DNA from: a phage
Length of the DNA stretch: 64,000 nt
Direction: 5' to 3' (one strand)
Sequence record: MZ956761.1
In this document: positions 1-64,000 of the stretch, piece after piece
How positions within the stretch are numbered: position 1 is the stretch's first letter
Layout: each line of letters begins with the position of its first letter
Made by a program: the position numbers and the translations under genes
The notes under the pieces: model-generated
The model's input: only the letters and a program-made list of their open reading frames with translations
Databases searched by the model: none
Told to the model about the DNA's origin: nothing

Positions 1-1850
1 TCAAATTTTTCAGATGTTAAATTAATTTTAGCGATATTCCAATAAATCATGTCAGCCGGATAATTTATTTCACCGATAACATAGTATTTGTCACGTCCAT
101 CAGAATTTGCTAATTTATTAAAATCATTGCCTGTATACGGCTGAATGTTTTCATTTTCTGTAACATCGCCAGAAGCAAATGGACCAATAATAACTTTACC
201 AATTCCTTTAGAATCTCGGTCTGTTGATACTATACGAACGTCATATAATACATCTTCTTCTAAACCAGTATTAGGATTTACAACCTTTCGTCCAGAATTA
301 AATGAAAACGTATTAGATTCCATAGAACGGTCTTTTATTTGATTATTGTATTTAATACCCGCTTCAGGCGTTTTATAGAAGTTTTGTACTTCACGAACCA
401 TTTGAATAGTCGCTGATGAACCAATGACAGAATGATCTGCATCATCTACATATGTCAACATCTTAGATTTAGCGAAAGACGAGTTAAAAATTTCTACATC
501 TTCGGTATAATAGCGATCAATTTTATCAATTATTTGACCTTCAAGCCACTGTTCGGATTCTTGCAGTTTATTTAAAGCATATGTGACTTTTAAATTAGTC
601 TTAATAAAAAGATAATTAGGAGAAATAATTGATGGCGTAATAGGAGCTAAATTATAGTCTTTGAGATAATTTTTAATATCTTCACGCTGTACGGTAGTTA
701 AATACAGACCTGATTTAGGTTTAGCAGCAATGAATGCATACCCAGGTTTAGTAGAATCAGTGAAAGTTTGAACAGCTTGAATAATAGAACCAAATCTCTC
801 TGAAACGAATGTATCATAGTCAGTTGCAGTTACGCAGCGTTGCTGGGTTTCGCGTTTAATAGTACCCAATTCGCGAATACGCTCAATATCTTCTGGATCA
901 CCGCCGCCATCTGCCCCAACAAAATCTGGGTCATCGTTTGGATTTTCATTAATATTGATGACAGTTATATTTGTTAATGTATCTGCGTATGAAAATCCGA
1001 CTGCTCCGTTCGCGTCAGCACCATTAGTACTGATGTACTCAATGACAATCGTAGAGTTCTGAGTAGGTTTAAGACCTCCGATATAATTAGCGGTCAAAGC
1101 TCCTTCAGAAGCATTAACAGAAATTTCACCTTCACCAAAATAGAATTCAGTGTTTCCATCAATAGTTTCACGCATATAGTAAATCGTTGATGTTGAACCA
1201 GCATGAACCATTGACTTTCTCGTCCAGTTAATCCATTCCGCTCCATCAACATATAATTTAACCTGGTTTCTATCAATATTTTTATCATAAATGATAATAG
1301 GTGTTAATTTATCATAAATGATTTCAGTTCTTACTATACGTCCCTGGGCCAATTTTAAACGCGGAAAATATTGGTTATTTTTATCACGAATAGCAATAAC
1401 GTCTTCGGTAGAAACGAAGTTATATGGATTAACAGAAGTATCTTTTGCATATGCTAAAAAGCGAGTTCCGCGAGGAATAGTAATGTAATTCCTATTCAAT
1501 GCGTCGGTGCATGTTAACATAATTTCGGTCTGCGCAGCGGATTTTGAAGTAGGTAAATATCCGTTATCTTGCGCAGCTTGAACAACTGAACTTCGTAAGT
1601 TAGCAGTACGCATAAAGCTTTCATACACAGCAGCATTACCAAACTGCTGAATGTATAATGTATTATAAGCTAAAAGGTCACACAGAACGTTTAATCTTGA
1701 GCCTTCAAAATCATAATCCAAAAATTCATTTTGGCCATTAAGCCATTCAATGAGGTTTTGTTTTATTTCAGCAAACGTACCCCCGACGAATATCTCGGGA
1801 ATAGCATTTGCTGTTCTTGTTAATTGATAATTTACAGGGGTATTTGCCAT
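1..1850 (-). CDS. 6: Baseplate wedge subunit gp6, N-terminal ~616 codons (3' end lies beyond window start)
   Basis: Minus-strand ORF starting at ATG 1850-1848, N-terminus MANTPVNYQLTRT, frame still open at window edge (...YWNIAKINLTSEKF); follows 5.4 as in T4 baseplate module. Confidence 0.8.
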   Translation of the reverse strand, partial: MANTPVNYQLTRTANAIPEIFVGGTFAEIKQNLIEWLNGQNEFLDYDFEGSRLNVLCDLLAYNTLYIQQFGNAAVYESFMRTANLRSSVVQAAQDNGYLPTSKSAAQTEIMLTCTDALNRNYITIPRGTRFLAYAKDTSVNPYNFVSTEDVIAIRDKNNQYFPRLKLAQGRIVRTEIIYDKLTPIIIYDKNIDRNQVKLYVDGAEWINWTRKSMVHAGSTSTIYYMRETIDGNTEFYFGEGEISVNASEGALTANYIGGLKPTQNSTIVIEYISTNGADANGAVGFSYADTLTNITVININENPNDDPDFVGADGGGDPEDIERIRELGTIKRETQQRCVTATDYDTFVSERFGSIIQAVQTFTDSTKPGYAFIAAKPKSGLYLTTVQREDIKNYLKDYNLAPITPSIISPNYLFIKTNLKVTYALNKLQESEQWLEGQIIDKIDRYYTEDVEIFNSSFAKSKMLTYVDDADHSVIGSSATIQMVREVQNFYKTPEAGIKYNNQIKDRSMESNTFSFNSGRKVVNPNTGLEEDVLYDVRIVSTDRDSKGIGKVIIGPFASGDVTENENIQPYTGNDFNKLANSDGRDKYYVIGEINYPADMIYWNIAKINLTSEKF

Positions 1851-1858
1851 TTTAAATC

Positions 1859-2152
1859 CTATTTAATGAATACTTTAGATGATGCCTGAGCCACAGTATC
1901 ACCGCATGATATTGGATCAGCCATTTGAACAGCTTTCTTTCCAGTGACATATACCTTAGAAGTTCGAGGTTGTGTCACTCCGCCATGTGTTTCATACGGC
2001 TTTTTAATTTCTGTATGTTCTGTAATTGGATCGCCTGCTACGAGAACAGCAATTCCTCCAGTGAATACTTTACTTTGCGTAGCATTCACAACTGTTGGAG
2101 GCCACGCTTCATGGCCAGCAGTAACACACTTATCATAACTTAATCCTGACAT
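1859..2152 (-). CDS. 5.4: PAAR-type spike tip protein gp5.4
   Basis: 97 aa ORF directly downstream of gene 5 block; size and position as T4 gp5.4. Confidence 0.7.
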
Positions 2153-2710
2153 TTATGGCCTCTCATACACATAGCTTCTTAATTTATTAGCCCAACGACT
2201 CCAATTTCCAACTATAGTTTTAGTATAATTTTTAACTAGAGCTTTTCTCACTGGAGCAGGAGGATCTGTCGGTTCAGTAGTATCAGAAGATGACCTAGAA
2301 TTACTGCCAGAACCACCGGATTCACTTTGTTCTTGGTAGTCATATATTAATGTTACTTCGTAAGTGAATGTCTTCTGGAGATTTTGAGGAGCTTTCCACA
2401 AATACAACTGAGTATCAGAATCAGTAGGAAGTTCTTCCCATGAAGCAGCAGTTTTAAATTCATCGCCTAAACGATATTTCAACGCGTCATTTCCGAAACC
2501 AAATACAGATTCATATGTTCCATATAAGCGATTTTCTTCTACTAAAACCCCAGGAGTTTCTTCGTAACTAGTTATATTTATAGATACTAACGTTTCACCT
2601 GTTTCTAATTGAGCGGTAAAGGTGACGTCGATAGAAGAACCTTCCATGGATTCTCCTAAATCAGCGCTCATTGGAAGTATATTAGCCAATGTCAATCCTC
2701 GATCCATCAA
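2153..2710 (-). CDS. Conserved hypothetical protein between gene 5 and 5.4
   Basis: 185 aa ORF overlapping 3' end of gene 5; Ser/Gly-rich N-terminus, no recognisable motif. Confidence 0.55.
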
Positions 2711-4409
2711 TTGTGTATTGACCAGATGAAATAGAATTCATAGATGCCATTTTTTCTGTCCAATCACCACCAACGTCCCAATCAACTGTCCCAGCAACTT
2801 TCCAAGAAAGATTTCCATTTACTGTGTTAGTTTGATTTCCTTCAACTAAAGTGGTAGCATCTCCTTTAACTGTAATGTCAGCATTACCTTCAACTATAAT
2901 AGTAACATTACCTTTAACTAGGATAGTTCCATTACCTTCAACAGTTTTCGTTTCGTCGCCGCGCACAAATATTGTATTGCTTCCATCTATTTGGTGAAGA
3001 CGATTATCCATGTTGTAATAAATTTCTGATCCACCGACGTTAGTCTTTTTATCACCGGCTACCAAAAAATTACCATCAGCATTTGTTATATCATACAAAT
3101 TATCAACAGTTTTTCTTGTTCTTCTTCCTGACGGTGATACTTCTTCATAAGTTCCAGTTGGATGAACTAATCTGTATCGTTCTTGCCCAGGGGTATCATC
3201 AAATTCCTGAATATGTCCGCTTTCAGTTTCCATTGTATGCACATAAGGATATTCGCCTTTATATGAAGAAACTGGTTCTTTGAATAAAATTCTCGAGTCA
3301 TTTGGAATAGGAGGATCAGCAGGGTCAGAAGATTTAGCTACAGTAGCAGCCATTGCAGATAAAGACCTAGCTGGTGTTTTCACTTCAACACCATATGATT
3401 CCAAATTTCCCGTAAGAATAATCATGGTAACACGGGATGCACGACCTTTTGTTTGTTGATACCACAATGAATCACGACCGGCTTTATATGCTTTTTCCCA
3501 ATCTCCTGCTAACATAGCAGTTAACATTGTGTTAAATTTAGCGACACCACCAACACCCATCTGAAATGCCATATTTTCTAATGCCATTTGACGAGAACGG
3601 TTGACAGCTTGCCAGACTGGTCCTACTTTAGAATGTGATTTAATGTCACGTTGCATATCAGCCAAATCACGCTCAAATAAAGCTGTCGCTTCTTCCATTG
3701 TAATAGAACCTGGATTTCCTGTAATTTCACGACCAACTTGTTTTGATAAAACTTTATTAATTTGAGCCATATCACGAACTGGCTGCTTCATGATAAGATG
3801 ACCAATACCAATTGTCGGATATCCTTCGGTATCCCAATAAACTTTTAGTCTTAATCCTTCATCACGGCGAAGCATTTCAGCCATTGACATATTTGGATTA
3901 TCATCGGTTGGAATCTCTGATAGTGGTCTATCATCGGGATTTATTGCGGTGTCTAAGTTACTATCTTGGATAATGTTAGAAGACGAATCATATCCTACTT
4001 CTCCGCCTTGGTTTAGTACGTTCGTATCATTTCCTAAACGTCTAGGATACTGCCCAGTTGGGTCAGAAAATCCTTCAAGTCTATTCGGTTTTTCGCGAAC
4101 TATTCCACCATACGTGCCAAGGACAATTCCGTTAGTTTTCCATTTGTCTAAAAAATGACCATAAACTCTAGTTCCTTCTACTGGCCCTGTAACAGAACCT
4201 CCAATTCCTGACATTGCTGCAGAAGTTATAGGTTGAATAACTGACATCCATGGTAATTTTTCAGTTGGAATACCCATTACATCACCTTGTGCTCTTTGAG
4301 GTGGATGCAAACCAACCACACGAACACGAACACGACCTAATTTTAATGGGTCCATTCTATCTTCAACAACACCAACAAACCAATTAAGGTTATTACTTAT
4401 CATTTCCAT
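2682..4409 (-). CDS. 5: Baseplate hub subunit and tail lysozyme gp5
   Basis: 575 aa; internal lysozyme-like segment (LRLKVYWDTEGYPTIGIGHL) resembling e lysozyme in this window; C-terminal VEGN-type beta-helix repeats. Confidence 0.9.
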   Translation of the reverse strand: MEMISNNLNWFVGVVEDRMDPLKLGRVRVRVVGLHPPQRAQGDVMGIPTEKLPWMSVIQPITSAAMSGIGGSVTGPVEGTRVYGHFLDKWKTNGIVLGTYGGIVREKPNRLEGFSDPTGQYPRRLGNDTNVLNQGGEVGYDSSSNIIQDSNLDTAINPDDRPLSEIPTDDNPNMSMAEMLRRDEGLRLKVYWDTEGYPTIGIGHLIMKQPVRDMAQINKVLSKQVGREITGNPGSITMEEATALFERDLADMQRDIKSHSKVGPVWQAVNRSRQMALENMAFQMGVGGVAKFNTMLTAMLAGDWEKAYKAGRDSLWYQQTKGRASRVTMIILTGNLESYGVEVKTPARSLSAMAATVAKSSDPADPPIPNDSRILFKEPVSSYKGEYPYVHTMETESGHIQEFDDTPGQERYRLVHPTGTYEEVSPSGRRTRKTVDNLYDITNADGNFLVAGDKKTNVGGSEIYYNMDNRLHQIDGSNTIFVRGDETKTVEGNGTILVKGNVTIIVEGNADITVKGDATTLVEGNQTNTVNGNLSWKVAGTVDWDVGGDWTEKMASMNSISSGQYTIDGSRIDIG

Positions 4410-4983
4410 AAGATTTCTCCATTATACGTATAAGGTCGTTCATAAATGAATTGATGTCTGATTTTGCTATTATTTTTATTTGACGAAGTTTTTCATTTTC
4501 AAGAACAGCCGCTTCATACGTATCGACCGCAGCAAGTGCTCCTTCATATTGAGGATATTTTCTAGCTTTATCGCCTTTATCATACCAAACATATGGATTA
4601 TCATCGTATGATATTAAATTATAAAATTTTTCACCGTTCTCATTCACATGATATACTATCTGGTCTCCACCCACATTTTTGTATTTTTGTATAGATGCTT
4701 GATAAGCTGCTTCTTGTGAAGTAATCCATCCATAATATGGATCATAATTATCATTACACATCAATAAAACCCAATACAGCTGTGGATTTCCATATATAGT
4801 ATTTGCTAATTCTTCCGGGCGTGGTGAACCTTTAATATAGTAAGTACGTAAGCGGTATCCCGCAAGAGCGCGTTTAAAATAGTCTTTATAGTTTCTAAAA
4901 ATATCTGTCATAGGAATAGTCGGCGCGTTTTTATTCACCGTTTTGGCCGCATATTCAATCGGATCAAAAAATGTAAAGAGCAT
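4393..4983 (-). CDS. 53: Baseplate wedge subunit gp53
   Basis: 196 aa ORF immediately upstream of gene 5 on same strand; length and order as T4 gp53. Confidence 0.8.
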   Translation of the reverse strand: MLFTFFDPIEYAAKTVNKNAPTIPMTDIFRNYKDYFKRALAGYRLRTYYIKGSPRPEELANTIYGNPQLYWVLLMCNDNYDPYYGWITSQEAAYQASIQKYKNVGGDQIVYHVNENGEKFYNLISYDDNPYVWYDKGDKARKYPQYEGALAAVDTYEAAVLENEKLRQIKIIAKSDINSFMNDLIRIMEKSYGNDK

Positions 4984-4996
4984 GGGCCCTCCTGTT

Positions 4997-5004
4997 TATA
5001 AATA
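4997..5004 (+). promoter_or_regulatory. T4-type late promoter motif TATAAATA upstream of gene 4
   Basis: Exact TATAAATA about 27 nt before ATG 5031. Confidence 0.5.
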
Positions 5005-5011
5005 TATTATC

Positions 5012-5019
5012 TATTTATA
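5012..5019 (-). promoter_or_regulatory. T4-type late promoter motif TATAAATA (minus strand) upstream of gene 53
   Basis: Reverse complement of tatttata at 5012-5019, upstream of minus-strand start at 4983. Confidence 0.5.
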
Positions 5020-5030
5020 AGGAGAATCCA

Positions 5031-5483
5031 ATGGCATATTCTGGAAAATGGGTTCCTAAAAATATATCAAAATATAGAGGTGACCCTAAAAAAATTACGT
5101 ATAGATCAAATTGGGAAAAATTCTTTTTTGAATGGTTAGATAAAAATCCAGAAATTATTGCATGGGGTAGTGAAACAGCAGTAATTCCTTATTTTTGTAA
5201 TGCAGAAGGGAAAAAACGTAGATACTTCATGGATATTTGGATGAAAGATTCTTCTGGACAAGAATTTTTTATTGAAATAAAACCTAAAAAAGAAACACAA
5301 CCACCAGTTAAACCAGCACATCTAACAACTGCAGCGAAGAAAAGATTTATGAATGAAATTTATACCTGGTCTGTGAACACTGACAAATGGAAAGCAGCAC
5401 AATCTTTAGCTGAAAAGCGTGGAATAAAATTTAGAATTTTAACAGAAGATGGATTACGAGCTCTTGGCTTTAAGGGGGCATAA
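5031..5483 (+). CDS. 4: Head completion protein gp4
   Basis: 150 aa; divergent from gene 53, followed by genes 2 and 3 as in T4. Confidence 0.8.
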
Positions 5484-6307
5484 TGGCTATTTTTCAAATA
5501 ATTAATGAAAGCACTCCCAAAGTTCCAAAGGTTAAGCAATCATTAAACGAAAAGAAATGGATTCAGATAGGTCTTGAATATAAAAAGGCCAAAGCAAAAG
5601 GAATGACAGGAAAGCAATTTGCTGAAGAAAGAGGAATCAAATACTCTACGTTTACTTCGGCAATGTCAAAATATGCTTCAGGAATTAAAACGGCTGAAAA
5701 GATTCAAAAGCTTGAATCAAAACCAATGAATAAACTCAATAAGCAAGAAAGACAACTGCTTATGATAAATTCATTCAGACAAACATTGCGCGATAAAATT
5801 CGTAATGAAGGTGCAGCAATTAATAATAAAACCAGAAAGTGGTTTGCTGAAACTATTAAGCAAGTAAAAGGACATAAAGTTGTTCGCCCGCAGCCGGGAC
5901 GAATATATGCTTTTGCTTATGATGCTAAGCACAAGGAAACTCTTCCTTACTGGGATAAATTTCCTTTGATAATTTACCTTGGTTTAGGTAAGCATAATTT
6001 AATGTACGGATTAAACTTGCACTATATTCCACCTAAAGCTCGTCAGCAATTCCTAGAAGAGCTTTTAAAGCAATATGCAAATACACCGACTATTACTAAT
6101 AAAACGAAATTAAAAATTGATTGGAGTCAAGTGAAAGGATTTAGGGGTGCAGACCAAATGATTAAGGCATATATACCTGGTAATATTATGGGTAGCCTTG
6201 TTGAAATCGCCCCGAAAGACTGGGCGAACGTTGTGTTGATGCCACTTCAGCAGTTCGTTTCAAAAGGAAAACGTTTCTCTGCAAACAAAGTCTGGTCAAA
6301 TATCTAA
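5483..6307 (+). CDS. 2: DNA end protector protein gp2
   Basis: 274 aa basic protein, start overlaps gp4 stop; size and order as T4 gp2. Confidence 0.8.
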
Positions 6308-6413
6308 TTCTATTATCTTCCATTCTTTTCTATTGTTTGTTCTAATTGGAATTGAATGGAAGGGACTTAGACCCATTATACCACCAACATTTATGAAGCA
6401 TTATGAGGAATAT

Positions 6414-6944
6414 ATGTCGCAAGCACTACAACAAATTTTTAACCAAGCAAATACAACTAACTTTGTAGTATCAATACCGCATAGTAATACTACATCTGCT
6501 TTTACTTTAAATGCTCAGTCAGTTCCTATTCCGGGAATTAGGATACCTGTTACTGATACCGTGACTGGGCCGTTTGGACTAGGCCGAGCACAACGTCCAG
6601 GTGTTACATTTGAGTACGACCCACTCATCGTGAGATTTATAGTTGATGAAGAGCTTAAGTCATGGATAGGAATGTATGAATGGATGCTAGGAACTAGTAA
6701 CTATCTTACAGGCGAAAATACTGCCCAAAAAACAGGTCCTGAATACATTACGCTTTACATTTTAGATAATAGTAAAACTGAAATTGTGATGTCAATAAAT
6801 TTTTATAAGCCTTGGGTTTCTGACCTCTCTGAAGTAGAATTTAGCTACACGGAAGATTCAGACCCAGCCTTAGTATGCACAGCAACGATTCCTTATACGT
6901 ATTTTCAAGTAGAAAAAGATGGCAAAATTATAGCAGAAGTTTAA
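6414..6944 (+). CDS. 3: Tail completion and sheath stabiliser gp3
   Basis: 176 aa from ATG 6414 (GAGGAA 5 nt upstream); track ORF 6333 is a 5' over-extension. Confidence 0.75.
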   Translation: MSQALQQIFNQANTTNFVVSIPHSNTTSAFTLNAQSVPIPGIRIPVTDTVTGPFGLGRAQRPGVTFEYDPLIVRFIVDEELKSWIGMYEWMLGTSNYLTGENTAQKTGPEYITLYILDNSKTEIVMSINFYKPWVSDLSEVEFSYTEDSDPALVCTATIPYTYFQVEKDGKIIAEV

Positions 6945-6993
6945 TGCTTCAGTTTCATGTGTTATAATCTTAACTAAATTTGAGGAGAAACAT

Positions 6994-7706
6994 ATGAAAC
7001 TAATCTTTTTAAGCGGTGTAAAGCGTAGTGGAAAAGATACTACTGCTGATTTTATCATGAGCAATTATTCTGCAGTTAAATACCAACTTGCTGGTCCTAT
7101 TAAGGATGCATTGGCTTATGCATGGGGAGTATTTGTAGCAAACACTGACTATCCTTGTTTAACTCGTAAAGAGTTTGAAGGAATTGACTATGATCGTGAA
7201 ACTAATTTAAATCTGACTAAATTAGAAGTAATTACGATTATGGAACAAGCATTTTGCTATCTTAATAGTAAAAGCCCAATTAAAGGTGTGTTTGTTTTTG
7301 ATGACGCAGTTAATTTCGTAGCATTTAACAAGATTGCTGACGTTATAAATAATATTGAAGATCAATGGTCAGTCCGTCGTCTGATGCAAGCCCTAGGTAC
7401 GGATTTGATTGTTAATAACTTCGACCGCATGTATTGGGTAAAATTATTTGCTTTAGATTATCTTGATAAATTTAACTCAGGTTATGATTATTATATCGTT
7501 CCTGATACTCGTCAAGATCATGAAATGGATGCGGCTAGGGCGATGGGTGCTACAGTAATTCATGTAGTTCGTCCTGGTCAAAAATCCAATGATACTCATA
7601 TTACAGAAGCTGGATTGCCAATTCGTGATGGCGATTTAGTAATTACAAACGATGGTTCTCTTGAAGAACTTTTTTCTAAAATTAAAAATACACTAAAGGT
7701 ACTATA

Positions 7707-7707
<1 letters not shown>
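6994..7707 (+). CDS. 1: Deoxynucleoside monophosphate kinase gp1
   Basis: 237 aa; P-loop GVKRSGKDT; recognised T4 gp1 sequence. Confidence 0.9.
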
Positions 7708-8404
<697 letters not shown>

Positions 8405-8416
8405 TTTCACAAAGTT

Positions 8417-8446
8417 GTTTACATGCTGATGAGGTAGTGATACTAT
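8417..8446 (+). promoter_or_regulatory. Early promoter (GTTTAC -35, TACTAT -10), copy 1 of repeated cassette
   Basis: GTTTAC 8417-8422, 18-nt spacer, TACTAT 8441-8446; -10 flanked by GAGGTA/TACCTC dyad. Confidence 0.55.
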
Positions 8447-8476
8447 TACCTCATCAAAATTAATTAGGAAAATAAA

Positions 8477-8734
8477 ATGAAAACTTTCAAAGAGTTTGCT
8501 ACAAAAACTATTATCACTGAATCTTCTCATGGTATGGAAGTAAAGCTTGGAATGGCTTTAGCTGAAGCTGAGCGTCTTTTCTCTCGTATTAAAGAACTTG
8601 CTGCTGCAGTCGATCCTTCATCTTTTAAAGGAGACCAAACGAAAGTTAAAGCGCTTTTAGCATTATGCTCTGATGCAGGCGAAATCGCTAAGAACGGTTC
8701 TAAGATGAAGAAACGATTAGAAGATTTAAAATAA
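8477..8734 (+). CDS. Internal-protein-like small protein (CTS-like N-terminus MKTFKEF)
   Basis: 85 aa; RBS AGGAAA; N-terminus resembles capsid targeting sequence with I-x-E site (IITE). Confidence 0.5.
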   Translation: MKTFKEFATKTIITESSHGMEVKLGMALAEAERLFSRIKELAAAVDPSSFKGDQTKVKALLALCSDAGEIAKNGSKMKKRLEDLK

Positions 8735-8746
8735 TTTCACAAAGTT

Positions 8747-8776
8747 GTTTACACGGGGTTTTAGTAGTGATACTAT
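8747..8776 (+). promoter_or_regulatory. Early promoter, copy 2 of repeated cassette
   Basis: Near-identical to 8405-8452: aatttcacaaagttgtttac...gtgatactattacc. Confidence 0.55.
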
Positions 8777-8812
8777 TACCCTATCAAAACAAATGTGAGA
8801 TTGGAGAATAAA

Positions 8813-9046
8813 ATGAAAACTTATCAAGAATTTATTGCTGAAACTGCTGATGTAAAAGTTGAGTTTATTTATACTGACAAGAAAGATAAAATGGGTGAAA
8901 TGCCTCATGGAGTTCTTCGCGATGCATTAGATAATTTCGGTCAACTCGCTGCAGAAGATTACGGTGATAAAATTGTTGTTACTGGTCCTGCTGCAGTTAT
9001 TGAAAAATGGGCAGCAGAAAATAAATCAATTTTTCGTAAAAAATAA
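8813..9046 (+). CDS. Internal protein (IPI-locus type), CTS MKTYQEFIAE
   Basis: 77 aa from ATG 8813 (RBS GGAGAA); exact T4 internal-protein N-terminal decapeptide. Confidence 0.6.
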   Translation: MKTYQEFIAETADVKVEFIYTDKKDKMGEMPHGVLRDALDNFGQLAAEDYGDKIVVTGPAAVIEKWAAENKSIFRKK

Positions 9047-9076
9047 GTTTACTTTTAGATAGGGTAGTGATACTAT
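9047..9076 (+). promoter_or_regulatory. Early promoter, copy 3 of repeated cassette
   Basis: GTTTAC 9047-9052, TACTAT 9071-9076; -10 flanked by 9-bp dyad GATAGGGTA/TACCCTATC. Confidence 0.55.
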
Positions 9077-9104
9077 TACCCTATCAACTACTGAGGAGAA
9101 TAAA

Positions 9105-9290
9105 ATGAAACGTTGTGAATTAATTCGAAATGTTGCTATTGCAATTTCTGCTTCTGCTTTTAGTTTTTCAATGTTTGTTGGATTTATATGCGGATTATTG
9201 ACTACAGCAGAAAATGTTTTTTCACTTGTAGTAGCATTTTTAATTGGTTTAATTGCTATCGTTATGGATAAAATTTCTAAAGGTGAATAG
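9105..9290 (+). CDS. Small membrane protein
   Basis: 61 aa, two hydrophobic segments; RBS GAGGAGAA. Confidence 0.45.
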   Translation: MKRCELIRNVAIAISASAFSFSMFVGFICGLLTTAENVFSLVVAFLIGLIAIVMDKISKGE

Positions 9291-9701
9291 ATGAGTATTA
9301 ACGAATATTATGTTTATGCTGGGGATTATGCAAATCCTTCTCATTTTGAAGGTAATTTAATACCTGATAAAGTTTTTAATACTCCTTTTGAAGCGTGGAG
9401 TTGGATTGAAAGTAAAAATGGATTTTCTTACCGTTATGTTGAAGTAACTGATTGGAGAGGAACTAAATATCCTAAAGACCATTATTACGTAAATCCATCT
9501 AAGGTAAATTTTCTTTTATTCGCAGGTGATAATTATTACCCTTGTGGTGGATATGATGATTTAATTGCGTATGCTGAAACAGAAGATAAACTGCGTGATA
9601 TCATTAAAGAAAATGAAAATAAACCAGATTATGGTTCTAATCGCTTTGACTGGTGGCAAATCGTAAATGCCCATACTCATGCTATTGTTGATAGAGGTTG
9701 A
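9291..9701 (+). CDS. Hypothetical protein
   Basis: 136 aa ORF, start abuts upstream stop; Tyr/Trp-rich. Confidence 0.5.
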   Translation: MSINEYYVYAGDYANPSHFEGNLIPDKVFNTPFEAWSWIESKNGFSYRYVEVTDWRGTKYPKDHYYVNPSKVNFLLFAGDNYYPCGGYDDLIAYAETEDKLRDIIKENENKPDYGSNRFDWWQIVNAHTHAIVDRG

Positions 9702-9991
9702 TAATGATACTTTATGCGAAAGTATCGTCCATTGAAAATGGATATAAATATGATCAAGAAGCAGCTAAAGCCTTGATTGATGATTATGGCATTTTAACAT
9801 GTTTTGAAGTTGAAAAGGTTTACATTGATCGTTCATCTTCTCAAGTTAAATTAGTGAAGGAAGACCGTAAATTTAATACAGTAAATTTTGATTTCTTTAT
9901 TGAAACAGAAAAAGGTCCTCTTGAATATGATATTTTCAAGAATCCTTTGAGTCTTGAATGTATCGTAAATACGTATCATCATAAATGGTAA
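9698..9991 (+). CDS. Hypothetical protein
   Basis: 97 aa ORF with ATGA overlap to upstream gene. Confidence 0.5.
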   Translation: MIMILYAKVSSIENGYKYDQEAAKALIDDYGILTCFEVEKVYIDRSSSQVKLVKEDRKFNTVNFDFFIETEKGPLEYDIFKNPLSLECIVNTYHHKW

Positions 9992-10088
9992 ATATGCTTT
10001 AAGAATTATTTGTTATTATTAACTCATACCACACTGATTAATACCCTCTATCATCAAGGGTTCTTGTTAGAGAGCCTTTGTTAATAAT

Positions 10089-10161
10089 TGGGAATTAGCC
10101 AAGTTGGTAAGGCATAGCACTTTGACTGCTAGATGCAAAGGTTCGAGTCCTTTATTCCCAG
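10089..10161 (+). tRNA. tRNA-Gln (UUG)
   Basis: Acceptor tgggaat/attccca, T-loop ttcgagt, anticodon loop cTTTGAc. Confidence 0.85.
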
Positions 10162-10162
10162 C

Positions 10163-10249
10163 GCGAGAATGGTCAAATTGGTAAAGGCACAGCACTTAAA
10201 ATGCTGCGGAATGATTTCCTTGTGGGTTCGAGTCCCACTTCTCGCACCA
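10163..10249 (+). tRNA. tRNA-Leu (UAA), type II, CCA encoded
   Basis: Acceptor gcgagaa/ttctcgc, anticodon loop cTTAAAa, long variable arm. Confidence 0.85.
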
Positions 10250-10254
10250 AATTT

Positions 10255-10328
<74 letters not shown>

Positions 10329-10338
10329 ATTTAATCTA

Positions 10339-10412
10339 CTCCGTGTAGCTCAGTTTGGTAGAGCGCCTGATTTGGGATCAGGAGGTCCAAGGTTCAAATC
10401 CTTGTATGGAGA
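10339..10412 (+). tRNA. tRNA-Pro (UGG)
   Basis: Acceptor ctccgtg/tatggag (two G-U), anticodon loop tTTGGGa. Confidence 0.8.
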
Positions 10413-10414
10413 CT

Positions 10415-10504
10415 GGAGGCGTGGCAGAGTGGTTTAATGCACCGGTCTTGAAAACCGGCAGTCGCTCCGGCGACTCATAGGTTCAAATCCTATCGCCTCC
10501 GCCA
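10415..10504 (+). tRNA. tRNA-Ser (UGA), type II, CCA encoded
   Basis: Acceptor ggaggcg/cgcctcc, anticodon loop cTTGAAa, long variable arm. Confidence 0.85.
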
Positions 10505-10509
10505 GTTTT

Positions 10510-10585
10510 GCTGATTTAGCTCAGTAGGTAGAGCAACTCACTTGTAATGAGAAGGTCGGCGGTTCGATTCCGTCAATCAGCACCA
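10510..10585 (+). tRNA. tRNA-Thr (UGU), CCA encoded
   Basis: Acceptor gctgatt/aatcagc, anticodon loop cTTGTAa. Confidence 0.85.
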
Positions 10586-10586
10586 A

Positions 10587-10661
10587 GGCCCTGTAGCTGG
10601 AAGGTTCAAGCAAGCGACTCATAATCGCCAGATGGTGGTTCAATTCCACCCAGGGCCACCA
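10587..10661 (+). tRNA. tRNA with CAU anticodon (Ile by analogy with T4; Met not excluded)
   Basis: Acceptor ggccctg/cagggcc, anticodon loop cTCATAa. Confidence 0.8.
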
Positions 10662-10674
10662 AATTAAGAATTAA

Positions 10675-10761
10675 GGGGAGTTATCCCGTAGAGGTAGCGG
10701 TGTGGACTGTAAATCCATTGTCATTGCGACTCGGGTGGTTCGACTCCATCACTCCCCACCA
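10675..10761 (+). tRNA. tRNA-Tyr (GUA), type II, CCA encoded
   Basis: Acceptor ggggagt/actcccc, anticodon loop cTGTAAa, variable arm resembling bacterial tRNA-Tyr. Confidence 0.75.
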
Positions 10762-10765
10762 ATTT

Positions 10766-10840
10766 GGATGTGTAGCTCAATGGCAGAGCGATCGCCTGTT
10801 AAGCGATTGGTTATAGGTTCGAATCCTATCACGTCCGCCA
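10766..10840 (+). tRNA. tRNA-Asn (GUU), CCA encoded
   Basis: Acceptor ggatgtg/cacgtcc, anticodon stem atcgc/gcgat, loop cTGTTAa. Confidence 0.8.
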
Positions 10841-10954
10841 AATTTGTGACAACTGTCACATTAATATCTACTTGACGCGATTATAGGGGTTGAACTGATC
10901 ACTCTTCTCTTAATTTCGTGTGAAGACATCTTGATTGTTGGAGTAGGTATTAAT
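10841..10954 (+). ncRNA. Inter-tRNA spacer, possible small stable RNA
   Basis: 114-nt segment between tRNA-Asn and tRNA-His with hairpin tgtgac-aact-gtcaca at 10845-10860; tRNA processing would release it. Confidence 0.25.
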
Positions 10955-11030
10955 GTGGCCGTAGTTCAGTTGGTAGAACTCGAGATTGTGATTCTCGTAG
11001 TCATGGGTTCGACTCCCATCGGTCACCCCA
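10955..11030 (+). tRNA. tRNA-His (GUG), CCA encoded
   Basis: Acceptor gtggccg/cggtcac, anticodon stem cgaga/tctcg, loop tTGTGAt. Confidence 0.8.
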
Positions 11031-11034
11031 ATTA

Positions 11035-11110
11035 CGGGGCATAGCTCAGAAGGAAGAGCAAGGACCTTCTAAGTCCTAGGTCGTAGGTTCGATCCCTACT
11101 GCCTCGACCA
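11035..11110 (+). tRNA. tRNA-Arg (UCU), CCA encoded
   Basis: Acceptor cggggca/tgcctcg, anticodon loop cTTCTAa. Confidence 0.85.
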
Positions 11111-11126
11111 ATTAAGTGAGGAAAAT

Positions 11127-11477
11127 ATGAAAGGTAATGTTTATTTAGTAGTTCATGATTTAACATTCTATTTTAATCATAATGACACTGTTATTTCTGA
11201 ACGTGTAATTAATTTGCTTTATCAGCACGCAGATTATGTTTATGTCGAAAACGAATATGGTCATTGGCAATTTCTTAAAAATCGTTCATTTGGCTTAGAT
11301 GGTTACGAATACTTTGAACGTAAAGACCTTTTAGATAAAATTCCGTTATCTACACAATATCAAAATCACAAATCTTTATATAAATGCCGACCAATTCGAA
11401 ATGTTGAATCCGCGTATGAAGCAATTGATTTATGGCGTAAACGCCGTGAACAGATTGATGCTTTAAAAGAATATTAA
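11127..11477 (+). CDS. Hypothetical protein
   Basis: 116 aa ORF 17 nt after tRNA-Arg; RBS GAGGAAAA. Confidence 0.5.
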   Translation: MKGNVYLVVHDLTFYFNHNDTVISERVINLLYQHADYVYVENEYGHWQFLKNRSFGLDGYEYFERKDLLDKIPLSTQYQNHKSLYKCRPIRNVESAYEAIDLWRKRREQIDALKEY

Positions 11478-11579
11478 GAAACCGGGTCGCTACCGGTAAG
11501 TCGTCGGACTGATGTTCCCTGAGTAAGGAATTGTGTTAATAAATCTTTATGATTTGTTGATGCCCTCTTACATCACAGC

Positions 11580-11750
11580 AGAAACGGCGCACCGAATTAT
11601 CGATTCGAGGAAATATCTTTGCCATAAGCCGAGTAGCGTTTTTGACGGAACGTTCGGATATGGTCGAGATATGGCCTTTTAAAAATATTGAGTAGCGTCA
11701 ACTACTTAATAACCGGGTTCGAATCCCGGCGTTTCGTACAAACACTTGCC
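11580..11750 (+). ncRNA. Candidate structured RNA with tRNA-like T-arm and acceptor-like pairing
   Basis: ccggg-ttcgaat-cccgg T-arm at 11722-11738; cgtttcg can pair with gaaacg at 11584-11589; several hairpins; no long ORF. Confidence 0.3.
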
Positions 11751-11788
11751 TTAGCAGGTGGAACCCCGACAAGGTTGCCGCAAGGCTT

Positions 11789-11816
11789 AGCCCCGACCGA
11801 AAGGTTGGGGCTTTTT
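11789..11816 (+). terminator. Rho-independent terminator
   Basis: agccccgacc-gaaa-ggttggggct hairpin followed by TTTTT. Confidence 0.7.
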
Positions 11817-11862
11817 AGTATAAATAAGTATATTAAAACCACGAATTAAAACAGGAAATAAG

Positions 11863-12336
11863 ATGAAATCATATGCTCAATTTTTAAATGAAGCGGTGTT
11901 AAATGAAGCATCTAGCACCGAAATTCAAGCTGTTGCAAAAGCTGCCATTGCCGCGGGTAAATATTCCTATAAGGATGCTTCCGATGAATCACGATTCCAA
12001 TTTGCTCGTGATATGAAAGCCGAAGGATTTACAGGGAATGCAGTTAGTATGGCTTGGAAAAGTTTAGTTGCTACTGGAGCTGCTTTTGCAAAGGCTTCAG
12101 GTAAACCTGCTCCTAAGGCTGACCCTAAAGCAGCACAAGAAAAAAATATTGCTAAAGGAATTATCTCTAGGTATGAAGCAATTCTTAAAGAACTTTTGAT
12201 AATTAAGACCGAAGGCCAGAAACTTGCGCGAGCTCATAGTTTCAAAGATAATCCACATGCTCATGACCTAGAGTATGTTGAAGACATCCAAAAAATTATT
12301 AAAGACCGCATTTGGTCTGCTAAACAAATCAAATAA
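11863..12336 (+). CDS. Hypothetical protein with CTS-like N-terminus (MKSYAQFLNE)
   Basis: 157 aa; RBS AGGAAA; Ala/Lys-rich; N-terminal decapeptide resembles capsid targeting sequence. Confidence 0.5.
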   Translation: MKSYAQFLNEAVLNEASSTEIQAVAKAAIAAGKYSYKDASDESRFQFARDMKAEGFTGNAVSMAWKSLVATGAAFAKASGKPAPKADPKAAQEKNIAKGIISRYEAILKELLIIKTEGQKLARAHSFKDNPHAHDLEYVEDIQKIIKDRIWSAKQIK

Positions 12337-12343
12337 CATTCTT

Positions 12344-12371
12344 AGCCCCGACCGAAAGGTTGGGGCTTTTT
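12344..12371 (+). terminator. Rho-independent terminator (same sequence as 11789-11816)
   Basis: Identical hairpin plus T-tract. Confidence 0.7.
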
Positions 12372-12503
12372 GGTATCTAGGCCTTTCCGGGCCTCTCTAG
12401 GCATCATTTAGTTTATACCCTTTATAATATATTATCCTACCTTTTAATTGCCCCTCCTGACCCTAGAATTCCCTAAAAATTTTTAAAATTTTTTCACAAA
12501 ACG

Positions 12504-12533
12504 GTTTACATCCCCGTTCTTCCATGGTACTAT
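12504..12533 (+). promoter_or_regulatory. Early promoter (GTTTAC-N18-TACTAT)
   Basis: Shares tttttcacaaaac...ggtactatacaactatcaact with promoters at 24156, 27913, 29352, 54378. Confidence 0.55.
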
Positions 12534-12576
12534 ACAACTATCAACTACTGATATAGAAAACAACTTGGAGAACGAA

Positions 12577-12840
12577 ATGGATAATTACGGCGAACTGTTC
12601 AACTTCTTTATGAAATGCGTTTCAGAAGATTTCGGTCGTACAGTGAATGATATTAAAGTTATCGGTCCTGATCATCCGATGTTTGAAACTTACGCAGTAA
12701 TGGGTAATGAAGATGGTCAGTGGTATACTGTAAAGGTTGTGATTAATATGTTCACGGCAGAAGGTTATGTTAAACTGTCTTCTAAAGTTTACCATGATAA
12801 CGATGAAATCGCAGAAGAATATTTCAATAATATGAAATAA
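12577..12840 (+). CDS. Hypothetical protein
   Basis: 87 aa from ATG 12577 (RBS GGAGAA); track start 12565 is TTG. Confidence 0.5.
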   Translation: MDNYGELFNFFMKCVSEDFGRTVNDIKVIGPDHPMFETYAVMGNEDGQWYTVKVVINMFTAEGYVKLSSKVYHDNDEIAEEYFNNMK

Positions 12841-12842
12841 TT

Positions 12843-12872
12843 GTGTACAAACACCAAGGACGGTGTTATTAT
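12843..12872 (+). promoter_or_regulatory. Early promoter variant (GTGTAC-N18-TATTAT)
   Basis: Followed by 26-bp element tgttattatagacttatcaaaacaaa also found at 60933. Confidence 0.4.
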
Positions 12873-12908
12873 AGACTTATCAAAACAAATACAGAAACGG
12901 AGAAATAA

Positions 12909-13073
12909 ATGACTACTTTAATTATTTGGTTTGACGAAAATGAAGAAACATACTGCGTGAACATTGGCGAAAGCCCAATGCCAGAATTTGAATCTTCGGA
13001 TAAAAACTCGGTTGTATCTTGGGCTGAAGGTTATAAAGCAGCAAAAGGCGATGTTGAAATAGTTTACAACTAA
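12909..13073 (+). CDS. Small hypothetical protein (54 aa)
   Basis: ATG 12909 after RBS-like GGAGAAATAA; below track length cut-off. Confidence 0.35.
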   Translation: MTTLIIWFDENEETYCVNIGESPMPEFESSDKNSVVSWAEGYKAAKGDVEIVYN

Positions 13074-13091
13074 GTATGAAGGCGTTACTAT
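13062..13091 (+). promoter_or_regulatory. Early promoter (GTTTAC-N18-TACTAT)
   Basis: Overlaps 3' end of preceding small ORF; followed by tagacttatc motif. Confidence 0.45.
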
Positions 13092-13117
13092 AGACTTATC
13101 ATCACAAGGAAAACATT

Positions 13118-13453
13118 ATGAAACGTAACTTTAGTAAAGCTTTTTGTAATAGAAATGATTATCCTGAAGAGCTTTTTGAATCTAAGGAATTTAAAGAGTT
13201 TAACGAACGTTCTCAAAACATGCCTATACAGTGGGTATTGGATTATGCTAACCGTATCTTTGAAGGCGTACGTTTCGTTGGCCCCGATGATGAAGCTCCT
13301 TATTTTAAAAAGGCTTGGGAACTCGCCAACCAAGCATATATCAATGCTTTAGAATCTTCTAAAGGTACTGACGATGATTTTATTTTATTGGCTATCAATG
13401 ATGCCGTTGTCGAGGCCATCGACGCCTTTATCGACGAGCTAGACGAAGAATAA
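13118..13453 (+). CDS. Hypothetical acidic protein
   Basis: 111 aa; acidic C-terminus. Confidence 0.5.
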   Translation: MKRNFSKAFCNRNDYPEELFESKEFKEFNERSQNMPIQWVLDYANRIFEGVRFVGPDDEAPYFKKAWELANQAYINALESSKGTDDDFILLAINDAVVEAIDAFIDELDEE

Positions 13454-13483
13454 GTTTACAATCTATTAGAAACGTGATATTAT
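13454..13483 (+). promoter_or_regulatory. Early promoter (GTTTAC-N18-TATTAT)
   Basis: GTTTAC 13454-13459, TATTAT 13478-13483. Confidence 0.45.
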
Positions 13484-13510
13484 CTAATTATACCAACCTA
13501 AGGAAATACT

Positions 13511-14104
13511 ATGAACACACTGAAGAAAATTGTTGAGTTTATTCGCACTAAACTTGGTTCTGCTATGGCTAAAAATTTATCTGTTGAAGAACAGTATACT
13601 GCTGCGGCAGCAAAACTGCTTGATAAAATTAAAGATCTAAAAACTGCTTCTGTTAAATCTATTAATGAAGAAAAGCGTATTCGTGAACTTATTGTCGAAA
13701 AGAATAAGCAGGCCGAATCAAAAGAGCGTGAAATTCGCAAGCTTCTTTCCGAAGGTCAAGATGTAACAATGCATGCTAAACTCGGCTTGCTATATCGTCG
13801 AACAGCTGAGCAGTTGACTACTAAAGCTGATGGTTATGCTGAAATGCGAATTGAAATCGCTAAGAAAGTAGTTGAATTGGATGATGCACGCCAAGAACTT
13901 GCGGTTAAATTGGAATATATCCGTGAAACTCGTGCAGCAAATGCCCTTGGAATTAGTACTGCTGATGATGTAGTTGAAATTGCAGCACTGACTAAGGTTG
14001 ATATTGAAGATACTCTTGCTCGAGTTGAAACCTTTAACGGTAATATTTCTGGGGTTGAAACTACTTCTGCTGATGTTCAGGAATACATTAATTCTCTGAA
14101 ATAA
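13511..14104 (+). CDS. Coiled-coil protein, possibly PspA/IM30-like
   Basis: 197 aa, predicted largely helical with heptad-like Ala/Leu/Lys/Glu patterning. Confidence 0.45.
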
Positions 14105-14110
14105 TGATAA

Positions 14111-14130
14111 GGGGCTTCGGCCCCTATTAC
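14111..14130 (+). terminator. UUCG-tetraloop hairpin, terminator-like
   Basis: ggggcttcggcccc right after stop; weak T-tract. Confidence 0.45.
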
Positions 14131-14145
14131 TTGGAGTAAATAGGA

Positions 14146-14754
14146 ATGAAAATGCAAAGTGATTTCAATTCAATGTTTGAAGAGTTCCAAAGACAGGTTG
14201 ATGTTCCAGACCAATTACTAAATGCTCTTAAACGTATGGCAGAAGGACGTAATTATTATTGGGGTTCTTCATATGAAACTGATGAAAGTCTTTCTGGAAG
14301 ATTTTCCAGAGGTAAAAAGTCTTTAATACGTCCTGGAATACTTATTAACAGTATTGAATCAATTCATTCATTGACATGTGATTTTGATGTTGAATTTACT
14401 GATTTCATTTCTCCTGAATGGTCAGTTTGTTATTTAAACGACGATTTTGATTATCTCGGTGTTTATAGTTTAAGTGACGCATGGTTTAAACGTAACTTAC
14501 AAAAGTCAAATTTATTTTATATTGATACTACGGTAAAATTTCAGGGCAAGAAATATTTTTTTACTCTTATAGTTGATTCTGAAACGAAGTATGAAAATAA
14601 ACGTATTCTTAGTAAAAAGAATATCTTAACTATTGTTGATGATCTTTTTGATAAATTCGTAGAAAATCCCAATTTTGAAAGCGATTTATTACTAGAAAAA
14701 TTTGTGAAGGAATGTAGAGAATATGTCAAAGCCATCAATGTATCTTCCAAGTAA
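14146..14754 (+). CDS. Hypothetical protein
   Basis: 202 aa; C-terminal F-V-K-E-C-R motif shared with next three genes. Confidence 0.5.
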   Translation: MKMQSDFNSMFEEFQRQVDVPDQLLNALKRMAEGRNYYWGSSYETDESLSGRFSRGKKSLIRPGILINSIESIHSLTCDFDVEFTDFISPEWSVCYLNDDFDYLGVYSLSDAWFKRNLQKSNLFYIDTTVKFQGKKYFFTLIVDSETKYENKRILSKKNILTIVDDLFDKFVENPNFESDLLLEKFVKECREYVKAINVSSK

Positions 14755-15115
14755 ACCGTTGAAGTATGAATTAAAGCGCCAGCTAATTTCTACTGATGTA
14801 TTAATAGGTCCTGTAATAGCTGTATCATTTGTAATTCTACTGGGGGTTGGAATAGTTATAGATGTTATGACTGATATTGAATCTAATATAATATTTGCGT
14901 CAACATTAATTCTTCCAATGATAGTTCCATTTTTATTAGTACCTGTAAATTGGGTAGGATACTGGTATCAAGGAAGGCATTATCGTAAACGCGTACGTGA
15001 TTGGAAAGCACAGTGTAAAAAGATTAAAAAGGAACATCAGCTTAAACTTGCTGCGTATGAATTTGATGAAATTATGAAATTTGTTAAGGAATCACGATGC
15101 AAAAGCCAAAACTAA
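14723..15115 (+). CDS. Membrane protein, tandem paralog family member 1
   Basis: 130 aa, two hydrophobic helices, C-terminal FVKESR. Confidence 0.5.
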   Translation: MSKPSMYLPSKPLKYELKRQLISTDVLIGPVIAVSFVILLGVGIVIDVMTDIESNIIFASTLILPMIVPFLLVPVNWVGYWYQGRHYRKRVRDWKAQCKKIKKEHQLKLAAYEFDEIMKFVKESRCKSQN

Positions 15116-15459
15116 ATAAAGTCAAATATTCGCTTCCTGAGTCATTTTTAATTTTTGCTGTGGCGTTGGCTGCAGCTCTTGCGGGTAGTCTTTTTGGATT
15201 GTTAATTGACTGTCTTATTTTAAACATTGACGGCACAGTAAATATAATAGAAGTTTGGAGTGAACTTCACTATACTAAAATTATTTCATTATTTTCATTC
15301 TTTGGTACCATGTTATATTTTCATTATGATAATTTTAAAATAAATTGGCAAAGAAAAAAAGATTACAAAATACAATTAAAAGAATATAATAGCTACATGT
15401 CTTATATTGAAAAAGAATCAATGGAAGAGTTTGTGAGTGATTGTAGGAAAATTAAATGA
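15097..15459 (+). CDS. Membrane protein, tandem paralog family member 2
   Basis: 120 aa, two hydrophobic helices, C-terminal FVSDCRKIK. Confidence 0.5.
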   Translation: MQKPKLNKVKYSLPESFLIFAVALAAALAGSLFGLLIDCLILNIDGTVNIIEVWSELHYTKIISLFSFFGTMLYFHYDNFKINWQRKKDYKIQLKEYNSYMSYIEKESMEEFVSDCRKIK

Positions 15460-15944
15460 TTTTAAAAACTCGCTGGTATGATTTAGATGATGGGGATGAT
15501 GGCATTTCAGTTGATAGAGTTGACTGGAATGGTTGTTCCGAAGATATGAAAAATTTGTTGATTAGGGAGTTTAGAATGGGATATCAAGCAGCTAAGCCAT
15601 TTACTGTAACAGATGATAAGTTCGTATGTATTCAAAACGGTCGCGCTAAGTTAACGAATGCTGATTGGTTCACAGATAAGAAGGTTCTTCTGTGGTATAT
15701 CATTAGTCTTCCTATATCATCGTTCGTATTTTACTTTTTTATAAAAAATCCAATGGACAGAATAGGAGATTGGGTTCTTTTAACTATACTTGTTAATATT
15801 TTTACAGCAGCAGTATTATCAGGAATATGGTACATGTTCATTGAAATGCCATGGCGGTTACGCAGACAGCAAAAGATTTTTGATGAAAAGAAATATACTC
15901 AAAATTTAAATAACTTTATCACTGAATGCAGGAAATTAAAATGA
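15456..15944 (+). CDS. Membrane protein, tandem paralog family member 3
   Basis: 162 aa, soluble N-part plus two hydrophobic helices, C-terminal FITECRKLK. Confidence 0.5.
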   Translation: MILKTRWYDLDDGDDGISVDRVDWNGCSEDMKNLLIREFRMGYQAAKPFTVTDDKFVCIQNGRAKLTNADWFTDKKVLLWYIISLPISSFVFYFFIKNPMDRIGDWVLLTILVNIFTAAVLSGIWYMFIEMPWRLRRQQKIFDEKKYTQNLNNFITECRKLK

Positions 15945-16381
15945 AAACACTATCAGCTGGTATTATCTTTATGACAGAAGATAAAGATTTATTTATGGGT
16001 CGGGTTACTGGTTCTCGTAAGCCTGGAATGATGGCACACCGCTGGGATATTCCAAAGGGCCGTGTAGAAAATTCTGATTTAAGCGCATTAGATGCAGCAC
16101 GAAGAGAATGTTTAGAAGAGACTGGTTTTAGCAATTATAATCCAGACCTTCTAGAAGACCTAGGTGTATTTAAATATTCTAGTAATAAAGACCTACAGTT
16201 ATTTTATTATACGATTCCAGTAGAGCATGAGATGTTTAGAAATTGCCATTGCGAGTCTTATTTTGAAAATAAAGACGGTGTTATGATTCCAGAGATGGAC
16301 GCTTTTGCTCTTATTCCTCGTACTCAGTGGCAATATGTGATGGGTCCTTCACTTTACCGAATAATGAACAACCTCTTTTAA
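15926..16381 (+). CDS. nudE: Nudix hydrolase NudE
   Basis: 151 aa; Nudix box GRVENSDLSALDAARRECLEETGF; directly upstream of e. Confidence 0.8.
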   Translation: MQEIKMKTLSAGIIFMTEDKDLFMGRVTGSRKPGMMAHRWDIPKGRVENSDLSALDAARRECLEETGFSNYNPDLLEDLGVFKYSSNKDLQLFYYTIPVEHEMFRNCHCESYFENKDGVMIPEMDAFALIPRTQWQYVMGPSLYRIMNNLF

Positions 16382-16912
<531 letters not shown>

Positions 16913-16916
16913 AGTT

Positions 16917-16946
16917 GTTTACTTTCTCCTAGAATTGTGATAGTAT
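16917..16946 (+). promoter_or_regulatory. Early promoter (GTTTAC-N18-TAGTAT)
   Basis: Directly after e stop, upstream of internal-protein gene. Confidence 0.5.
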
Positions 16947-16983
16947 ATTCACAGTTACTAATTAAAATATTTAAAGGAAACAC

Positions 16984-17301
16984 ATGAAAACGTATAAAGA
17001 ATTTATTGCAGAATCTGCTGCAGGACAACGTGTAGAAGGCGGTTATATCTGGATTGAACAAGTTGAGCCGCCGAGTCGCACTTCTACGGGTAAATGGAAA
17101 ATCACTGTTGATGGTCCTGGTGGTAAACGTAGGACTCTTAAAGAAATTAACGGGTACTATGAAGAAGCTCTTTCTGACGCGGGTACTTATATGATGCAAA
17201 TCATGATTAAAAACCCAGAAAATCGTTTTGCGGCTAGAGTTTTCCGCCGTATTGGAAATAAGCTTTATGATGCATATTCTAAAAACTTTCCTAAAGAATA
17301 A
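16984..17301 (+). CDS. Internal protein (CTS MKTYKEFIAE)
   Basis: 105 aa; CTS-type N-terminus with I-A-E site; IPII/IPIII locus position. Confidence 0.6.
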   Translation: MKTYKEFIAESAAGQRVEGGYIWIEQVEPPSRTSTGKWKITVDGPGGKRRTLKEINGYYEEALSDAGTYMMQIMIKNPENRFAARVFRRIGNKLYDAYSKNFPKE

Positions 17302-17317
17302 AAATTAAAGGATACAC

Positions 17318-17791
17318 ATGAAAACATATCAAGAATTTATTACTGAAGCAGCTATTAATTCTCAAATTATTGCTGAATCTTTTACTGATCTTTTGAAATT
17401 TAAAAAAGGTCAAAAAATCACTGCTGTATTGGATGATGGTACAGAAGTTGAGATGGATGTACAGGGATATAATTATGCAGTAGATGGAAAACTGTATAAT
17501 AAATCTCATGCTAAATTTGATTCATTTGACGACTTTGTTAATACAGTTGAAGATGAAAAAACTCGTAGATCCATTGCAACTGGTGATGCTAAGGTTCTTA
17601 TGGCACATGGTCATGAACGCATTCGCGCTAAACAGAATAAAATGGGTGAAGATAATTTTGCATTAGTTGGTTATCAATCTGGTAAACAAACTTATGGCTA
17701 TCAGCGTACTGCTACCATGTATAACAAAAATGGTAAAATCGCTTTCGTGAATAGCAAAGGCTCTATTCAGTACGTCAAATCATTCAAATAA
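17318..17791 (+). CDS. Internal protein (CTS MKTYQEFITE)
   Basis: 157 aa; CTS-type N-terminus. Confidence 0.6.
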   Translation: MKTYQEFITEAAINSQIIAESFTDLLKFKKGQKITAVLDDGTEVEMDVQGYNYAVDGKLYNKSHAKFDSFDDFVNTVEDEKTRRSIATGDAKVLMAHGHERIRAKQNKMGEDNFALVGYQSGKQTYGYQRTATMYNKNGKIAFVNSKGSIQYVKSFK

Positions 17792-17944
17792 GCAAATAAG
17801 AAATATGGGAACAAGCTGGACCTCATGATTCTATGAGGGATTCCCGCCAACCTGTAATAAGGTCGAGCCCAAGCGCGGTAATGGGTAAATACAGAAATGG
17901 ACAATTCATGCGCCATGGAATGGCCCAAATTTAGAGAGAATAAA

Positions 17945-18484
17945 ATGAGAACATTTTTAACTGGTCCTTATCTATCCCTGATGAATGCTTTTACACACCA
18001 TTCTGATGCTAGAGTAGAAGAAATTTGTAAAAACGAATATATCCCGCCATTTGAAGACTTACTCAAACAGTACTGCACACTTCGCATAGATGGTGGACGT
18101 CAATCCGGCAAATCAATTGCTGTGACTAACTTTGCTGCTAATTGGCTGTATGATGGCGGAACAGTTATTGTTCTTTCTAATACTTCAGCTTACGCTAAAA
18201 TTTCTGCAAATAACATCAAAAAGGAATTTTCGCGTTATTCTAATGATGATATACGTTTTCGTTTATTTACTGATTCTGTGCGCAGTTTTATTGGTAATAA
18301 AGGAAGCAAGTTCAGAGGTTTATCGCTTTCGCGAATTTTGTATATAATTGATGAGCCTGTCAAATCTCCTGATATGGATAAGATTTATAGTGTCCATATT
18401 GACACTGTACACTACTGCTGTAATAGTAAATGTTGCATTGGTGGTATTACTCGTCCGCAGTTTTTCGTAATCGGAATGCAATGA
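17945..18484 (+). CDS. Small P-loop NTPase-like protein
   Basis: 179 aa from ATG 17945 (RBS GAGAGAATAAA); Walker A-like DGGRQSGKS and Walker B-like ILYIIDEP; where T4 has denV. Confidence 0.45.
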   Translation: MRTFLTGPYLSLMNAFTHHSDARVEEICKNEYIPPFEDLLKQYCTLRIDGGRQSGKSIAVTNFAANWLYDGGTVIVLSNTSAYAKISANNIKKEFSRYSNDDIRFRLFTDSVRSFIGNKGSKFRGLSLSRILYIIDEPVKSPDMDKIYSVHIDTVHYCCNSKCCIGGITRPQFFVIGMQ

Positions 18485-18810
18485 TGACAGATACACAGCT
18501 TTTCGAATATCTCTATTTTTCGCCAAAAACTATTAAAAATAAATTGGTAAATCATTTTGAAATTTTGGCAAATAACAACATTTTGAGCGAATTTTATCCC
18601 AAGCAATACAAATTACAAAAAGGTGTATTCAAAGGATGCAGAGTTTTGTGCACTGCTCCTAATGCACGGCTAATGAATAAAATTCCATATTTTACCATGG
18701 AATTTATTGATGGACCTTTTAAAGGATTAATTACGCAAAGTTTAATGGCATATGATTCTGAGCCGTTTTTAATTAAAGAACAATCTTGGATAAATTTATT
18801 TTCTAATTGA
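18481..18810 (+). CDS. Hypothetical protein, translationally coupled to upstream NTPase-like gene
   Basis: 109 aa from ATGATG overlapping upstream TGA. Confidence 0.4.
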
Positions 18811-18817
18811 GGTTTAT

Positions 18818-19180
18818 ATGAAAGCATATCAAATTCTTGAAGGCACACATAAAGGTACTATTTATTTTGAAGATGGTATTCAGGCACGAATTATTGTCTC
18901 TAAAACCTTTAAAGAGGACTCTTTTGTAGACCCAGAAATTTTCTATGGTTTGCACGCCCGTGAAATTGAAATTGAAACACAACCTACAGTTAAAATTGAA
19001 GGTGGTCAGCACCTGAACGTTAACGTTCTGCGTCGTGAAACTTTGGAAGATGCAGTTAAGCATCCGGAAAAATATCCGCAGCTGACCATCCGTGTATCCG
19101 GTTATGCAGTTCGCTTTAACTCTCTGACTCCGGAACAGCAGCGCGACGTTATCGCTCGTACCTTTACTGAGAGTCTGTAA
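18818..19180 (+). CDS. Autonomous glycyl radical cofactor (GrcA/YfiD-like)
   Basis: 120 aa; C-terminal [61 protein letters not shown] is the glycyl-radical motif region of enterobacterial GrcA. Confidence 0.8.
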
Positions 19181-19401
19181 TGGCAAAGATAATTATTGAA
19201 GGTTCTAAAGATGTGCTAAATGCTTTCGCAGAATGGTTTAGTAATTCAGGCGAACAGCAATTTAATGAAGCGTGGAATATGGGTGATATTAGTGGAATTT
19301 ATCCTACGACAGAAATTTCTGTTCAGGGATATGGCATTCATGAACCTATTCGTTTAGTTGAATATGATTTATGTACTGGTGAGGAAGTCAAATATGATTG
19401 A
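19180..19401 (+). CDS. Hypothetical protein
   Basis: 73 aa ORF, ATG overlapping upstream stop. Confidence 0.45.
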   Translation: MAKIIIEGSKDVLNAFAEWFSNSGEQQFNEAWNMGDISGIYPTTEISVQGYGIHEPIRLVEYDLCTGEEVKYD

Positions 19402-19660
19402 AGATATTAAAGGTTATAAGCCACATACTGAAGAGAAAATCGGTAAAGTAAATGCTATTAAAGACGCTGAAGTTCGTTTAGGACTTATCTTTGATGCTTT
19501 ATACGATGAATTTTGGGAAGCATTTGATAGCTGTGAAGATGATGAACTCGCGAAGAATTATGCCGAAAGCCTCGATCAGTTAACTATTGCTAAAACGAAA
19601 CTCAAAGAAGCCAGTATGTGGGCTTGTCGTGCAGTGTTCCAACCAGAGGAAAAATACTAA
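19394..19660 (+). CDS. Hypothetical protein
   Basis: 88 aa from ATG 19394 (RBS GAGGAAG); track start 19358 overlaps upstream gene. Confidence 0.45.
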
Positions 19661-19938
19661 TGGCTCAATTAAGTGCAGGGTTTGGTTATGAGTATTATAC
19701 TGCACCTCGTCGTGTATCTGCCGCTCCTAAGAAAATTCAAAGTCTTGATGACTTCCAGGAAGTAGTCCGTAAAGCTTTCCAAGACTATGCACGTTATCTT
19801 AAAGAAGATTCACAGGACTGTCTCGAAGAAGATGAAATTGCTTACTATGAGCAGCGTCTTGAACAGCTTAAAAACTTACATGAGGTTCGTGCAGAAGTTT
19901 CAAAGTCTATGAATAAATTGATTAGATTTAAAGAATAA
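19660..19938 (+). CDS. Hypothetical protein
   Basis: 92 aa from ATG 19660; acidic helical C-terminus. Confidence 0.45.
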
Positions 19939-19940
19939 CT

Positions 19941-19970
19941 GTTTACTTTTCCTCTTGACTGTGGTATAAT
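19941..19970 (+). promoter_or_regulatory. Early promoter (GTTTAC-N18-TATAAT)
   Basis: Perfect TATAAT at 19965-19970 with TG two nt upstream. Confidence 0.55.
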
Positions 19971-19997
19971 TTTTCTATCAGTTAAGAGGAGAATAAC

Positions 19998-20459
19998 ATG
20001 ACTATCAATACAGAAGTTTTTATCCGTCGAAATAAGCTTCGTCGTCACTTTGAGTCGGAGTTTCGTCAAATTAACAATGAGATTCGTGAGGCATCAAAAG
20101 CAGCAGGGGTCTCATCGTTTCATCTAAAATATTCTCAGCATCTTCTTGATCGCGCAATTCAACGGGAGATTGATGAGACATATGTTTTTGAATTATTCCA
20201 TAAAATAAAAGACCATGTTTTAGAAGTTAATGAATTCCTGAGTATGCCTCCGCGTCCTGACATTGACGAGGATTTTATTGATGGGGTTGAATATCGTCCT
20301 GGACGTTTAGAAATCACAGATGGAAATCTTTGGCTTGGATTTACAGTTTGTAAACCTAATGCGAAGTTCAAAGACCCGTCACTTCAATGTAGGATGGCAA
20401 TTATCAACAGTCGTCGTTTACCAGGAAAGGCTTCTAAAGCAGTAATTAAAACTCAATGA
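19998..20459 (+). CDS. regB: Probable RegB endoribonuclease
   Basis: 153 aa basic protein; size and position between e-IP block and tk. Confidence 0.55.
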   Translation: MTINTEVFIRRNKLRRHFESEFRQINNEIREASKAAGVSSFHLKYSQHLLDRAIQREIDETYVFELFHKIKDHVLEVNEFLSMPPRPDIDEDFIDGVEYRPGRLEITDGNLWLGFTVCKPNAKFKDPSLQCRMAIINSRRLPGKASKAVIKTQ

Positions 20460-20466
20460 GGTAAGC

Positions 20467-21012
20467 ATGAGAAAAGCACTACTCGCTGGTCTATTGGCCA
20501 TTTCAATGATGGCACATAGCTCCGAGCATACTTTCAGTAATGTCCAACTCGATAACATGCGTTACGCGTATCAATTCGGGGAACAATTTTCTAAGGATGG
20601 AAAATATAAAACACACAAAAATATCCACAAGAGCGGATTAGGTCATATAATGGCAGCCATTTTATGGCAAGAAAGCTCTGGCGGAGTTAATTTAAAATCT
20701 AAACCAAAGCATCACGCCTACGGAATGTTCCAAAATTATTTGCCTACTATGCGAGCAAGAGTTAAGGAACTTGGTTATAATATGACCGATGCTGAAATAA
20801 AAAGAATGTTGAATAAACGATCCAATTCAGCTTCCTGGGCGTACATTGAACTTTATTATTGGTTAAATATACATAAGGGCGATATAAGAAAGGCGATATC
20901 CTCTTATAATTCGGGATGGAATGTTAAAGCAGGTTCTAAATATGCTTCTGAAGTCCTAGAAAAGGCTAATTACCTTAAAAATAATAAACTTTTGGAAATA
21001 GTAAATGACTAA
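20467..21012 (+). CDS. Secreted lytic transglycosylase-like protein
   Basis: 181 aa; N-terminal signal peptide; ILWQESSGG resembles SLT catalytic E-S motif. Confidence 0.5.
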   Translation: MRKALLAGLLAISMMAHSSEHTFSNVQLDNMRYAYQFGEQFSKDGKYKTHKNIHKSGLGHIMAAILWQESSGGVNLKSKPKHHAYGMFQNYLPTMRARVKELGYNMTDAEIKRMLNKRSNSASWAYIELYYWLNIHKGDIRKAISSYNSGWNVKAGSKYASEVLEKANYLKNNKLLEIVND

Positions 21013-21352
21013 AATTTTGGTTTTATGTATAGGATTAATTTCATTTTCTGCTTCTGCGTCAGCAGATACATCATATACTGAAATTAGAGAATATGTAAAC
21101 CGCACTGCGGCAGATTATTGTGGGAAAAATAAAGCATGCCAAGCTGAATTTGCACAGAAATTAATATATGCATATAAAGACGGAGAAAGAGATAAATCAA
21201 GCAGATACAAAAACGATACATTATTAAAACGATATGCTAAAAAGTGGAATACATTAGAATGTTCAGTTGCGGAGGAGAAAGATAAAGCCGCTTGTCATTC
21301 AATGGTTGACCGTTTGGTAGATTCTTATAATCGAGGATTGAGTACTAGATGA
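21005..21352 (+). CDS. Secreted Cys-containing small protein
   Basis: 115 aa; signal peptide MTKILVLCIGLISFSASASA; four Cys. Confidence 0.5.
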   Translation: MTKILVLCIGLISFSASASADTSYTEIREYVNRTAADYCGKNKACQAEFAQKLIYAYKDGERDKSSRYKNDTLLKRYAKKWNTLECSVAEEKDKAACHSMVDRLVDSYNRGLSTR

Positions 21353-21816
21353 TTGTAAAATATATCAAGGGCGATATTGTCGCCCTTTTCGCTGAAGGTA
21401 AAAATATTGCGCATGGATGCAATTGTTTTCATACTATGGGTTCAGGCGTAGCGGGTCAATTAACCAAAGCTTTCCCTAAAATTTTGGAAGCTGATAAATT
21501 ACAGACTGAATGGGGTGATGTGACTAAACTTGGTTCTTATTCAGTCTATGAAAAATACTTTAGGACTCATAAAGCGTATTGCTTCAACCTTTATACTCAA
21601 TTTCAGCCAGGGCCAAATTTTGAGTATTCCGCTTTAATGAATTGTATGTTAGAATTAAATGAGTTTGGTGAAAATAAACTAATTAAACCTACAATCTATA
21701 TGCCTAGGATTGGTGCAGGCATAGGTAAAGGGAACTGGGATATTATTGAGGGGATTTTAGATGCATATTCCTCTAAATTAGAAATTGTGATTGTTGATTG
21801 GGAACCATTATTATGA
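21349..21816 (+). CDS. Macro-domain protein (ADP-ribose binding/hydrolase fold)
   Basis: 155 aa; motifs GDI...NIAHGCNCFHTMGSGVAGQL and IGAGIGKGNWDIIEGIL match macro-domain signatures. Confidence 0.6.
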   Translation: MIVKYIKGDIVALFAEGKNIAHGCNCFHTMGSGVAGQLTKAFPKILEADKLQTEWGDVTKLGSYSVYEKYFRTHKAYCFNLYTQFQPGPNFEYSALMNCMLELNEFGENKLIKPTIYMPRIGAGIGKGNWDIIEGILDAYSSKLEIVIVDWEPLL

Positions 21817-22025
21817 ATATACATTATCCACATCCGTTTGATCCTAAAAACAAAGCAGTAATTATTCGTCAATGGGAACGCATTTGCCGTACTAAATGTC
21901 CAATTAATAGTCAACATGATGTAAATAAAGACTATATTGGAACATTCGTTGAATATACCTTTATTGATAAGAAAGGTCGTAAACAGCATGTAGAAGAATA
22001 TTGCTTAAAGGTTACATGGTTATGA
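21813..22025 (+). CDS. Hypothetical protein
   Basis: 70 aa from ATG 21813 (ATGA overlap). Confidence 0.4.
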   Translation: MNIHYPHPFDPKNKAVIIRQWERICRTKCPINSQHDVNKDYIGTFVEYTFIDKKGRKQHVEEYCLKVTWL

Positions 22026-22228
22026 GCCAAACTAGTATTCTTAAAAATGCCCATTGTGAAAAGTGTAAATGGCCTGTTGTTTTTGCTTTATGTAATGATG
22101 AAATGGCTTGTGATTTCGATTATTGGTGCTATTGTTCTAATAAAGGATGCATCAATCATAAAGGTGAAGGATTTTATTCGGGATTTTATCCTTATCCTGA
22201 TTTCGTTAAAGAAGGTAAACCAAAATGA
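22022..22228 (+). CDS. Cys-rich small protein (putative zinc-binding)
   Basis: 68 aa; CEKCKW...C...C...CYC...C pattern. Confidence 0.4.
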   Translation: MSQTSILKNAHCEKCKWPVVFALCNDEMACDFDYWCYCSNKGCINHKGEGFYSGFYPYPDFVKEGKPK

Positions 22229-22401
22229 ATGATGATTTAAAATATCAATTATTACGTGAACTTGATGTTTTGATTGAACTTTCTGCACAAAAAGGATTTA
22301 TAATTGGATCGGGTCAAAAAGACCCTAACGGTCATTCAATCGTAGCGGTTATGAATCAGAAACGAGTCATTTTAAAACTTTTGGGGATTGACATACTGTG
22401 A
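22225..22401 (+). CDS. Small hypothetical protein (58 aa)
   Basis: ATGA overlap with upstream gene; not in track. Confidence 0.35.
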   Translation: MNDDLKYQLLRELDVLIELSAQKGFIIGSGQKDPNGHSIVAVMNQKRVILKLLGIDIL

Positions 22402-22583
22402 GTCTAAGCAAAGAACAAAAAGATAAATTGTTTGAGCTTATCCATGAACTTCTAGATGAGCATACAGAAGCAAACACCTTTTATGATGAATACGGCCCGC
22501 TATCTCCCGAACAGCAGGAAGAATTTGCTGATCGGTTTGATAAGAAAGAAAATGAATTAATAGCTTATGTGAATACGCTTTAA
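22398..22583 (+). CDS. Small acidic hypothetical protein
   Basis: 61 aa, GTG start overlapping upstream stop. Confidence 0.4.
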   Translation: MSLSKEQKDKLFELIHELLDEHTEANTFYDEYGPLSPEQQEEFADRFDKKENELIAYVNTL

Positions 22584-22592
22584 GAAGGTGAT

Positions 22593-23174
22593 ATGGCGAG
22601 TTTAATTTTTACTTATGCAGCAATGAATGCTGGAAAATCTGCTTCTCTTTTGACTGCTGCACATAATTATAAAGAACGTGGAATGAGTGTATTAGTTCTT
22701 AAGCCTGCTATTGATACTCGCGATTCTGTCTGTGAAGTCGTTTCTCGCATTGGAATTAAGCAGGAAGCGAATATTATTACAGATGATATGGATATTTTCG
22801 AGTTCTATAAATGGGCTGAAGCACAAAAAGATATTCATTGCGTATTTGTAGATGAAGCTCAGTTTTTAAAAACTGAACAGGTGCATCAATTGAGCCGAAT
22901 TGTTGATACATATAATGTTCCTGTTATGGCTTATGGGCTAAGGACTGATTTCGCTGGAAAATTATTTGAAGGTTCTAAAGAACTTTTAGCGATTGCAGAT
23001 AAACTTATTGAACTAAAGGCAGTTTGTCATTGTGGTAAAAAAGCGATTATGACAGCTCGATTAATGGAAGATGGAACACCAGTTAAAGAAGGTAATCAAA
23101 TCTGTATTGGTGATGAAATTTATGTTTCTTTGTGTAGAAAACATTGGAATGAATTAACTAAAAAGCTCGGTTAG
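22593..23174 (+). CDS. tk: Thymidine kinase
   Basis: 193 aa; P-loop AAMNAGKSASLL, C-terminal CHCGKKA...C zinc motif. Confidence 0.9.
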   Translation: MASLIFTYAAMNAGKSASLLTAAHNYKERGMSVLVLKPAIDTRDSVCEVVSRIGIKQEANIITDDMDIFEFYKWAEAQKDIHCVFVDEAQFLKTEQVHQLSRIVDTYNVPVMAYGLRTDFAGKLFEGSKELLAIADKLIELKAVCHCGKKAIMTARLMEDGTPVKEGNQICIGDEIYVSLCRKHWNELTKKLG

Positions 23175-23216
23175 TGCAAAAGTTATAAATAGGTTTATCT
23201 AACTAAAGGGGTATAT

Positions 23217-23429
23217 ATGCTACAATTAACTGAAAAGCAACTTCGCAATCTTACTGTGCTTCAATTAGATGAAATTCGTAGGGAAGTTGGAAATATCATT
23301 TCAGCTTTGCGTCGAGAAGTATCACTCAACCAATCTCCGGCAGACTATACTAGATTGCGAAATTTTGAAAAATACCTTGATAAAGTTAAGGCCGTGCATC
23401 GGCATAAAGTAAATACAGGACAAAAATGA
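23217..23429 (+). CDS. Hypothetical protein (rI.1 position)
   Basis: 70 aa between tk and rI. Confidence 0.5.
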
Positions 23430-23441
23430 TAGGAGGCCTTT

Positions 23442-23735
23442 ATGGCCTTAAAAGCAACGGCACTATTTGCCATGCTAGGATTGTCATTTGTTTTATCTCC
23501 ACCGATTGAAGCGAATGTCGATCCTCATTTTGATAAATTTATGGAATCTGGTATTAGGCACGTTTATATGCTTTTTGAAAATAAAAGCGTAGAATCGTCT
23601 GAACAATTCTATAGTTTTATGAGAACGACCTATAAAAATGACCCGTGCTCTTCTGATTTTGAATGTATAGAGCGAGGCGCGGAGATGGCACAATCATACG
23701 CTAGAATTATGAACATTAAATTGGAGACTGAATGA
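23442..23735 (+). CDS. rI: Lysis inhibition regulator RI
   Basis: 97 aa MALKATALFAMLGLSFVLSP...; recognised T4 RI. Confidence 0.85.
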   Translation: MALKATALFAMLGLSFVLSPPIEANVDPHFDKFMESGIRHVYMLFENKSVESSEQFYSFMRTTYKNDPCSSDFECIERGAEMAQSYARIMNIKLETE

Positions 23736-24118
23736 AATTCAGCGACTTTTCACAAAGTGGAAAACCTTCAAAGGCAGATGAATACTTAGGTTTATTAATG
23801 GCTGCACAAGCTTATTTTCATTCTGCACATTTTGAAACTAAAAGTTATGCTAGACACAAAGCATACGATTTTATTTTCTCTGAGTTACCAGATTTGATTG
23901 ATAAATTTGGTGAGCAATATTTGGGGTATTCTGGTAGAAAATACACACCTTCAATTCCAGATGCCAGTAAACTTCCTACCGACACAATTAAAATGATTGA
24001 TCGCATACTAGACCAATCTAACAGCATTTATAAAGAAATGCCTCCAGCCATCCAAAGCACGATAGATGATATTACTGGAATGTTTTACCAAAGTAAGTAT
24101 CTTCTTTCCCTCGAATAA
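23732..24118 (+). CDS. Hypothetical protein (rI.-1 position)
   Basis: 128 aa, ATGA overlap with rI. Confidence 0.5.
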
Positions 24119-24122
24119 CATT

Positions 24123-24146
24123 AGTCTCCTTCGGGAGACTTTTTTC
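24123..24146 (+). terminator. Rho-independent terminator (UUCG tetraloop)
   Basis: agtctcc-ttcg-ggagact plus TTTTT. Confidence 0.7.
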
Positions 24147-24155
24147 ATTTTACCG

Positions 24156-24185
24156 GTTTACTTTCCGTTTGAGCTGTGGTACTAT
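24156..24185 (+). promoter_or_regulatory. Early promoter (GTTTAC-N18-TACTAT)
   Basis: GTTTAC 24156-24161, TACTAT 24180-24185. Confidence 0.55.
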
Positions 24186-24213
24186 ACAACCATCGGATAA
24201 AGAGGAGAACATC

Positions 24214-24402
24214 ATGAAAATTGAAGCACTTAATCAAGAAGGAAATATCTACGTCATCATTAATGGTGATTTTTTCGTCGACATGGATGAAGTTACTAGT
24301 GAAGAACTTGTAGAACTTCTTAAGAAACGCTATAATATGTGTGATGAAGTTGCAACTCGCATGGCATGTGCAATATTCTCTCTTTCATATGTGGTGGAAT
24401 AA
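24214..24402 (+). CDS. Hypothetical protein
   Basis: 62 aa from ATG 24214 (RBS AGAGGAGAA). Confidence 0.4.
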
Positions 24403-24605
24403 TGATTAGTATCGAACAAGCGGATAAAATTAAGGAATTGGTAGCTTTAATTCGTAAAGCAGATGAGGAACTTAGTGACTTTGCTTGGTTTTCATCAGGC
24501 ATTGCAAATAAAGGTATTGAAGAATTTGAAGCTAAAGTTGATAATGCTTTAGAAGCGTTAGATATGTTTCTTGATGAAATTATCGATCATAATACGAGAG
24601 TTTAA
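24402..24605 (+). CDS. Hypothetical protein
   Basis: 67 aa from ATG 24402, coupled to upstream stop. Confidence 0.4.
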   Translation: MISIEQADKIKELVALIRKADEELSDFAWFSSGIANKGIEEFEAKVDNALEALDMFLDEIIDHNTRV

Positions 24606-24607
24606 GT

Positions 24608-24802
24608 ATGCTAACACGTGAACAGTTTGAAAAAATCATTAAATTAGCACGTGATATTGAAATAGATTCATATCAATTAGCAGTTGAGCATTGTGAAGGA
24701 TATTCATACGACGGTATAGAAGCAGCTAAAAGAGATTTGGATAAATCCAAAGCTAAGTTAGTTCAATATCTTGAAATGATTAGGTGGAATAATGAAAACT
24801 GA
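24608..24802 (+). CDS. Hypothetical protein
   Basis: 64 aa. Confidence 0.45.
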   Translation: MLTREQFEKIIKLARDIEIDSYQLAVEHCEGYSYDGIEAAKRDLDKSKAKLVQYLEMIRWNNEN

Positions 24803-24965
24803 AAAGCAGATGTTTTTAATGAAGCTAATTGAAGAATATGCTAATGCAGTTTCTGACTATGAGTATTCTGCTCGGGAAAGAGGTACGGCTTTCGCTAAAG
24901 AAGAATTGAAAATCATGGTTGATGCTCATACAAAGCTTCAGAATTTTATCGAAAATGTCATTTAA
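24792..24965 (+). CDS. Small hypothetical protein (57 aa)
   Basis: ATG 24792 overlaps upstream gene end; not in track. Confidence 0.35.
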   Translation: MKTEKQMFLMKLIEEYANAVSDYEYSARERGTAFAKEELKIMVDAHTKLQNFIENVI

Positions 24966-24967
24966 TG

Positions 24968-25010
24968 GTTTACAAGTTGACAAGGTTATGGTATAGTAAT
25001 CTTGTCAACT
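24968..25010 (+). promoter_or_regulatory. Early promoter with 10-bp dyad embracing the -10 region
   Basis: GTTTAC 24968-24973, TATAGT 24992-24997; AGTTGACAAG 24975-24984 complementary to CTTGTCAACT 25001-25010. Confidence 0.5.
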
Positions 25011-25129
25011 GCCAAGGAGAAGAGAATGAAAGTTTTGTTTGTTGTGTATGTGATGATTCAATATAATTACCCAATGTTTACTTATAATTTGGTAAACAAC
25101 ATTATTGATATGATTCAGAGGAGTATGTA

Positions 25130-25315
25130 ATGACAAGTGAGCAGGCTTTTAAATTAAGAGAATTAATTGAGACGTATAGTAAAGCTGTTCATACATCAAC
25201 AATTATTGATGAATCAGCTTTCTCCGGACATGCTAACAAGATTAAATACAAAACTCTTATGGAAGAAGCTAAAGTAAATCTTGATTCTTATATTGAAACT
25301 TTAATTGGTAAATAA
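25130..25315 (+). CDS. Hypothetical protein
   Basis: 61 aa; RBS GAGGAG. Confidence 0.4.
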   Translation: MTSEQAFKLRELIETYSKAVHTSTIIDESAFSGHANKIKYKTLMEEAKVNLDSYIETLIGK

Positions 25316-25316
25316 T

Positions 25317-25859
25317 ATGAAAGCTGTAATTGAAACAACTGATTTGTTCGGTGACCTGGTTATCGAAAAACGTGATAATGTATACGTTCTGACGCAGGAA
25401 GACGATAGTATTACTATTCTTCCTATGGAATTGCCTGCGATTTTATCTTATGCTCCCTCAGGAGTTACCGGTGTAACTAATATTACAGACGACCTCCAAG
25501 TTCGTTTTTATCGTGGCACTCACGGTGGTAATATTGAAACTGAACTTGCGTGTCTTTCTATCAACAATTGGGCAACATTCGTTGCCAAGGTGAAAGAATT
25601 CTTGGAATCTGAAACAGTCGAAACACCCGAAAAGGCTAAACTTCAATGGGCTAAAGATCGCGGTGCTAGCATTATTAATCCAGTAGCTGCAAATTATACT
25701 ACGACTTTGGATGTCAAGACTTCTTATGAAGATGGCGATGTCGTACTTGTTCGCCAAATTGATGATTCTCGAGCACATATTGTCACATTTACCAAAGACG
25801 AAGCTATTGCACTAAAGACTTATCTTGATTCTGTTATTCCAACTATGATTTCAAAGTGA
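25317..25859 (+). CDS. Hypothetical protein, tandem paralog A
   Basis: 180 aa from ATG 25317; C-terminus DEAIALKTYLDSVIPTM resembles next gene. Confidence 0.5.
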   Translation: MKAVIETTDLFGDLVIEKRDNVYVLTQEDDSITILPMELPAILSYAPSGVTGVTNITDDLQVRFYRGTHGGNIETELACLSINNWATFVAKVKEFLESETVETPEKAKLQWAKDRGASIINPVAANYTTTLDVKTSYEDGDVVLVRQIDDSRAHIVTFTKDEAIALKTYLDSVIPTMISK

Positions 25860-25865
25860 GGAAAT

Positions 25866-26387
25866 ATGTTTATTTCAAGTGGAAGTGGTTTAATTCGTGT
25901 TGAATTTAAAAATGACATCTTCCTTAGTCAAGGAGATGATATTATTAAAATGAGTTATGACGAAATCAAGAAAATTTGTCATGCTCTTGAAAGTCATGGA
26001 AAAGTGAACGCTGTTATTGATATTGGCGATTTATGGGTGACACTTTATGAAGTATCCGAAGGATTTAACATTGAAGATGAAAATAACATTTTAGCTATTG
26101 ATAAAAGAAGTGATTTGTTTGATGTATTAAAAGTTTATGAACAGTCAAATGGCGGAAGAAAAGCTGCATTGATTTATCAAAAACCGCATTCATGTGGAAC
26201 TGCTTCAATCATTTCAAATATTGAAGATGAAGTTGATACTTATATGTGTGTTTTAAAAGCTGGTGGTGACCGTCATCCGGATTTTATTTCTATTCGTCAA
26301 AACAATGGAGAAATTTCATTATCAAAATCAGAAGCTGAAGCTATGATTAAGTATTTAACAACTGTTACGCCTTCAATGAAAGGATAA
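25866..26387 (+). CDS. Hypothetical protein, tandem paralog B
   Basis: 173 aa; C-terminus SEAEAMIKYLTTVTPSM. Confidence 0.5.
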   Translation: MFISSGSGLIRVEFKNDIFLSQGDDIIKMSYDEIKKICHALESHGKVNAVIDIGDLWVTLYEVSEGFNIEDENNILAIDKRSDLFDVLKVYEQSNGGRKAALIYQKPHSCGTASIISNIEDEVDTYMCVLKAGGDRHPDFISIRQNNGEISLSKSEAEAMIKYLTTVTPSMKG

Positions 26388-26389
26388 TT

Positions 26390-26851
26390 ATGATTATTAA
26401 TGAAAACTCTTGGCATTATAAATTATTCAAATTGTTTAACGATGAATGGCAACGACCTAAGACACTATGCGCATATTTTTGGTCTATTGTCATTCCTACA
26501 TTTTTCGTTTCTATTTTTGGGTGTGCTATACTCGTAGGGCTAACAATTATTTGTGCAGAAAGCCTACAACGTTGGCTTATTTTCGGTAGTTTATGGACTC
26601 TTCTTCCATCGGCATTTATACTTGCGCTTTTGGTTGTTTTACTTATTATCGGTTCATTTGTTATTCCTGCACATTTGCGTGAAAAATATAAAGATTATAA
26701 ATGGAAAAAGGATTATGCTTTACACGTAGAAAATATTGATAGAGCGTATAAAGGTTTACCTCCTATTCAACCCAAGAAATCGGTTATCGTTGAATTTTTA
26801 AAAGCTCGTAAAGCTAAAGTATGTCCTGTTATTGAATATAAGGCTGAATGA
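26390..26851 (+). CDS. Membrane protein
   Basis: 153 aa, at least two hydrophobic helices. Confidence 0.5.
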   Translation: MIINENSWHYKLFKLFNDEWQRPKTLCAYFWSIVIPTFFVSIFGCAILVGLTIICAESLQRWLIFGSLWTLLPSAFILALLVVLLIIGSFVIPAHLREKYKDYKWKKDYALHVENIDRAYKGLPPIQPKKSVIVEFLKARKAKVCPVIEYKAE

Positions 26852-27861
26852 TGAAAACAGTAATGAAAAGCTATTTTGGTAGTCATCTTTATGGAACTTC
26901 TACCCCAGAATCTGATGTAGATTTTAAAGAAATTTTTGTTCCTCCTGCTCGCGATATTCTTATCGGAAATGTTAAAGAGCACATGAGTAAAAACACCAAC
27001 AACACATCATCTAAAAACACTAAAGATGATATTGACCATGAACTATACAGTCTTAAGTATTTCTTTAAATTAGCAGCAGATGGTGAAACTGTAGCATTGG
27101 ATATGCTCCACACTCCACCTGAACTAGTGGTTAAATCTGATTTACCTGATGTATGGAAATTTATCCAAGACAATCGTTCACGGTTTTATACAACTAACAT
27201 GAAATCCTATTTAGGATATGTCCGCAAGCAAGCTTCTAAATACGGTGTCAAGGGTTCTCGTTTGGCCGCATTACGTGATGTATTGAAAGTAGTTAATCAA
27301 ATCCCTGACCAGTGGGTTGATTATCAAGAAGACGGTTCTATTAAGCAGCGTCGCACTAAAGTTGAAGATATTAAGCATCGTCTTCCAGAGAACGAATTCT
27401 GTGAATGGGTATTCCATAATCATGAGAAAACCGGTCCACAAACGTTCTACACTGTGTTGGGTCGTAAATATCAGACAACACTTTCTCTTATTGAGCTTAA
27501 GCAGTCACTGAACAAATTAGATGCTGAATACGGCGAACGTGCTCGTAAGGCTGAAGCGAATGAGGGCATTGACTGGAAAGCTCTGAGTCATGCTTGTCGT
27601 GGTGGACTCCAACTATTGGAAATTTACAAAACTGGTGACTTAGTCTATCCACTTCAAGACGCTCCATTTATTCTCGACGTGAAGCTGGGTAAACACCCAT
27701 TTAAAACTGTTCAAGAGTTTTTGGAAGATGTGGTCGATCAAGTAGAAGCAGCATCCATTGAAGCTTCTAAGAACGGTATGCAGCAAAAAGTAGACATGGG
27801 TTTTTGGGATGACTTCCTTGAGAGGGTTTATCTTGAAAACCACCGAAGTTATTATAAATGA
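26848..27861 (+). CDS. Nucleotidyltransferase-fold protein (Pol-beta superfamily-like)
   Basis: 337 aa; N-terminal FGSHLYGTSTPESDVDF matches G-S ... D-x-D nucleotidyltransferase motif. Confidence 0.5.
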   Translation: MMKTVMKSYFGSHLYGTSTPESDVDFKEIFVPPARDILIGNVKEHMSKNTNNTSSKNTKDDIDHELYSLKYFFKLAADGETVALDMLHTPPELVVKSDLPDVWKFIQDNRSRFYTTNMKSYLGYVRKQASKYGVKGSRLAALRDVLKVVNQIPDQWVDYQEDGSIKQRRTKVEDIKHRLPENEFCEWVFHNHEKTGPQTFYTVLGRKYQTTLSLIELKQSLNKLDAEYGERARKAEANEGIDWKALSHACRGGLQLLEIYKTGDLVYPLQDAPFILDVKLGKHPFKTVQEFLEDVVDQVEAASIEASKNGMQQKVDMGFWDDFLERVYLENHRSYYK

Positions 27862-27864
27862 TAA

Positions 27865-27888
27865 GGGAGCCTTCGGGCTCCCTTTTTT
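27865..27888 (+). terminator. Rho-independent terminator (UUCG tetraloop)
   Basis: gggagcc-ttcg-ggctccc plus TTTTTT. Confidence 0.75.
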
Positions 27889-27912
27889 ATTTCAAAAATT
27901 TTTCACAAAACT

Positions 27913-27942
27913 GTTTACAAGCATAAAGCTTTATGGTACTAT
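27913..27942 (+). promoter_or_regulatory. Early promoter (GTTTAC-N18-TACTAT)
   Basis: Spacer holds 14-bp palindrome cataaagctttatg at 27922-27935. Confidence 0.55.
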
Positions 27943-27976
27943 ACAACTATCAACTGATACGGATTTGGAGAATAAA

Positions 27977-28945
27977 ATGAAAACTGTAACTATCAATAAG
28001 GGTATCTACTTCGGTAAAGAAATCTCTGGAACTTTTGAGCTCTTAGGTGAATGGTTCCCAGATAATGCTCCGGTAGATGCACAAGGAGATGGTAAAGTTT
28101 TTGTTGAAATTGACGGTAAACGTCGCGGTGTTTGGGTTTACAAATCAGACATTTCATATGATGGTGTAAAAGTTGAAGAAGTTAAAGAATCATATGAAGA
28201 TATGAAAACCCGCATTAATAAAAGATTTAATGTTATGGGAATGATGACGAATGGTATTATTAACGGAAACATTCGTTCATTAATTATCTCTGGTGCGGCA
28301 GGTATTGGTAAAACGTATTCTTTAGATAAAGCTTTAAATAAAGCAAATGATATTGGATACATTGAGTATAAAAGCATTAATGGTAAAATCTCTGGTATCG
28401 GTCTTTATGAACAGCTCTGGAATAATCGTGAAGAGAATTCTGTCCTTTTGATTGATGATGTGGATGTTTTCTCTGATATGGACATTCTTAATCTTCTGAA
28501 AGCTGCTTTGGACACTGGAGAGACCCGTAAAGTCTGCTGGAGCACTGCATCTTCTTACTTAGAAGAAAAAGGCATTGAGCGTGAGTTTGAATTTAAAGGA
28601 ACGATTGTTTTTATCACAAACGTTGATATTGACCGCGAATTAGACCGTGGTACTAAACTTGCTCCACATTTACAAGCATTAGTGTCCCGCTCAGTTTATT
28701 TAGATTTGGGTGTTCACACTAATGAAGAAATTATGGTCAGGGTTGAAGATGTTATTCTTTCAACCGACATGATGCAAAAGCGCGGTCTTTCTGATGAAGA
28801 AACTTATAAAGCATTATCATGGATGAAAGTCAATGTTAACCGTTTACGCAATGTTTCACTGCGTACTGCTCTTTATCTTGCTGACTTTATTATGACCGAC
28901 AAAAATGGTTGGGAAGAAATCGCTGAGGTTACTCTTCTGAAATAA
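27977..28945 (+). CDS. ATPase with Walker A and B motifs (AAA-like)
   Basis: 322 aa from ATG 27977 (RBS GGAGAATAAA); GAAGIGKT and VLLIDDVD; track start 27809 runs through terminator and promoter. Confidence 0.5.
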   Translation: MKTVTINKGIYFGKEISGTFELLGEWFPDNAPVDAQGDGKVFVEIDGKRRGVWVYKSDISYDGVKVEEVKESYEDMKTRINKRFNVMGMMTNGIINGNIRSLIISGAAGIGKTYSLDKALNKANDIGYIEYKSINGKISGIGLYEQLWNNREENSVLLIDDVDVFSDMDILNLLKAALDTGETRKVCWSTASSYLEEKGIEREFEFKGTIVFITNVDIDRELDRGTKLAPHLQALVSRSVYLDLGVHTNEEIMVRVEDVILSTDMMQKRGLSDEETYKALSWMKVNVNRLRNVSLRTALYLADFIMTDKNGWEEIAEVTLLK

Positions 28946-29046
28946 TTCATAAGAGGACTTCTATGACAAAAAGGCAGTTCAGAAATAGATTATATGGACT
29001 GCCATCAAAAAGATGACTAGAATTAAACTGGTAAATGGAGGTAGTG

Positions 29047-29349
29047 ATGTTATACTCAAAGGCTCGTGAAATTTACGAAACTAAAATTAAAGAAGCTGTA
29101 CTTCAATTCGCAACAACGATGCGATGGACAAATGATTGGGAGTATTCAAAAAATCATAAGAAGCCCATGGTGACAAGAAAGGCTCATATGTTAGTGTTAA
29201 TAGACCGTGAGCAGATTAAAGCCCGAGAAGCCCTCCAGAATCATAAAAAGGCTGCTTTTGAATGGTTTATGGATAACACTGCTCCTGAGACTAAGAAAGC
29301 GGTGAGCGCGTGGTTCAGTGGAAAAAATTGTGAAAGAAGTTTCTTTTAG
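29047..29349 (+). CDS. Hypothetical protein
   Basis: 100 aa from ATG 29047 (RBS GGAGG). Confidence 0.4.
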   Translation: MLYSKAREIYETKIKEAVLQFATTMRWTNDWEYSKNHKKPMVTRKAHMLVLIDREQIKAREALQNHKKAAFEWFMDNTAPETKKAVSAWFSGKNCERSFF

Positions 29350-29351
29350 TG

Positions 29352-29381
29352 GTTTACAAGACTGTTCCTTTGTGGTACTAT
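29352..29381 (+). promoter_or_regulatory. Early promoter (GTTTAC-N18-TACTAT)
   Basis: GTTTAC 29352-29357, TACTAT 29376-29381. Confidence 0.55.
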
Positions 29382-29409
29382 ACAACTATCAACTACGGAG
29401 GAACACAAA

Positions 29410-29937
29410 ATGAACGCTAAAGATATTTTCAACCTGGTAAATTACAATGATGGTAAATTTAAATCTGAAGCACAAAGCAAGTTCTTTAACGACATCTCAA
29501 TCGGAGGTGAAATCACAGTTGATGGAGGACAAATTTACAAATCCCGCTGGAATTGGATCGTTATTATTGATGAGATTGGTATTGTAGAAATTTACAAAAA
29601 TACGAATAAAAATCGTACATTACACTGGTCTCGTGATACTAACGAACAGTACAAAAAGGATAAAGCATCTAAATTATCTCGTGTAACTCAAGAAGATATT
29701 GAGTTCATCAAGAAAGATATTTTAATGTATGATAACTTAATTGCTGAAGAGCAAGCTGTTATTGATAAATTTGATGAGATTAAAGCTTCTCGTGAAATTC
29801 CTGATTTTATGAAAGAATCAGTAAATGAACGATACTCTCTCATTTCAGAGCGTATTGAAACTTACAAAAAGCAAAGAGCTGAACGCCAAAATACTCTTCG
29901 GAAGTTTGAAGAACGGTTAAAGACGGTACTCGCATAA
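29410..29937 (+). CDS. Hypothetical protein
   Basis: 175 aa; helical, charged C-terminal half. Confidence 0.5.
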   Translation: MNAKDIFNLVNYNDGKFKSEAQSKFFNDISIGGEITVDGGQIYKSRWNWIVIIDEIGIVEIYKNTNKNRTLHWSRDTNEQYKKDKASKLSRVTQEDIEFIKKDILMYDNLIAEEQAVIDKFDEIKASREIPDFMKESVNERYSLISERIETYKKQRAERQNTLRKFEERLKTVLA

Positions 29938-29992
29938 CCGCTTTATACCAAGGATGGTATAATGGTTCTAAGCCCTTTTAATTGAGATTATT

Positions 29993-30400
29993 ATGAAACA
30001 GTTGATAATTAAAAGATTGAATTTATTGATATGTTGTTTATGTGTAGTAGTTGCATATGGTTATTACGCAATTAATGATTATATGCATTATAAAGATTAT
30101 GATGTTACTGTAGTTAATACTATTACAGGAACACAAGGAAAGGGGTCTAGTTTATCGTTTATTGCCGTATATGAACTCAAAGACGGTTATAGATTTAGTG
30201 AATATATTTCCCCAGAGATGTATTCTTCAATAGAAAAAGGTGATAATATTACTGTAAGTTTACGTCCTTTCGACGTAAAACAGACATTGTTTGATAATAT
30301 TGTTTGGTTCTTTGGAATGGTATTAGTTCAATCTGTATGCGGTGCTTATATAGTCTGTTCCATCTTATTCTGTATATTTAGTAAAATTGAAATTGAGTGA
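29993..30400 (+). CDS. Membrane protein
   Basis: 135 aa; N- and C-terminal hydrophobic helices. Confidence 0.5.
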   Translation: MKQLIIKRLNLLICCLCVVVAYGYYAINDYMHYKDYDVTVVNTITGTQGKGSSLSFIAVYELKDGYRFSEYISPEMYSSIEKGDNITVSLRPFDVKQTLFDNIVWFFGMVLVQSVCGAYIVCSILFCIFSKIEIE

Positions 30401-30407
30401 GGAAAAT

Positions 30408-31295
30408 ATGTCAGTCGTAATTAATAATGTCAATGCAGTAATTAAATCTTTAGTTAATAAAAAATTGAATGAATGGACTGTACTTCGTCGTGGAGAGCCA
30501 GATAAATTTTTTCATAGATTTAACCCAGTACTAAATTTAAATGTTATTGACAGAGATGTTCATGCAGAAATTTTAGATAAGTTTAAAGTTGATATTGGAT
30601 TTGGATTAGAAAAACATTTACAGCGAACAAATGGGTCTGGAATGGGTTTATCTAATCGCATCATGAAAGCCCTTAATAAAATTGGAGCATTGTCTCATAT
30701 TAATGCAAGTGAAATTCTTCGCAATTATAATAAAGGCTATGATCTTTACGGTCGACTAATGCCGAAATTATCATTCGACCAAATGATTACGGATTTGTGG
30801 GAAAATCAACGACGATTATTAGCATTAGGCGCTCGATTGGCTAAAGGTCTAGATAAACAAATGATTTTTAAAACTAATAATACAGAAGACCTTAAATGCT
30901 TTAAATTTAGTACACGCGGAATTGATTATTATATCAGAGCTCACTCTACAGATTATGTTAATATGGGGCATCATCTCTGTTTAGCTTTTGAAATTTTAAA
31001 AGAAGCTGGAACATTAGAATATGTGTCTGGTGCTAAATGCCCGATTGGTTCAAATTGCATTTTAATTTATCGCCCGGATGAATCCAGTTCAACTAAATTG
31101 CCTACAAAACCTGTACCAGTTCGTAGTAACGAAAAACATTCTGAACAAATTGATTATTTTAATAAACAGATTGAAGAGCTGAATATTTCTATTCAACAAT
31201 ATGATGATGAAATTTTCAGACTATCTGGACTGAGTAGTAAAGCTAAATCTGAGCGTGAAAAGTTAATTAAAATTGTCGATTTACTTAAATCTTAA
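30408..31295 (+). CDS. Hypothetical protein with C-terminal coiled coil (paralog set member 1)
   Basis: 295 aa from ATG 30408 (RBS GAGGAAAA); C-terminal ~40 aa heptad segment. Confidence 0.5.
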   Translation: MSVVINNVNAVIKSLVNKKLNEWTVLRRGEPDKFFHRFNPVLNLNVIDRDVHAEILDKFKVDIGFGLEKHLQRTNGSGMGLSNRIMKALNKIGALSHINASEILRNYNKGYDLYGRLMPKLSFDQMITDLWENQRRLLALGARLAKGLDKQMIFKTNNTEDLKCFKFSTRGIDYYIRAHSTDYVNMGHHLCLAFEILKEAGTLEYVSGAKCPIGSNCILIYRPDESSSTKLPTKPVPVRSNEKHSEQIDYFNKQIEELNISIQQYDDEIFRLSGLSSKAKSEREKLIKIVDLLKS

Positions 31296-31303
31296 GGAAC
31301 ACC

Positions 31304-32308
31304 ATGAAAACTCGTTCTCAAATTGAAGATATGGTTCGTAATGCCAGCTATACTCGTGATGTTATGACATTTTTGTGCCAAAATAATTTAGACCCTGATA
31401 AAGTTAATCGTGATATTCACTTTAAATATATGAATAGCAGTGAATGGTTACGTCATTTTAGTAAAGCGGGGTATATTACACAAATGACGGCTCGTGAGCA
31501 GCTCACCGATTTCTGTAAAACTATTGATTATAAAAATCCTCTATTTGTTCAAGGCGTTGGTCAGAGTAAGGTTGATTTATCATCTGGATTTTTTAATCCA
31601 AATCATTATCGTATTGAATGGAGATTTATTGCTCTATTCCGTAAACAATTAAAGCAAATTTTGTCGACGGCTAGTCGATTAAAAGGTTCTGACATTAACT
31701 TAAAGAACCTGAAATTTGATGGTTATACTCTTCAGATGGAAGTAAGACCATTAAAAGAAAATAACAGAACTGCACGAATTAGCTTTAAACCTAATACAAA
31801 AAATTCTCTTTCAATTTGCGAATGCCTTAAATCGCAGTTGACAGAAGCATTTAAGTATATGGATGTTGTTGCCGCTGTTCAGTCTAAGATTTTACCTCGT
31901 TTTGAGCGATTTAAATTAGACACAACAACATATGAACTTGATATGATCGTTTCATTTAAATACGATTTTTTGAGAAAGGACGAAGTCCCGCAAGAGAAAA
32001 AGCATGAAGTGCAAGATAACTACTCATCAAACGATTCTAAATTTTGGATGTATAGTTCAAGTAACATAGATGCATGTAAACTTAATAAAGTGAGTTTTCT
32101 TCCTACTGAAAATTCAAATTTTAAACCTGTAGAAAAATGGCACGCTGACGCGATTGAGAAGTCTATCAAGGCAGTAGATGATGAATTAGTTAAAGCAACC
32201 AATGAAATGCTAGAAGCTGAAAAGGTGTTAGAACAAGCTCAGTCAAGGGTTCAAAATCTGACAAAGCAACGTTCTAAACTGAACAATGCATTAAATGCAC
32301 TGAATTAG
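31304..32308 (+). CDS. Hypothetical protein with C-terminal coiled coil (paralog set member 2)
   Basis: 334 aa; N-terminus MKTRSQIED; C-terminal heptad segment. Confidence 0.5.
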   Translation: MKTRSQIEDMVRNASYTRDVMTFLCQNNLDPDKVNRDIHFKYMNSSEWLRHFSKAGYITQMTAREQLTDFCKTIDYKNPLFVQGVGQSKVDLSSGFFNPNHYRIEWRFIALFRKQLKQILSTASRLKGSDINLKNLKFDGYTLQMEVRPLKENNRTARISFKPNTKNSLSICECLKSQLTEAFKYMDVVAAVQSKILPRFERFKLDTTTYELDMIVSFKYDFLRKDEVPQEKKHEVQDNYSSNDSKFWMYSSSNIDACKLNKVSFLPTENSNFKPVEKWHADAIEKSIKAVDDELVKATNEMLEAEKVLEQAQSRVQNLTKQRSKLNNALNALN

Positions 32309-32337
32309 TTTACTTTGCCACAAGGATGTGGTATAAT
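32308..32337 (+). promoter_or_regulatory. Early promoter (GTTTAC-N18-TATAAT)
   Basis: Perfect TATAAT at 32332-32337 with TG upstream. Confidence 0.55.
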
Positions 32338-32365
32338 GTTCTTACTTTCTACTGAGGAGATTATT

Positions 32366-33367
32366 ATGACTCGCAACGAATATATCAAATCATTCAATAG
32401 CGTTATTGATGATAAAGCTATACCGATGTTTGGCCAAAATAGCGTTCTTTCTATTATCAATCAGTGGCTCAATAGTGTTGATGCAGGTATTGTTTCTTCT
32501 GCTAAATTTATTCATGAAATTCGTAAAATTTCTAGCCGTGTAGATAAAGATGTTATCAAGAAAACCTTTAAAGAGTCTCGTCTTCTTTCATATTTGGTTA
32601 ATCGGGATATTCTTGGTAATTTTGGGAAAGAAATTAAACGAACCAAAGATGTAGTAGGATATAATTGGTTCGGTGATGTTAATTCTTATCATCTTAATGT
32701 CAAAGAAGACCCTGAGAATATTTTTACTCGTCGTTGGATTAGTAATTTCAGACTTTTCAGAGGACAAATTCTAAAATCAGCTTCTAAATTATGTTATGGC
32801 GATTATCGTCAAATTCATCCTTTGGCTTCTGATATGATTATCATAAAAGAATATGAACTTGATAAAAATAAAGTATCTATTTTTGTGAATTATGGATTTT
32901 TTACACCAGAAACTAACCAAAAGAATATTAATAAATTTTTCTCAATTGCTAGCACTATAACTCGTCAATTAGAGACTGCATTACTTTGTATGGAAACAGT
33001 AGAAAATATTCATACATATCCTTTTAAGAATATATGCGGTTGGGAAGGATATAAAATTGTAGTTAGTCTTCGTGAAGTAAAGTGTGCGTACTCACCGACT
33101 GATAAAGAAATTTACCAACAAAAATGTGATGAAATTGTGAATACTCCTAAAGAAGAAACTACCCTTGAGGAACTAATGGAATGTCTTGACGATTCACCTG
33201 AACCGGTAGAAATTCGTCCAGAAGTTATTGCACTAGAAAAAGCTTATAAAGAAGTTCTAGAAATTTCTAATAAAGCACAGAAAGAATATGAGCAGGCTAA
33301 AAGGATTTGGGAAGAATCTGTTAATCGCTTGGATCGTCTTGAACAAGCTTTACAGTTAATTAAGTAA
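32366..33367 (+). CDS. Hypothetical protein with C-terminal coiled coil (paralog set member 3)
   Basis: 333 aa from ATG 32366 (RBS GAGGAGA); C-terminal heptad segment. Confidence 0.5.
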   Translation: MTRNEYIKSFNSVIDDKAIPMFGQNSVLSIINQWLNSVDAGIVSSAKFIHEIRKISSRVDKDVIKKTFKESRLLSYLVNRDILGNFGKEIKRTKDVVGYNWFGDVNSYHLNVKEDPENIFTRRWISNFRLFRGQILKSASKLCYGDYRQIHPLASDMIIIKEYELDKNKVSIFVNYGFFTPETNQKNINKFFSIASTITRQLETALLCMETVENIHTYPFKNICGWEGYKIVVSLREVKCAYSPTDKEIYQQKCDEIVNTPKEETTLEELMECLDDSPEPVEIRPEVIALEKAYKEVLEISNKAQKEYEQAKRIWEESVNRLDRLEQALQLIK

Positions 33368-33419
33368 TTTAAAGCCAAGGATGGCTCGGAGTATAAATCA
33401 TTAACCAAGTGAGAAGAAC

Positions 33420-34349
33420 ATGAAAACTCGTAAACATTATATTGATTATTTTGATAGTCTTATTACTAAACACCGTAATTATCAGATAGGACACAGAGCA
33501 GTAATCAATAATATTCTTCGTGATTTCCTTCAATATGTTGGCCAGGAAAATCATATCTGTAAAGATACTCAGAACGCCTATTCTCATTCATTGGGCAATT
33601 TGCTTGAATGGTTTAAACGTTCTCGCATGTTATCTTCTACTGTAGCTCACGATAACATTAAAAACTTTATGAAGCCAAGCTTCATTAAATCTGCGACATC
33701 TATAACCGATTTGGTTGAATTTACTATTGTTAACGATGTTAAAAAGACCCATTTAGCTGATTGGTTATCTACCATTCCTGAAACTAAATTTGCTGATAAA
33801 TTTGCTTGTCAGTTCAATGACCAAGTGAATATGCTTTTTAAGCATGCTCGCAAACTATTTACCGCAGGCGATGACCGTACAAATACAGTTCATGTTAAGG
33901 ATTGGGTTATTGCTGATGAAGTAACACACAAGCCAGGTGGTTCATCAGTGTTAATTAATATCCAAGTTCCTTATTATTACTCACGTAATCTCGGCACCAT
34001 GAACTCTAGAGAAATTAATAAGCACAACAAAACTATTCGTTCGTTGTCTTATAAACTCCGCATGATGTTAAAAATCATGGACGTAGTAGAAATGTATGAC
34101 GAAATCGAAGATAATGGTTCAATGTTATACAGTTCACGTATTCTAATTAAACTGAAGAATCCTAATACATATAAGACAGTTGTAAAAGAGCCTAAAGTAG
34201 AAAAGATTGATAATATGAGTGAAGAACGCGAATACCTCAAATCTCGACTGGTTGAAGTTGAAGCCCAGATTGCCGAACACACCAAATTGTTAAAAGCTCT
34301 TAATGCAAAAGCAAGTGGTTTACGTAATGCTATTGAGGTATTGAAATGA
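33420..34349 (+). CDS. Hypothetical protein with C-terminal coiled coil (paralog set member 4)
   Basis: 309 aa; N-terminus MKTRKHYIDYF; C-terminal heptad segment. Confidence 0.5.
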   Translation: MKTRKHYIDYFDSLITKHRNYQIGHRAVINNILRDFLQYVGQENHICKDTQNAYSHSLGNLLEWFKRSRMLSSTVAHDNIKNFMKPSFIKSATSITDLVEFTIVNDVKKTHLADWLSTIPETKFADKFACQFNDQVNMLFKHARKLFTAGDDRTNTVHVKDWVIADEVTHKPGGSSVLINIQVPYYYSRNLGTMNSREINKHNKTIRSLSYKLRMMLKIMDVVEMYDEIEDNGSMLYSSRILIKLKNPNTYKTVVKEPKVEKIDNMSEEREYLKSRLVEVEAQIAEHTKLLKALNAKASGLRNAIEVLK

Positions 34350-34735
34350 AAAAGCGCTTATTAGAAGATATTGCAGCTTCAAGTAATTCCAGTCTAATTA
34401 AAATTATTATGGCTGGTGAAGAAGACGATCTGGAAATGCGTGGAAAGATTCACGGCTGCGACGATTTAGATTTTAAACCTCCAGCATGGGATGCTATTAT
34501 GGCTATGGTTGAACGACGTGAAAGAGCTTCTAAAAACGTTCCTAATTGCCCTGAATGCGGTACTGAACAGGTTCAATTGATTAACTGGCGTAAACCGGAA
34601 CTTGAATATAAATGCCGTCATTGTAAACACAAATTTAGCAAGCATGCTCCGGAAATGGTTAAATTACCTGACTCTACTGAGTTCTTTAAAGAACTTGCGA
34701 GTGTTCAACCAATGCCTAATAATATTTTGGATTAA
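34346..34735 (+). CDS. Zinc-ribbon protein
   Basis: 129 aa; CPECGTEQ ... CRHCKHKF. Confidence 0.5.
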
Positions 34736-34737
34736 AA

Positions 34738-34980
34738 ATGACCAAGCGTAAAGAATATATGGAGACTGCTGAAAAGGCAGTCCGTGAATTAGCAATAGCG
34801 TATTATAATGAACATGGTAAATTTCCTGATAGATACAGCGTGCTTAAATCTGCTATAACTCGTTCATATAAAAATATGCTATCAGAAGTAAGTGATATTA
34901 TATACAAACATAAAGAGCAAACGGGCCAAAGTCTTGATTACGATGAGACTTTTAAACAAGTACTAGGAATTAAGGAATAA
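34738..34980 (+). CDS. Hypothetical protein
   Basis: 80 aa. Confidence 0.5.
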
Positions 34981-34981
34981 T

Positions 34982-35245
34982 ATGTTTAAAGTATATGGTT
35001 ATGATAGCAACATCCATAAATGTGTGTATTGCGATAATGCAAAACGTCTTTTGACTGTAAAGAAACAGCCGTTTGAATTTATCAACATTATGCCGGAAAA
35101 AGGTGTTTTTGATGATGAGAAAATCGCTGAGCTTCTGACGAAACTAGGTCGTGATACTCAAATTGGTTTGACGATGCCACAAGTATTTGCTCCTGATGGA
35201 AGTCATATTGGTGGATTTGACCAATTGCGGGAATACTTTAAATGA
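34982..35245 (+). CDS. nrdC: Glutaredoxin/thioredoxin NrdC
   Basis: 87 aa MFKVYGYDSNIHKCVYCDNAKRLL; CVYC active site. Confidence 0.85.
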   Translation: MFKVYGYDSNIHKCVYCDNAKRLLTVKKQPFEFINIMPEKGVFDDEKIAELLTKLGRDTQIGLTMPQVFAPDGSHIGGFDQLREYFK

Positions 35246-35457
35246 TGCTCGAAGGAACTGATTATATCCATGACTACCGCGGAAGCGCGGTATATGTAGG
35301 TGATGAAGTCGCAGTTTACTATGGGTATGGAACTTTGATGACAGCCAAGGTTATTCAAATTAAAAATAATCGTGCTAAACTCGAAGTTTATTATTCTAAT
35401 GGTGAAAAGTCTATTTCTAAATGGAAATACGGCGATTGTATGGTCAAAATGGGGTAA
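35242..35457 (+). CDS. Hypothetical protein
   Basis: 71 aa, ATGA overlap with nrdC. Confidence 0.45.
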   Translation: MMLEGTDYIHDYRGSAVYVGDEVAVYYGYGTLMTAKVIQIKNNRAKLEVYYSNGEKSISKWKYGDCMVKMG

Positions 35458-35459
35458 AT

Positions 35460-35630
35460 ATGATTTACGATATTAGTGTATCAAGAACTCCGTCAATGGT
35501 TACTATTCCAGCTGAAGAACTAGATCGTCTTCAGAAAATTGAAGAACTTCTTTGGGAAATTGAATCTGATTTGCCATCAGGACTAGAATCCTGGATTGAT
35601 TATGAAGAACTTAATAAATTGCGAAATTAA
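35460..35630 (+). CDS. Small hypothetical protein (56 aa)
   Basis: ATG 35460; track start 35421 overlaps upstream gene. Confidence 0.35.
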   Translation: MIYDISVSRTPSMVTIPAEELDRLQKIEELLWEIESDLPSGLESWIDYEELNKLRN

Positions 35631-35640
35631 TTGGTGAAAA

Positions 35641-35961
35641 ATGACTATTGAAAATAAATTAGATGTTGATGCAATTCTGAGCGAAATCATCGAAGACCAT
35701 GATGCATTTTCAGAAAATTATGATTTCGATTTTTCGGATTATCTTAAACCTGTCGAAATAGAAGATTGGGTACAAGATGGCAAATGCCAATATCGGCAGT
35801 GCGTTTATTTTAGTCCAAAACATAACGTTTATGTGTCTGTAAATGAATCTCGCTCAGGTTCTTACCATTCTGACTGGTATTATGCAGTTCCTACAGTTGA
35901 ACTGGTTGAGCTTCGAGAACGTGTAGTAACTCAGACAGTACGAGAATGGATTACGCTATAA
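35641..35961 (+). CDS. Hypothetical protein
   Basis: 106 aa acidic. Confidence 0.45.
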   Translation: MTIENKLDVDAILSEIIEDHDAFSENYDFDFSDYLKPVEIEDWVQDGKCQYRQCVYFSPKHNVYVSVNESRSGSYHSDWYYAVPTVELVELRERVVTQTVREWITL

Positions 35962-36084
35962 AACCTTGGTGGGCGGCTAGATGGGAAACTGTAGAGCCAG
36001 AGCCGGAAGAACCGGTTTACACTGATGAAGAAACAGTATATAATGAACCAACGATAAATGACTTAATTGATATGGAGATGGGAC

Positions 36085-36489
36085 ATGATTACAGTAGATA
36101 AGTGGTTTAGAATTAATCGTGCTGATACAGGGCTGTGTAATTACTGGCCGGAACTTAGTGCAGGTGCTGTCTTTAAAGTTCGTGAACTTGCAAAAGAATG
36201 TGAAGATGATATAGAACCTGATACTGGAATTATTGAAATTGAACTTTCTGATGGAAAGATTATTAACATCTACGATAAGCCAATTACGTATTGGTGCTTA
36301 TGGAATACTGAATCAGTAGAAAATGGCGAAATTGAAGAAGTTGTAGAGAGAACTAATCAAGTTGTTCAGAAGCCTAAAGCCGATTTTCAAGGTGAACGCA
36401 TTTCATACGCATTAGCTAAATTAGCTGCACAAGAAAATAACGATGGTTATGAAGGAAATTTAATGCAAGCTTGCCGCAGAGTACATTGA
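36085..36489 (+). CDS. Hypothetical protein
   Basis: 134 aa from ATG 36085 (RBS GGAGATGGG). Confidence 0.45.
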   Translation: MITVDKWFRINRADTGLCNYWPELSAGAVFKVRELAKECEDDIEPDTGIIEIELSDGKIINIYDKPITYWCLWNTESVENGEIEEVVERTNQVVQKPKADFQGERISYALAKLAAQENNDGYEGNLMQACRRVH

Positions 36490-36612
36490 ATGGCTTGAAA
36501 CTCAAATTTCTTTTTCTGACCGAATGATTCAGCAATATAAGCGATTGCATCAAATGTTTTACAATACTTGAAAATAATAAATACCCTTATCTATTTAAGG
36601 TAAGGGTTTATT

Positions 36613-37086
36613 ATGTTATTGACTGGCAAATTATATAAAGAAGAAAAACAGAAATTTTATGATGCACAAAACGGTAAATGTTTAATTTGCCAACGAGAAC
36701 TAAATCCTGATGTTCAAGCTAATCACCTTGACCATGACCATGAATTAAATGGACCAAAAGCAGGAAAGGTACGTGGATTGCTTTGTAATCTCTGCAATGC
36801 TGCAGAAGGTCAAATGAAGCATAAATTTAATCGTTCTGGCTTAAAGGGACAAGGTGTTGATTATCTTGAATGGTTAGAAAATTTACTCACTTATTTAAAA
36901 TCCGATTACACCCAAAATAATATTCACCCTAACTTTGTTGGAGATAAATCAAAGGAATTTTCTCGTTTAGGAAAAGAGGAAATGATGGCTGAGATGCTTC
37001 AAAGAGGATTTGAATATAATGAATCTGACACTAAAACACAATTAATAGCTTCATTTAAGAAGCAACTTAGAAAGAGTTTAAAATGA
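36613..37086 (+). CDS. 49: Endonuclease VII (Holliday junction resolvase) gp49
   Basis: 157 aa; recognised T4 endo VII zinc motif CLICQRELNPD...HLDHDH...CNLCN. Confidence 0.9.
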   Translation: MLLTGKLYKEEKQKFYDAQNGKCLICQRELNPDVQANHLDHDHELNGPKAGKVRGLLCNLCNAAEGQMKHKFNRSGLKGQGVDYLEWLENLLTYLKSDYTQNNIHPNFVGDKSKEFSRLGKEEMMAEMLQRGFEYNESDTKTQLIASFKKQLRKSLK

Positions 37087-38900
37087 CAATTGAAAAAGAA
37101 ATTGAAGGATTGATTCATAAAACTAATAAAGACCTTTTGAACGAGAATGCTAATAAAGATTCTCGTGTTTTTCCAACTCAACGGGACCTTATGGCTGGTA
37201 TTGTGTCTAAACACATTGCCAAAAATATGGTCCCGTCTTTTATTATGAAAGCGCATGAAAGCGGAATTATCCATTTCCATGATATTGATTATTCCCCTGC
37301 TCTTCCATTTACTAATTGCTGTTTAGTAGATTTAAAAGGAATGCTTGAAAACGGATTTAAGCTCGGTAATGCGCAGATTGAAACTCCTAAATCAATTGGC
37401 GTTGCTACTGCAATTATGGCACAAATTACTGCGCAGGTTGCTTCCCATCAATATGGCGGAACAACTTTTGCGAATGTAGATAAAGTACTTTCTCCTTATG
37501 TTAAACGCACCTATGCAAAACATATTGAGGATGCAGAAAAATGGCAAATCGCTGATGTGTTGAATTATGCCCAATCTAAAACAGAAAAAGACGTATACGA
37601 TGCATTCCAAGCTTATGAATATGAAGTAAATACTCTCTTTAGTTCAAACGGACAAACGCCTTTTGTAACAATTACATTTGGTACGGGAACTGACTGGACT
37701 GAACGAATGATTCAGAAAGCAATTCTGAAAAATCGTATTAAAGGTCTTGGTCGTGATGGGATAACTCCTATTTTCCCTAAGCTTGTTATGTTCGTTGAAG
37801 AAGGTGTTAATCTTTATAAAGACGATCCGAACTATGATATTAAGCAGCTTGCTCTAGAGTGTGCAAGCAAAAGGATGTATCCTGATATTATTTCAGTTAA
37901 GAACAATAAAGCTATCACTGGTTCATCTGTTCCTGTTTCTCCAATGGGTTGCCGTAGTTTCTTGAGCGTATGGAAAGATTCGACTGGTAATGAAATTCTT
38001 GATGGGCGTAATAATCTTGGTGTTGTAACACTGAATCTTCCTCGTATTGCGTTAGATTCTTATATTGGAACACAGTTTAATGAACAGAAATTTGCCGAAT
38101 TGTTCAATGAACGAATGGATTTGTGTTTTGAAGCTTTGATGTGTAGAATTAGTTCCTTAAAAGGAGTTAAAGCGACTGTTGCTCCTATTCTTTACCAAGA
38201 AGGTGCATTCGGGGTTCGTCTTAAACCTGATGACGACATAATTGAGTTATTTAAAAACGGTAGAAGTTCAGTGTCCTTAGGATACATTGGTATTCACGAA
38301 TTGAATATTCTTGTCGGTCGTGATATTGGACAGGAAATTTTGACTAAAATGAATGCTCGTCTTAAGCAGTGGACTGAAAGAACCGGTTTTGCTTTTAGCT
38401 TGTATTCTACTCCTGCTGAAAACCTGTGCTATCGCTTCTGTAAACTTGATACTGAGAAATATGGAAGTGTAAAGGATGTTACTGATAAAGGCTGGTACAC
38501 TAACAGTTTCCATGTTTCAGTAGAAGAAAATATTACTCCGTTTGAAAAGATTTCTCGCGAAGCCCCATATCATTTCATTGCGACAGGCGGTCACATTTCT
38601 TATGTTGAACTTCCTGATATGAAAAATAACTTAAAAGGTCTTGAGGCTGTATGGGATTATGCTGCACAACATTTAGATTATTTTGGTGTTAACATGCCAG
38701 TAGATAAATGTTTTACATGTGGAAGTACACATGAAATGACTCCTACTGAAAACGGATTTGTTTGTTCTATTTGTGGAGAAACTGATCCTAAAAAGATGAA
38801 CACAATAAGAAGAACTTGTGGTTATTTGGGAAATCCGAACGAACGCGGATTTAATCTCGGCAAAAATAAAGAAATCATGCATAGGGTTAAACACCAATGA
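37083..38900 (+). CDS. nrdD: Anaerobic ribonucleotide reductase NrdD
   Basis: 605 aa continuous ORF; C-terminal CxxC...CxxC and glycyl-radical region; followed by nrdG. Confidence 0.9.
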   Translation: MTIEKEIEGLIHKTNKDLLNENANKDSRVFPTQRDLMAGIVSKHIAKNMVPSFIMKAHESGIIHFHDIDYSPALPFTNCCLVDLKGMLENGFKLGNAQIETPKSIGVATAIMAQITAQVASHQYGGTTFANVDKVLSPYVKRTYAKHIEDAEKWQIADVLNYAQSKTEKDVYDAFQAYEYEVNTLFSSNGQTPFVTITFGTGTDWTERMIQKAILKNRIKGLGRDGITPIFPKLVMFVEEGVNLYKDDPNYDIKQLALECASKRMYPDIISVKNNKAITGSSVPVSPMGCRSFLSVWKDSTGNEILDGRNNLGVVTLNLPRIALDSYIGTQFNEQKFAELFNERMDLCFEALMCRISSLKGVKATVAPILYQEGAFGVRLKPDDDIIELFKNGRSSVSLGYIGIHELNILVGRDIGQEILTKMNARLKQWTERTGFAFSLYSTPAENLCYRFCKLDTEKYGSVKDVTDKGWYTNSFHVSVEENITPFEKISREAPYHFIATGGHISYVELPDMKNNLKGLEAVWDYAAQHLDYFGVNMPVDKCFTCGSTHEMTPTENGFVCSICGETDPKKMNTIRRTCGYLGNPNERGFNLGKNKEIMHRVKHQ

Positions 38901-39367
38901 ATTATGATAGATTTTATCCTTGCGATTTTGTGAATGGCCCTGGATGCAGGGTCGTTCTTTTCGTTACAGGTTGTTTGCATAAATGCGAAGGGTGTTATAA
39001 TAAATCAACATGGAATGCTAGAAACGGTGTTCCATTCACTGGTGAAACGCTGGAACAATTAATTGAATGTTTGAATAATGATTATATAGAAGGATTAACT
39101 ATAACTGGAGGAGACCCTCTCTATCCTGATAACCGAGATGTTGTTCATTGCATTGTTCAAACAGTAAAAAATCTTTATCCCAATAAAAGCATTTGGTTGT
39201 GGACAGGATATAAGTTTGAAGATATTAAACAACTAGAAATGCTTAAATATGTTGATGTTATTATTGATGGGAAGTATGAGAAAAATCTTCCGACTAAAAA
39301 GCTGTGGCGAGGATCAGATAATCAGCGACTTTGGTCAAATACCGATGGGGTGTGGAAACATGATTAA
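38897..39367 (+). CDS. nrdG: Anaerobic RNR activating enzyme NrdG
   Basis: 156 aa; radical-SAM cysteine cluster CLHKCEGC. Confidence 0.9.
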   Translation: MNYDRFYPCDFVNGPGCRVVLFVTGCLHKCEGCYNKSTWNARNGVPFTGETLEQLIECLNNDYIEGLTITGGDPLYPDNRDVVHCIVQTVKNLYPNKSIWLWTGYKFEDIKQLEMLKYVDVIIDGKYEKNLPTKKLWRGSDNQRLWSNTDGVWKHD

Positions 39368-39482
39368 ATTGAATTATATTATGGACACTATAAATGATAT
39401 GATTTTTCATTTTGGTCCAGAATTTTATTCGCAATATAGTTTAGTGCTTATCAATGCTTGGTTAATCAATTAAGGGTAAAAT

Positions 39483-39695
39483 ATGTATAAATTTCGCAAA
39501 GGTTTAGCTGATTTTCTTACAACTGTAACATTCTTTCTGTTTATGGCAGTTGGAGCTATTTTCCTTATTCCTTTTATTGCTATATTTTTCGTGATTAGTT
39601 TGATTTCTCCAGAAAAAGGACTGTCTTCTAGCGAGTTCAATGAGCGTCTGGATAAAATTACTAATAAGCTGAATGCTGCTCTTAGTAAGGAATAG
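39483..39695 (+). CDS. Small membrane protein
   Basis: 70 aa with one long hydrophobic helix. Confidence 0.45.
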   Translation: MYKFRKGLADFLTTVTFFLFMAVGAIFLIPFIAIFFVISLISPEKGLSSSEFNERLDKITNKLNAALSKE

Positions 39696-39697
39696 TT

Positions 39698-40006
39698 GTG
39701 AAACAAAACAAGATTGAAGTCTATGGAATTCCAGATGAAGTAGGTCGTTGTCCTGGATGTCAATCAGTTACAAAACTTCTAAAGGAGCTCAATGCTCCTT
39801 TTACTTTCTATAAAGTTCTTACAAATAATGGTAAGATTGAGTATGATCGTCCACTGATTGTATCTCTTGCTAAACGCGCTGGATTCACATCTCTTAACAT
39901 TCGTTATCCAGTCATTTTCATTAATGATTCTAGACAAAAGAACATTAAACACTTCAAAGAAACTCTCATTTCACTCGGATATGATAGAGATATCATAGAA
40001 GACTAA
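39698..40006 (+). CDS. nrdH: Glutaredoxin-like protein (NrdH-like)
   Basis: 102 aa, GTG start; CPGC redox motif. Confidence 0.6.
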   Translation: MKQNKIEVYGIPDEVGRCPGCQSVTKLLKELNAPFTFYKVLTNNGKIEYDRPLIVSLAKRAGFTSLNIRYPVIFINDSRQKNIKHFKETLISLGYDRDIIED

Positions 40007-40010
40007 GACG

Positions 40011-40030
40011 GGCCCTCTGGGCCTTTCTTT
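40011..40030 (+). terminator. Rho-independent terminator
   Basis: ggccc-tct-gggcc hairpin plus tttcttt. Confidence 0.55.
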
Positions 40031-40104
40031 CTCACATTCTGTATATTACCATTCTAAGCTATCGTTCCCTTCTTATCGTTCCCTAAAATAATTTTCACAA
40101 AGTT

Positions 40105-40134
40105 GTTTACAAGAAGTTCAAACTGTGGTATTAT
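40105..40134 (+). promoter_or_regulatory. Early promoter (GTTTAC-N18-TATTAT)
   Basis: GTTTAC 40105-40110, TATTAT 40129-40134. Confidence 0.5.
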
Positions 40135-40164
40135 TAACATATGAATTGCCTTTGAGGATTTGAT

Positions 40165-40341
40165 ATGGTTGATAAAGAGATTAAAAGGGATCAGTATTAT
40201 CGTGTTAACGGACATATTGTTATTGTTACAGCAGTAGATGATCTAGATGTTCATTATACTGTACTTAAATGGAATAAACAGATGATTTGCGATCGTGCTG
40301 TATTTAGTTCAGCTGCTAAGGAAATTAAACTCCATGGGTAA
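40165..40341 (+). CDS. Small hypothetical protein (58 aa)
   Basis: ATG 40165 after RBS-like GAGGA; not in track. Confidence 0.3.
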   Translation: MVDKEIKRDQYYRVNGHIVIVTAVDDLDVHYTVLKWNKQMICDRAVFSSAAKEIKLHG

Positions 40342-40627
40342 AACGTATCGTCGTAAAGACTTGAAAGTTCGTGATTATGACTATTTCGGAAAGCGTAAAG
40401 CTCCTGATGGTGTAAGTCATAAAGATATGGTTGAAAACATTTTTCGCTCAGATAAATGGCGTAGAATGAAAGGCATTGATTCAGAAGTTAAAGATGAGCT
40501 AAATCGCCAATTACGTGGTGAAGTAAGAAAGTTGAAAAAATCAGTTTACATTGACGATGATTTTGATTACAATACTTCTCAACGAGTTGCTAAGCGTAAA
40601 TCAAACGAGTGCTATCGTTACAGCTGA
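40334..40627 (+). CDS. Highly basic small protein
   Basis: 97 aa from ATG 40334; Lys/Arg-rich. Confidence 0.4.
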   Translation: MGKTYRRKDLKVRDYDYFGKRKAPDGVSHKDMVENIFRSDKWRRMKGIDSEVKDELNRQLRGEVRKLKKSVYIDDDFDYNTSQRVAKRKSNECYRYS

Positions 40628-40634
40628 GGAAAAT

Positions 40635-40766
40635 ATGAATATCAAACGCATGCTTTTTAAACAAGGATTATACACTTTAAATGTTGCTCCAAAAGGCGAT
40701 ACGACTAAGTGGTCAGTAAATGACTGGATTAAATTTATTGATGAAAATGGTAACTGGAAAATTTAA
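40635..40766 (+). CDS. Small hypothetical protein (43 aa)
   Basis: ATG 40635 with RBS GAGGAAAA. Confidence 0.3.
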   Translation: MNIKRMLFKQGLYTLNVAPKGDTTKWSVNDWIKFIDENGNWKI

Positions 40767-40967
40767 ATGAATCCTGAATCTAAATTATCGCAACGAATTG
40801 CTGAAGCTCGTCGTCAGTTCTTTGAAAATATGATAGCCCAAGGTATTGATGACGAAGTTTTTCTAAACTGGTTTTGGAATCACAAATATTCAAGTTGCTC
40901 AGGAGCAATATTAATATCAGCTGCAATGATGTACGAAGGCTGGAAGGGTGCCAAACAGTTTAGCTAA
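40767..40967 (+). CDS. Hypothetical protein
   Basis: 66 aa. Confidence 0.45.
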   Translation: MNPESKLSQRIAEARRQFFENMIAQGIDDEVFLNWFWNHKYSSCSGAILISAAMMYEGWKGAKQFS

Positions 40968-40984
40968 GGGCTTCGGCCCTTTTT
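40968..40984 (+). terminator. Rho-independent terminator (UUCG tetraloop)
   Basis: gggc-ttcg-gccc plus TTTTT. Confidence 0.7.
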
Positions 40985-41019
40985 GGATAATAAAATTTTA
41001 ACGCAATTGAGGATAATGT

Positions 41020-41346
41020 ATGACTATTCAAATTAAAAACGCCATCAATTCTTATGCATATGATAAAGTAGTCTCTTTGCTAGAAAAAGGCAATATTGTA
41101 ACTCCTCAAATTTTGGATAAATGGGAAAAAGAGCTTCATCAGACGATGAAACAGAATGATCAGAAAATTGGGCGCAATACTGTCCGCGAATTGTTAGTTC
41201 AATATATCTTGTCAGAATTTGATGTTAAAGCTTTTGGTGTAGAATCTAAAGCTTATCAAAAGCATGAAATTTCCGATAAAACTATTCGTCGCATGAAAAA
41301 TCAACGCAAGAAAAAATTTGCTGACCTGAAAATTGCTAAGGTATGA
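41020..41346 (+). CDS. Hypothetical protein
   Basis: 108 aa, basic C-terminus. Confidence 0.5.
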   Translation: MTIQIKNAINSYAYDKVVSLLEKGNIVTPQILDKWEKELHQTMKQNDQKIGRNTVRELLVQYILSEFDVKAFGVESKAYQKHEISDKTIRRMKNQRKKKFADLKIAKV

Positions 41347-41564
41347 ATATGAACGAAGCTCTTATTAACGATTTACGTCTTGCCGGATATGAAGTAAATA
41401 CAAATAGCATTGGTTTAACTCAAATTGAAGGAAATGGATTCATCCTTGAGTATGAATTTAGCCAATGGTGGTTATACGCTAATTATGGCGAATTGATTGA
41501 ATACGTTGACCAGTTTGATTCACTAGATGCAGCTCTTGAAGCGGCTAAGTTGATGAATGCATGA
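41343..41564 (+). CDS. Hypothetical protein
   Basis: 73 aa, ATGA overlap. Confidence 0.45.
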   Translation: MNMNEALINDLRLAGYEVNTNSIGLTQIEGNGFILEYEFSQWWLYANYGELIEYVDQFDSLDAALEAAKLMNA

Positions 41565-41830
41565 AATTTATTAATATTTCTATTACTATTGAAAATTATG
41601 GCATTTTCTATGTTGATCAATACATGAAAATTTCATTTTTCCCAAATAAGACTGGTGTTGGATATTGGGAAAGCCATGTTTCTGAATTAAATGAAAGTGA
41701 ATATGCTAGCACACATGAAAAGTTTTTAGACTTTTTATATCATGCTGATTTAACTAGTCATTATATAGATATTCATGAATTTAAAAAGATGATGGAGAAA
41801 GTGTTCCAAGCATACTGCTTACTTAGATAA
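41561..41830 (+). CDS. Hypothetical protein
   Basis: 89 aa, ATGA overlap. Confidence 0.45.
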   Translation: MKFINISITIENYGIFYVDQYMKISFFPNKTGVGYWESHVSELNESEYASTHEKFLDFLYHADLTSHYIDIHEFKKMMEKVFQAYCLLR

Positions 41831-41908
41831 CTAATATCCTCTATGCTTTAAGATAGATCTTCAAATATTATGATATAATAGATCTATGAATTGAGCTAAG
41901 AGGTGAAA

Positions 41909-42466
41909 ATGTCAGAAACTAAGCCTAAATATAATTACGTAAACAATAAAGAGCTTTTACAAGCTATTATTGATTGGAAAACAGAATTAGCAAATAATAA
42001 AGACCCAAATAAAGTAGTTCGTCAGAATGATACTATCGGATTAGCCATTATGCTTATTGCAGAAGGCTTATCTAAACGTTTCAACTTTTCAGGATACACC
42101 CAATCCTGGAAACAAGAAATGATTGCAGATGGTATAGAAGCTTCTATTAAGGGGCTTCATAATTTTGATGAAACGAAATATAAAAACCCACATGCATATA
42201 TAACTCAAGCTTGTTTTAATGCATTCGTCCAACGTATTAAAAAAGAACGTAAGGAAGTTGCAAAGAAATACAGTTACTTCGTTCACAATGTCTATGACAG
42301 TCGTGACGACGATATGGTTGCGTTAGTAGATGAAACTTTTATTCAAGACATCTACGATAAAATGACGCATTACGAAGAATCAACCTATAGAACACCGGGG
42401 GCTGAAAAGAAAAGTGTTGTAGACGATTCTCCTAGTTTGGATTTTTTATATGAGGCTAACGATTAA
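41909..42466 (+). CDS. 55: Late sigma factor gp55
   Basis: 185 aa from ATG 41909, [20 protein letters not shown]; recognised T4 gp55. Confidence 0.9.
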
Positions 42467-42668
42467 CCTCTCCGGATTCTTGGAAGAAATACCTGAAGTT
42501 GAAGCTATTCCCTATTTACTTAAAATGTATCTCAGGGAAGTTTTAGCTCTTGACATTGATATTGATCCAGAAAATCCGTATGATACCGCTTTTAAATCTA
42601 ATGGTGTAGAATTAAACTATCGGTATCATTTAACAGATGATGATTTTTATTTTATATTAGAGAAATAA
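42450..42668 (+). CDS. Hypothetical protein
   Basis: 72 aa overlapping 3' end of gene 55. Confidence 0.4.
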
Positions 42669-42669
42669 T

Positions 42670-42987
42670 ATGACTGATAAACCCGAAATTAATGATGAAG
42701 TGGAAAAGCTTATTTCTTCTATTGAAGAAAAGAACCGTCTTGAAGCAGAAAGAAAAGCAAATAAGTTATTGTCTAAAAACAAACGCGAACTGAACCGTCT
42801 TTATAAGCACGCTCAGATTGCAGCTGAAAACAATAATTTTGCTCAATACGAATATGCTATCAAGAAAAGTCGGGATATTCTAAAACAGCCATATAACGAT
42901 GAACTCATTAGTATTCTTTGGAAGACTACTAGATCGCAGATTGAGGATATGATTGATGCTTACACATGTAAAATTCAAGCGTCTTAA
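42670..42987 (+). CDS. Hypothetical protein
   Basis: 105 aa helical charged. Confidence 0.5.
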   Translation: MTDKPEINDEVEKLISSIEEKNRLEAERKANKLLSKNKRELNRLYKHAQIAAENNNFAQYEYAIKKSRDILKQPYNDELISILWKTTRSQIEDMIDAYTCKIQAS

Positions 42988-43159
42988 AATTAATGCAGGA
43001 TTTACTGAATCTTTGAATGGTCATCTTTGTGTGAAAATTTCTGAAAAAGAATACCATGATAGTTCAATTAAAGAAGTTAATCCTCCTATTGTAAGAGCAG
43101 ACCCTAATATGAAAGTGTGGGTTGATTCTTATCAAGTCAAAAAATGGTGGCAACTGTGA
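42953..43159 (+). CDS. Hypothetical protein
   Basis: 68 aa. Confidence 0.4.
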   Translation: MMLTHVKFKRLKINAGFTESLNGHLCVKISEKEYHDSSIKEVNPPIVRADPNMKVWVDSYQVKKWWQL

Positions 43160-43162
43160 AAG

Positions 43163-43363
43163 ATGAACGCCCAGACTTGTGAAATAGATTATAATAAAAT
43201 TCGTTCCTCTAAAGTAGAAATGATGAGGCGCTTTAAAGAGTCTCATGATAAAGCTAAAGCAGAAGGAACTATAACATATAAGCGCATAAAATTTAGAAGC
43301 TCTAATGAGCCTCTGTATGGTGTATTATGCGGATAGGAGCTTCGGCTCCTATATTGCTTTATA
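43163..43363 (+). CDS. Small hypothetical protein (66 aa)
   Basis: ATG 43163 in same frame right after upstream stop; 3' end includes ggagcttcggctcc hairpin; absent from track. Confidence 0.35.
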
Positions 43364-43402
43364 AATTTTTGGTAAAATAAACCAAAACAATGAGGATATT
43401 AA

Positions 43403-44605
43403 ATGAAAGTATGCATTTTTATGGCTCGAGGTCTTGAAGGTTGTGGTGTAACTAAATTTTCTCTTGAGCAACGTGATTGGTTTATTAAAAATGGTCATGA
43501 AGTAACTTTGGTTTATGCTAAAGATAAATCATTTACTCGTAACTGCGCGCACGATTATAAATCATTTTCAATTCCGGTTTTATTGGCAAAAGAATACGAT
43601 AAAACACTTAAGCTGGTAAATGATTGTGATATTCTAATTATCAATTCAGTTCCTGCTACTTCAGTTGAAGAAGACACTATTAATAACTATAAAAAAATTA
43701 TTGATAACATTAAACCTTCGGTTCGTGTTGTAGTTTATCAACATGACCATTCTTCTCTTTCTTTGCGACGAAATTTGGGATTAGAAGAAACTGTTCGTCG
43801 AGCTGATGTTATTTTTAGCCATTCTGATAATGGTGATTTTAATAAAGTTCTGATGAAAGAATGGTATCCAGAAACTGTTTCTCTGTTTGATGATATTGAA
43901 GAAGCGCCGACAGTATATAACTTTCAGCCTCCTATGGATATTGCGAAGGTTCGGTCAACCTACTGGAAAGATGTTTCTGAAATTAACATGAATGTCAACC
44001 GTTGGATTGGTCGTACGACTACATGGAAGGGTTTTTATCAGATGTTTGATTTTCACGAAAAACATCTTAAACCTGCAGGACTAAGTACTATTATGGAAGG
44101 TCTGGAACGTTCTCCAGCATTCATTCCTATTAAAGAAAAAGGAATTCCATACGAGTATTATCGTCTTCATCAAGTAGACCAAATTAAAATTGCTCCTAAT
44201 TTGCCAACGCAAATTCTTGACCGTTATGTAAATAGCGAAATGCTTGAGCGTATGAGTAAATCCGGATTTGGTTATCAGTTGAGTAAGTTGGATAAAAAAT
44301 ATCTACAACGTTCTTTAGAATATACTCATCTCGAGCTTGGTGCATGTGGAACAATTCCGGTATTTTGGAAATCTACTGGCGAAAATTTAAAATTCCGTGT
44401 TGATAATACTCCTTTGACCTCACATGATAGCGGTATCATTTGGTTTGATGAAAATGATATGGAATCAACATTCGAGCGTATTAAAGAACTGTCATCTGAC
44501 CGAGCTCTTTATGACCGTGAGCGAGAAAAAGCGTATGAATTTTTGTATCAGCATCAAGATTCAAGCTTCTGCTTTAAAGAACAGTTTGACATTATTACAA
44601 AATAA
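43403..44605 (+). CDS. agt: DNA alpha-glucosyltransferase
   Basis: 400 aa MKVCIFMARGLEGCGVTKFSLEQRDWF; between 55 and 47. Confidence 0.9.
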   Translation: MKVCIFMARGLEGCGVTKFSLEQRDWFIKNGHEVTLVYAKDKSFTRNCAHDYKSFSIPVLLAKEYDKTLKLVNDCDILIINSVPATSVEEDTINNYKKIIDNIKPSVRVVVYQHDHSSLSLRRNLGLEETVRRADVIFSHSDNGDFNKVLMKEWYPETVSLFDDIEEAPTVYNFQPPMDIAKVRSTYWKDVSEINMNVNRWIGRTTTWKGFYQMFDFHEKHLKPAGLSTIMEGLERSPAFIPIKEKGIPYEYYRLHQVDQIKIAPNLPTQILDRYVNSEMLERMSKSGFGYQLSKLDKKYLQRSLEYTHLELGACGTIPVFWKSTGENLKFRVDNTPLTSHDSGIIWFDENDMESTFERIKELSSDRALYDREREKAYEFLYQHQDSSFCFKEQFDIITK

Positions 44606-44607
44606 AG

Positions 44608-44625
44608 GGCTTCGGCCCTTTAGCT
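44608..44625 (+). terminator. UUCG-tetraloop hairpin terminator
   Basis: gggc-ttcg-gccc after agt stop. Confidence 0.55.
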
Positions 44626-44644
44626 TTATACGGAGTTTGATATA

Positions 44645-44785
44645 ATGATATTTCTTGGATATGTGATACTTTTTCTAGCGTTTTATCTATTCGCCAGAGC
44701 ATGTTGGATTGGGTTCTTTAGCACTCCAGATGGATTTATTTCAATAATTTTATTTTGCATTTCAATGACGGTTCTTGATATATGA
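44645..44785 (+). CDS. Small membrane protein (46 aa)
   Basis: Hydrophobic ORF MIFLGYVILFLAFYLFARA; stop overlaps gene 47 ATG. Confidence 0.3.
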   Translation: MIFLGYVILFLAFYLFARACWIGFFSTPDGFISIILFCISMTVLDI

Positions 44786-45801
44786 AAATTTTAAATTTAG
44801 GTGATTGGCATTTAGGTGTTAAAGCCGATGATGAGTGGGTTCAATCTATTCAGCTGGATGGAATTAAACAAGCAATAGAATATTCTAAGAAAAACGGAAT
44901 TACTACATGGATTCAATACGGCGATATTTTTGATGTGCGAAAAGCAATCACGCATAAAACTATGGAGTTCGCTCGTGAAATAGTTCAAATGCTTGATGAT
45001 GCTGGTATTACCCTACATACTGTTGTAGGAAACCATGATATGCACTTTAAAAATACTTTAACTCCAAATGCTTCTACTGAGCTTTTGGCTAAATATCCTA
45101 ATGTTAAAGTATATGATAAGCCTACTACAGTAGATTTTGACGGATGTTTAATTGATTTAATTCCTTGGATGTGTGAAGAAAATACTGGTGAAATTCTTGA
45201 ACACATCAAAACTTCATCTGCTTCTTTTTGCGTTGGTCACTGGGAACTGAATGGATTTTATTTTTATAAAGGAATGAAATCTCACGGTCTTGAACCTGAT
45301 TTCCTTAAGACTTATAAGGAAGTGTGGTCTGGTCACTTCCATACTATCTCTGAGGCTGCTAACGTCAGATATATTGGGACACCATGGACACTAACTGCAG
45401 GTGACGAGAATGACCCTCGTGGGTTCTGGATGTTTGATACAGAAACAGAACGAATGGAATTTATTCCAAACAACACCACCTGGCATCGTCGAATTCAATA
45501 TCCATTTAAGGGAAAAATTGACTATAAAGATTTTACAAATCTATCAGTACGTGTTATAGTAACTGAGGTAGACAAAAATCTAACGAAGTTCGAATCTGAA
45601 CTAGAAAAAGTTGTGCATTCATTACGAGTTGTGTCAAAGATTGATAACTCTGTCGAGTCAGATGATAGTGAAGAAGTTGAAGTTCAATCTCTTCAGACAT
45701 TGATGGAAGAATACATTAATGCAATTCCAGACATCACTGATTCTGATCGCGAAGCACTTATTCAATATGCAAATCAGTTATATGTAGAGGCAACACAATG
45801 A
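44782..45801 (+). CDS. 47: Recombination nuclease subunit gp47 (Mre11-like)
   Basis: 339 aa; phosphoesterase motifs LGDWHLG, GDIFD, GNHD. Confidence 0.9.
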   Translation: MKILNLGDWHLGVKADDEWVQSIQLDGIKQAIEYSKKNGITTWIQYGDIFDVRKAITHKTMEFAREIVQMLDDAGITLHTVVGNHDMHFKNTLTPNASTELLAKYPNVKVYDKPTTVDFDGCLIDLIPWMCEENTGEILEHIKTSSASFCVGHWELNGFYFYKGMKSHGLEPDFLKTYKEVWSGHFHTISEAANVRYIGTPWTLTAGDENDPRGFWMFDTETERMEFIPNNTTWHRRIQYPFKGKIDYKDFTNLSVRVIVTEVDKNLTKFESELEKVVHSLRVVSKIDNSVESDDSEEVEVQSLQTLMEEYINAIPDITDSDREALIQYANQLYVEATQ

Positions 45802-46061
45802 CTTTTGATGAATTTAAAAATGTTATGATGAGTCAGCATTTTGAATGCGAAGTAAAAGATGATATTGGGCATAAAGAAATTATTGAATATTGGTTTGAAC
45901 CGCTAGAGGTTGAAGATAATTGTATTAAAAAGGTTACGGTCTGCACTGACTGGGCTGTATCTTTTAACTTCAACATTTTAGATAATGATACACCTAAATC
46001 ATTACAAGATATGGCTGTATCTTGTATTAAGGATGCATACTGTGAAGTTTTCGACATTTGA
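45798..46061 (+). CDS. Hypothetical protein
   Basis: 87 aa, ATGA overlap with gene 47. Confidence 0.45.
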   Translation: MTFDEFKNVMMSQHFECEVKDDIGHKEIIEYWFEPLEVEDNCIKKVTVCTDWAVSFNFNILDNDTPKSLQDMAVSCIKDAYCEVFDI

Positions 46062-46248
46062 CATTAATGATGAATTCATAGCAAATATTGATTACACCGA
46101 AGAAGATTCTAGATATGTTGGAATAATTTATATCACATCAAAAGCAGCACAAGGCGTTGTTTGCATGGCTGAATTTGATGAATACTTTTTAGATTATGAT
46201 GATATGATAGAATGGTCTAAAAGATACATTAAAAGGAATCTTTTGTGA
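46042..46248 (+). CDS. Hypothetical protein
   Basis: 68 aa from GTG 46042; stop overlaps gene 46 start. Confidence 0.4.
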   Translation: MKFSTFDINDEFIANIDYTEEDSRYVGIIYITSKAAQGVVCMAEFDEYFLDYDDMIEWSKRYIKRNLL

Positions 46249-47933
46249 AGAATTTTAAACTAAACCGAGTTAGGTATCAAAATATAATGTCAGTAGGTGG
46301 AAATCCTATTGACATTCAACTAGATAAGGTTCAAAAAACTCTTATTACTGGACGAAATGGCGGTGGTAAGTCTACTATGTTAGAAGCCATCACATTTGGG
46401 CTTTTTGGCAAGCCATTTCGTGATGTAAAGAAAGGTCAATTAATAAACAGCACAAATAAGAAAGAACTTTTAGTTGAACTGTGGATGGAATATGATGAGA
46501 AAAAGTACTATATCAAAAGAGGACAAAAACCAAACGTTTTCGAAATCACCGTTAACGGTACACGTCTTAATGAATCTGCCAGCAGTAAAGATTTCCAAGC
46601 AGAATTTGAACAGCTTATCGGAATGTCATATGCCAGTTTCAAGCAGATTGTTGTCCTTGGTACAGCAGGGTATACCCCTTTCATGGGTTTGTCGACCCCT
46701 GCACGAAGAAAGCTTGTGGAAGACCTGCTCGAGGTAGGAACATTAGCTGAAATGGATAAGCTTAATAAAGCACTAATACGTGAATTAAATTCACAAAACC
46801 AAGTGCTTGATGTTAAAAAAGATAGTATTATCCAACAAATTAAAATATATAATGATAACGTTGAACGCCAGAAAAAATTAACTGGTGATAACCTTACTCG
46901 TCTACAGAATATGTATGATGATTTGGCAAAAGAAGCTAGAACGTTAAAATCGGAAATAGAAGAAGCTAATGAAAGATTAGTTAATATTGTTTTGGATGAA
47001 GACCCGACTGATGCATTTAATAAAATCGGTCAAGAAGCATTTTTAATTAAATCAAAAATTGACTCGTATAATAAAGTCATTAATATGTATCACGAAGGTG
47101 GATTATGTCCAACCTGTTTGTCACAATTAAGTTCCGGTGATAAAGTTGTTTCTAAAATTAAAGATAAAGTTTCTGAATGCACGCATTCGTTTGAACAGCT
47201 TTCAACNCNNCNNGNNNNNNNNNNAGTATNTCGTTNNTNANTNNNGNGATNNTNNNAANNNCNANNNGTNNGTTGCTTGCNNNTNNTNTGTNNCNNTNNA
47301 AANCANTNNNTNNNCACGACTGTAGATAAAGCTAAAANAGTTAAAGCAGCTATAGAANAAGCATCATCTGAGTTTATTGNCCATGCTGATNAAATNGCNC
47401 TGCTTNAAGANGAACTTGATAAAATTGTTAAGNCAAANACTAATTTNNTAATGGAAAAATNCCACNGAGGAATTTTGACTGATATGCTCAAAGATTCTGG
47501 TATTAANGGTGCTATTATTAAAAAGTACATTCCATTATTTAATAAGCAGATTAACCATTATCTTAAAATAATGGAAGCGGATTATGTGTTTACATTAGAT
47601 GAAGAATTTAATGAGACAATTAAATCCCGTGGTCGTGAAGATTTTAGTTATGCTTCATTCAGTCAAGGCGAAAAAGCACGAATTGATATTGCTCTTCTAT
47701 TTACTTGGCGTGATATTGCTGAAAAAGTTTCAGGTGTTAAAATAAACACACTAATTCTCGATGAAGTTTTTGATTCAGCAACTGATGTTGAAGGTGTAAA
47801 AGCTATTTCAACTATTTTAGATAGTTTAAAAAATACTAATGTTTTTGTTATTTCACATAGAGACCACGACCCGCAAGCATATGGTCAGCATCTTCAAATG
47901 AAGAAAGTTGGTCGATTTACTGTAATGGTTTAA
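46245..47933 (+). CDS. 46: Recombination ATPase subunit gp46 (Rad50/SbcC-like)
   Basis: 562 aa; Walker A GRNGGGKST, central coiled coil, C-terminal signature region; interior partly masked by n. Confidence 0.9.
   Translation: MKNFKLNRVRYQNIMSVGGNPIDIQLDKVQKTLITGRNGGGKSTMLEAITFGLFGKPFRDVKKGQLINSTNKKELLVELWMEYDEKKYYIKRGQKPNVFEITVNGTRLNESASSKDFQAEFEQLIGMSYASFKQIVVLGTAGYTPFMGLSTPARRKLVEDLLEVGTLAEMDKLNKALIRELNSQNQVLDVKKDSIIQQIKIYNDNVERQKKLTGDNLTRLQNMYDDLAKEARTLKSEIEEANERLVNIVLDEDPTDAFNKIGQEAFLIKSKIDSYNKVINMYHEGGLCPTCLSQLSSGDKVVSKIKDKVSECTHSFEQLSXXXXXXXVXRXXXXXXXXXXXXXCLXXXCXXXXXXXXTTVDKAKXVKAAIEXASSEFIXHADXXXLLXXELDKIVKXXTNXXMEKXHXGILTDMLKDSGIXGAIIKKYIPLFNKQINHYLKIMEADYVFTLDEEFNETIKSRGREDFSYASFSQGEKARIDIALLFTWRDIAEKVSGVKINTLILDEVFDSATDVEGVKAISTILDSLKNTNVFVISHRDHDPQAYGQHLQMKKVGRFTVMV
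47207..47466. other. Stretch of partly ambiguous bases (n) inside gene 46
   Basis: n interleaved with called bases; translation gives X runs. Confidence 0.9.
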
Positions 47934-47988
47934 TTTATAAGAGATTATGCTTTAATTTATTAGAGTATAATCTCTATGGAGGAAAAAC

Positions 47989-48177
47989 ATGGAATATTCA
48001 ACTGGACAGCATCTATTAACTATTCCTGAAATAAAACGATATATTCTGAGAAATAATTTTTCTAATGAAGAGCATATAGTTACTGAATCTATGCTTAAGA
48101 ATGCATTTAAAGCAGAATATACAAAAATAATGTCCAATAGAAATGAAGCTTGGACTGTTACTGATTATTATGACTAA
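47989..48177 (+). CDS. Hypothetical protein
   Basis: 62 aa; RBS GGAGGAAAA. Confidence 0.4.
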   Translation: MEYSTGQHLLTIPEIKRYILRNNFSNEEHIVTESMLKNAFKAEYTKIMSNRNEAWTVTDYYD

Positions 48178-48186
48178 AGGTGTATT

Positions 48187-48576
48187 ATGACTAAAATTAC
48201 TGTGAATTATACTGTTGATGTAAAAGATATTCAGCCAAAACACGTGCGTTCTGAATCAAATCCACAAAACCAAAATAAAATTCGTCGAGCATGGGTTTTG
48301 TCTCTTTCTGATAACGCGATGGAAGTTATTCAGAGCAAAATTAAATCTGCACCTGCTCGTCATGCGTATTATGAAGCTATCGATCGTGAAGTAAGTAATA
48401 AATGGATTGAACTAATGCGCAAACATACGACAGAATCTTTAAATGCTGGTGCTAAATTTATTATGACTTCATGCGGTGAACGCCTTGAAGACGATTATTG
48501 TGGTAATGCAGATGAACGCCTAATTGTTGCTGCTCAAATTGTTGCGGAAACAATTGCTGCCGATTTTAATCGTTAA
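48187..48576 (+). CDS. rpbA: RNA polymerase binding protein RpbA
   Basis: 129 aa between genes 46 and 45. Confidence 0.7.
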
Positions 48577-48631
48577 TTGCTTTATTAAATTAGTTATAAA
48601 ATTAAATCTCATTTGAATTGAAGGAAATTAC

Positions 48632-49318
48632 ATGAAACTGTCTAAAGATACTACTGCTCTGCTCAAAAATTTCGCTACTATTAACTCTGGCATTATGCTT
48701 AAATCCGGTCAATTTATTATGACTCGTGCAGTTAATGGTACAACTTACGCGGAAGCAAATATTTCTGACGTTATTGATTTTGATGTAGCAATTTACGATT
48801 TGAACGGTTTTCTCGGTATTCTGTCCCTAGTTAATGACGATGCAGAAATTTCCCAGTCAGAAGATGGAAATATTAAAATTGCTGATGCTCGTTCAACAAT
48901 TTTTTGGCCAGCAGCCGATCCGAGTACAGTAGTTGCTCCTAATAAACCAATTCCATTCCCGGTAGCATCTGTTGTTACTGAAATTAAAGCTGAAGACCTT
49001 CAACAGCTGTTGCGTGTATCTCGCGGTCTGCAGATTGATACAATTGCTATCACAGTAAAAGAAGGTAAAATCATAATTAACGGTTTTAATAAAGTAGAAG
49101 ATTCTGCTTTGACCCGCGTTAAATATTCTTTGACTCTTGGTGATTATGATGGTGAAAATACATTTAATTTCATTATCAATATGGCAAATATGAAAATGCA
49201 ACCAGGAAATTATAAACTTCTGCTCTGGGCAAAAGGTAAACAAGGTGCTGCTAAATTTGAAGGTGAACACGCAAATTATGTAGTAGCTCTTGAAGCTGAT
49301 TCTACCCACGATTTTTAA
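48632..49318 (+). CDS. 45: Sliding clamp gp45
   Basis: 228 aa MKLSKDTTALLKNFATINSGIMLK; recognised T4 gp45. Confidence 0.9.
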   Translation: MKLSKDTTALLKNFATINSGIMLKSGQFIMTRAVNGTTYAEANISDVIDFDVAIYDLNGFLGILSLVNDDAEISQSEDGNIKIADARSTIFWPAADPSTVVAPNKPIPFPVASVVTEIKAEDLQQLLRVSRGLQIDTIAITVKEGKIIINGFNKVEDSALTRVKYSLTLGDYDGENTFNFIINMANMKMQPGNYKLLLWAKGKQGAAKFEGEHANYVVALEADSTHDF

Positions 49319-49322
49319 TAGA

Positions 49323-49340
49323 GGGCTTCGGCCCTTTATA
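49323..49340 (+). terminator. UUCG-tetraloop hairpin terminator
   Basis: gggc-ttcg-gccc after gene 45 stop. Confidence 0.55.
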
Positions 49341-49369
49341 ATTTACACTAAAACTTGAATGAGGAAATT

Positions 49370-50329
49370 ATGATTACCGTAAATGAAAAAGAACACATTC
49401 TTGAACAGAAATATCGTCCATCTACTATCGATGAATGTATTCTTCCCGCCTTTGATAAAGAAACCTTTAAATCTATTACAAGTAAAGGTAAGATTCCACA
49501 TATTATTCTTCATTCTCCTTCTCCAGGAACAGGTAAAACAACTGTAGCAAAAGCATTGTGTCATGATGTAAATGCTGATATGATGTTTGTGAATGGATCA
49601 GATTGTAAAATTGATTTTGTTCGTGGTCCTTTGACTAATTTTGCCAGCGCCGCTTCATTTGATGGTCGTCAAAAAGTAATCGTTATTGATGAATTTGACC
49701 GTTCAGGGCTAGCAGAGTCTCAGCGACATCTTCGTTCCTTTATGGAAGCTTATAGTTCAAACTGTAGTATTATTATTACTGCTAACAATATTGATGGTAT
49801 TATTAAACCGCTTCAGTCGCGCTGTCGAGTTATTACATTCGGTCAACCGACTGATGAAGATAAAATTGAAATGATGAAGCAGATGATTCGTCGATTGACT
49901 GAAATCTGCAAGCATGAAGGAATTGCTATAGCTGATATGAAAGTTGTAGCAGCTTTGGTTAAAAAGAATTTTCCTGATTTTCGTAAAACTATTGGTGAGC
50001 TCGATAGTTATTCATCTAAAGGTGTTTTGGATGCTGGTATTTTATCACTGGTTACTAACGATCGTGGTGCTATTGATGATGTTCTTGAGTCTCTCAAAAA
50101 TAAAGATGTTAAACAGCTCAGAGCTTTAGCGCCAAAATATGCAGCTGATTATTCGTGGTTCGTAGGTAAACTTGCCGAAGAAATTTATACACGCGTAACT
50201 CCGCAAAGTATTATTCGTATGTATGAAATTGTTGGTGAAAATAACCAGTATCATGGAATTGCGGCTAATACGGAATTACATTTAGCATATCTTTTCATTC
50301 AATTAGCATGCGAAATGCAGTGGAAGTGA
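49370..50329 (+). CDS. 44: Clamp loader large subunit gp44
   Basis: 319 aa from ATG 49370; AAA+ Walker [11 protein letters not shown], Walker B VIVIDEFD. Confidence 0.9.
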
Positions 50330-50330
50330 T

Positions 50331-50894
50331 ATGAGCTTATTTGAAGATGATATTCAATTAAACGAGCATCAAGTTGCTTGGTATTCAAAAGATTGGACAG
50401 CTGTCCAATCTGCTGCTGATTCTTTTAAGGAAAAAGCTGAAAATGAATTTTTTGAAATAATTGGAGCTATTAATAATAAAACTAAATGCTCTATTGCTCA
50501 AAAAGATTATTCAAAATACATGGTTGAGAATGCATTATCACAATTTCCTGAATGCATGCCAGCTGTATATGCTATGAATTTAATTGGATCAGGTTTAAGC
50601 GATGAAGCACATTTTAATTATCTGATGGCTGCTGTTCCTCGGGGTAAAAGATATGGTAAATGGGCAAAACTGGTCGAAGATTCTACCGAAGTATTGATTA
50701 TTAAGTTACTTGCTAAGCGGTATCAAGTTAATACAAATGATGCAATTAACTATAAATCAATTCTTACTAAAAATGGAAAACTTCCTTTAGTATTAAAAGA
50801 ACTAAAAGGTTTAGTCACGGATGATTTTTTAAAAGAAGTGACTAAGAACGTAAAAGAACAGAAACAACTCAAAAAACTAGCATTGGAATGGTAA
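50331..50894 (+). CDS. 62: Clamp loader small subunit gp62
   Basis: 187 aa directly after gene 44. Confidence 0.85.
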
Positions 50895-50895
50895 A

Positions 50896-51264
50896 ATGAT
50901 TGAAATTACTCTTAAAAAACCTGAAGATTTTCTGAAAGTAAAAGAAACTTTGACTCGTATGGGAATTGCTAATAATAAAGATAAAGTTCTGTATCAGTCC
51001 TGCCACATTCTTCAGAAAAAAGGACTATACTATATCGTTCATTTTAAAGAAATGCTTCGTATGGATGGCCGTCAGGTTGAAATGACAGAAGAAGATGAAG
51101 TTCGTCGTGATTCGATTGCGTGGCTGTTAGAAGATTGGGGACTGATTGAAATCGTTCCTGGTCAAAGAACTTTTATGAAAGATTTAACCAATAACTTCCG
51201 AGTTATTTCTTTTAAACAAAAACATGAGTGGAAACTCGTTCCTAAATATACGATTGGTAATTAA
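50896..51264 (+). CDS. regA: Translational repressor RegA
   Basis: 122 aa between 62 and 43. Confidence 0.85.
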   Translation: MIEITLKKPEDFLKVKETLTRMGIANNKDKVLYQSCHILQKKGLYYIVHFKEMLRMDGRQVEMTEEDEVRRDSIAWLLEDWGLIEIVPGQRTFMKDLTNNFRVISFKQKHEWKLVPKYTIGN

Positions 51265-51265
51265 T

Positions 51266-51487
51266 ATGACTGCTATAACTCCACAAGAATACATGGCGTC
51301 TCTTAAAGAAAAATATAATCTTTCTGCAACAGAAACACTTTTTGATTTACCAGAAAACCTCCAACTAAAATTTCAGGTAGAATTTCAAAAATTAGTTCAC
51401 CCAGAACAAAAACACTTTACCGCAGTGGTTAAGTCAATTAATGCAGATGGATTAACAATTTTTCACCGACAACTGGTATTAATTTAA
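51266..51487 (+). CDS. Hypothetical protein
   Basis: 73 aa from ATG 51266. Confidence 0.45.
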   Translation: MTAITPQEYMASLKEKYNLSATETLFDLPENLQLKFQVEFQKLVHPEQKHFTAVVKSINADGLTIFHRQLVLI

Positions 51488-51491
51488 GCAA

Positions 51492-51511
51492 GGGGCTTCG
51501 GCCCCTTATTT
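51492..51511 (+). terminator. UUCG-tetraloop hairpin terminator
   Basis: ggggc-ttcg-gcccc plus ttattt. Confidence 0.6.
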
Positions 51512-51565
51512 GGAGTATAATATATCAAGAGCCTAATAACTCGGGCTATAAACTAAGGAATATCT

Positions 51566-54262
51566 ATGAAAGAATTTTATATCTCTATCGAAACAGTCGG
51601 AAATAACATTGTTGAGCGTTATATTGATGAAAATGGAAAGGAACGTACTCGTGAAGTAGAATATCTTCCGACTATGTTTAGGCATTGTAAGGAAGAGTCA
51701 AAATACAAAGACATTTATGGTAAAAACTGTGCTCCTCAAAAATTTCCATCAATGAAAGATGCACGAGACTGGATGAAGCGAATGGAAGACATCGGTCTCG
51801 AAGCTCTCGGTATGAACGATTTTAAACTCGCTTATATCAGTGATACATATGGTTCAGAAATTGTTTATGACCGAAAATTTGTTCGTGTAGCTAACTGTGA
51901 CATTGAGGTTACTGGTGATAAATTTCCTGACCCAATGAAAGCAGAATATGAAATTGATGCTATCACTCATTATGATTCAATTGACGACCGTTTTTACGTC
52001 TTTGATTTGTTGAATTCAATGTACGGTTCAGTATCAAAATGGGACGCAAAGTTAGCTGCTAAGCTTGACTGTGAAGGTGGTGATGAAGTTCCTCAAGAAA
52101 TTCTTGACCGAGTAATTTATATGCCATTTGATAATGAGCGTGATATGCTCATGGAATATATTAATCTCTGGGAACAGAAACGACCTGCTATTTTTACTGG
52201 TTGGAATATTGAGGGATTTGACGTTCCGTATATCATGAATCGCGTTAAAATGGTTCTCGGCGAACGTAGTATGAAACGCTTCTCTCCAATCGGTCGAGTA
52301 AAATCTAAACTAATTCAAAATATGTACGGTAGCAAAGAAATTTATTCTATTGATGGCGTATCTATTCTTGATTATTTAGATTTATACAAGAAGTTTGCAT
52401 TTACTAATTTGCCATCGTTCTCTTTGGAATCAGTTGCTCAACATGAAACCAAAAAAGGTAAATTGCCGTACGATGGTCCTATTAATAAACTTCGTGAGAC
52501 TAATCATCAACGATACATTAGTTATAACATCATTGACGTAGAATCAGTTCAAGCAATTGATAAAATTCGTGGGTTTATCGATCTAGTTTTAAGTATGTCT
52601 TATTACGCTAAAATGCCTTTTTCTGGTGTAATGAGTCCTATTAAAACTTGGGATGCTATTATTTTTAACTCACTGAAAGGTGAACATAAGGTTATTCCTC
52701 AACAAGGTTCGCACGTTAAACAGAGTTTTCCAGGTGCATTTGTGTTTGAACCTAAACCGATTGCTCGTCGATACATTATGAGTTTTGACTTGACGTCTCT
52801 GTATCCTAGCATTATTCGTCAGGTTAACATTAGTCCTGAGACTATTCGCGGGCAGTTTAAAGTTCATCCAATTCATGAATATATCGCAGGAACAGCTCCT
52901 AAGCCAAGTGATGAATATTCTTGCTCTCCGAATGGATGGATGTATGATAAGCACCAAGAAGGTATCATTCCAAAGGAAATCGCTAAAGTATTTTTCCAGC
53001 GTAAAGATTGGAAAAAGAAAATGTTCGCGGAAGAAATGAATGCCGAAGCTATTAAAAAGATTATTATGAAAGGTGCAGGGTCTTGCTCAACTAAACCAGA
53101 AGTTGAACGATATGTTAAGTTCAGTGATGATTTCTTAAACGAATTATCGAATTACACCGAATCTGTTCTTAACAGTCTGATTGAAGAATGTGAAAAAGCG
53201 GCTACACTTGCTAACACAAATCAGCTGAACCGTAAAATTCTTATTAACAGTCTTTATGGTGCTCTTGGTAATATTCATTTCCGCTACTATGATTTGCGAA
53301 ATGCTACTGCTATCACAATTTTCGGTCAAGTTGGTATTCAGTGGATTGCTCGTAAAATTAATGAATATCTGAATAAAGTATGTGGAACTAATGGTGAAGA
53401 TTTCATCGCAGCAGGTGATACTGATTCGGTATATGTTTGTGTAGATAAAGTAATTGAAAAAGTAGGTCTTGACCGCTTTAAAGAACAAAATGATTTAGTT
53501 GAATTCATGAATCAGTTTGGTAAGAAAAAGATGGAACCTATGATTGATGTTGCATATCGTGAGTTATGTGATTATATGAATAACCGCGAGCATCTGATGC
53601 ATATGGACCGTGAAGCTATTTCTTGCCCTCCGCTTGGTTCAAAGGGTGTTGGTGGATTTTGGAAAGCGAAAAAACGTTATGCTCTGAACGTTTATGATAT
53701 GGAAGATAAGCGATTTGCTGAACCGCATCTAAAAATCATGGGTATGGAAACTCAGCAGAGTTCAACACCAAAAGCAGTACAAGAAGCTCTCGAAGAAAGT
53801 ATTCGTCGTATTCTTCAGGAAGGTGAAGAGTCTGTCCAAGAATACTACAAGAACTTTGAGAAAGAATATCGTCAACTTGATTATAAAGTTATTGCTGAAG
53901 TAAAAACTGCGAACGATATAGCGAAATATGATGATAAAGGTTGGCCAGGATTTAAATGTCCGTTCCATATTCGTGGGGTGCTAACTTATCGTCGAGCTGT
54001 TAGTGGTTTAGGTGTAGCTCCAATTTTGGATGGAAATAAAGTAATGGTTCTTCCATTACGTGAAGGAAATCCATTTGGTGACAAGTGCATTGCTTGGCCG
54101 TCGGGCACAGAACTTCCAAAAGAAATTCGTTCTGACGTACTGTCTTGGATTGACTACTCAACTTTGTTCCAAAAATCGTTTGTTAAACCGCTTGCGGGCA
54201 TGTGTGAATCGGCTGGTATGGACTATGAAGAAAAAGCTTCGTTAGACTTCCTGTTTGGCTGA
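51566..54262 (+). CDS. 43: DNA polymerase gp43 (family B)
   Basis: 898 aa; exonuclease and polymerase motifs incl. YGDTDS. Confidence 0.95.
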   Translation: MKEFYISIETVGNNIVERYIDENGKERTREVEYLPTMFRHCKEESKYKDIYGKNCAPQKFPSMKDARDWMKRMEDIGLEALGMNDFKLAYISDTYGSEIVYDRKFVRVANCDIEVTGDKFPDPMKAEYEIDAITHYDSIDDRFYVFDLLNSMYGSVSKWDAKLAAKLDCEGGDEVPQEILDRVIYMPFDNERDMLMEYINLWEQKRPAIFTGWNIEGFDVPYIMNRVKMVLGERSMKRFSPIGRVKSKLIQNMYGSKEIYSIDGVSILDYLDLYKKFAFTNLPSFSLESVAQHETKKGKLPYDGPINKLRETNHQRYISYNIIDVESVQAIDKIRGFIDLVLSMSYYAKMPFSGVMSPIKTWDAIIFNSLKGEHKVIPQQGSHVKQSFPGAFVFEPKPIARRYIMSFDLTSLYPSIIRQVNISPETIRGQFKVHPIHEYIAGTAPKPSDEYSCSPNGWMYDKHQEGIIPKEIAKVFFQRKDWKKKMFAEEMNAEAIKKIIMKGAGSCSTKPEVERYVKFSDDFLNELSNYTESVLNSLIEECEKAATLANTNQLNRKILINSLYGALGNIHFRYYDLRNATAITIFGQVGIQWIARKINEYLNKVCGTNGEDFIAAGDTDSVYVCVDKVIEKVGLDRFKEQNDLVEFMNQFGKKKMEPMIDVAYRELCDYMNNREHLMHMDREAISCPPLGSKGVGGFWKAKKRYALNVYDMEDKRFAEPHLKIMGMETQQSSTPKAVQEALEESIRRILQEGEESVQEYYKNFEKEYRQLDYKVIAEVKTANDIAKYDDKGWPGFKCPFHIRGVLTYRRAVSGLGVAPILDGNKVMVLPLREGNPFGDKCIAWPSGTELPKEIRSDVLSWIDYSTLFQKSFVKPLAGMCESAGMDYEEKASLDFLFG

Positions 54263-54275
54263 TAGAATAAATCTA

Positions 54276-54296
54276 GGGACCTCCGGGTCCCTTTTT
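54276..54296 (+). terminator. Rho-independent terminator
   Basis: gggacc-tccg-ggtccc plus TTTTT. Confidence 0.75.
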
Positions 54297-54377
54297 CATA
54301 CAAGTAATATAAATCTATACTTATGAAAAACAGATGATTCTGGACCTTTAGAATTCCCCAAAAAATTTTCACAAAAC

Positions 54378-54407
54378 TGTTTACAAGACTGTTCTTCCAT
54401 GGTACTA
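54378..54407 (+). promoter_or_regulatory. Early promoter (GTTTAC-N18-TACTAT)
   Basis: GTTTAC 54378-54383, TACTAT 54402-54407. Confidence 0.55.
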
Positions 54408-54442
54408 TACAACTATCAACTAATACGGATTTGGAGAATAAA

Positions 54443-54679
54443 ATGAAAATTGTTATGGGATGCTTAGCAGTTTGTTTAGTTGCATTAGCAGCTGTTCCAT
54501 TTATTGATATTGAAAATGATACTCAGAATGTGATTGAATCTAATACTGTTATTCACATGAATGGTAAAGTATCAACAAAAATTGATGATAATCTTCATAT
54601 GAATACTAATGGAACGCTGGGTGTTCAATTAGGTAATACCTGTGTAAGCACTACTGGAGTAATTACTACTTGTATTTGA
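54443..54679 (+). CDS. Small secreted or membrane-anchored protein
   Basis: 78 aa from ATG 54443 (RBS GGAGAATAAA); hydrophobic N-terminus. Confidence 0.45.
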   Translation: MKIVMGCLAVCLVALAAVPFIDIENDTQNVIESNTVIHMNGKVSTKIDDNLHMNTNGTLGVQLGNTCVSTTGVITTCI

Positions 54680-54689
54680 GGAAATTATT

Positions 54690-55070
54690 ATGAAAATCGC
54701 TATTTTGGTTATTGCATTAGGTCTTACTGGTTGTGTAGCTCAAGGACCGGTAGTAAATCAGTCTGATGTAGGAAAAATTGTAAACTGTTCAAGCAAATTT
54801 TATAATCCTAATGTCAAGTGTTATAAAGAAGCTCCAAAACAGACAGTAGAACAAATGCAGGCGAATTTTGACGAAGCTATTCGTCCAGATGAATCTGCTC
54901 AAGCATATCGTAATTCGGATGTAATTACACGCGAAGAAAAAATTGAAAACTACTGCGCTGAACTTTGGGCTAATTGGGCTAATAATTACCAATGGCGTAC
55001 TGGTAAAAATGCTCCGATGGAGTATGTAGTGAATTCTTATAATTCATGTGTAAAAAATTTGACTAAGTGA
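54690..55070 (+). CDS. Putative lipoprotein
   Basis: 126 aa; signal peptide with lipobox LTGC. Confidence 0.5.
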   Translation: MKIAILVIALGLTGCVAQGPVVNQSDVGKIVNCSSKFYNPNVKCYKEAPKQTVEQMQANFDEAIRPDESAQAYRNSDVITREEKIENYCAELWANWANNYQWRTGKNAPMEYVVNSYNSCVKNLTK

Positions 55071-55077
55071 GGAAAAC

Positions 55078-55329
55078 ATGGAAACTTTAGTAGCAGGTTC
55101 AATTTTTATGGTTTTAGTTTCAGGTGTGTTGGCTATTATTATATACATGCTTCCATGGTTTATCGCCTTGATGCGTGGGTCAAAATCGACAGTAGGAATC
55201 TTTTTCACATCTTTACTGTTTAACTGGTCAATTATTGGTTGGTTTATTACATTTATTTGGTCAATTGCGGGTGAAACTAAAAAGTCTGCACAACCAAATC
55301 AGGTAATTATCATCAGAGAGAAGGAATGA
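55078..55329 (+). CDS. imm: Superinfection immunity protein Imm
   Basis: 83 aa two-helix membrane protein between 43 and 42. Confidence 0.7.
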   Translation: METLVAGSIFMVLVSGVLAIIIYMLPWFIALMRGSKSTVGIFFTSLLFNWSIIGWFITFIWSIAGETKKSAQPNQVIIIREKE

Positions 55330-55475
55330 AAAGCAAAATTATAGCAGTGTTGCTTTTAATCTTGATGATTATAATAAGTATATACTATAGTGTAACGGTT
55401 CCTCTTATGATTCCAACTATTATTTTAGGTTGGGGTTTATTACTGTTACAAGTTAAATATGAATGTATCAATTGA
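55326..55475 (+). CDS. Small membrane protein (49 aa)
   Basis: ATGA overlap with imm; not in track. Confidence 0.3.
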   Translation: MKSKIIAVLLLILMIIISIYYSVTVPLMIPTIILGWGLLLLQVKYECIN

Positions 55476-55482
55476 GGTTTAA

Positions 55483-56223
55483 ATGATTAGTGACTCTATG
55501 ACAGTTGAAGAAATCCGTCTTCATTTGGGGCTTGCATTAAAAGAAAAAGATTTCGTAGTTGATAAAACCGGTGTTAAAACTATTGAAATTATTGGTGCAT
55601 CATTTGTAGCAGATGAACCGTTTATTTTTGGCGCTCTTAATGATGAATACATTCAACGTGAACTTGAATGGTATAAATCTAAAAGTTTGTTTGTTAAAGA
55701 TATTCCGGGTGAAACACCGAAGATTTGGCAGCAGGTAGCATCTTCTAAAGGCGAAATTAACTCGAATTATGGTTGGGCCATCTGGTCAGAAGATAACTAT
55801 GCCCAGTATGATATGTGTTTAGCTGAACTTGGTCAAAATCCTGATTCTCGGCGTGGTATCATGATTTATACTCGTCCATCCATGCAATTTGACTATAATA
55901 AAGATGGTATGTCAGATTTCATGTGCACGAATACAGTACAGTACCTGATTCGTGATAAGAAAGTTAATGCAGTAGTAAGCATGCGTTCAAATGACGTGGT
56001 CTTCGGATTCCGTAATGATTATGCATGGCAAAAATACGTACTAGATAAATTAGTATCTGATTTGAATGCAGGTGATTCAACTCGTCAGTATAAAGCAGGT
56101 TCTATTATATGGAATGTTGGAAGTCTTCATGTATATTCTCGTCATTTTTACTTGGTTGATCATTGGTGGAATACTGGCGAAACTCATATTGTGAAAAAAG
56201 ATTATAAAGGTGAGTGGAAATGA
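55483..56223 (+). CDS. 42: dCMP hydroxymethylase gp42
   Basis: 246 aa thymidylate-synthase-like fold; position before the glucosyltransferase locus. Confidence 0.9.
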   Translation: MISDSMTVEEIRLHLGLALKEKDFVVDKTGVKTIEIIGASFVADEPFIFGALNDEYIQRELEWYKSKSLFVKDIPGETPKIWQQVASSKGEINSNYGWAIWSEDNYAQYDMCLAELGQNPDSRRGIMIYTRPSMQFDYNKDGMSDFMCTNTVQYLIRDKKVNAVVSMRSNDVVFGFRNDYAWQKYVLDKLVSDLNAGDSTRQYKAGSIIWNVGSLHVYSRHFYLVDHWWNTGETHIVKKDYKGEWK

Positions 56224-57062
56224 TTCAATTCGTAATTCCAAGCTATCAACGCGTAGGGGCAGTTTCTGCCCTTGATATGTTTCCGACTGATTATGAACCT
56301 CATATTGTAGTACGTGAACACGAAGAAAAAGCTTATTATGACGCTTACGGGTCTAGAGCTAAAATTATAACTATTCCTGATGATGTTAACGGAATTGCTG
56401 GTACTCGTAAAGCAATTACTGATATGTATGCAGGTCAACGAATTTGGATGATTGATGATGATACTACTATTCGTATGAGTTCAATGCGAAAGAAAGATGA
56501 TCGTCGCTGCGTAGATAAAATTAATCAATTAACTCGTGAACAGTTCTATGAATTGATTCAATACGTTGAAGATGCCATGGATTGCGGGTATTATCATGGT
56601 CATGCTCGTTTACCAATTTTTAAAATTACTTCATCTTGGGGTAATTATCGTGAAAATTCATATGGATTCACGAATACTTGGTATGACCTCGGGAAACTTA
56701 CAACAGAACAAATTGGGTATGGAAAAATTGATTTATGCGAAGATATGTATGCATTTCTCAATTTAATTAATCAAGGTTATCCGCATTTGGCCTTGTTCAA
56801 ATATCTGGTTGTATCTGGAAAAGCACAGGCTCCAGGCGGATGTAGTTCAATTCGTAGTAATTCAAAACATAATAGAGCTCTTGAGCAAATCAATAGAGAG
56901 TTTCCAGAGCAAGCTCGTTGGAAAACATCGAATATCGAAAAGAGAAAATCGTTGGGTGAAGAAGACGAGCCATTAAAAGTTCTTCGCATGTGTGTTTCGC
57001 GCAAAGAAAAATCAGAAGCATTTCATAAGTTTAATGCTATTCATCCAATAGCAGTTGATTAA
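56214..57062 (+). CDS. Glycosyltransferase at the beta-gt locus (possibly T2/T6-type beta-glucosyl-HMC-alpha-glucosyltransferase)
   Basis: 282 aa; DxD-type motif IWMIDDDTTI; occupies the slot where T4 has beta-gt but does not look like T4 beta-gt. Confidence 0.5.
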   Translation: MEMIQFVIPSYQRVGAVSALDMFPTDYEPHIVVREHEEKAYYDAYGSRAKIITIPDDVNGIAGTRKAITDMYAGQRIWMIDDDTTIRMSSMRKKDDRRCVDKINQLTREQFYELIQYVEDAMDCGYYHGHARLPIFKITSSWGNYRENSYGFTNTWYDLGKLTTEQIGYGKIDLCEDMYAFLNLINQGYPHLALFKYLVVSGKAQAPGGCSSIRSNSKHNRALEQINREFPEQARWKTSNIEKRKSLGEEDEPLKVLRMCVSRKEKSEAFHKFNAIHPIAVD

Positions 57063-57139
57063 TGCCTAAATTTATTGTGTTATAATTACTCTATCTTTAA
57101 CCAGTGAGGAAAATATAATGTTGCCTATGGAAAAAATGA

Positions 57140-58321
57140 ATGTCTATTGCAGATTTAAAATCCCGTTTGATTAAAGCTTCCACTTCTAAAATGACTGCTG
57201 AACTGACTACATCTAAATTCTTTAATGAAAAGGATGTAATCCGTACAAAAATCCCAATGCTTAATATCGCTATTTCTGGTGCGATTGATGGTGGTATGCA
57301 GTCTGGTTTAACCATTTTTGCAGGTCCTTCTAAACACTTTAAATCAAATATGTCTTTGACTATGGTTGCAGCGTATTTGAACAAATATCCTGACGCGGTA
57401 TGTCTATTCTATGATAGCGAATTTGGTATTACTCCTGCTTATTTGCGATCCATGGGAGTTGACCCGGAACGAGTAATTCATACGCCAATTCAGTCAGTTG
57501 AACAGCTGAAAATTGATATGGTGAATCAGCTTGAAGCTATTGAGCGTGGTGAAAAAGTTATTGTATTCATCGACTCAATTGGTAATATGGCTTCTAAGAA
57601 AGAAACGGAAGATGCCTTGAATGAAAAATCTGTGGCAGATATGACTCGTGCTAAATCACTGAAGTCATTATTCCGTATTGTTACTCCTTATTTTAGTATT
57701 AAAAACATTCCGTGCGTTGCGGTTAACCATACAATTGAAACAATTGAAATGTTTAGTAAAACCGTGATGACAGGTGGTACAGGCGTAATGTATTCGGCTG
57801 ATACTGTATTCATTATCGGTAAGCGCCAGATTAAAGATGGTTCTGATCTTCAGGGGTATCAATTTGTTCTAAATGTAGAAAAATCTCGTACCGTTAAAGA
57901 AAAAAGTAAATTCTTTATTGATGTTAAATTTGACGGTGGCATCGATCCTTATTCTGGATTGTTAGATATGGCTCTAGAATTAGGATTTGTGGTAAAACCT
58001 AAAAATGGCTGGTATGCTCGTGAATTTCTTGATGAAGAAACCGGCGAGATGATTCGCGAAGAAAAATCTTGGCGTGCAAAAGATACCAACTGTACTACAT
58101 TCTGGGGTCCTTTATTTAAGCATCAACCATTCCGAGATGCTATTAAACGTGCTTATCAGTTAGGTGCTATTGATAGTAATGAAATTGTTGAAGCTGAGGT
58201 TGATGAATTGATTAACTCAAAGGTTGAAAAATTTAAATCTCCAGAAAGTAAAAGTAAATCAGCAGCTGATTTAGAAACTGACCTAGATCAGTTAAGTGAT
58301 ATGGAAGAATTTAATGAATAA
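57140..58321 (+). CDS. uvsX: Recombinase UvsX (RecA-like)
   Basis: 393 aa; Walker A GPSKHFKS; recognised UvsX sequence. Confidence 0.95.
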   Translation: MSIADLKSRLIKASTSKMTAELTTSKFFNEKDVIRTKIPMLNIAISGAIDGGMQSGLTIFAGPSKHFKSNMSLTMVAAYLNKYPDAVCLFYDSEFGITPAYLRSMGVDPERVIHTPIQSVEQLKIDMVNQLEAIERGEKVIVFIDSIGNMASKKETEDALNEKSVADMTRAKSLKSLFRIVTPYFSIKNIPCVAVNHTIETIEMFSKTVMTGGTGVMYSADTVFIIGKRQIKDGSDLQGYQFVLNVEKSRTVKEKSKFFIDVKFDGGIDPYSGLLDMALELGFVVKPKNGWYAREFLDEETGEMIREEKSWRAKDTNCTTFWGPLFKHQPFRDAIKRAYQLGAIDSNEIVEAEVDELINSKVEKFKSPESKSKSAADLETDLDQLSDMEEFNE

Positions 58322-58658
58322 AGATGATTTAGATTTAGATCTAGAAATTATCGATGAATCCCCCTCTTCGGAGGGGGAAGAAGAAAGAAAAGAACGTCTT
58401 TTTAATGAATCTCTTAAGATAATTAAATCTGCTATGGAAAATGTTATCCAGGAGATTGTCATTAAACTAGAAGACGGTTCTACACACATTGTGTATGTGA
58501 CAAAATTAGATTGGGTTGATGGAAAAGTCGTAATGGACTTTGCTGTTCTTGACCAAGAAAGAAAAGCTGAGTTAGCTCCTCATGTAGAAAAATGTATTAC
58601 AATGCAACTGCAAGATGCATTTAATAAAAGGTCAAAGAAAAAATTTAAATTCTTTTAA
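58314..58658 (+). CDS. 40: Probable gp40 head vertex assembly protein
   Basis: 114 aa from ATG 58314; acidic N-part; between uvsX and 41. Confidence 0.5.
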   Translation: MNKDDLDLDLEIIDESPSSEGEEERKERLFNESLKIIKSAMENVIQEIVIKLEDGSTHIVYVTKLDWVDGKVVMDFAVLDQERKAELAPHVEKCITMQLQDAFNKRSKKKFKFF

Positions 58659-58667
58659 GGAGTAAGT

Positions 58668-60095
58668 GTGGTAGAAATTATTCTTTCTCATCTCATATTT
58701 GATCAAGCTTATTTTTCAAAAGTTTGGCCATATATGGATTCAGAATATTTTGAAAGTGGTCCAGCTAAAAATACATTCAAATTAATTAAATCTCATGTTA
58801 ATGAGTACCATAGCGTTCCATCTATTAATGCGTTAAATGTTGCATTAGAAAATAGTTCATTTACTGAAACAGAATATTCTGGTGTAAAAACACTTATTTC
58901 AAAACTAGCTGATTCTCCGGAAGACCACAGTTGGTTAATAAAAGAAACAGAAAAATATGTTCAGCAAAGGGCGATGTTTAATGCTACGTCTAAAATAATC
59001 GAAATTCAAACTAATGCTGAGCTTCCTCCGGAAAAACGAAATAAGAAAATGCCGGACGTTGGTGCTATTCCTGACATCATGCGTCAAGCATTATCTATTT
59101 CATTTGATAGCTACGTTGGTCATGATTGGATGGATGACTACGAAGCACGCTGGCTATCTTATATGAATAAAGCTCGTAAAGTTCCATTTAAACTTCGTAT
59201 TTTGAATAAAATTACAAAAGGCGGAGCTGAAACAGGAACACTGAACGTTTTAATGGCTGGTGTTAACGTTGGTAAGTCATTAGGATTGTGTTCATTAGCA
59301 GCAGATTATTTGCAGCTCGGACATAATGTTCTTTACATTTCCATGGAAATGGCAGAAGAAGTTTGTGCTAAGCGTATTGACGCTAATATGCTTGATGTTT
59401 CTCTTGATGACATTGATGATGGGCATATTTCTTACGCTGAGTATAAAGGAAAAATGGAAAAATGGCGTGAGAAATCTACTCTCGGTCGTTTAATCGTTAA
59501 GCAATATCCCACTGGTGGAGCAGACGCTAATACATTTCGATCGCTTTTAAACGAATTGAAGCTCAAGAAGAATTTTGTTCCAACAATCATTATTGTTGAC
59601 TATCTAGGTATTTGTAAATCTTGCCGCATCAGAGTTTATTCAGAAAATAGTTACACAACTGTTAAAGCTATCGCAGAGGAATTGCGTGCTCTGGCTGTTG
59701 AAACCGAAACTGTTCTTTGGACTGCAGCGCAGGTTGGTAAGCAAGCTTGGGATTCTTCTGATGTTAACATGAGCGATATTGCAGAATCTGCCGGTCTTCC
59801 AGCAACAGCCGATTTTATGCTTGCGGTCATTGAAACCGAGGAGCTAGCAGCTGCTGAACAACAACTCATTAAGCAAATCAAATCACGATATGGTGATAAG
59901 AATAAATGGAATAAGTTTTTGATGGGTGTTCAAAAAGGAAATCAGAAATGGGTAGAAATTGAACAAGATTCTACTCCAACTGAAGTAAGTGAAGTAGCAG
60001 GTTCACAGCAGATTCAGGCTGAACAGAATCGCTATCAAAGAAACGAATCTGCTCGAGCCCAGTTAGATGCTTTAGCGAATGAATTAAAATTTTAG
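58668..60095 (+). CDS. 41: Replicative DNA helicase gp41
   Basis: 475 aa, GTG start after AAGGAG; MVEIILSHLIFDQAYF; Walker A GVNVGKS. Confidence 0.95.
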   Translation: MVEIILSHLIFDQAYFSKVWPYMDSEYFESGPAKNTFKLIKSHVNEYHSVPSINALNVALENSSFTETEYSGVKTLISKLADSPEDHSWLIKETEKYVQQRAMFNATSKIIEIQTNAELPPEKRNKKMPDVGAIPDIMRQALSISFDSYVGHDWMDDYEARWLSYMNKARKVPFKLRILNKITKGGAETGTLNVLMAGVNVGKSLGLCSLAADYLQLGHNVLYISMEMAEEVCAKRIDANMLDVSLDDIDDGHISYAEYKGKMEKWREKSTLGRLIVKQYPTGGADANTFRSLLNELKLKKNFVPTIIIVDYLGICKSCRIRVYSENSYTTVKAIAEELRALAVETETVLWTAAQVGKQAWDSSDVNMSDIAESAGLPATADFMLAVIETEELAAAEQQLIKQIKSRYGDKNKWNKFLMGVQKGNQKWVEIEQDSTPTEVSEVAGSQQIQAEQNRYQRNESARAQLDALANELKF

Positions 60096-60131
60096 TTTAC
60101 AAGCCGACAAGACTATGGTATAGTAGTCTTG
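60094..60131 (+). promoter_or_regulatory. Early promoter with 9-bp dyad embracing the -10 region
   Basis: GTTTAC 60094-60099, TATAGT 60118-60123; ACAAGACTA 60106-60114 complementary to TAGTCTTGT 60123-60131. Confidence 0.5.
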
Positions 60132-60153
60132 TTGGTTAAATGAGGAGATTGTT

Positions 60154-60336
60154 ATGGAATTGGTAAAGGTAGTTTTTATGGGGTGGTTTAAGAACGAAAG
60201 CATGTTTACTAAAGAAATCACAATGATGAAAGATGACGTTCAATGGGCTACTAATCAATATGCTGAAGTTAATAAAGCACTAGTTAAAGCTTTCATTGAT
60301 GACAAGAAAGTATGCGAAGTGGATTGCCGAGGATAA
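60154..60336 (+). CDS. dmd: Dmd, discriminator of mRNA degradation (antitoxin against RnlA/LsoA)
   Basis: 60 aa MELVKVVFMGWFKNESMFTKEI; directly after gene 41. Confidence 0.7.
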   Translation: MELVKVVFMGWFKNESMFTKEITMMKDDVQWATNQYAEVNKALVKAFIDDKKVCEVDCRG

Positions 60337-60337
60337 T

Positions 60338-60595
60338 ATGCATATCGTTTTATTTAAACCTACTCCGTATAACGTCAGGAAAAATACTCAATTCAAAGCA
60401 CTTATCGCAGATACGTGGGAATTGGTATTAGATATTCCAGCAGAAGAAAGCCCTCCATTTGGTCGAGTGGAATTTATTAAGTTTGCTGTGCGCCCTACAA
60501 AGCGGCAGATTCGCCAATGCAAAAGATACTTTCGTAAAATCGTCAAGTTAGAGAAACAGTTTGTAACATGTGATTATACAGAAGTTTTAAAATAG
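60338..60595 (+). CDS. Hypothetical basic protein (61.4 position)
   Basis: 85 aa from ATG 60338 (RBS GAGGATAA). Confidence 0.4.
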   Translation: MHIVLFKPTPYNVRKNTQFKALIADTWELVLDIPAEESPPFGRVEFIKFAVRPTKRQIRQCKRYFRKIVKLEKQFVTCDYTEVLK

Positions 60596-60597
60596 CT

Positions 60598-60639
60598 GTT
60601 TACAAGCTGATAGAGTTGTGTTATAGTAATTCTATCAGC
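60598..60639 (+). promoter_or_regulatory. Early promoter with 9-bp dyad embracing the -10 region
   Basis: GTTTAC 60598-60603, TATAGT 60622-60627; GCTGATAGA 60606-60614 complementary to TCTATCAGC 60631-60639. Confidence 0.5.
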
Positions 60640-60658
60640 TAATCGCGGAGAAAAGAAA

Positions 60659-60913
60659 ATGATGCTAGTTAATAGAGAATATCAGTTTAAATCAGAAGAA
60701 GATTTGGAAAAATTCGCGAGTGGTTGTGAACTGAATAGACGCACAGCTAAAGTCATAGGATTAAAACCCTTTACAGTTCTAGATTGTGAAGTTTCTAAAT
60801 TCCGCAGAGGGTGTTCTATTAGCGGTCATGCTCTGGTTGATGGGAACACATTTTTCTTTGTTTTTAGCGTCAGAGAACTTTTATTGATTAACGAACTTGA
60901 GGAAATAAAATAG
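60659..60913 (+). CDS. Hypothetical protein
   Basis: 84 aa. Confidence 0.45.
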   Translation: MMLVNREYQFKSEEDLEKFASGCELNRRTAKVIGLKPFTVLDCEVSKFRRGCSISGHALVDGNTFFFVFSVRELLLINELEEIK

Positions 60914-60941
60914 TTTACTTTTGTTTTAAACATGTTATTAT
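60913..60941 (+). promoter_or_regulatory. Early promoter (GTTTAC-N17-TATTAT)
   Basis: Contains 26-bp element identical to 12864-12889. Confidence 0.45.
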
Positions 60942-60977
60942 AGACTTATCAAAACAAACGAGTAAATGGAGAACAAA

Positions 60978-61160
60978 ATGTCTAAAGTATCAGGTTATCA
61001 ATTATTAACACAAGAACAACGTTCAGAGATGGATTCTTTACAAGAACGGTGTCAGCATAGAAATAACGCACTTGATTCATTTTTATTAGTTGAATATGAA
61101 AACTTGTGCTCTAGACTTGAAAAAGAATATGTTCATCAACATGAAGGAGGAGAAGAATGA
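60978..61160 (+). CDS. Hypothetical protein
   Basis: 60 aa from ATG 60978 (RBS GGAGAA). Confidence 0.4.
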   Translation: MSKVSGYQLLTQEQRSEMDSLQERCQHRNNALDSFLLVEYENLCSRLEKEYVHQHEGGEE

Positions 61161-61263
61161 AACTGAAATCACCAATTATTGCAATTTGTCTGTTTGCTTC
61201 TACTAGTGTTTACTTTTGTTGAAAATTGAGATACTATAAATATAAACTACTGAGGAGATTATC

Positions 61264-61557
61264 ATGAAAAAATTTGTTTTTGCTGCAATTTTTGCTTTGG
61301 CTTCTTGTACTGCTCAGCCTGCTATGGCGGGTTATGATAAAGATTTGTGTGAATGGTCTATGACTGCAGATCAGACTGAGGTTGAAACTCAAATTGAAGC
61401 AGATATTATGAATATCGTTGAGCGTGATCGTCCTGAAATGAAAGCTGAAGTGCAAAAACAGCTTAAGTCTGGTGGTGTAATGCAGTATAATTATGTTCTG
61501 TATTGCGATAAAAACTTTAATAATAAAAATATCATCGCTGAAGTGGTAGGTGAGTAA
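61264..61557 (+). CDS. sp: Spackle periplasmic protein
   Basis: 97 aa; signal peptide MKKFVFAAIFALASCTAQPAMA; position between dmd and 61. Confidence 0.65.
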   Translation: MKKFVFAAIFALASCTAQPAMAGYDKDLCEWSMTADQTEVETQIEADIMNIVERDRPEMKAEVQKQLKSGGVMQYNYVLYCDKNFNNKNIIAEVVGE

Positions 61558-61569
61558 TTAGAGGTTAGT

Positions 61570-61926
61570 ATGTATAGTTCTGAATTTTCATATTTAAAAA
61601 TGGAAAAAATTTCATACGATTTTATAGATGAAAAGGTTTATTACAGCTTCCATGAACCACGTTTTAATAGTGAGGTTGGGTTTATTGTAGTAAAAGACAA
61701 TTTCATTTTAAAAATATATTCGGCATTAAAGGATTTTCACTACGAAAATATTAACCTAAAATTTGATAAAGAAAACGTTCGTAATTGTGCAGTAACAATT
61801 ACAGGAAATAAAGGTACATGCGTTATGCTATCTGATGAAATTAATGATTTGCTAAATGATGCCGAAAAGGTTGTTGTTCCATCGATTGATGACCAAATTT
61901 TTAATGCTTTTATGAATAGAGGTTAA
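61570..61926 (+). CDS. Hypothetical protein (61.2 position, AdfA-like by position)
   Basis: 118 aa between sp and gene 61. Confidence 0.45.
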   Translation: MYSSEFSYLKMEKISYDFIDEKVYYSFHEPRFNSEVGFIVVKDNFILKIYSALKDFHYENINLKFDKENVRNCAVTITGNKGTCVMLSDEINDLLNDAEKVVVPSIDDQIFNAFMNRG

Positions 61927-61927
61927 T

Positions 61928-62092
61928 ATGAAAACATATAAAGAATTTATTAAAGAAGATATGGTCGCTGGAGATTCAGGTGGTAATCCTGAAAATATCT
62001 CCACTGGAACAACGTCAGGCGCTGTAGTAAATAAAGGTCCTGAACAGATTCCTAAAAAGAAAAAAGAGGAATCTAAAGAAAAAGAAGAGTAA
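61928..62092 (+). CDS. Small protein with CTS-like N-terminus (MKTYKEFIKE)
   Basis: 54 aa; after I-K-E the rest is Gly/Lys/Glu-rich. Confidence 0.4.
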   Translation: MKTYKEFIKEDMVAGDSGGNPENISTGTTSGAVVNKGPEQIPKKKKEESKEKEE

Positions 62093-62094
62093 AA

Positions 62095-63123
62095 ATGTCA
62101 TCAATACCTTGGATTGATAATGAGTTTGCATACCGTGCATTAGCTCATTTACCTAAATTCGCACAAGTAAATAATAGTTCAACTTTTAAATTACGGTTTA
62201 GATGTCCTGTTTGTGGAGATTCAAAAACCGATCAAAATAAAGCCCGTGGATGGTATTATGGTGATAATAATGAAGGAAATATTCATTGTTATAACTGTAA
62301 CTATCATGCACCAATCGGAATATATTTAAAGGAGTTTGAACCTGATTTATATCGTGAGTATATCTTTGAAATAAGAAAAGAAAAAGGTAAAAGTCGTCCA
62401 GTAGAAAAACCTAAAGAACTTCCTAAACAACCTGAGAAGAAAATAATTAAATCTCTTCCGTCATGCATTAGATTAGATAAACTGGCGGAAGACCATCCAA
62501 TTATAAAATATGTAAAAGCTCGTTGTATTCCAAAGGATAAATGGAAATATCTTTGGTTTACAACTGAATGGCCTAAATTAGTTAATAGCATAGCACCCGG
62601 AACATATAAAAAGGAAATACCTGAGCCTCGTCTTGTTATTCCAATTTATAATGCTAATGGAAAAGCTGAGTCTTTTCAAGGACGTGCATTAAAGAAAGAT
62701 GCTCCTCAAAAATATATCACCATCAAAGCTTATCCCGAGGCAACAAAAATCTATGGAGTCGAACGAGTCAAAGATGGTGATGTATATGTTCTAGAAGGAC
62801 CTATAGATTCACTTTTTATTGAAAATGGTATAGCTATTACGGGTGGTCAATTAGACCTAGAAGTTGTTCCATTTAAAGATAGACGTGTGTGGGTCTTAGA
62901 TAATGAACCTCGTCACCCTGACACTATTAAACGAATGACTAAATTAGTTGATGCAGGAGAAAGGGTTATGTTTTGGGATAAATCTCCCTGGAAATCAAAA
63001 GATGTTAATGATATGATTAGAAAGGAAGGTGCAACCCCTGAACAAATTATGGAATATATGAAAAATAATATTGCCCAAGGGTTGATGGCTAAAATGCGGC
63101 TATCTAAATATGCTAAGATTTAA
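62095..63123 (+). CDS. 61: DNA primase gp61
   Basis: 342 aa; zinc ribbon CPVCGDS...CYNC; TOPRIM-like region. Confidence 0.9.
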   Translation: MSSIPWIDNEFAYRALAHLPKFAQVNNSSTFKLRFRCPVCGDSKTDQNKARGWYYGDNNEGNIHCYNCNYHAPIGIYLKEFEPDLYREYIFEIRKEKGKSRPVEKPKELPKQPEKKIIKSLPSCIRLDKLAEDHPIIKYVKARCIPKDKWKYLWFTTEWPKLVNSIAPGTYKKEIPEPRLVIPIYNANGKAESFQGRALKKDAPQKYITIKAYPEATKIYGVERVKDGDVYVLEGPIDSLFIENGIAITGGQLDLEVVPFKDRRVWVLDNEPRHPDTIKRMTKLVDAGERVMFWDKSPWKSKDVNDMIRKEGATPEQIMEYMKNNIAQGLMAKMRLSKYAKI

Positions 63124-63320
63124 ATTAACCCAACCAAAGCAAATGCTAAATCTACGAATGTATCAAGAGTAATTACTGGAATATTAACACCATGAGCAAT
63201 AGCAATTGGTGATAAAACAAAATTCCAGAGTAAAATTCCTACCGTAGCAGAAATAGTAAAAGCTATACGCTTTTTATTACCTTTGATGGCATTAACAAGT
63301 GCCATTAATTTTTGTACCAT
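63120..63320 (-). CDS. Small membrane protein on the minus strand
   Basis: 66 aa; RBS AAGGAGG 4 nt before ATG; near-consensus late motif AATAAATA upstream; hydrophobic helices. Confidence 0.45.
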   Translation of the reverse strand: MVQKLMALVNAIKGNKKRIAFTISATVGILLWNFVLSPIAIAHGVNIPVITLDTFVDLAFALVGLI

Positions 63321-63391
63321 ATGTCCTCCTTATTGCTTTATATATTTATTGTATAATTAATCTACTAACCCATGAATTGAAAGGAAAAATA

Positions 63392-63910
63392 ATGGCTCAC
63401 TTTAATGAATGTGCTCATTTGATCGAAGGTGTTGATAAAGCAAATCGTGCATATGCTGAGTATATTATGCACAGTATTGACCCATTGCAGGTTATGCTTG
63501 ACATGCAGCGGCATTTACAGATTCGTTTGGCTAATGATAAACCAGAAACAAATCGTCATCCTGATTCACTTGAAACTGCAGGAGAAGTTCTTGCTTGGTT
63601 GCGAAACCAAGACGATTATATCGCAGACGAAACTCGCGAGCTATATACTTCTCTTGGTGGTATGAGTAATGGTGAAAAAGAAGCTTCTGCTGTATGGAAA
63701 CCTTGGAAGAAACGTTATTCTGAAATGCAATCCAAGAAAATTCAAGATTTATCTCCTGAAGATCAACTTGAAATTAAATTTGAACTAATTGACCAATTTC
63801 ACTTTTTCATGAATAAATTTATTGCTCTTGGAATGTCAGCTGAAGAAATCTTTAAACTTTATTATCTGAAAAATGCTGAAAACTTCGCTCGTCAAGACCG
63901 AGGCTATTAA
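63392..63910 (+). CDS. 56: Probable dCTP pyrophosphatase gp56
   Basis: 172 aa helical protein from ATG 63392 (RBS AAGGAAAAA); size and position as T4 gp56. Confidence 0.65.
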   Translation: MAHFNECAHLIEGVDKANRAYAEYIMHSIDPLQVMLDMQRHLQIRLANDKPETNRHPDSLETAGEVLAWLRNQDDYIADETRELYTSLGGMSNGEKEASAVWKPWKKRYSEMQSKKIQDLSPEDQLEIKFELIDQFHFFMNKFIALGMSAEEIFKLYYLKNAENFARQDRGY

Positions 63911-64000
63911 TGGCTCGTTTAAATAAACGTCAGCTTAAGAAAGCCCACAAGAAACGTATTGACCAGCTATTTAAAAATTATGACAAGGAGCTCACATACG
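63910..64000 (+). CDS. Hypothetical protein, 5' portion (continues beyond window end)
   Basis: ATG 63910 overlapping gp56 stop; open to window edge. Confidence 0.3.
   Translation, partial: MARLNKRQLKKAHKKRIDQLFKNYDKELTY

Follow-up and report, generated by a model that had tools for sequence, protein, structure and literature searches.

About a third of early promoters in a T4-like phage sit within hairpins of the read-through RNA

Why should the -10 hexamer of an early phage promoter be bracketed by the arms of a perfect inverted repeat, and why should these arms differ from one promoter to the next? A sequence-only reading of a 64,000-nt stretch of phage DNA (MZ956761.1; the whole stretch is called the window below) had described such dyads at five promoters. 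It had proposed that structure is selected rather than a shared protein-binding sequence, either as hairpins in read-through transcripts or as cruciform-prone DNA. Here we follow up this proposal computationally.

The window belongs to a Tequatrovirus; over the segments 24000-27000 and 59900-61300 it shows 100% identity to Escherichia phage ADUt, and matches of 90-99% were obtained to more than 500 T4-like records. By T4 annotation it carries genes 5/53, the ipI locus, the tRNA cluster, e, regB, tk, the mobD and nrdC regions, nrdD, 55, 47/46, 45/44/62, 43, 42, uvsX, 41, dmd, sp and 61. It is thus a long early/middle region with transcription on the + strand, and the hairpin sites are located in its ipI, mobD, nrdC and 61.x regions. 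In the T4 GenBank record, no promoter or terminator features are annotated at the corresponding loci, and a search of the whole window against Rfam 15 at the gathering score returned 11 tRNAs only, with no curated family at the hairpins. In the literature we found no genome-wide 5'/3' end mapping for T4, nor any for these junctions; the GoF/gene 41 paper deals with what lies upstream of gene 41.

For comparison we used the homologous 50-kb region of T4, T2, RB3, RB69 (Mosigvirus) and JS98 (Dhakavirus), together with the T4 ipI region. The relatives were taken from an annotated phage collection; a search of IMG/VR anchored on the Dmd protein gave only 5 loci. A pattern scan of IMG/VR in which only the -35 and -10 elements were fixed was discarded as too unspecific, as the matches listed were mostly unrelated contigs.

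Dyads and hairpins at the -10 hexamer

The T4-type early promoter pattern GTTTAC-N18-TAnnnT, equivalent to GTTTAC(A)-N17-TAnnnT, has 25 matches in the window against 6.2 expected, nearly all of them on the + strand. All the sites described here have a strong sigma-70-type promoter with a 17-nt spacer, a TGn motif and A/T-rich upstream flanks. We observed that the five dyads are real and lie where they had been placed, each bracketing the -10 hexamer of a promoter of this pattern (Table 1). Arms of 6-10 bp had been described, and perfect repeats are indeed present; however, 8431-8452 is only the inner 6 bp of a 10-bp dyad, and the stems are longer as RNA, 12-15 bp including G.U pairs. With loops of only 4-8 nt in such stems, part of the -10 hexamer is itself paired. 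At the five sites the symmetry axis runs through the same point, namely between bases 1 and 2 of the -10 hexamer. Folded as + strand RNA, they reach -16.4 to -22.2 kcal/mol, with z-scores of -3.6 to -6.8.

Table 1. Early promoters, hairpins and palindrome discussed in the text (positions in the window)
Feature	Position	Strand	Perfect dyad	dG (kcal/mol)	z	Details
Early promoter, mobD.2 homologue	24968..24997	+				-35 GTTTACA, TGn, -10 TATAGT at 24992-24997; begins 3 nt past the stop codon of the upstream ORF (24963-24965)
Class I hairpin, mobD.2	24975..25010	+	24975-25010, AGTTGACAAG / CTTGTCAACT, 10 bp	-19.6 to -22.2	-6.1	15-bp stem including 2 G.U, 24975-24989 with 24996-25010, loop GGUAUA; ends 3 nt before SD AAGGAG; ATG 25027
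Early promoter, dmd (61.5)	60095..60124	+				-35 overlaps the gene 41 stop codon; -10 TATAGT 60119-60124
Class I hairpin, dmd	60102..60137	+	60107-60132, ACAAGACT(A) / (T)AGTCTTGT, 8-9 bp	-21.8	-6.8	15-bp stem including 3 G.U, 6-nt loop
Early promoter, 84-aa ORF (60659-60913) absent from T4	60598..60627	+				Left junction of the two-cassette insertion between 61.4 and sp
Class I hairpin, ORF downstream of 61.4	60605..60640	+	60605-60640, AGCTGATAGA / TCTATCAGCT, 10 bp	-18.0	-4.7	14-bp stem, 8-nt loop
Early promoter, first internal-protein-type ORF (MKTFKEF...) after gene 57B, ipI locus	8417..8446	+
Class I hairpin, ipI locus	8427..8456	+	8427-8456, TGATGAGGTA / TACCTCATCA, 10 bp	-17.4	-5.6	13-bp stem, 4-nt loop; identical to the stem of the T4 ipI promoter
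Interrupted hairpin at the -10 of the 8747 promoter	8755..8782	+		-14.6 (51-nt segment)	-3.2	GGGGU/ACCCU + UAGUA/UACUA; paralogue of the 9047 element, 5' arm replaced
Early promoter, trna.4 homologue (ATG 9105)	9047..9076	+				-35 abuts the upstream stop codon
Class I hairpin, trna.4	9058..9085	+	9058-9085, GATAGGGTA / TACCCTATC, 9 bp	-16.4	-3.6	12-bp stem, 4-nt loop
Class II hairpin around the regB early promoter	19947..19993	+		-22.4	-5.8	-35 at 19941, -10 TATAAT 19965-19970
Class II hairpin around the nrdC.8 early promoter	29363..29405	+		-17.5		-35 at 29352, -10 29376-29381
AT-rich palindrome in the nrdC.10 promoter spacer	27922..27935	.	CATAAAGCTTTATG, 14 bp		0.12	Outside the hairpin class

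The hairpins enclosing the -10 hexamer at regB and nrdC.8, as well as the interrupted one at 8755-8782, were absent from the earlier description. The palindrome at 27922-27935, which that description had included, is present in the promoter spacer but stands at chance level: it is one of nine perfect 14-mers, where 6.7 +/- 2.5 are expected, and its fold is no better than those of shuffled sequences. We therefore treat it as a chance occurrence outside the phenomenon. The nrdC.10 promoter has a canonical terminator just upstream (27863-27884 plus T-run).

The excess of dyads was measured on the 19 strong intergenic early promoters of the window, aligned on the -10 hexamer, a perfect dyad being counted when its arms lay on either side of the -10, the first one within the spacer. 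Six of the 19 promoters have such a dyad of at least 8 bp, against an expectation of about 0.15-0.3; shuffling the left half gave a mean of 0.15 dyad promoters. As a control that preserves both composition and promoter consensus, we built chimeras from the 5' half of one promoter and the 3' half of another. A dyad of at least 8 bp is present in only 1.5% of these mismatched combinations, and the observed count was not attained in any of 20,000 permutations, which rules out an artefact of the promoter consensus as the source of the dyads. Among 65 non-identical promoters from six genomes, 31% are enclosed at the -10 by a helix of -15 kcal/mol or stronger, versus 0.5% of 780 chimeras (about 60-fold enrichment; Mann-Whitney p = 2.7e-4). 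About a third of the early promoters in this T4-like phage sit within hairpins of the read-through RNA, and these hairpins are real and conserved.

Two geometries between stop codon and start codon

From the stop codon of the upstream gene to the start codon that follows there are 58-72 nt, and the class I hairpins fill this gap: 6-22 nt separate the stop codon from the 5' base of the hairpin, and another 3-10 nt lie between its 3' base and the Shine-Dalgarno (SD) sequence. The upstream genes are co-oriented, their stop codons being 0-22 nt before the -35 hexamer or the hairpin, and a terminator scan of the window found no terminator-like site between the upstream genes and the hairpin promoters. 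A gap of this size has room for only one element, which is why the strong sigma-70 early promoter and the RNA hairpin share the same nucleotides. The promoter spacer serves as the 5' arm, and the predicted start-site region is covered by the 3' arm; at all sites the -10 hexamer is in or beside the loop. By sigma-70 geometry, transcription from the embedded promoter is expected to start about 7 nt downstream of the -10, a position that falls inside or beyond the 3' arm. A transcript starting inside the 3' arm would lack the other arm, so that the hairpin could form only in read-through RNA that carries both. We consider it probable, though well short of established, that these are composite promoter/stem-loop cassettes of the PeSL type, in which the hairpin marks read-through mRNA as distinct from promoter-proximal mRNA of the same gene. 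On the DNA itself, the conserved promoter blocks would also serve as recombination linkers through which cassettes are gained and lost.

The hairpins fall into two classes according to what happens to the SD sequence. We computed the cost of opening the segment from SD to AUG for two RNAs, the read-through one and one whose 5' end lies 7 nt past the -10. At regB, where a CU-rich 5' arm directly after the -35 pairs with the SD AAGAGGAG, opening costs 19.2 kcal/mol in the read-through RNA versus 4.0 in the RNA from its own promoter (difference +15.1). At nrdC.8, where the 3' arm covers the SD GGAGGAACA, the values are 15.7 and 3.6 kcal/mol (difference +12.1). The read-through RNAs are costlier to open because the CU-rich spacer pairs with the SD. 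Sequestration of the SD was found at these two class II sites and at none of the five class I sites, where the difference is -1.9 to +1.5 kcal/mol and the SD is not masked. Masking of the SD is thereby ruled out as the role of class I.

In T4-like phages, RB69 and JS98, i.e. in three genera, the regB hairpin has persisted with compensatory changes (for example CUCCUCUA/UAGAGGAG versus CUCCUGUA/UACAGGAG), including a transversion pair. RegB cleaves the SD of its own mRNA and is stopped by RNA structure (PMC3014915), so the hairpin should also shield the read-through regB RNA. In class II, with the SD as the 3' arm, read-through RNA would be poorly translated and its GGAG would be protected from RegB.

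For class I, the question is what a hairpin that leaves the SD free might do. We favour an effect on the fate of the RNA at the cistron boundary: once the downstream SD or the AU-rich leader has been cleaved, the hairpin would be a barrier by which the 3' end of the upstream message is set or protected. It would also bury the AU-rich promoter sequence and so insulate neighbouring cassettes. Some other promoters of the window are preceded by canonical terminators. Those at 12344, 24123, 27863 and 54275 pass the scan, with a GC-rich stem, a tetraloop and T5-6. A strong enclosing hairpin occurs at none of the five promoters with a canonical terminator upstream (12344, 24123, 27863, 40010 and 54275) but at 7 of the 14 others, although this mutual exclusion is only suggestive (one-sided Fisher, about 0.07). 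As the promoters with an upstream terminator lack the hairpin, we think that class I may be another means of dealing with read-through RNA where junctions are tight. Its most likely role is to set a boundary for the upstream message or to govern its stability, and this is at the same time the least secure step of our argument.

The pattern also fits a different explanation, namely that the hairpins are themselves terminators or attenuators of transcription coming from upstream and so isolate the cassettes, the function proposed for PeSL stem-loops. One stem-loop of phage phi1, the only PeSL for which there are experimental data on terminator activity, reduced lacZ expression as much as rrnB T1 (PMC2839356). 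Software (WebGeSTer/TransTermHP) labelled the dmd hairpin, which is conserved in about 500 Tequatrovirus records, as a 'rho-independent terminator' in record OL960581. In the window, moreover, strong enclosing hairpins and canonical upstream terminators never occur together. Against this, all seven hairpins lack a T-run and went unreported by the scan that did report the true terminators of the window, their stems are rich in AU and G.U pairs, and none of them is listed in the T4 terminator catalogue (PMC5931544 Table 2). Intrinsic (rho-independent) termination, with its GC-rich stem and U-run, was rejected on these grounds. The gene order further implies that dmd, ipI and others are needed from read-through transcripts (delayed-early or middle) as well. 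We regard a terminator or attenuator function as unlikely.

It is more improbable still that class I helps expression by looping the promoter out of the polycistronic RNA, either keeping the stop codon close to the SD for translational coupling or re-initiation, or hiding AU-rich RNase E sites. The distances would suit this, with the stop codon 6-22 nt before the stem, the SD 3-10 nt after it and no masking of the SD, and T4 genes 25 and 38 do shorten their SD-AUG spacing by hairpins (PMC3014915). However, this explanation draws on geometry, the distance between stop codon and stem is not conserved, and class II has the opposite effect at similar junctions.

Probable selection on the sense transcript

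Whether the hairpins act as RNA can be judged from the two strands. The reverse strands of the five sites fold to merely -12 to -14 kcal/mol, and at 7/7 sites of both classes the + strand is more stable, by 3.6-9.9 kcal/mol, with better z-scores. In the six-genome set, the + strand fold is favoured in 24 of 26 strong cases (Wilcoxon p = 6e-6). This stability is strand-specific since the extra pairs of the stems are G.U pairs, which become A.C mismatches on the opposite strand. As RNAfold counts G.U as a pair, we avoided its bias by anchoring the counts of G.T and A.C on a strand-symmetric core of Watson-Crick pairs only. At the three positions just inside these cores, there are 20 G.T and 1 A.C. 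When the consensus bases of TGn and the -10 were excluded, the counts were 18 G.T versus 4 A.C (binomial p = 0.004, the observations not being independent). The strand bias is clear at the Tequatrovirus loci, that is regB, mobD.2, nrdC.8, dmd and the ORF downstream of 61.4; RB69 gives a mixed picture, and RB49 shows no such bias. Some of the inner G.U pairs use promoter-consensus bases (TGn and the end of the -10) and could exist for promoter reasons alone.

The substitutions between relatives tell about the pairing itself. Comparison across related phages had been suggested as a check, and in the orthologous dmd and mobD.2 promoters of Tequatrovirus the complementarity of the arms is kept: pairing is preserved in 8/8 inferred substitutions of the two stems. 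Depending on the phage, the dmd pair (-13,+14) is G.U, G-C or A-U, and the mobD.2 pair (-12,+13) is A-U, G.U or G-C. We also aligned the 17 hairpins that share the axis; these are orthologs and paralogs, hence related sequences, and the structure was derived from the same sequences. In this alignment 95.7% of the cells pair, compared with 84.6% when the partners are shuffled (0/500 shuffles reach the observed value) and 24-66% in slid registers, and 13 of 15 stem pairs show changes on both sides against a shuffled mean of 6.3. These figures bear out the earlier proposal that structure is selected rather than a shared sequence. The arms do differ in sequence while pairing is kept, as had been claimed, but they are not unrelated: the promoters form two families, an ipI-locus type and a dmd/mobD.2/61.4-downstream type, with compensatory differences both within and between them. 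Arms vary by locus and by genus, with CTTGGGACCA...TGGTCCCA in JS98 and TTGGTAGGACTAT...ATAGTCCTATCAA in RB69, and T4 ipII has a perfect dyad of 14 bp. At the T4 trna.4 promoter, the 5' arm lies 5 nt further upstream than in the window and still pairs with the same 3' arm, which argues against a protein operator of fixed spacing. With the double changes, this shift and the G.T states taken together, the conserved half-site and fixed spacing of an operator for a dimeric protein were not found.

The excess of G.U over A.C and the pattern of substitutions point to the sense RNA as the most likely target of selection, in preference to a protein site or a cruciform, though they do not prove it. Of the two proposals made earlier, hairpins in read-through transcripts are favoured over the DNA options by the strand preference, the G.T counts and the lack of an intervening terminator. 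Cruciforms are cut by T4 endonuclease VII, and cruciform-prone DNA is disfavoured here: taking Watson-Crick pairs only, the central spacers are 10-16 bp long, and the template-strand arm would carry A.C mismatches.

A further alternative is that the inverted repeats are functionless by-products of template-switch (quasipalindrome) mutagenesis or of cassette recombination and have simply been carried along. T4 is a classic system for quasipalindrome-templated mutation, and its cassettes are visibly shuffled. Between 61.4 and sp, the number of extra promoter-plus-ORF cassettes is two in ADUt, one in RB3 and zero in T4, the junctions being at the -35 (GTTTAC), and T2 has a promoter cassette of the nrdC.8 type at a second locus. 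However, template switching yields perfect Watson-Crick palindromes and leaves unexplained the persistent G.U pairs, the strand bias and the A-U/G.U/G-C series that arise step by step in separate lineages; independent arm sequences at regB in three genera and the enrichment over chimeras also speak against a by-product, which we hold to be very improbable. We give the least credence to a DNA-level element, be it an operator for a dimeric protein (e.g. a factor for early-promoter shut-off, which is not understood; PMC2988021, PMC3014915) or cruciform-prone DNA modulating promoter opening: the five class I dyads are centred on the same -10 position and the RB49 equivalents are perfect palindromes without strand bias, but the arms are unlike one another and change in concert by way of G.U states, which are A.C mismatches on the opposite strand, T4 and the window do not share the register of the 5' arm at trna.4, the stems of class II are centred elsewhere altogether, the spacers disfavour cruciform extrusion, and a dyad is present at no more than about a third of the early promoters.

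Relation to known elements and implications

The preferred reading, a composite of promoter and stem-loop, has clear precedents. The PeSLs of RB49 and phi1 consist of an AT-rich region, an early promoter, a stem-loop, an SD and a start codon; the stem-loop lies mostly between -35 and -10 or overlaps the -10, and G-T pairs are marked in the stems (Arbiol et al. 2010, PMC2839356). They occupy hyperplastic regions and mediate cassette shuffling (PMC2839356), and recombination between cassettes giving mini-circles is also described as one of their traits. The sites in the window have the same make-up: a strong early promoter with an AT-rich upstream region, a stable stem-loop overlapping the -10, an SD and start codon at the 3' end, an upstream stop codon at the 5' end, and a hyperplastic location with indels or replacements between close relatives. 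The geometry with the -10 in the loop is that of RB49 PeSLs, e.g. GGGAGTA-gTAAAA-TACTCCC, and the cassette position upstream of small ORFs and the cassette-level indels are shared as well. The promoters differ, being T4-type (GTTTAC..TAnnnT) in the window and near-consensus TTGACA..TATAAT in RB49. So do the stems: those of the window are longer (12-15 bp), rich in AU and G.U, strand-asymmetric and without T-run, whereas those of RB49 are short, GC-rich, perfect palindromes.

PeSLs were later extended to PST/T4, where the stems immediately precede a T4-type promoter (Comeau et al. 2014, PMC4122927); in the window, these stems correspond to the canonical terminators and not to the hairpins that enclose the -10. 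The T-even IP-locus elements seen by Repoila et al. (1994) are regarded in PMC2839356 as PeSL analogues with T4 early promoters and weaker, AT-rich stem-loops of variable size. Two of the five sites (8427-8456 and 9058-9085) lie in the ipI locus and are these very elements; beyond the IP loci as given there, the same architecture is seen at dmd, mobD.2, the ORF downstream of 61.4, regB and nrdC.8. Given this match to the published PeSL and IP-locus architecture, we regard the hairpins as new members and not as a new phenomenon. Translation is discussed in neither PeSL paper (PMC2839356, PMC4122927), and dyads at early promoters are mentioned in neither of two T4 reviews (PMC2988021, PMC3014915).

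Class II follows the logic of T4 e, soc, 49 and I-TevI, where only the RNA from a promoter lying within the SD-sequestering hairpin can be translated (Uzan and Miller 2010, PMC3014915): the long upstream RNA folds over the SD, and the RNA from the embedded promoter lacks the 5' arm. The embedded promoter is early and sigma-70 in class II but late in e/soc/49/I-TevI, so that the class II switch would operate within the early period, between read-through RNA and RNA from the gene's own promoter, and not between early and late RNA. Class I is unlike these genes in that the SD is not masked. Canonical T4 intrinsic terminators are likewise intergenic hairpins between an upstream gene and the next early promoter, and the two kinds of element are apparently alternatives at different junctions; however, the terminators have a GC-rich stem, a UUCG/GAAA tetraloop and a U-run and precede the promoter, whereas class I and II hairpins are AU-rich, have no U-run and overlap it. 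As a working analogy for class I, we consider the REP elements of E. coli operons, stable intercistronic hairpins without a U-tract that block 3'-to-5' exonucleases and set the differential stability of mRNA segments. The likeness would be one of function, as there is no sequence relationship and REPs contain no promoters.

What is modestly new is the evidence from covariation and strand bias for an RNA-level role in T-even phages, the split into class I and class II, and the conserved SD-masking hairpin of regB. The stem-loop half of the T-even promoter cassettes appears to be under selection as RNA structure and not merely carried along, and the stem-loops come in two geometries with putatively different functions. 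Annotation pipelines mislabel some such elements as rho-independent terminators. If confirmed, the results would refine the PeSL concept, the stem-loops being post-transcriptional insulators rather than only terminators. They would also add a second layer of control to the gene of the RegB nuclease, conserved in three genera, and would yield testable predictions on how T4 keeps the output of a gene's own early promoter apart from that of upstream read-through.

A wider generalization is possible but rather doubtful: the nesting of promoter and hairpin might be a general T-even device that tags mRNA by its origin, such that for about a third of the early genes read-through and promoter-proximal RNAs would have different fates, with translation and RegB access blocked in class II, and a 3' boundary and stability provided in class I. 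If true, the e/soc/49/I-TevI paradigm, which concerns a few late-switch genes, would then apply to the whole early transcription programme, and the tagging of mRNA could contribute to the poorly understood distinction between immediate-early and delayed-early expression.

Shine-Dalgarno pairing at regB and nrdC.8

At two early promoters of the window, those of regB and nrdC.8, we observed that the predicted sense-RNA hairpin enclosing the promoter recruits the Shine-Dalgarno (SD) sequence of the downstream gene itself (see the table). The regB hairpin is preserved, with compensatory changes, across T4-like phages, RB69 and JS98. Long-range versions of the SD pairing, weaker than those of regB and nrdC.8, were found at the promoters at 12504 and 54379. 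We also observed that T2 carries, at a second locus (reverse-complement position ~42748 of the fetched stretch L130), a copy of the nrdC.8-type promoter together with its SD-masking hairpin; in T4 and in the window (54379), a different promoter variant occupies this place.

Positions of the hairpins, terminators and dyad
Feature	Position	Description
Hairpin enclosing the regB early promoter	window 19947-19993	3' arm is regB's own SD
Hairpin enclosing the nrdC.8 early promoter	window 29363-29405	3' arm is nrdC.8's own SD
Two identical GC-rich GAAA-tetraloop terminators	window 11789-11812 and 12344-12367	AGCCCCGACCGAAAGGTTGGGGCT followed by a T-run
T4 ipII promoter dyad	reverse-complement position ~3225 of the fetched T4 stretch L128 (T4 ~65775, between ipIII and ipII)	14-bp perfect, TCCTAGAATTGTGA/TCACAATTCTAGGA, around the -10

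Terminators, tRNA genes and the record

The two identical terminators are spaced 555 nt apart in the RNA C/D region, downstream of the tRNA genes. Rfam identifies 11 such genes in a cluster at 10089-11107, compared with eight annotated in T4. In phage SA20RB (OL960581.1, 18472-18517), WebGeSTer/TransTermHP labelled the dmd promoter hairpin as a rho-independent terminator despite the absence of a U-run, and T4-like genomes probably carry this mis-annotation systematically. As to the record itself, the gene 46 homologue contains, within 47207-47507, ~40 scattered runs of N, which look like ambiguous base calls or masking, and the coordinate offset between the window and the ADUt record at position 60080 differs by 6 nt from that at 24000.

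Internal-protein loci and extra cassettes

Within 8477-9046, the internal-protein leader motif opens two short ORFs (MKTFKEF.. and MKTYQEFIAE..), each preceded by its own hairpin-bearing early promoter; the matching T4 locus has a single ipI gene. The T4 ipII dyad was the strongest Watson-Crick-only example seen, and a degenerate relative lies at window 16917.

Between 61.4 and sp (60598-61207), the window holds two cassettes, each an early promoter with its ORF (84 and 64 aa), beyond the content of T4, while RB3 has one extra cassette there. The junctions of these cassettes coincide with GTTTAC -35 elements.

Follow-up and report, generated by a model that had tools for sequence, protein, structure and literature searches.

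Known relatives and the nrdC.6 to nrdC.3 locus

The best described relative of the proteins considered here is NrdC.5 of phage T4 (Pfam family DUF7235), which neutralises Dsr1, a SIR2 NADase defence of ECOR17 (Srikant, Guegler and Laub 2022; PMC9391042). Dsr1 recognises the major capsid protein by means of a sensor that is a TPR array (PMC12803255). Very few inhibitors of SIR2 NADase defences have been described, and NrdC.5 is among them. T4 NrdC.3 and NrdC.4 (phrog_1435, PF26897) and NrdC.6 (phrog_2257, PF26899) are T-even hypothetical proteins. A literature search returned no functional report for these three, which are not mentioned in the text of the HIDEN-SEQ preprint either. It also yielded no publication that deals with the mode of action of NrdC.5 or with the families DUF7235, PF26897 or PF26899.

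Two other systems offer functional parallels. The small protein DSAD1 of SPbeta-like Bacillus phages is reported to bind the repeat-type sensor domain of DSR2, a SIR2 NADase defence protein, and to block its activation by the phage structural trigger. DSAD1 might be a functional analogue of NrdC.5 with regard to the mode of action proposed below; no kinship in sequence or structure is claimed, and the two differ in host, phage family and size. DSAD1 is not known to have a coiled-coil tail. The internal proteins IPI, IPII and IPIII of T4 and the anti-TA island dmd-tifA-adfA resemble the present genes in being non-essential accessory genes clustered in variable T-even regions, each of which counters a different host defence and which are swapped or lost between related phages. 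However, the internal proteins carry a common N-terminal sequence that directs them to the capsid, and they are injected along with the DNA, whereas NrdC.3 to NrdC.6 possess no capsid-targeting signal, are about 300 aa long and have a whole-length fold and a C-terminal helix in common.

The window analysed here is a stretch of 64,000 nucleotides (sequence record MZ956761.1) that is 100% identical to Escherichia phage ADUt (Tequatrovirus). A previous reading of the sequence alone had pointed to four consecutive ORFs of similar length, which are indeed present exactly at these positions and match GenBank CDS of ADUt:

30408..31295, + strand: nrdC.6 orthologue (295 aa; full-length match to phrog_2257, E 1.4e-150)
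31304..32308, + strand: nrdC.5 orthologue (334 aa; Pfam DUF7235, PF23882; 91% identity with T4 NrdC.5)
32366..33367, + strand: nrdC.4 orthologue (333 aa; full-length match to phrog_1435, E 1e-167)
33420..34349, + strand: nrdC.3 orthologue (309 aa; full-length match to phrog_1435, E 1.5e-115)

The first protein shares 95-97% identity with Tequatrovirus NrdC.6. The second matches DUF7235 with 373.6 bits (cut-off 30) over profile positions 1-307 of 307, and this full-length match, the 91% identity and the same position in the array identify it, at the level of sequence, as the orthologue of the anti-Dsr1 protein NrdC.5. In the Pfam scan, the DUF7235 model did not match any of the other three ORFs, which are orthologues of the T-even hypothetical proteins; PF26899 and PF26897 are precomputed assignments on NrdC.6 homologues and on all NrdC.4 homologues, respectively.

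The four genes form a tandem paralogue array

The genes are adjacent, lie on one strand with gaps of 8, 57 and 52 nt between successive members, and are homologous over most of their length. The relationship of NrdC.5 to the other three proteins is visible only by profile-profile and structural evidence. Pairwise BLASTP detected a single pair, NrdC.4 and NrdC.3 (27% identity, E 1e-7), which is in keeping with the earlier description of the bodies as diverged; hhalign joined the same pair with 98.1% and E 9e-14. The NrdC.5 family aligned with a merged profile of NrdC.4, NrdC.3 and F48 (95.9%, E 5.7e-9, 239 colinear columns), and the match remained significant with bodies-only profiles, from which the tails had been removed (91.5%, E 8e-7). 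F48 stands for gp57 of Klebsiella phage F48, a protein with a full-length match to phrog_1435 (E 1.7e-9) and a match to the tail of phrog_2351 (E 1.6e-10). Merged profiles also linked NrdC.6 plus PG7 to NrdC.5 plus CGG41 (79%, E 1.6e-5) and to NrdC.4, NrdC.3 and F48 (67%, E 5e-5). All pairwise alignments keep one consistent register through two body motifs. In addition, a multiple alignment revealed the N-terminus TR-x-E-Y/F-I in NrdC.5, NrdC.4, NrdC.3 and F48. The MKTR start seen previously in two of the proteins belongs to NrdC.5 and NrdC.3 (ORFs 2 and 4), and the MTRNEY of NrdC.4 (ORF 3) represents the same conserved motif.

Tails-only profiles gave nothing significant between the paralogues (best E 1e-3). 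Since the bodies-only profiles did, the tail is not a shared cassette and each paralogue has its own tail. A common oligomerisation module, in the form originally suggested, is not supported.

The single-family hhalign scores of NrdC.5 and NrdC.6 are near noise (the background scan was run on thinned alignments). An HMM of NrdC.4/3 retrieved nine matches from 1.84 billion representative proteins, all of the NrdC.4/3 type, and neither NrdC.5 or NrdC.6 nor any cellular homologue was among them. At the DNA level, direct repeats among the four genes are limited to short chance-level matches, which indicates that the duplications are old. Pfam and PHROGs hold NrdC.5, NrdC.6 and NrdC.3/NrdC.4 as separate families. 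The product of nrdC.8, which also ends in a helix, was considered as a truncated family member and rejected, as it is absent from the top hhalign matches of the four families.

AlphaFold2 monomer models of NrdC.4 (pLDDT 83.7) and NrdC.6 (pLDDT 78) display an identical order of secondary-structure elements. In the NrdC.6 model, the N-terminal region is helical and is followed by an alpha/beta body, which a short linker connects to the C-terminal helix. At 211 body positions of a sequence-only alignment, the secondary structures of the two models agree by 72%, compared with a mean of 40% and a maximum of 51% under a circular-shift null. Both models share neighbours in BFVD, among them proteins of IME523 (E 4.4e-8 with either model), PM2, Acj9, CBH8 and PS2 as well as an NrdC.3-type protein of fPS-65, with Foldseek TM-scores of only 0.4-0.5. 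NrdC.6 thus appears to join the family mainly via the predicted structures, its sequence link being weak (E ~1e-2 to 5e-5), whereas the fold of NrdC.5 and NrdC.3 is inferred from the profiles. Each of the four proteins is accordingly predicted to have an alpha/beta body that is preceded by a helical N-terminal region and followed, after a flexible linker, by an amphipathic heptad helix of about 50 residues at the very end of the chain. The body bears a faint resemblance to tail terminator and tail completion proteins (lambda gpU-like alpha/beta sandwich).

Full-length homology by profile-profile comparison, two independent structural models, common structural neighbours and synteny therefore bear out the suspected tandem paralogue family. 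The DUF7235, NrdC.3/4 and NrdC.6 families, together with at least phrog_26858, phrog_31182 and phrog_12512, are joined here as one superfamily. The genes themselves had been described before, and the novelty of the family link is modest. Several database families of unknown function thereby become one family with a functional lead.

The C-terminal helices

The following C-terminal segments were delimited:

31128..31292, + strand: predicted NrdC.6 helix, aa 241-295 (AlphaFold2 helix 241-294; heptad p 0.08)
32135..32305, + strand: predicted NrdC.5 heptad helix, about aa 278-334 (heptad score)
33218..33364, + strand: predicted NrdC.4 helix, aa 285-333 (AlphaFold2 helix 285-332, pLDDT 72-81; heptad p 0.023)
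34206..34346, + strand: predicted NrdC.3 heptad helix, about aa 263-309 (windows starting at 271-282 significant, 0/300 shuffles)

Heptad patterns were scored with a home-made 28-residue window and 300 shuffles per protein instead of a standard coiled-coil predictor. When the whole sequences were scanned, the top-scoring window was C-terminal in all four proteins. When the 85 ORFs with 80 aa or more on the + strand of the stretch were compared, the four C-termini ranked 1, 2, 4 and 7 by heptad score. None of the 300 shuffles reached the observed score of NrdC.5 or of NrdC.3; the score of NrdC.6 is weaker because of a Gly/Ser break. In NrdC.5, every window that starts between residues 275 and 307 scores above the 95th percentile of the shuffled maxima, the a/d positions of the best window are 100% hydrophobic, and the tail gives weak Pfam cross-hits to the coiled-coil families DUF4164 and V-SNARE_C. 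All four tails are long heptad helices ending in L-x-x-A-L-x-x-L-K, and the pattern L-x-x-[AI]-[LIV]-x-[LAV]-[LI]-[KN] occurs only in these four, although it was derived from the same four proteins and is hence descriptive. The coiled-coil signature, i.e. a long helix with a heptad a/d pattern, is present throughout, although the heptad score of NrdC.6 is weak. The original estimate of 35-40 aa for these helices was right about the pattern but too short for NrdC.4 and NrdC.6, whose helices run uninterrupted over 48-54 residues in the AlphaFold2 models.

It is possible, though less likely, that the C-terminal helix does not oligomerise as a coiled coil and instead packs against the body of its own protein, or that it is itself the effector, an amphipathic helix that inserts into a target, for instance into a groove formed by a TPR or alpha-solenoid sensor such as that of Dsr1. 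The many Ala residues at predicted d positions of NrdC.5 and the Gly/Ser break of NrdC.6 would be compatible with this, and the tails are family-specific and the best-conserved region among orthologues (60-70% identity, also in NrdC.6, compared to 25-49% for the bodies), as expected for a functional interface. On the other hand, the uninterrupted helix follows a disordered linker (residues 260-284 of NrdC.4 are modelled with low confidence), and the hydrophobic a/d periodicity of NrdC.5, NrdC.3 and NrdC.4 is regular across four to eight heptads, which is a classical coiled-coil signature. Both readings are compatible with these observations.

Distribution, divergence and possible function

The superfamily is confined to T4-like phages (Straboviridae and their near relatives). 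A survey of copy number across these phages revealed four copies in Tequatrovirus, three each in Mosigvirus, Gaprivervirus and Dhakavirus, and a single copy at the same position in more distant T4-like phages. Single-copy homologues occur in T4-like phages of Klebsiella, Enterobacter, Salmonella, Acinetobacter, Pectobacterium, Serratia and Erwinia; in Slopekvirus phiKp_20, the first 10 kb downstream of nrdC.11 contain no gene that obviously belongs to the family. The ancestral state was probably a single copy immediately upstream of nrdC.2/nrdC, from which duplications would have produced the sets of three copies and, in Tequatrovirus, of four.

Within each orthologue group the body is the fastest-diverging part, and even inside one host genus the divergence is extreme: between Acinetobacter phages, identities reach from 97% to as little as 20%. 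NrdC.3 exists in two allele classes, whose alpha/beta bodies are 48% identical within otherwise 98%-identical DNA; ADUt carries the class other than that of the T4 reference (60% amino acid identity to T4). The array genes evolve faster than their surroundings, with gene-wide dN/dS values of 0.09-0.35 versus 0.00-0.12 in most neighbours. These values, all below 1, mean purifying selection and no gene-wide positive selection, and at that level they give no sign of an "arms race". Within the orthologue groups, the notion of a diversifying recognition domain does agree with the conserved tails, the divergent bodies and the NrdC.3 alleles.

Genes that are anti-defence genes by publication flank the array on both sides:

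29410..29937, + strand: nrdC.8 orthologue (98.9% identity with bas37_0203, which is reported to inhibit Druantia type III)
34738..34980, + strand: nrdC.1 orthologue (98.8% identity with T4 NrdC.1, reported as a Septu inhibitor)
35641..35961, + strand: gene 49.2 orthologue (95% identity with T4; T6 Gp49.2 is reported to inhibit the OLD defence)

PADLOC defence-protein models did not match the four proteins, apart from a weak hit between the tail of NrdC.4 and BrxC (E 0.008), which is a coiled-coil cross-match.

As NrdC.5 disarms a bacterial immune protein, NrdC.3, NrdC.4 and NrdC.6 are good candidates for a task of the same kind. The likeliest reading, and one that we consider reasonably probable, is that the four are full-length diverged tandem paralogues which act as stoichiometric inhibitors of different host defences. 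The proteins would be early-expressed and non-enzymatic, and each might be directed against a different host defence protein. The fast-changing body could provide the target-binding surface, and the conserved, family-specific tail helix might serve for self-assembly or for insertion into the target. For NrdC.5, the likeliest mode of action would be to bind Dsr1 at its TPR sensor and thereby prevent its activation by the phage trigger, in analogy to DSAD1 and DSR2. Considerably more tentative is an extension of this reading, according to which NrdC.3 to NrdC.6 and their single-copy relatives constitute a superfamily of decoy-type inhibitors of pattern-recognition defences (Dsr1, Avs7-type TPR sensors and other sensors of phage structural proteins), one system per paralogue. 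The alpha/beta body would then be a non-activating mimic of the phage structural ligand, and the paralogue-specific tails would have diverged so that co-expressed paralogues only self-assemble.

A less probable explanation is that the proteins are true paralogues but do not form a set of defence inhibitors. The anti-Dsr1 effect of NrdC.5 would be a special case or side effect, and the family would have another early role in host takeover or housekeeping, e.g. in nucleotide metabolism or transcription, where its members might act as scaffolds or adaptors that assemble through the coiled-coil tail. The experimental function described in the literature is limited to NrdC.5, the selection is purifying, and the retention of a single copy at a fixed position across distant T4-like genera suggests a conserved role. 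However, phages can do without the array genes, which have often been deleted or fused, both in natural phages and in evolved ones, and which in natural Tequatroviruses are also frequently swapped for other alleles. Together with the divergence among the Acinetobacter phages, the variable copy number, the allelic cassette of nrdC.3 and the experimentally defined anti-defence genes on both flanks, this is the usual picture for accessory genes of counter-defence, not for housekeeping genes.

Very improbable, finally, is the view that only NrdC.4 and NrdC.3 are paralogous and that NrdC.5 and NrdC.6 are unrelated proteins of similar size with convergent helical tails: the near-noise BLASTP and single-family scores, the narrow yield of the NrdC.4/3 HMM and the separate database families speak for it, but it is largely refuted by the merged and bodies-only profiles of NrdC.5, the single alignment register, the element order and structural neighbours that the NrdC.6 model shares with NrdC.4, and the common N-terminus.

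Three candidate anti-defence genes are hereby named in the best-studied phage. The set of paralogues lends itself to swaps of bodies and tails that could separate target recognition from assembly, and the variability of the array is relevant to the prediction of host range in phage therapy.

With regard to gene organisation, nrdC.5 and nrdC.4 lie in one shared frame with a single stop between them, and the 57-nt gap preceding nrdC.4 contains a promoter-like site:

32309..32337, + strand: candidate promoter-like site, TTTACT-17-TATAAT with extended -10 TG (consensus scan, 10/12 matches)

The nrdC.6-nrdC.3 genes as a probable paralogue family

Across positions 30000-35300, the window has 100% identity to Escherichia phage ADUt (OQ466432.1), a Tequatrovirus, and 90-99% identity to hundreds of T4-type phages. 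The window's plus strand corresponds to minus on the T4 map, and by position and similarity the four consecutive ORFs, for which the sequence-only reading had given correct coordinates, lengths and MKTR starts, could be assigned as follows:

30408-31295, plus strand, nrdC.6, 295 aa
31304-32308, plus strand, nrdC.5, 334 aa
32366-33367, plus strand, nrdC.4, 333 aa
33420-34349, plus strand, nrdC.3, 309 aa

The array is flanked by nrdC.7 and nrdC.2. The annotation of all four genes dates back to the sequencing of the T4 genome, and a function has been published for one of them. NrdC.5 belongs to Pfam DUF7235 (373.6 bits), NrdC.6 to phrog_2257, and phrog_1435 takes in both NrdC.4 and NrdC.3. The GenBank record of ADUt gives the product name "thioredoxin" to every nrdC.x gene (OQ466432.1, over window positions 26848-37086). 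This is wrong: the family-database search found no thioredoxin domain in any of the four proteins, and the label is an annotation artefact that has spread from the gene name.

The supposition that these genes form a tandem paralogue family is borne out for NrdC.5, NrdC.4 and NrdC.3, whose paralogy is established. BLASTP among the four proteins detected NrdC.4 and NrdC.3 as the sole pair (E 1e-7). Profiles built from the orthologues of each gene matched strongly for NrdC.4 and NrdC.3 (98.1%, E 9e-14, across the first 220 residues) and colinearly for NrdC.5 and NrdC.4 (41%, E 3e-4), while NrdC.6 gave weak scores throughout. With 44 other window ORFs (150 aa or longer) as background, the paralogues ranked at or near the top of every family's list, with the scores of NrdC.5 and NrdC.6 near noise.

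At the level of sequence, the decisive evidence comes from single-copy relatives in other genera. The protein gp57 of Klebsiella phage F48 (315 aa, N-terminus MTRNEV, C-terminus ...TQRGKLLRAIQALK) aligns with 229 columns of the NrdC.4 family (90.7%, E 1e-6) and with the tail of the NrdC.5 family (95%, E 4e-8); HMMER matches it to phrog_1435 along the entire length (E 1.7e-9) and to the tail of phrog_2351 (E 1.6e-10). Once F48 gp57 is added to the NrdC.4+3 profile, 239 colinear columns can be aligned with the NrdC.5 family (95.9%, E 5.7e-9), and the match persists between the bodies only, with the last 70 residues cut from every sequence (91.5%, E 8e-7). A MAFFT alignment of 21 representatives of all families, made from sequence only, shows an N-terminal TR-x-E-Y/F-I motif common to NrdC.5, NrdC.4, NrdC.3 and F48. 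It also aligns across families the helix motif [L/I]-[S/T]-x4-A-[R/S/H]-x2-[L/I]-x-N-[F/Y], a second one, [I/L]-L-x2-A-x-[R/K]-L-x1-3-G-x-D, and, further on, a helix with ...M-[D/E]-x-V-E.

NrdC.6 is very likely a member of the same family, mainly by predicted structure. Combined with gp082 of Karamvirus PG7, its profile is weakly linked to NrdC.4+3+F48 (67%, E 5e-5) and to NrdC.5+CGG41_078 (79%, E 1.6e-5). The AlphaFold2 models of NrdC.6 and NrdC.4 (pLDDT 78 and 83.7) have the same order of elements. A pair of helices comes first, then a reduced beta-hairpin region, two helices with a short third one, a pair of strands, a long helix, a further pair of strands, the linker and finally the long terminal helix. 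On the sequence-only alignment, their independently predicted secondary structures coincide at 72% of the 211 body positions, compared with 40% on average and at most 51% under circular shifts. Foldseek against BFVD retrieved neighbours that are mostly common to both models, all of them uncharacterised proteins of 300-370 aa from T4-like phages: Enterobacter IME523 (E 4.4e-8 with both models alike), Pectobacterium PM2, Acinetobacter Acj9 and Acj61, Serratia CBH8 and PS2, and an NrdC.3-type protein of Yersinia phage fPS-65.

C-terminal helices and variable bodies

The proposed C-terminal heptad-pattern helix was found in all four proteins. With a simple score for 28-residue windows (hydrophobic fraction at a/d plus polar fraction at the other positions), the best window of the entire sequence lies at the C-terminus in each case. 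None of 300 shuffles reached the score of NrdC.5 or that of NrdC.3, and the p-values are 0.023 for NrdC.4 and 0.08 for NrdC.6; in a ranking of 85 plus-strand ORFs from the window, the four C-termini take places 1, 2, 4 and 7. In the AlphaFold2 models, NrdC.4 ends in one unbroken helix (285-332, pLDDT 72-81) preceded by a disordered linker, and NrdC.6 likewise in one unbroken helix (241-294). All four proteins share the terminal pattern L-x-x-[A/I]-[L/I/V]-x-x-[L/I]-K. Judged from the heptad pattern and the monomer models, the tails may form coiled coils.

The idea of a common module carried by all four proteins was not supported as stated. Tails-only profiles of the paralogues do not match significantly (best E 1e-3), so that the tail is not a shared cassette. 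Instead, it is the best-conserved region inside each orthologue group. Between the ADUt and VR25 versions of NrdC.6, identity is 25% in the N-terminal region, 49% in the alpha/beta body and 69% in the tail; for NrdC.5 of ADUt and the orthologue P0058, the values are 27%, 42% and 61%. For the four genes, gene-wide dN/dS lies at 0.09-0.35, compared with 0.00-0.12 for most neighbours; the four genes are functional and under somewhat relaxed selection, without positive selection gene-wide.

Distribution and plasticity of the locus

A tblastn search of 50,697 phage records yielded matches for nrdC.6 in 742, nrdC.3 in 654, nrdC.4 in 554 and nrdC.5 in 546 records, all of them from T4-type phages of enterobacteria. 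The composition of the array differs by genus and was confirmed with PHROG matches.

Composition of the array by genus
Tequatrovirus: 6-5-4-3
Mosigvirus (JS09): 6-5-3
Gaprivervirus (VR25, SP18) and Dhakavirus (Bp7): 6-5-4

One family member lies directly upstream of nrdC.2/nrdC in Karamvirus PG7, Marfavirus F48, Gelderlandvirus CGG4-1 and Acinetobacter phage PhT2; that of PhT2 is 97% identical to a protein of fHyAci03, which is a structural match of NrdC.4. Among Acinetobacter phages, which share one host genus, the single-copy member falls into classes of approximately 97%, 36%, 28% and 20% identity. In Acj61, two proteins with adjacent accessions (E5E4A1 and E5E4A2) are both structural matches in BFVD, pointing to an independent duplication in that phage.

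The locus is plastic. A natural in-frame fusion of NrdC.6 (aa 1-269) to NrdC.4 (aa 251-333) occurs in Salmonella phage Manna (our record L007, 5215-6252); it was formed by a 1.9-kb deletion with loss of nrdC.5. The deletion junction is exactly a 21-nt imperfect repeat (window 31194-31214 in nrdC.6 and 33116-33136 in nrdC.4) with the microhomology sequence CAACAA-A-T-TGATGAAATT. ACG-C40 has retained nrdC.6 alone, plus remnants. The database homologue P0057 is a chimera of the middle part of NrdC.5, out of register, and NrdC.3 from about residue 137. In P0122, the NrdC.6 of Shigella phage Sf25, 83 residues are duplicated internally in tandem. The two proteins show illegitimate recombination at the locus.

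Compared with T4, the window DNA is 90-99% identical except in nrdC.3 and towards the 3' end of nrdC.2. In this allelic cassette (33477-34700), identity falls to 47-71%, with flanks of 96-99%. The two NrdC.3 alleles diverge most in the alpha/beta body, at 48% identity; their N-terminal regions share 82% and their tails 74%. NrdC.2, which has a zinc-ribbon signature (CPxC...CxxC), comprises 129 aa in ADUt and 104 aa in T4, with an additional segment of 84 nt at the 3' end in ADUt.

In the T4 reference (NC_000866), one A is missing from nrdC.6 at window position ~31183 (GAGCTGAATATT to GAGCTGATATT), and through this 1-nt deletion the annotated NrdC.6 of 275 aa has lost the entire C-terminal helix. 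Since the T4 DNA past this point retains the tail coding with 97% identity, the deletion is either a recent frameshift of the laboratory strain or a sequencing error.

Anti-defence context and neighbouring features

Pin, encoded at 36085-36489, is an inhibitor of the Lon protease. Further genes around the array are published anti-defence factors:

29410-29937, nrdC.8, 98.9% identical to bas37_0203, which counters Druantia III (preprint)
34738-34980, nrdC.1, published to counter Septu
35641-35961, 49.2, published to counter OLD

The equivalence of nrdC.8 and bas37_0203 was derived here from this identity and from locus tags, through that in phage KarlGJung; it is not stated in the preprint text. 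For the array itself, a T4 deletion mutant does not plate on cells with dsr1 of ECOR17, and expression of T4 nrdC.5 restores plating (Srikant, Guegler and Laub, PMC9391042). The NrdC.5 proteins of ADUt and T4 are 91% identical. According to a 2026 preprint (PMC12803255), Dsr1 recognises major capsid proteins through its sensor, a TPR array.

Together with nrdC.8, nrdC.1, 49.2 and pin, nrdC.5 constitutes an anti-defence island, and the array as a whole would extend a known kind, the phage accessory counter-defence genes in hyperplastic regions. The action of NrdC.5 against Dsr1 and the published flanking genes suggest an array of defence inhibitors. These would be non-enzymatic and stoichiometric, each member directed against a different host defence protein, with the body as recognition surface and the family-specific tail as an assembly or interface helix. 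Experimental support exists for the NrdC.5-Dsr1 pairing alone; we infer the binding mode, the other three targets and the oligomeric state. With respect to Pfam, PHROGs and the searchable literature, it appears to be new that the four proteins are one paralogue family, that this family reaches distant T4-like phages as a single-copy gene, and that the tail is paralogue-specific with a body variable within orthologues.

The 57-nt gap between nrdC.5 and nrdC.4 contains a good match to a sigma-70-type promoter (32309-32337) with an extended -10, overlapped by a 7-bp hairpin (32316-32333); only 8 nt separate nrdC.7 from the start of nrdC.6, and there is a 4-nt overlap of nrdC.3 with nrdC.2. Taken together, these predicted signals and spacings indicate that the array probably comprises two or more separate units of transcription or translation. 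The annotated ORF of nrdC.10 (27809-28945) overlaps the end of nrdC.11 and begins 56 codons upstream of the PHROG profile start. Since this N-terminal extension contains a strong GC-rich hairpin of 9 bp with a T-run behind it (27863-27884), terminator-like on both strands, the gene probably begins near 27968 in reality. NrdC.10 also gives weak P-loop, AAA and STAND-type matches.

What the first reader, a model, noticed from the sequence alone, without database searches (positions are those of the whole stretch)
54443..55070. Secreted protein and lipoprotein directly upstream of imm
A 78-aa ORF with hydrophobic N-terminus and a 126-aa ORF with a lipobox signal peptide (LTGC) precede the superinfection-immunity gene under one early promoter. 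Envelope-targeted products grouped with imm are plausible superinfection-exclusion or envelope-remodelling factors.
Basis: partly seen in the sequence, partly recalled or inferred. Interest (0 to 1): 0.4.

Follow-up and report, generated by a model that had tools for sequence, protein, structure and literature searches.

The report
Lipoprotein gene partnered with phage imm
Two small exported-protein genes precede the superinfection-immunity gene of this T4-like phage: imm.1 is a lipoprotein gene that sits next to imm in every T4-like lineage checked, making it a candidate for Imm's long-suspected helper, while the other is a fast-evolving optional gene that T4 itself lacks.

Summary
After the gene 43 terminator and a T4-early-type promoter come a 78-aa ORF (54443-54679), imm.1 (54690-55070), imm, a 49-aa membrane ORF and gene 42, tightly packed.

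- **imm.1:** it is the annotated T4 gene (Pfam DUF5481, function unknown). It meets the PROSITE lipoprotein rule, and T4 omics data class it as an early RNA and early protein.
- **Family size:** DUF5481 is tiny, with 6 clusters among 1.84 billion representatives. Every lineage lies directly upstream of an Imm gene.
- **Linkage:** in Mosigvirus the pair has moved next to spackle. Five further T4-like genera have no detectable DUF5481. They still carry a probably distantly homologous lipoprotein beside imm. Only 2 of 34 more distant Imm loci have any lipobox ORF nearby, and those are unrelated.
- **ORF78:** it is a real gene (dN/dS 0.39, neighbours 0.005-0.07) but optional. T4 lacks it, and in Dhakavirus dhabil it sits elsewhere.

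Best reading: imm.1 is the periplasmic partner of Imm in superinfection exclusion. This is inferred, not shown. ORF78 is an unrelated accessory exported protein.

The genes are already annotated. The conserved lipoprotein-Imm module makes an old open question testable.

The parts
54275..54292 (+). Intrinsic terminator-like hairpin ending the gene 43 transcript
   Evidence: 7-bp stem with 5 GC pairs, followed by TTTTTCATACA. Conserved in T4. Annotated as a terminator in the DalCa and fPS-2 records.
54380..54408 (+). T4-early-type sigma-70 promoter-like site
   Evidence: TTTACA-17-TACTAT with TG before the -10 element, preceded by G so that it reads GTTTACA. Identical in T4. fPS-2 annotates a 'predicted early promoter' at the equivalent place. 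T4 imm.1 is in the early RNA class. This is a consensus match; no transcription start was mapped here.
54443..54679 (+). ORF78: optional gene for a small exported protein, with an N-terminal signal or anchor, about 60 beta-rich periplasmic residues and a C-terminal Cys67...Cys77 pair
   Evidence: Matches phrog_4189 and no Pfam family. Found in 326 phage records, mostly at 80-90% identity. dN/dS 0.39. Absent from T4 between two ATGAAAAT repeats. The AF2 model shows helix 3-16 plus six short strands, pLDDT 66. No fold match.
54690..55070 (+). imm.1: DUF5481 lipoprotein, with signal peptide 1-14, lipobox LTG|C15, a flexible tether and a disulfide-bearing helical domain
   Evidence: PF17578 at E 5e-72. 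PS00013 rule met. 99% identical to T4 imm.1. dN/dS 0.037. Cys89 and Cys120 are invariant, and Cys33/Cys44 are present together or absent together. AF2 predicts four helices over residues 53-125 at low confidence.
55078..55329 (+). imm: superinfection immunity inner-membrane protein
   Evidence: PF14373 at E 7.7e-16 and phrog_1039. 98.8% identical to T4 Imm. Starts 7 nt after the imm.1 stop codon.
55326..55475 (+). 49-aa two-segment membrane ORF (called 42.1 in the T4T record), whose start overlaps the imm stop codon (ATGA)
   Evidence: phrog_3610 at E 5.7e-26. Intact but unannotated in T4 NC_000866. Homologous 46-49-aa ORFs follow imm in L017 and in Gaprivervirus. dN/dS 0.27.
61264..61557 (+). 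sp (spackle): the second known exclusion gene, unlinked here but adjacent to imm.1-imm in Mosigvirus
   Evidence: 96% identical to T4 Sp. The Mosigvirus JS09 order is 61.4 - imm.1 - imm - sp - 61.2, against T4's 61.4 - sp - 61.2.

Best explanation
SHOWN: the interval carries two genuine genes for exported proteins. They lie at the head of a compact early unit: promoter, ORF78, imm.1, imm, 42.1/ORF49, gene 42.

imm.1 encodes a signal-peptidase-II-type precursor (MKIAILVIALGLTG|C). Its family does not occur apart from an Imm gene.

INFERRED, location and shape:
- After lipidation at Cys15, the residue at +2 is Val rather than Asp. Under the E. coli +2 sorting rule the protein would therefore go to the inner leaflet of the outer membrane.
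- A roughly 35-residue flexible tether carries the invariant YNPxxKxY motif.
- A four-helix domain then hangs into the periplasm, stapled by the invariant Cys89-Cys120 pair.

INFERRED, function: Imm.1 is the periplasmic partner of the inner-membrane protein Imm in T-even superinfection exclusion.
- It may position or stabilise Imm at injection sites, or it may block the incoming tail-tube tip from engaging the inner membrane.
- Imm.1 at the outer membrane and periplasm, Spackle at the peptidoglycan and Imm at the inner membrane would then seal the three envelope layers within minutes of infection.
- It is an accessory that improves efficiency, not a strict requirement.

ORF78 is a separate, optional cassette.
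- It encodes a small exported, beta-rich protein with a disulfide loop, and it evolves fast.
- It rides on the same promoter but is not part of the imm module.
- Its role is unknown. It is most likely another periplasmic factor in competition between phages.
For: 1. Export signals. imm.1 meets PS00013. The lipobox Cys is kept in 5 of 6 DUF5481 lineages that have diverged to 33-44% identity. The sixth lineage has a classic AHA|S signal-peptidase-I site, so export is kept in all six. Cys33/Cys44 appear or vanish together, and Cys89/Cys120 are invariant, which is the pattern expected for periplasmic disulfides.

2. Strict linkage to imm.
- An exhaustive HMMER search of 1.84 billion representatives finds only 6 clusters. 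All five lineages sit immediately upstream of PF14373 Imm.
- In Mosigvirus the pair left the 43-42 slot together and landed between 61.4 and sp.

3. The theme extends beyond DUF5481.
- All 15 T4-like Imm loci from IMG/VR have a lipobox ORF adjacent on the same strand. Only 2 of 34 more distant Imm loci have one, and both are unrelated.
- Lipoproteins of 146-167 aa beside imm occur in Gaprivervirus, Gelderlandvirus, Moonvirus, Dhakavirus IME08, Klebsiella phage Shark_ER15 and Serratia phage PS2.
- A profile-profile comparison of the mature DUF5481 proteins against mature Gaprivervirus, Gelderlandvirus and Moonvirus lipoproteins gives probability 82% and E 1e-5. Profile scores tie IME08 (91 bits) and Shark_ER15 (33 bits) to that group; the PS2 score is weak (8 bits).

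4. Strong constraint and expression. dN/dS is 0.037. The T4 protein is classed as early RNA and early protein.

5. Tight packing. imm starts 7 nt after imm.1, and ORF49 overlaps the imm stop codon.

6. Literature. [quoted passage not shown] No paper held in the library names that partner or mentions DUF5481.

7. ORF78.
- It is absent from T4.
- It sits in another genomic context in Dhakavirus dhabil, with the same RBS and spacer boundaries.
- It is present in 326 records, against about 502 with T4-type imm.1.
- Its dN/dS is 0.39.
Against: - No functional test exists.
- From my memory of Lu and Henning 1989 (not readable here), plasmid-borne imm alone excludes T4, so imm.1 cannot be essential for the basic effect. 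Classical screens yielded imm and sp mutants, not imm.1.
- Adjacency could reflect only shared early expression of envelope proteins.
- One lineage (P0021) lost the lipid-attachment Cys.
- The PS00013 rule also fires on Spackle. Spackle is reported as a soluble 75-aa periplasmic protein after signal cleavage, so the pattern alone does not prove lipidation.
- The AF2 model of imm.1 is poor (pLDDT 55.7), and neither model matches any solved fold.
- The homology between DUF5481 and the other imm-linked lipoproteins rests on an 82% hhalign probability from shallow alignments.
- The quoted statement about a missing partner comes from a secondary review.
Confidence: 0.45

Rival explanations
1. Imm.1 is an early periplasmic or outer-membrane protein with a job other than blocking DNA entry. 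Candidates are protection against lysis from without or killing by ghosts, shaping the periplasmic signal for lysis inhibition, inhibiting a host periplasmic enzyme, or remodelling the outer membrane. On this view it sits beside imm only because envelope-targeted early genes are co-expressed.
For: - Export and early expression fit any envelope role.
- imm and sp mutants both affect lysis inhibition and lysis from without, so the neighbourhood is tied to several envelope phenotypes (review PMC6832632).
- No homology points to a specific activity.
Against: - Linkage to imm specifically survives a relocation, inversions of gene order and divergence past the HMMER detection limit. That is more than co-expression requires.
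- Other early envelope genes, such as sp in Tequatrovirus, are not kept next to imm.
Confidence: 0.3
2. Imm.1 is a receptor-masking lipoprotein like T5 Llp or the Cor proteins of phi80, T1 and N15. It would bind the phage's outer-membrane receptor from the periplasmic side, stopping further adsorption and protecting progeny from cell debris.
For: - It is a small phage-encoded lipoprotein, expressed early, and predicted to reach the outer membrane.
- Llp is the textbook precedent (PMC9586334 appeared in the search results; I did not read it).
Against: - Imm.1 is at least 95% identical in about 500 Tequatrovirus records. These were isolated on Escherichia, Shigella, Yersinia, Salmonella, Citrobacter, Proteus and other hosts, and from my own knowledge T-even phages use different receptors (OmpC, Tsx, FadL, OmpA). 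A receptor-specific blocker should co-vary with the receptor.
- There is no Pfam, PHROG, PDB-sequence or fold similarity to any known family other than DUF5481.
- From my own knowledge, T-even exclusion acts after adsorption.
Confidence: 0.07
3. The lipobox is incidental. Imm.1 would be cleaved by signal peptidase I (for example after Ala17) or stay anchored by its N-terminal helix, as reported for Spackle despite its lipobox-like ALASC. It would then be a soluble or inner-membrane periplasmic protein rather than an outer-membrane lipoprotein.
For: - Spackle matches PS00013 in both Tequatrovirus and Mosigvirus, yet its mature form is described as 75 aa after signal cleavage.
- One imm.1 lineage has Phe in place of the Cys and an AHA|S site.
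- A -3/-1 site exists after Ala17.
- The older T4 GenBank record AF158101 and the T4T record call imm.1 a 'predicted membrane protein'.
Against: - The Cys is kept in 5 of 6 DUF5481 lineages and in all 11 imm-linked lipoproteins outside DUF5481, although the surrounding sequence has diverged almost completely.
- The short h-region of about 10 residues is typical of signal-peptidase-II substrates (established knowledge of lipoprotein signal peptides).
Confidence: 0.15
4. ORF78 is a dispensable, possibly decaying or selfish filler gene that contributes nothing to exclusion. Its fast evolution would reflect relaxed constraint rather than an arms race.
For: - It is absent from T4 and from about a third of Tequatrovirus records.
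- dN/dS is 0.39 overall and 0.56 in the central part.
- Its signal peptide carries 7-aa tandem duplications in some alleles.
- Shigella phage CT01 keeps only a scrambled remnant.
Against: - dN/dS is still below 1 with dS similar to the neighbours. The frame is open in all 10 distinct alleles, and the C-terminal 20 residues have dN/dS 0.15.
- The gene is kept in most Tequatrovirus records (326) and in Dhakavirus at 62% identity.
- The conserved Cys pair and the export signal suggest a folded periplasmic product.
Confidence: 0.2

Closest known systems
T4 gene imm.1 (UniProt P18057; Pfam PF17578 / DUF5481; phrog_1754)
   Same: This is the same gene. It is 99% identical to T4 imm.1, in the same position between genes 43 and imm, and hits the Pfam model at 239 bits against a cut-off of 27.
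   Different: The window allele has lipobox LTGC (T4 has LAGC) and one extra C-terminal residue from a 1-nt indel. The family has no assigned function. The RefSeq product name 'iduronate sulfatase' has no support from the family searches here.
T4 Imm (PF14373) and Spackle (gp61.3): the two known T-even superinfection-exclusion proteins
   Same: All are small early proteins aimed at the envelope. Imm.1 is co-transcribed with Imm, and in Mosigvirus the three genes are contiguous. Like Spackle, it is predicted to be a small helical periplasmic domain with a disulfide.
   Different: There is no sequence similarity to Spackle and no fold match. Imm.1 carries a lipid anchor signal, and no phenotype has been assigned to it.
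T5 Llp and the Cor proteins of phi80/T1/N15: phage lipoproteins that block the FhuA receptor
   Same: All are small phage-encoded lipoproteins, made early and thought to act from the periplasmic face of the outer membrane to exclude further infection.
   Different: No homology was detected. Imm.1 is nearly invariant across phages isolated on different hosts, so a receptor-specific lock is unlikely. It is paired with an inner-membrane protein, which Llp and Cor are not (my own knowledge).
phrog_4189 (ORF78 family; no Pfam family and no T4 gene name)
   Same: ORF78 matches the profile end to end at E 2e-28.
   Different: The family has no function assigned. UniRef labels one allele 'Lipoprotein'. 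That label fits only the alleles with a 7-aa duplication, which creates an LAAC lipobox. It does not fit the window allele.

Membership tests
Pfam DUF5481 (PF17578) = T4 Imm.1 family | Score above the curated gathering threshold over the full domain | tested here: met
   239.2 bits against a cut-off of 27, residues 22-124 on profile positions 1-103 of 103.
Bacterial-type lipoprotein (signal peptidase II substrate) | PROSITE PS00013 pattern, with Cys at position 15-35 and K/R in the first 7 residues | tested here: met
   imm.1 matches with ILVIALGLTGC, Cys15 and K2. ORF78 in the window does not match.
Bacterial-type lipoprotein (signal peptidase II substrate) | Conservation of the lipid-attachment Cys among homologues | tested here: met
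   Kept in 5 of 6 DUF5481 lineages and in all 11 other imm-linked lipoproteins. One lineage has Phe instead.
Bacterial-type lipoprotein (signal peptidase II substrate) | Actual lipid modification and globomycin-sensitive processing | not testable with these tools
   This needs palmitate labelling or globomycin treatment. Caveat: Spackle also matches the pattern but is described as cleaved to a soluble 75-aa protein.
Outer-membrane (Lol-sorted) lipoprotein | No Asp at position +2 after the lipidated Cys (the E. coli +2 rule, established knowledge) | tested here: met
   The +2 residue is V in the window, T4 and P0024, G in Mosigvirus, and A, S or Q in the others. None is D.
Llp/Cor-type receptor-blocking lipoproteins | Sequence or fold relationship to Llp or Cor | tested here: not met
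   The Pfam, PHROG, NCBIfam, PDB-sequence and Foldseek searches return nothing except DUF5481/phrog_1754.
Llp/Cor-type receptor-blocking lipoproteins | Specific binding to the phage's own outer-membrane receptor | not testable with these tools
   Indirect evidence points against it: at least 95% identity across about 500 Tequatrovirus records from many host genera.
T-even superinfection-exclusion system (Imm/Sp) | Physical and transcriptional linkage to imm, conserved across lineages | tested here: met
   All DUF5481 lineages and all T4-like Imm loci examined have the lipoprotein adjacent on the same strand. The pair relocated together in Mosigvirus.
T-even superinfection-exclusion system (Imm/Sp) | Exclusion phenotype: block of DNA entry, or immunity to ghosts, when the gene is present or absent | not testable with these tools
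The library holds no paper reporting an imm.1 phenotype.
Spackle (gp61.3) family | Sequence similarity to Sp | tested here: not met
   BLASTP gives no alignment with E up to 100.
Sec signal peptide (ORF78) | Positive n-region, apolar h-region, small residues at -3 and -1 | tested here: inconclusive
   K2, a 16-residue apolar run and an ALA|A site are present. However, the 19 uncharged residues between K2 and D22 could also form a signal-anchor. The N-terminal Cys residues are not conserved. SignalP was not available.
T4 early transcription unit | Early-promoter consensus upstream, terminator before it, early expression kinetics | tested here: met
   Consensus matches are present and the sequence is identical in T4. 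T4 imm.1 is early in both RNA and protein. The transcription start site itself was not mapped.

The most novel reading that the evidence does not exclude
Imm.1, possibly together with the 49-aa protein 42.1, is the unidentified 'other membrane protein' that Imm was said in 1993 to need. An outer-membrane-tethered lipoprotein and the inner-membrane Imm would form a complex spanning the envelope at the phage entry site. That complex would stop the incoming tail tube from fusing with the inner membrane. The lipoprotein-Imm pair would be an ancient two-component exclusion module shared by T4-like phages well beyond what Pfam DUF5481 currently captures.
Probability: 0.3. Interest if true: 0.65.

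Novelty: new member of a known kind. Interest (0 to 1): 0.42.

Why it matters
- **An unsolved mechanism.** Imm was one of the first superinfection-exclusion factors described, yet how an 83-residue membrane protein stops DNA injection is still unknown. A review citing the 1993 Lu, Stierhof and Henning paper says it needs another membrane protein.
- **A concrete candidate.** A lipoprotein gene that stays next to imm across at least eight named T4-like genera, and that moved with it next to spackle, is a cheap candidate to test. It also suggests that exclusion covers all three envelope layers.
- **Annotation.** The result corrects a misleading RefSeq product name and widens a tiny Pfam family to a probable superfamily.
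- **ORF78.** It marks a recombination-prone slot just after gene 43. Different phages carry different small early genes there.
- **Practical use.** Exclusion modules matter when designing phage cocktails from T-even phages.

Tried and rejected
- **Fold assignment.** AF2 models were poor for imm.1 (pLDDT 55.7) and moderate for ORF78 (66.3). Foldseek against the PDB gave nothing below E = 2 for either. Weak ORF78 matches to adenovirus fibre shaft and tail-fibre repeats (E about 2.6) were set aside as chance.
- **Sequence searches.** Profile searches against PDB sequences, PADLOC and NCBIfam gave only noise.
- **Imm.1 as a Spackle relative.** Rejected, because there is no alignment at all.
- **ORF78 as a lipoprotein through Cys7 or Cys11.** Rejected. 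It fails PS00013, and those Cys residues are Ser or Val in Dhakavirus homologues.
- **Lipoproteins next to two distant Imm homologues (L044, L050).** Checked and found unrelated.
- **A C-terminal Q-V-I-I-I-R-E tail on Imm as a marker for having the lipoprotein partner.** It holds for most T4-like loci. It fails for Serratia phage PS2, which has the lipoprotein but a tail-less 57-aa Imm, so I do not rely on it.
- **Literature searches using 'imm.1'.** These mostly matched journal abbreviations and were wasted. The T4 genome review and both primary Imm papers are not held in the library.
- **Counting T4-type deletion junctions by megablast.** The tool joins aligned pieces, which confounded the count.
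- **IMG/VR as a source of ORF78 loci.** It gave only four.
Full report
**Identity of the window and layout.** The 1.2 kb between genes 43 and 42 is 100% identical to Escherichia phage ADUt (Tequatrovirus). It is 97-98% identical to hundreds of other T-even genomes.

On the + strand the order is:
- gene 43, 51566-54262;
- a GC-rich hairpin with a T run, 54275-54292;
- a promoter-like site, GTTTACA-17-TACTAT with an upstream TG, 54380-54408;
- ORF78, 54443-54679;
- imm.1, 54690-55070;
- imm, 55078-55329;
- a 49-aa membrane ORF, 55326-55475;
- gene 42, from 55483.

The gaps between coding regions are 10, 7, -4 (the ORF49 start overlaps the imm stop, ATGA) and 7 nt. Each start except that of the overlapping ORF49 has a GGAG or GAGG motif 5-8 nt upstream. 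The fPS-2 and DalCa records annotate the same terminator, and fPS-2 annotates a 'predicted early promoter' at the equivalent position.

**The 126-aa ORF is T4 imm.1.**
- It is 99% identical to T4 imm.1 and matches Pfam DUF5481 at 239 bits.
- Its N-terminus, MKIAILVIALGLTGC, satisfies the complete PROSITE lipoprotein rule. Only three of 977 candidate start sites in the window do so.
- One of the other two is spackle. Spackle is described as a soluble 75-residue periplasmic protein after signal cleavage, so the pattern alone is not proof of lipidation.
- T4 supplementary omics tables class imm.1 as early RNA and early protein.
- Within Tequatrovirus it is under strong purifying selection. Its dN/dS is 0.037 at dS 0.12, similar to imm (0.066) and gene 42 (0.045).

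**The imm.1 family.** A filter-free HMMER profile search of 1.84 billion representatives found six clusters. Two of those are fragments of the T4 type.

The alignment shows:
- The lipobox Cys is kept in all lineages but one. That one has LAGF...AHA|S, a signal-peptidase-I type signal.
- The residue after the Cys is never Asp.
- The motifs YNPxxKxY and YRxS are invariant.
- The pair Cys89/Cys120 is invariant.
- A second pair, Cys33/Cys44, is either present together or absent together.

Paired Cys behaviour of this kind is what periplasmic disulfides look like. AF2 gives a low-confidence model (pLDDT 55.7). Residues 1-49 are disordered, and four helices span 53-125. There is no fold match and no similarity to spackle.

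**Linkage to imm.** This is the main result. Every DUF5481 lineage lies directly upstream of a PF14373 Imm gene:

| Lineage | Gene order |
|---|---|
| Tequatrovirus (window, T4) | 43 - [ORF78] - imm.1 - imm - ORF49 - 42 |
| Metagenomic contig L017 | 43 - Frd3-like - imm.1 - imm - ORF49 |
| L018 | 43 - imm.1 - imm - 42 |
| L020 | 43 - imm.1 - imm - 42 - glycosyltransferase |
| Mosigvirus JS09 | dmd - 61.4 - imm.1 - imm - sp - 61.2 |

T4 has dmd - 61.4 - sp - 61.2. In Mosigvirus the pair therefore moved as a unit and landed next to the other exclusion gene.

I then collected 49 Imm loci from IMG/VR and scanned within 800 nt of each for lipobox ORFs.
- All 15 T4-like loci have one adjacent on the same strand.
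- Among the 34 more distant Imm homologues only two have any, and those proteins are unrelated.

The T4-like loci without detectable DUF5481 are:
- Gaprivervirus VR7/VR20/VR26: imm - 47-aa ORF - 167-aa lipoprotein;
- Gelderlandvirus CGG4-1/STML-198/Melville: 148-aa lipoprotein - imm;
- Moonvirus Merlin/CF1: 146-aa lipoprotein - imm.

Three further lineages fetched on purpose as possible exceptions also conform:
- Dhakavirus IME08: imm - 166-aa lipoprotein;
- Klebsiella phage Shark_ER15: 147-aa lipoprotein - imm;
- Serratia phage PS2: a 148-aa lipoprotein gene overlapping the imm start.

With signal peptides removed, a profile-profile comparison of DUF5481 against the Gaprivervirus, Gelderlandvirus and Moonvirus lipoproteins gives 82% probability and E 1e-5. 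The aligned stretch is 77 columns, running from the lipidated Cys to the first conserved Cys. Profile scores tie IME08 (91 bits) and Shark_ER15 (33 bits) to that group, while the PS2 score is weak (8 bits). They also share a Cys...Cys pair near the C-terminus. I read them as probable distant homologues, and at the least as proteins of the same architecture.

**What this suggests.** Imm blocks DNA transfer across the inner membrane, and Spackle inhibits the gp5 tail lysozyme in the periplasm. [quoted passage not shown] I could not read the primary paper.

A lipoprotein that is early, exported, strongly constrained, packed tightly against imm and never found apart from imm is the obvious candidate for that partner. 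The small membrane protein 42.1/ORF49 is a second, less widely conserved candidate.

The mechanism I favour has three parts:
- an outer-membrane anchor;
- a flexible tether carrying the invariant YNPxxKxY motif;
- a disulfide-stapled helical head that either contacts Imm or obstructs the tail-tube tip.

All of this is inference.

Points against:
- From memory, plasmid-borne imm alone already excludes T4.
- Classical genetics never hit imm.1.
- One lineage dropped the lipid Cys.
- The structural models are weak.

A receptor-masking role like that of T5 Llp is unlikely. Imm.1 is at least 95% identical across about 500 Tequatrovirus records from many host genera, and it has no similarity to known families.

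**The 78-aa ORF is a different story.** It is a real gene:
- It matches phrog_4189.
- It occurs in 326 phage records.
- Its frame is open in 10 distinct alleles.
- Its dN/dS is 0.39 overall and 0.15 in the last 20 codons.

Its product has an N-terminal signal or signal-anchor. It also has about 60 Asn/Thr/Ser/Gly-rich residues, modelled as six short strands, and a mostly conserved Cys67...Cys77 pair.

It is not a lipoprotein in this allele. Cys7 and Cys11 fail the rule and are not conserved. However, alleles with a 7-residue duplication in the signal peptide acquire an LAAC lipobox.

It is optional and mobile:
- T4 lacks exactly the 247 nt between two ATGAAAAT repeats, so T4 imm.1 uses what is ORF78's ribosome-binding site here.
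- Shigella phage CT01 has a scrambled remnant.
- L017 carries an Frd3-family gene in the same slot.
- In Dhakavirus dhabil the 62%-identical homologue sits near the nudix and lysozyme genes, with nearly the same flanking RBS and spacer. In another Dhakavirus, IME08, the imm-lipoprotein pair sits after gene 43.
- Its protein identity among Tequatroviruses is 82-92%, where the flanking genes are 97.6-100%.

I see no evidence tying it functionally to imm.

**Verdict.** The genes are already annotated (imm.1, DUF5481, phrog_4189), so nothing categorically new is present.

What the analysis adds is threefold:
- a lipoprotein-Imm module conserved across T4-like phages;
- its co-relocation next to spackle;
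- a specific, cheap test of an old open question.

Interest is moderate.

Noticed in passing
window 55326-55475 (+): A 49-aa two-segment membrane ORF whose ATG overlaps the imm stop codon. It is conserved (phrog_3610; dN/dS 0.27) and intact in T4, but it is not annotated in T4 RefSeq NC_000866. The T4T record calls it 42.1. Homologous 46-49-aa ORFs follow imm in L017 and in Gaprivervirus, so it may belong to the imm module.
   Followed up: partly
T4 NC_000866 26636-27013 (= window 54690-55070): RefSeq names T4 imm.1 and several orthologues 'iduronate sulfatase'. No sulfatase family matches the protein; only DUF5481 does. The product name looks like an annotation error that has spread to other records.
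   Followed up: partly
window 61264-61557 (+): Spackle (96% identical to T4 Sp) also satisfies the PROSITE lipoprotein rule (ALASC, Cys15). The Cys is kept in Mosigvirus Sp (AVSC). The literature describes a soluble 75-aa mature protein cleaved after residue 22. Whether any Sp is lipidated in vivo seems worth checking.
   Followed up: partly
L015 (Shigella phage CT01) 909-1746: The locus is scrambled: leader plus imm.1 codons 1-36, then ORF78 codons 28-64, then a second partial leader, then full-length imm.1. This looks like a recombination scar between ORF78-containing and ORF78-less arrangements, or possibly an assembly artefact.
   Followed up: partly
ORF78 alleles P0006, P0012, P0014; L026 1845-2102; L006 1426-1683: Some alleles carry 7-residue tandem duplications (CLVALAA) inside the signal peptide, giving 85-aa proteins. 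The duplication creates a canonical LAAC lipobox at Cys18, which explains the UniRef name 'Lipoprotein' for that cluster.
   Followed up: partly
slot between gene 43 and imm.1 (window 54263-54689; L017 262-717): The slot varies between phages. It is empty in T4, L018 and L020, holds ORF78 in ADUt-type phages, and holds a 70-aa Frd3-family gene (PF05798) in metagenomic contig L017.
   Followed up: partly
window 56214-57062 (+): The gene after 42 is a 282-aa glycosyltransferase of the TET-associated family (PF20691, E 1e-9). T4 has its 351-aa beta-glucosyltransferase there. T4's segA homing endonuclease between that gene and uvsX is also absent here.
   Followed up: no
Imm C-termini: window 55294-55326; L027, L029, L031, L034, L074: Most T4-like Imm proteins end in a conserved Q-[VI]-I-[IV]-[IV]-[RK]-E tail that is missing from distant Imm homologues. 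Serratia phage PS2 Imm (57 aa) lacks it even though it has the adjacent lipoprotein.
   Followed up: partly
window 54296-54412 (-), and ADUt record CDS 36279-36383 (-): The ADUt record annotates a 34-aa hypothetical protein on the opposite strand, inside the terminator-promoter spacer. It lies over regulatory sequence that is conserved in T4 and is probably a spurious gene call.
   Followed up: no
L071 (Yersinia phage fPS-2) 1129-1278: The CDS following imm.1 is annotated as only 150 nt ('Phage immunity'), where a 252-nt imm is expected. This could be a truncated imm or a mis-call.
   Followed up: no

Follow-up and report, generated by a model that had tools for sequence, protein, structure and literature searches.

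A T2/T6-type beta-glucosyl-HMC-alpha-glucosyltransferase gene between gene 42 and uvsX of a Tequatrovirus, and the gentiobiosyl-5hmC pathway predicted from it

The slot between gene 42 and uvsX

Which DNA glucosyltransferase occupies the slot between gene 42 and uvsX is the question raised by a 64,000-nucleotide stretch of phage DNA (hereafter the window), for which a preliminary description had proposed a DxD-type transferase of the T2/T6 kind rather than the beta-glucosyltransferase (beta-gt) of T4. The window is 100% identical to Escherichia phage ADUt (OQ466432.1, Tequatrovirus), crossing the end/start junction of that linear record, and at the transferase position ADUt carries an 843-nt CDS annotated as "glucosyl transferase". 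The ORF map and Pfam searches bear out the two neighbours that had been named, and the elements of the slot are as follows:

55483-56223, plus strand: gene 42, dCMP hydroxymethylase of the thymidylate-synthase family (PF00303, E = 1.1e-15; DNA 95-98% identical to that of gene 42 in T4, T2 and T6)
56220-57062, plus strand: beta-glucosyl-HMC-alpha-glucosyltransferase CDS (beta-alpha-gt, g-gt or TAGT), 280 aa plus TAA (PHROG 842, PF20691, T2/T6 identity, ADUt annotation)
57140-58321, plus strand: UvsX (PF21134 and PF00154)
56206-57151, no strand: cassette swapped relative to T4 (blastn of the T4T locus against the window; T4T annotation)

Genes for gp43 DNA polymerase, the imm region and gp42 lie upstream of the transferase gene and those for UvsX, gp40 and gp41 downstream, while the minus strand around the locus holds only short ORFs of at most 78 aa. 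The same order of gene 42, transferase and uvsX is found in T2, T6, ADUt and six Durham phages. When the T4T locus is compared by blastn, T4 DNA homology ends at 56205, 18 nt short of the stop codon of gene 42, and restarts at 57152, 12 nt into uvsX; a 946-bp segment of the window stands in for 1941 bp of T4 that carry beta-gt and the homing endonuclease gene segA. These sharp breaks at both edges of the slot indicate, at the level of the DNA alignment, that its content is a cassette replacement and not a product of divergence.

The slot is a hotspot for homing endonucleases, of which ADUt has none there. In T4, segA lies 3' of beta-gt (T4T locus 5473-6150), and in some relatives a segD or GIY-YIG gene lies between gene 42 and the TAGT gene (Shigella phage vB_SsoM_113; Klebsiella phages Roth77 and KP185); in phages with an endonuclease at this place, the gene 42 DNA match extends no further than base 724 of 741. 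Between the transferase gene and uvsX lies a 77-nt spacer (57063-57139) that contains two TATAAT -10-like hexamers (57081-57086 and 57114-57119) and is likely, judging from these letters, to be the uvsX promoter region; it belongs to the swapped cassette, since T4 homology returns only at 57152. A promoter/terminator scan gave 14 promoter-like sites against 10.1 +/- 3.8 expected, which is not above background, and an Rfam scan of 54000-58600 matched no family. A sequence of about 90 bp that lies immediately 3' of gene 43 (T4T locus 2622-2714) is represented in the window at 12485-12579, 27894-27983, 29352-29399 and 54370-54456, with copies at three other places at 84-90% identity; it may serve between genes as a repeated regulatory or terminator element.

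Coding sequence and start codon

The open frame of 282 codons reported earlier for 56214-57062 (plus strand) stands exactly as described, with a GTG start, a TAA stop and no interruption; from the base composition of the window (35% G+C), 282 stop-free codons in a row have a chance of about 2e-10. Its proposed start did not hold up. The first two codons form a separate element:

56214-56219, plus strand: GTG-GAA extension of the maximal ORF, whose bases also code the C-terminus of gp42 (homologue starts; ATGA overlap)

In the sequence AAAGGTGAGTGGAAATGATT, the ATG at 56220 overlaps the TGA stop of gene 42 as ATGA. The Met of this ATG is the first residue in all aligned homologues, at identities down to 32%, and is followed by an invariant I-P-S-Y-x-R motif. 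A CDS of 843 nt from the same ATG is annotated in ADUt, T2 (two records) and six Durham phage records, and the T6 record AP018814 starts there as well, with 840 nt owing to a 3-nt deletion; the exact 280-aa product has several NCBI accessions and is seen on 150 contigs. A Shine-Dalgarno-like AAGG(T)GA lies 9 nt upstream of ATG 56220, at a distance too short for GTG 56214. On the strength of the homologue starts, the annotations, the exact NCBI product and the position of AAGG(T)GA, ATG 56220 is most likely the true start, the gene runs from 56220 to 57062 with a product of 280 aa, and the GTG-GAA codons are probably outside the translated part of the transferase. A GTG start at 56214 (282 aa) is opposed by every homologue, by nearly all annotations and by the ATGA overlap. 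A start at Met22 (261 aa), as in the T6 record MH550421, is forced there by a record-specific amber codon and would drop the invariant IPSY-R strand.

Family assignment

The ORF matches PHROG 842, "beta-glucosyl-HMC-alpha-glucosyltransferase", over residues 2-277 of the 282-aa frame (E = 1.9e-89), and Pfam PF20691 (TAGT, TET-associated glycosyltransferase) over profile positions 2-205 of 205 with 38.8 bits, above the gathering cutoff of 27.5 bits. Over its whole length the protein is 98.2% identical to that of T2 and 97.5% identical to that of T6 (T6 gene ggt), both at the same locus, so the homology search that had been suggested against the T2/T6 transferases substantiates the T2/T6-type assignment. 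By tblastn the protein is matched in 690 phage records, 473 of them at 90% identity or more and always beside gene 42, and T4-like phages of Klebsiella, Enterobacter and Salmonella have homologues of 63-66% identity at this place. The gene is therefore already known and ordinary, being annotated in hundreds of phage genomes; the primary cloning of the T2/T6 genes goes back to Winkler and Rueger (1993).

Clear homology to T4 beta-gt or to a non-transferase protein had been named as the outcome that would speak against this assignment, and both were searched for and neither was found. BLASTP of the transferase against the T4T beta-gt gave E = 3.2 with a longest aligned stretch of 35 residues, the Pfam search gave no PF09198 match in the transferase, and a tblastn search of the whole 64 kb turned up nothing like beta-gt (best E = 9.9). 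The earlier remarks that the product is unlike T4 beta-gt and shorter also agree with the data (280 aa; the T4T annotation gives 340 aa). An arabinosyl-transferase of the RB69/Mosigvirus type was considered and rejected: the gene 42 DNA is 95-98% identical to the T4/T2/T6 hydroxymethylase gene, alpha-gt is present, and Mosigvirus transferases sit elsewhere in the genome.

Predicted fold and conserved motifs

An AlphaFold2 model built from a 10-sequence alignment (pLDDT 70.9, pTM 0.75, three low-confidence loops) predicts a GT-A fold with a conserved DxD motif. A PDB sequence search returned spurious matches (best E = 0.76) and no solved relative in the family. Three conserved motifs were located on the model:

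56235-56252, plus strand: IPSYQR on strand beta-1 (I6, P7, S8, Y9 and R11 invariant in the alignment; strand E2-6 in the model)
56454-56462, plus strand: DDD (D79-D81), putative DxD motif binding metal and UDP-sugar (invariant down to 32% identity; end of strand E74-79, pLDDT about 88)
56736-56744, plus strand: C-E-D (E174 nearly invariant, D175 invariant in the alignment; start of helix H174-184 in the model)

The DDD motif, noted at the outset as typical of GT-A transferases, is thus present, conserved in homologues and at the canonical DxD position in the model, and it presumably has a catalytic role. The IPSYQR motif is a probable nucleotide-sugar binding element of the GT-A fold, and E174/D175, which recall the ED/TED motif of inverting GT2 enzymes, are a candidate for the catalytic base. 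From UDP-alpha-glucose an inverting GT-A enzyme forms a beta bond, in agreement with the beta-1,6 bond of gentiobiose. The T6 protein has likewise been placed, in an independent AlphaFold3 analysis, as a GT-A enzyme and sister to GT2 (PMC13216743).

The fold also bears on whether the enzyme could be a T4 beta-gt orthologue diverged past recognition, as the shared genomic slot and the shared general activity class might suggest. T4 beta-gt has the GT-B fold of two Rossmann domains, which the model of the window protein does not match; together with the BLASTP result and the sharp loss of T4 homology at both slot edges, this leaves that explanation a negligible probability, and we regard it as already refuted by the modelled fold and the sequence comparison.

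The denV locus

The preliminary description had also taken the absence of denV as a sign of a T2/T6-type genome. Searches of the window by tblastn and blastn with T4 proteins and DNA located the T4 neighbours, e (98%) at 16418-16912 and vs.8/vs.7 (97-99%) at 17833-18807, and found no match to DenV anywhere in the 64 kb, so the absence is real for this window. The interval between them is:

16913-17896, plus strand: e-to-vs.8 interval, the place of ipIII-ipII-denV in T4, with two internal-protein-like ORFs at 16984-17301 and 17318-17791 (tblastn/blastn, ORF list)

Here 779 bp replace the T4 ipIII-ipII-denV segment. Both ORFs have an internal-protein leader, MKTY(K/Q)EFI(A/T)E, further leader-like copies of which lie near 8813 and 61928, and the leader-bearing ORFs look like variable internal-protein (anti-restriction) cassettes; T4 IPI-III reportedly inhibit GmrSD-type enzymes. 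A second lysozyme-like sequence at 3393-3890 (minus strand) is 44% identical to T4 e over 166 aa; as the ADUt record has a "baseplate hub structural protein / lysozyme R" within window 1-18110, it is probably the gp5 lysozyme domain.

Proposed pathway to gentiobiosyl-5hmC

The partner enzyme for a T2/T6-type pathway is encoded in the window as well:

43403-44605, plus strand: alpha-glucosyltransferase, a-gt (PF11440, E = 3.9e-237; ADUt annotation alpha-glucosyl-transferase)

With alpha-gt present and both beta-gt and denV absent within the 64-kb window, the genome has the T2/T6-type constitution that had been anticipated. It is proposed that gp42 makes 5-hydroxymethyl-dCMP, which enters the phage DNA; that alpha-gt then attaches glucose, taken from host UDP-glucose, to 5hmC by an alpha linkage, generating the acceptor for the TAGT enzyme; and that this GT-A-fold, DxD-dependent, GT2-like inverting enzyme, with UDP-alpha-glucose as donor, links a second glucose beta-1,6 to the first to give gentiobiosyl-5hmC. 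The transferase gene would be translationally coupled to gene 42 through the ATGA overlap. We hold with high confidence that the ORF encodes a T2/T6-type beta-glucosyl-HMC-alpha-glucosyltransferase and that this three-step account as a whole is correct. This analysis itself supplies identity and synteny, the fold, the conserved motifs, and which pathway partners are present or absent; the chemistry and the link from gene to phenotype come from the literature on 97-98% identical proteins.

The T2/T6 enzyme (PF20691) puts glucose on already alpha-glucosylated cytosine to form gentiobiosyl-methylcytosine (PMC13216743). LC-MS of Tequatroviruses that have alpha-GT and TAGT and lack beta-GT, the TAGT gene being syntenic with T4 beta-GT, revealed 5hmdC and its alpha-glucosyl and alpha-gentiobiosyl forms and no beta-glucosyl base (PMC13390438), and when g-gt is deleted from T6, about 75% alpha-glucosyl-5hmC replaces gentiobiosyl-5hmC (bioRxiv 10.64898/2026.02.25.707755). 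By these three studies the link from gene to function is experimentally established for the 97.5% identical T6 protein, and the window enzyme's own beta-1,6 glucosylation of alpha-glucosyl-5hmC is a prediction supported by 97-98% sequence identity.

A member of the TAGT family could in principle use another donor or acceptor, for example another sugar, or could beta-glucosylate bare 5hmC directly in place of T4 beta-gt. The enzyme does sit in the beta-gt slot, and TAGT homologues occur with alpha-GT, with beta-GT or alone, leaving the specificity of the wider family unsettled (PMC13216743). Its 97-98% identity to the enzymes of T2 and T6, in whose DNA there is gentiobiose and no beta-glucosyl-hmC, makes a change of specificity very unlikely, and Durham Tequatroviruses with the same gene set showed no beta-glucosyl-hmC (PMC13390438); such phages leave about 25-33% of their 5hmC bare, which likewise argues against direct action on it. 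We therefore consider a different donor or acceptor very improbable, and retain beta-1,6 glucosylation of alpha-glucosyl-5hmC as the predicted reaction.

Expected extent of gentiobiosylation

For 60 years it has been observed that T2 and T6 differ in modification, with about 72% gentiobiosyl-hmC in T6 DNA and only about 5% in T2 DNA, the latter despite a protein 98.2% identical to that of the window. The T2 protein is identical in two independent records and differs from the window protein by R11H, K92R, I101V and P251S. R11 (window 56250-56252) is invariant in all aligned homologues and P251 (56970-56972) is at least 90% conserved, the window having the consensus residue at both.

The Durham phages allow the alleles to be set beside measured ratios. 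DNA of Geo, EL and BGP contains 5hmC, alpha-glucosyl and gentiobiosyl forms at about 1:2:2, and that of CP, EH2 and QOTSP about two thirds gentiobiosyl-hmC (PMC13390438). The TAGT proteins of the intermediate group (Geo, EL and BGP) have I50V, M89I, R95K, C97R, A202S and Q203H in common, and their alpha-gt allele is strongly divergent, some 33 substitutions falling in clusters at residues 47-118 and 221-298. In CP, EH2 and QOTSP, the high group, all six TAGT positions have the other state, and alpha-gt is of the other allele too. At 6 of these 6 separating positions the window TAGT agrees with the high group, and its alpha-gt is that of CP at every variable site, in a comparison that is correlative, sets 3 phages against 3 and is confounded by relatedness. 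From this match of both alleles a high, T6-like gentiobiosylation is predicted for the window phage, in whose DNA about two thirds of the 5hmC is likely to be gentiobiosylated and about one third bare, with no beta-glucosyl-5hmC, the proportions being extrapolated from its relatives.

The opposite outcome would be a weak, T2-like allele of the same family, leaving ADUt DNA mostly mono-alpha-glucosylated with a few percent gentiobiosyl-hmC. The low value of T2 itself makes clear that a few substitutions, or something beyond the gene, can shift the output; the consensus R11 and P251 of the window, where T2 deviates, and TAGT and alpha-gt alleles that agree with those found in phages measured at about two thirds gentiobiosyl-hmC make this outcome rather unlikely, and the T6-like prediction is preferred. 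A bolder proposal, which we put forward tentatively and hold to be doubtful on balance, is that natural TAGT allelic variation sets mono- versus di-glucosylation, that R11H and P251S make the T2 enzyme a hypomorph, and that the consensus allele of ADUt gives T6-like DNA. In both T2 records R11H falls on the invariant Arg of the N-terminal IPSYxR motif and is accompanied by P251S, and TAGT alleles track the measured ratios in the six Durham phages, among which alpha-gt alleles co-vary and the groups are clonal. If true, a T2 hypomorph would explain how enzymes 97-98% identical go with such different levels in T2 and T6.

In both public T6 records the gene has a change that could inactivate it, a different one in each, which is odd for a phage of high gentiobiosyl content. 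MH550421.1 has TAG for CAG at codon 10 (2534-2536; window equivalent 56247-56249), which accounts for its truncated annotation from Met22, and in AP018814.1 an in-frame 3-nt deletion turns the invariant DDD into DD (279 aa; window equivalent 56454-56462). These lesions are possibly lab-stock mutations or sequencing errors in a GAT repeat.

Implications

The gene content places ADUt in the common alpha-gt plus TAGT class of Tequatroviruses and not in the rare alpha-gt plus beta-gt class of T4, which accounts for only 6 of 753 genomes (PMC13216743). For this class DNA with gentiobiosyl-5hmC and bare 5hmC is predicted, and hence a predicted sensitivity to modification-dependent defences. The glycosylase Brig3 targets bare 5hmC; Brig1 requires alpha-glucosyl-5hmC, of which gentiobiosylation leaves little; GmrSD/BrxU-type enzymes act on glucosylated and gentiobiosylated DNA; and BapA is unable to take glucose off gentiobiosyl-5hmC (PMC13390438, PMC13216743, bioRxiv 10.64898/2026.02.25.707755). 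The assignment is of use for host-range prediction in phage therapy and is not a discovery.

Comparison with known systems

The closest known system is the T2/T6 enzyme (beta-alpha-gt, g-gt or ggt; PF20691; PHROG 842), which shares with that of the window the length of 280 aa, the position between 42 and uvsX and the ATGA overlap, as well as the partner genes, gp42 and alpha-gt being present and beta-gt absent. The window protein has K92 and I101 where both T2 and T6, and also CP, EH2 and QOTSP, have R and V; it lacks R11H and P251S of T2 and Y40N, D55G and R106H of T6, and it is free of the amber codon 10 and the DDD-to-DD deletion of the two T6 records. T4 beta-glucosyltransferase (PF09198) resembles it in slot, UDP-glucose donor and the formation of a beta-glycosidic bond on modified phage DNA. 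Besides the difference in fold, the T4 acceptor is bare 5hmC, whereas that of the window enzyme would be the glucose of alpha-glucosyl-5hmC, and the T4 slot carries segA in addition. The inverting GT-A enzymes of family GT2 (BcsA, AvpGT, PcManGT and GlfT2) show only 9-14% sequence identity to the window protein and act on a glycan or lipid, whereas its predicted acceptor is a sugar on duplex DNA; compared with them it is a soluble, single-domain protein of 280 aa with a distinct conserved C-terminal part that includes a GKAQAPGGCSS loop.
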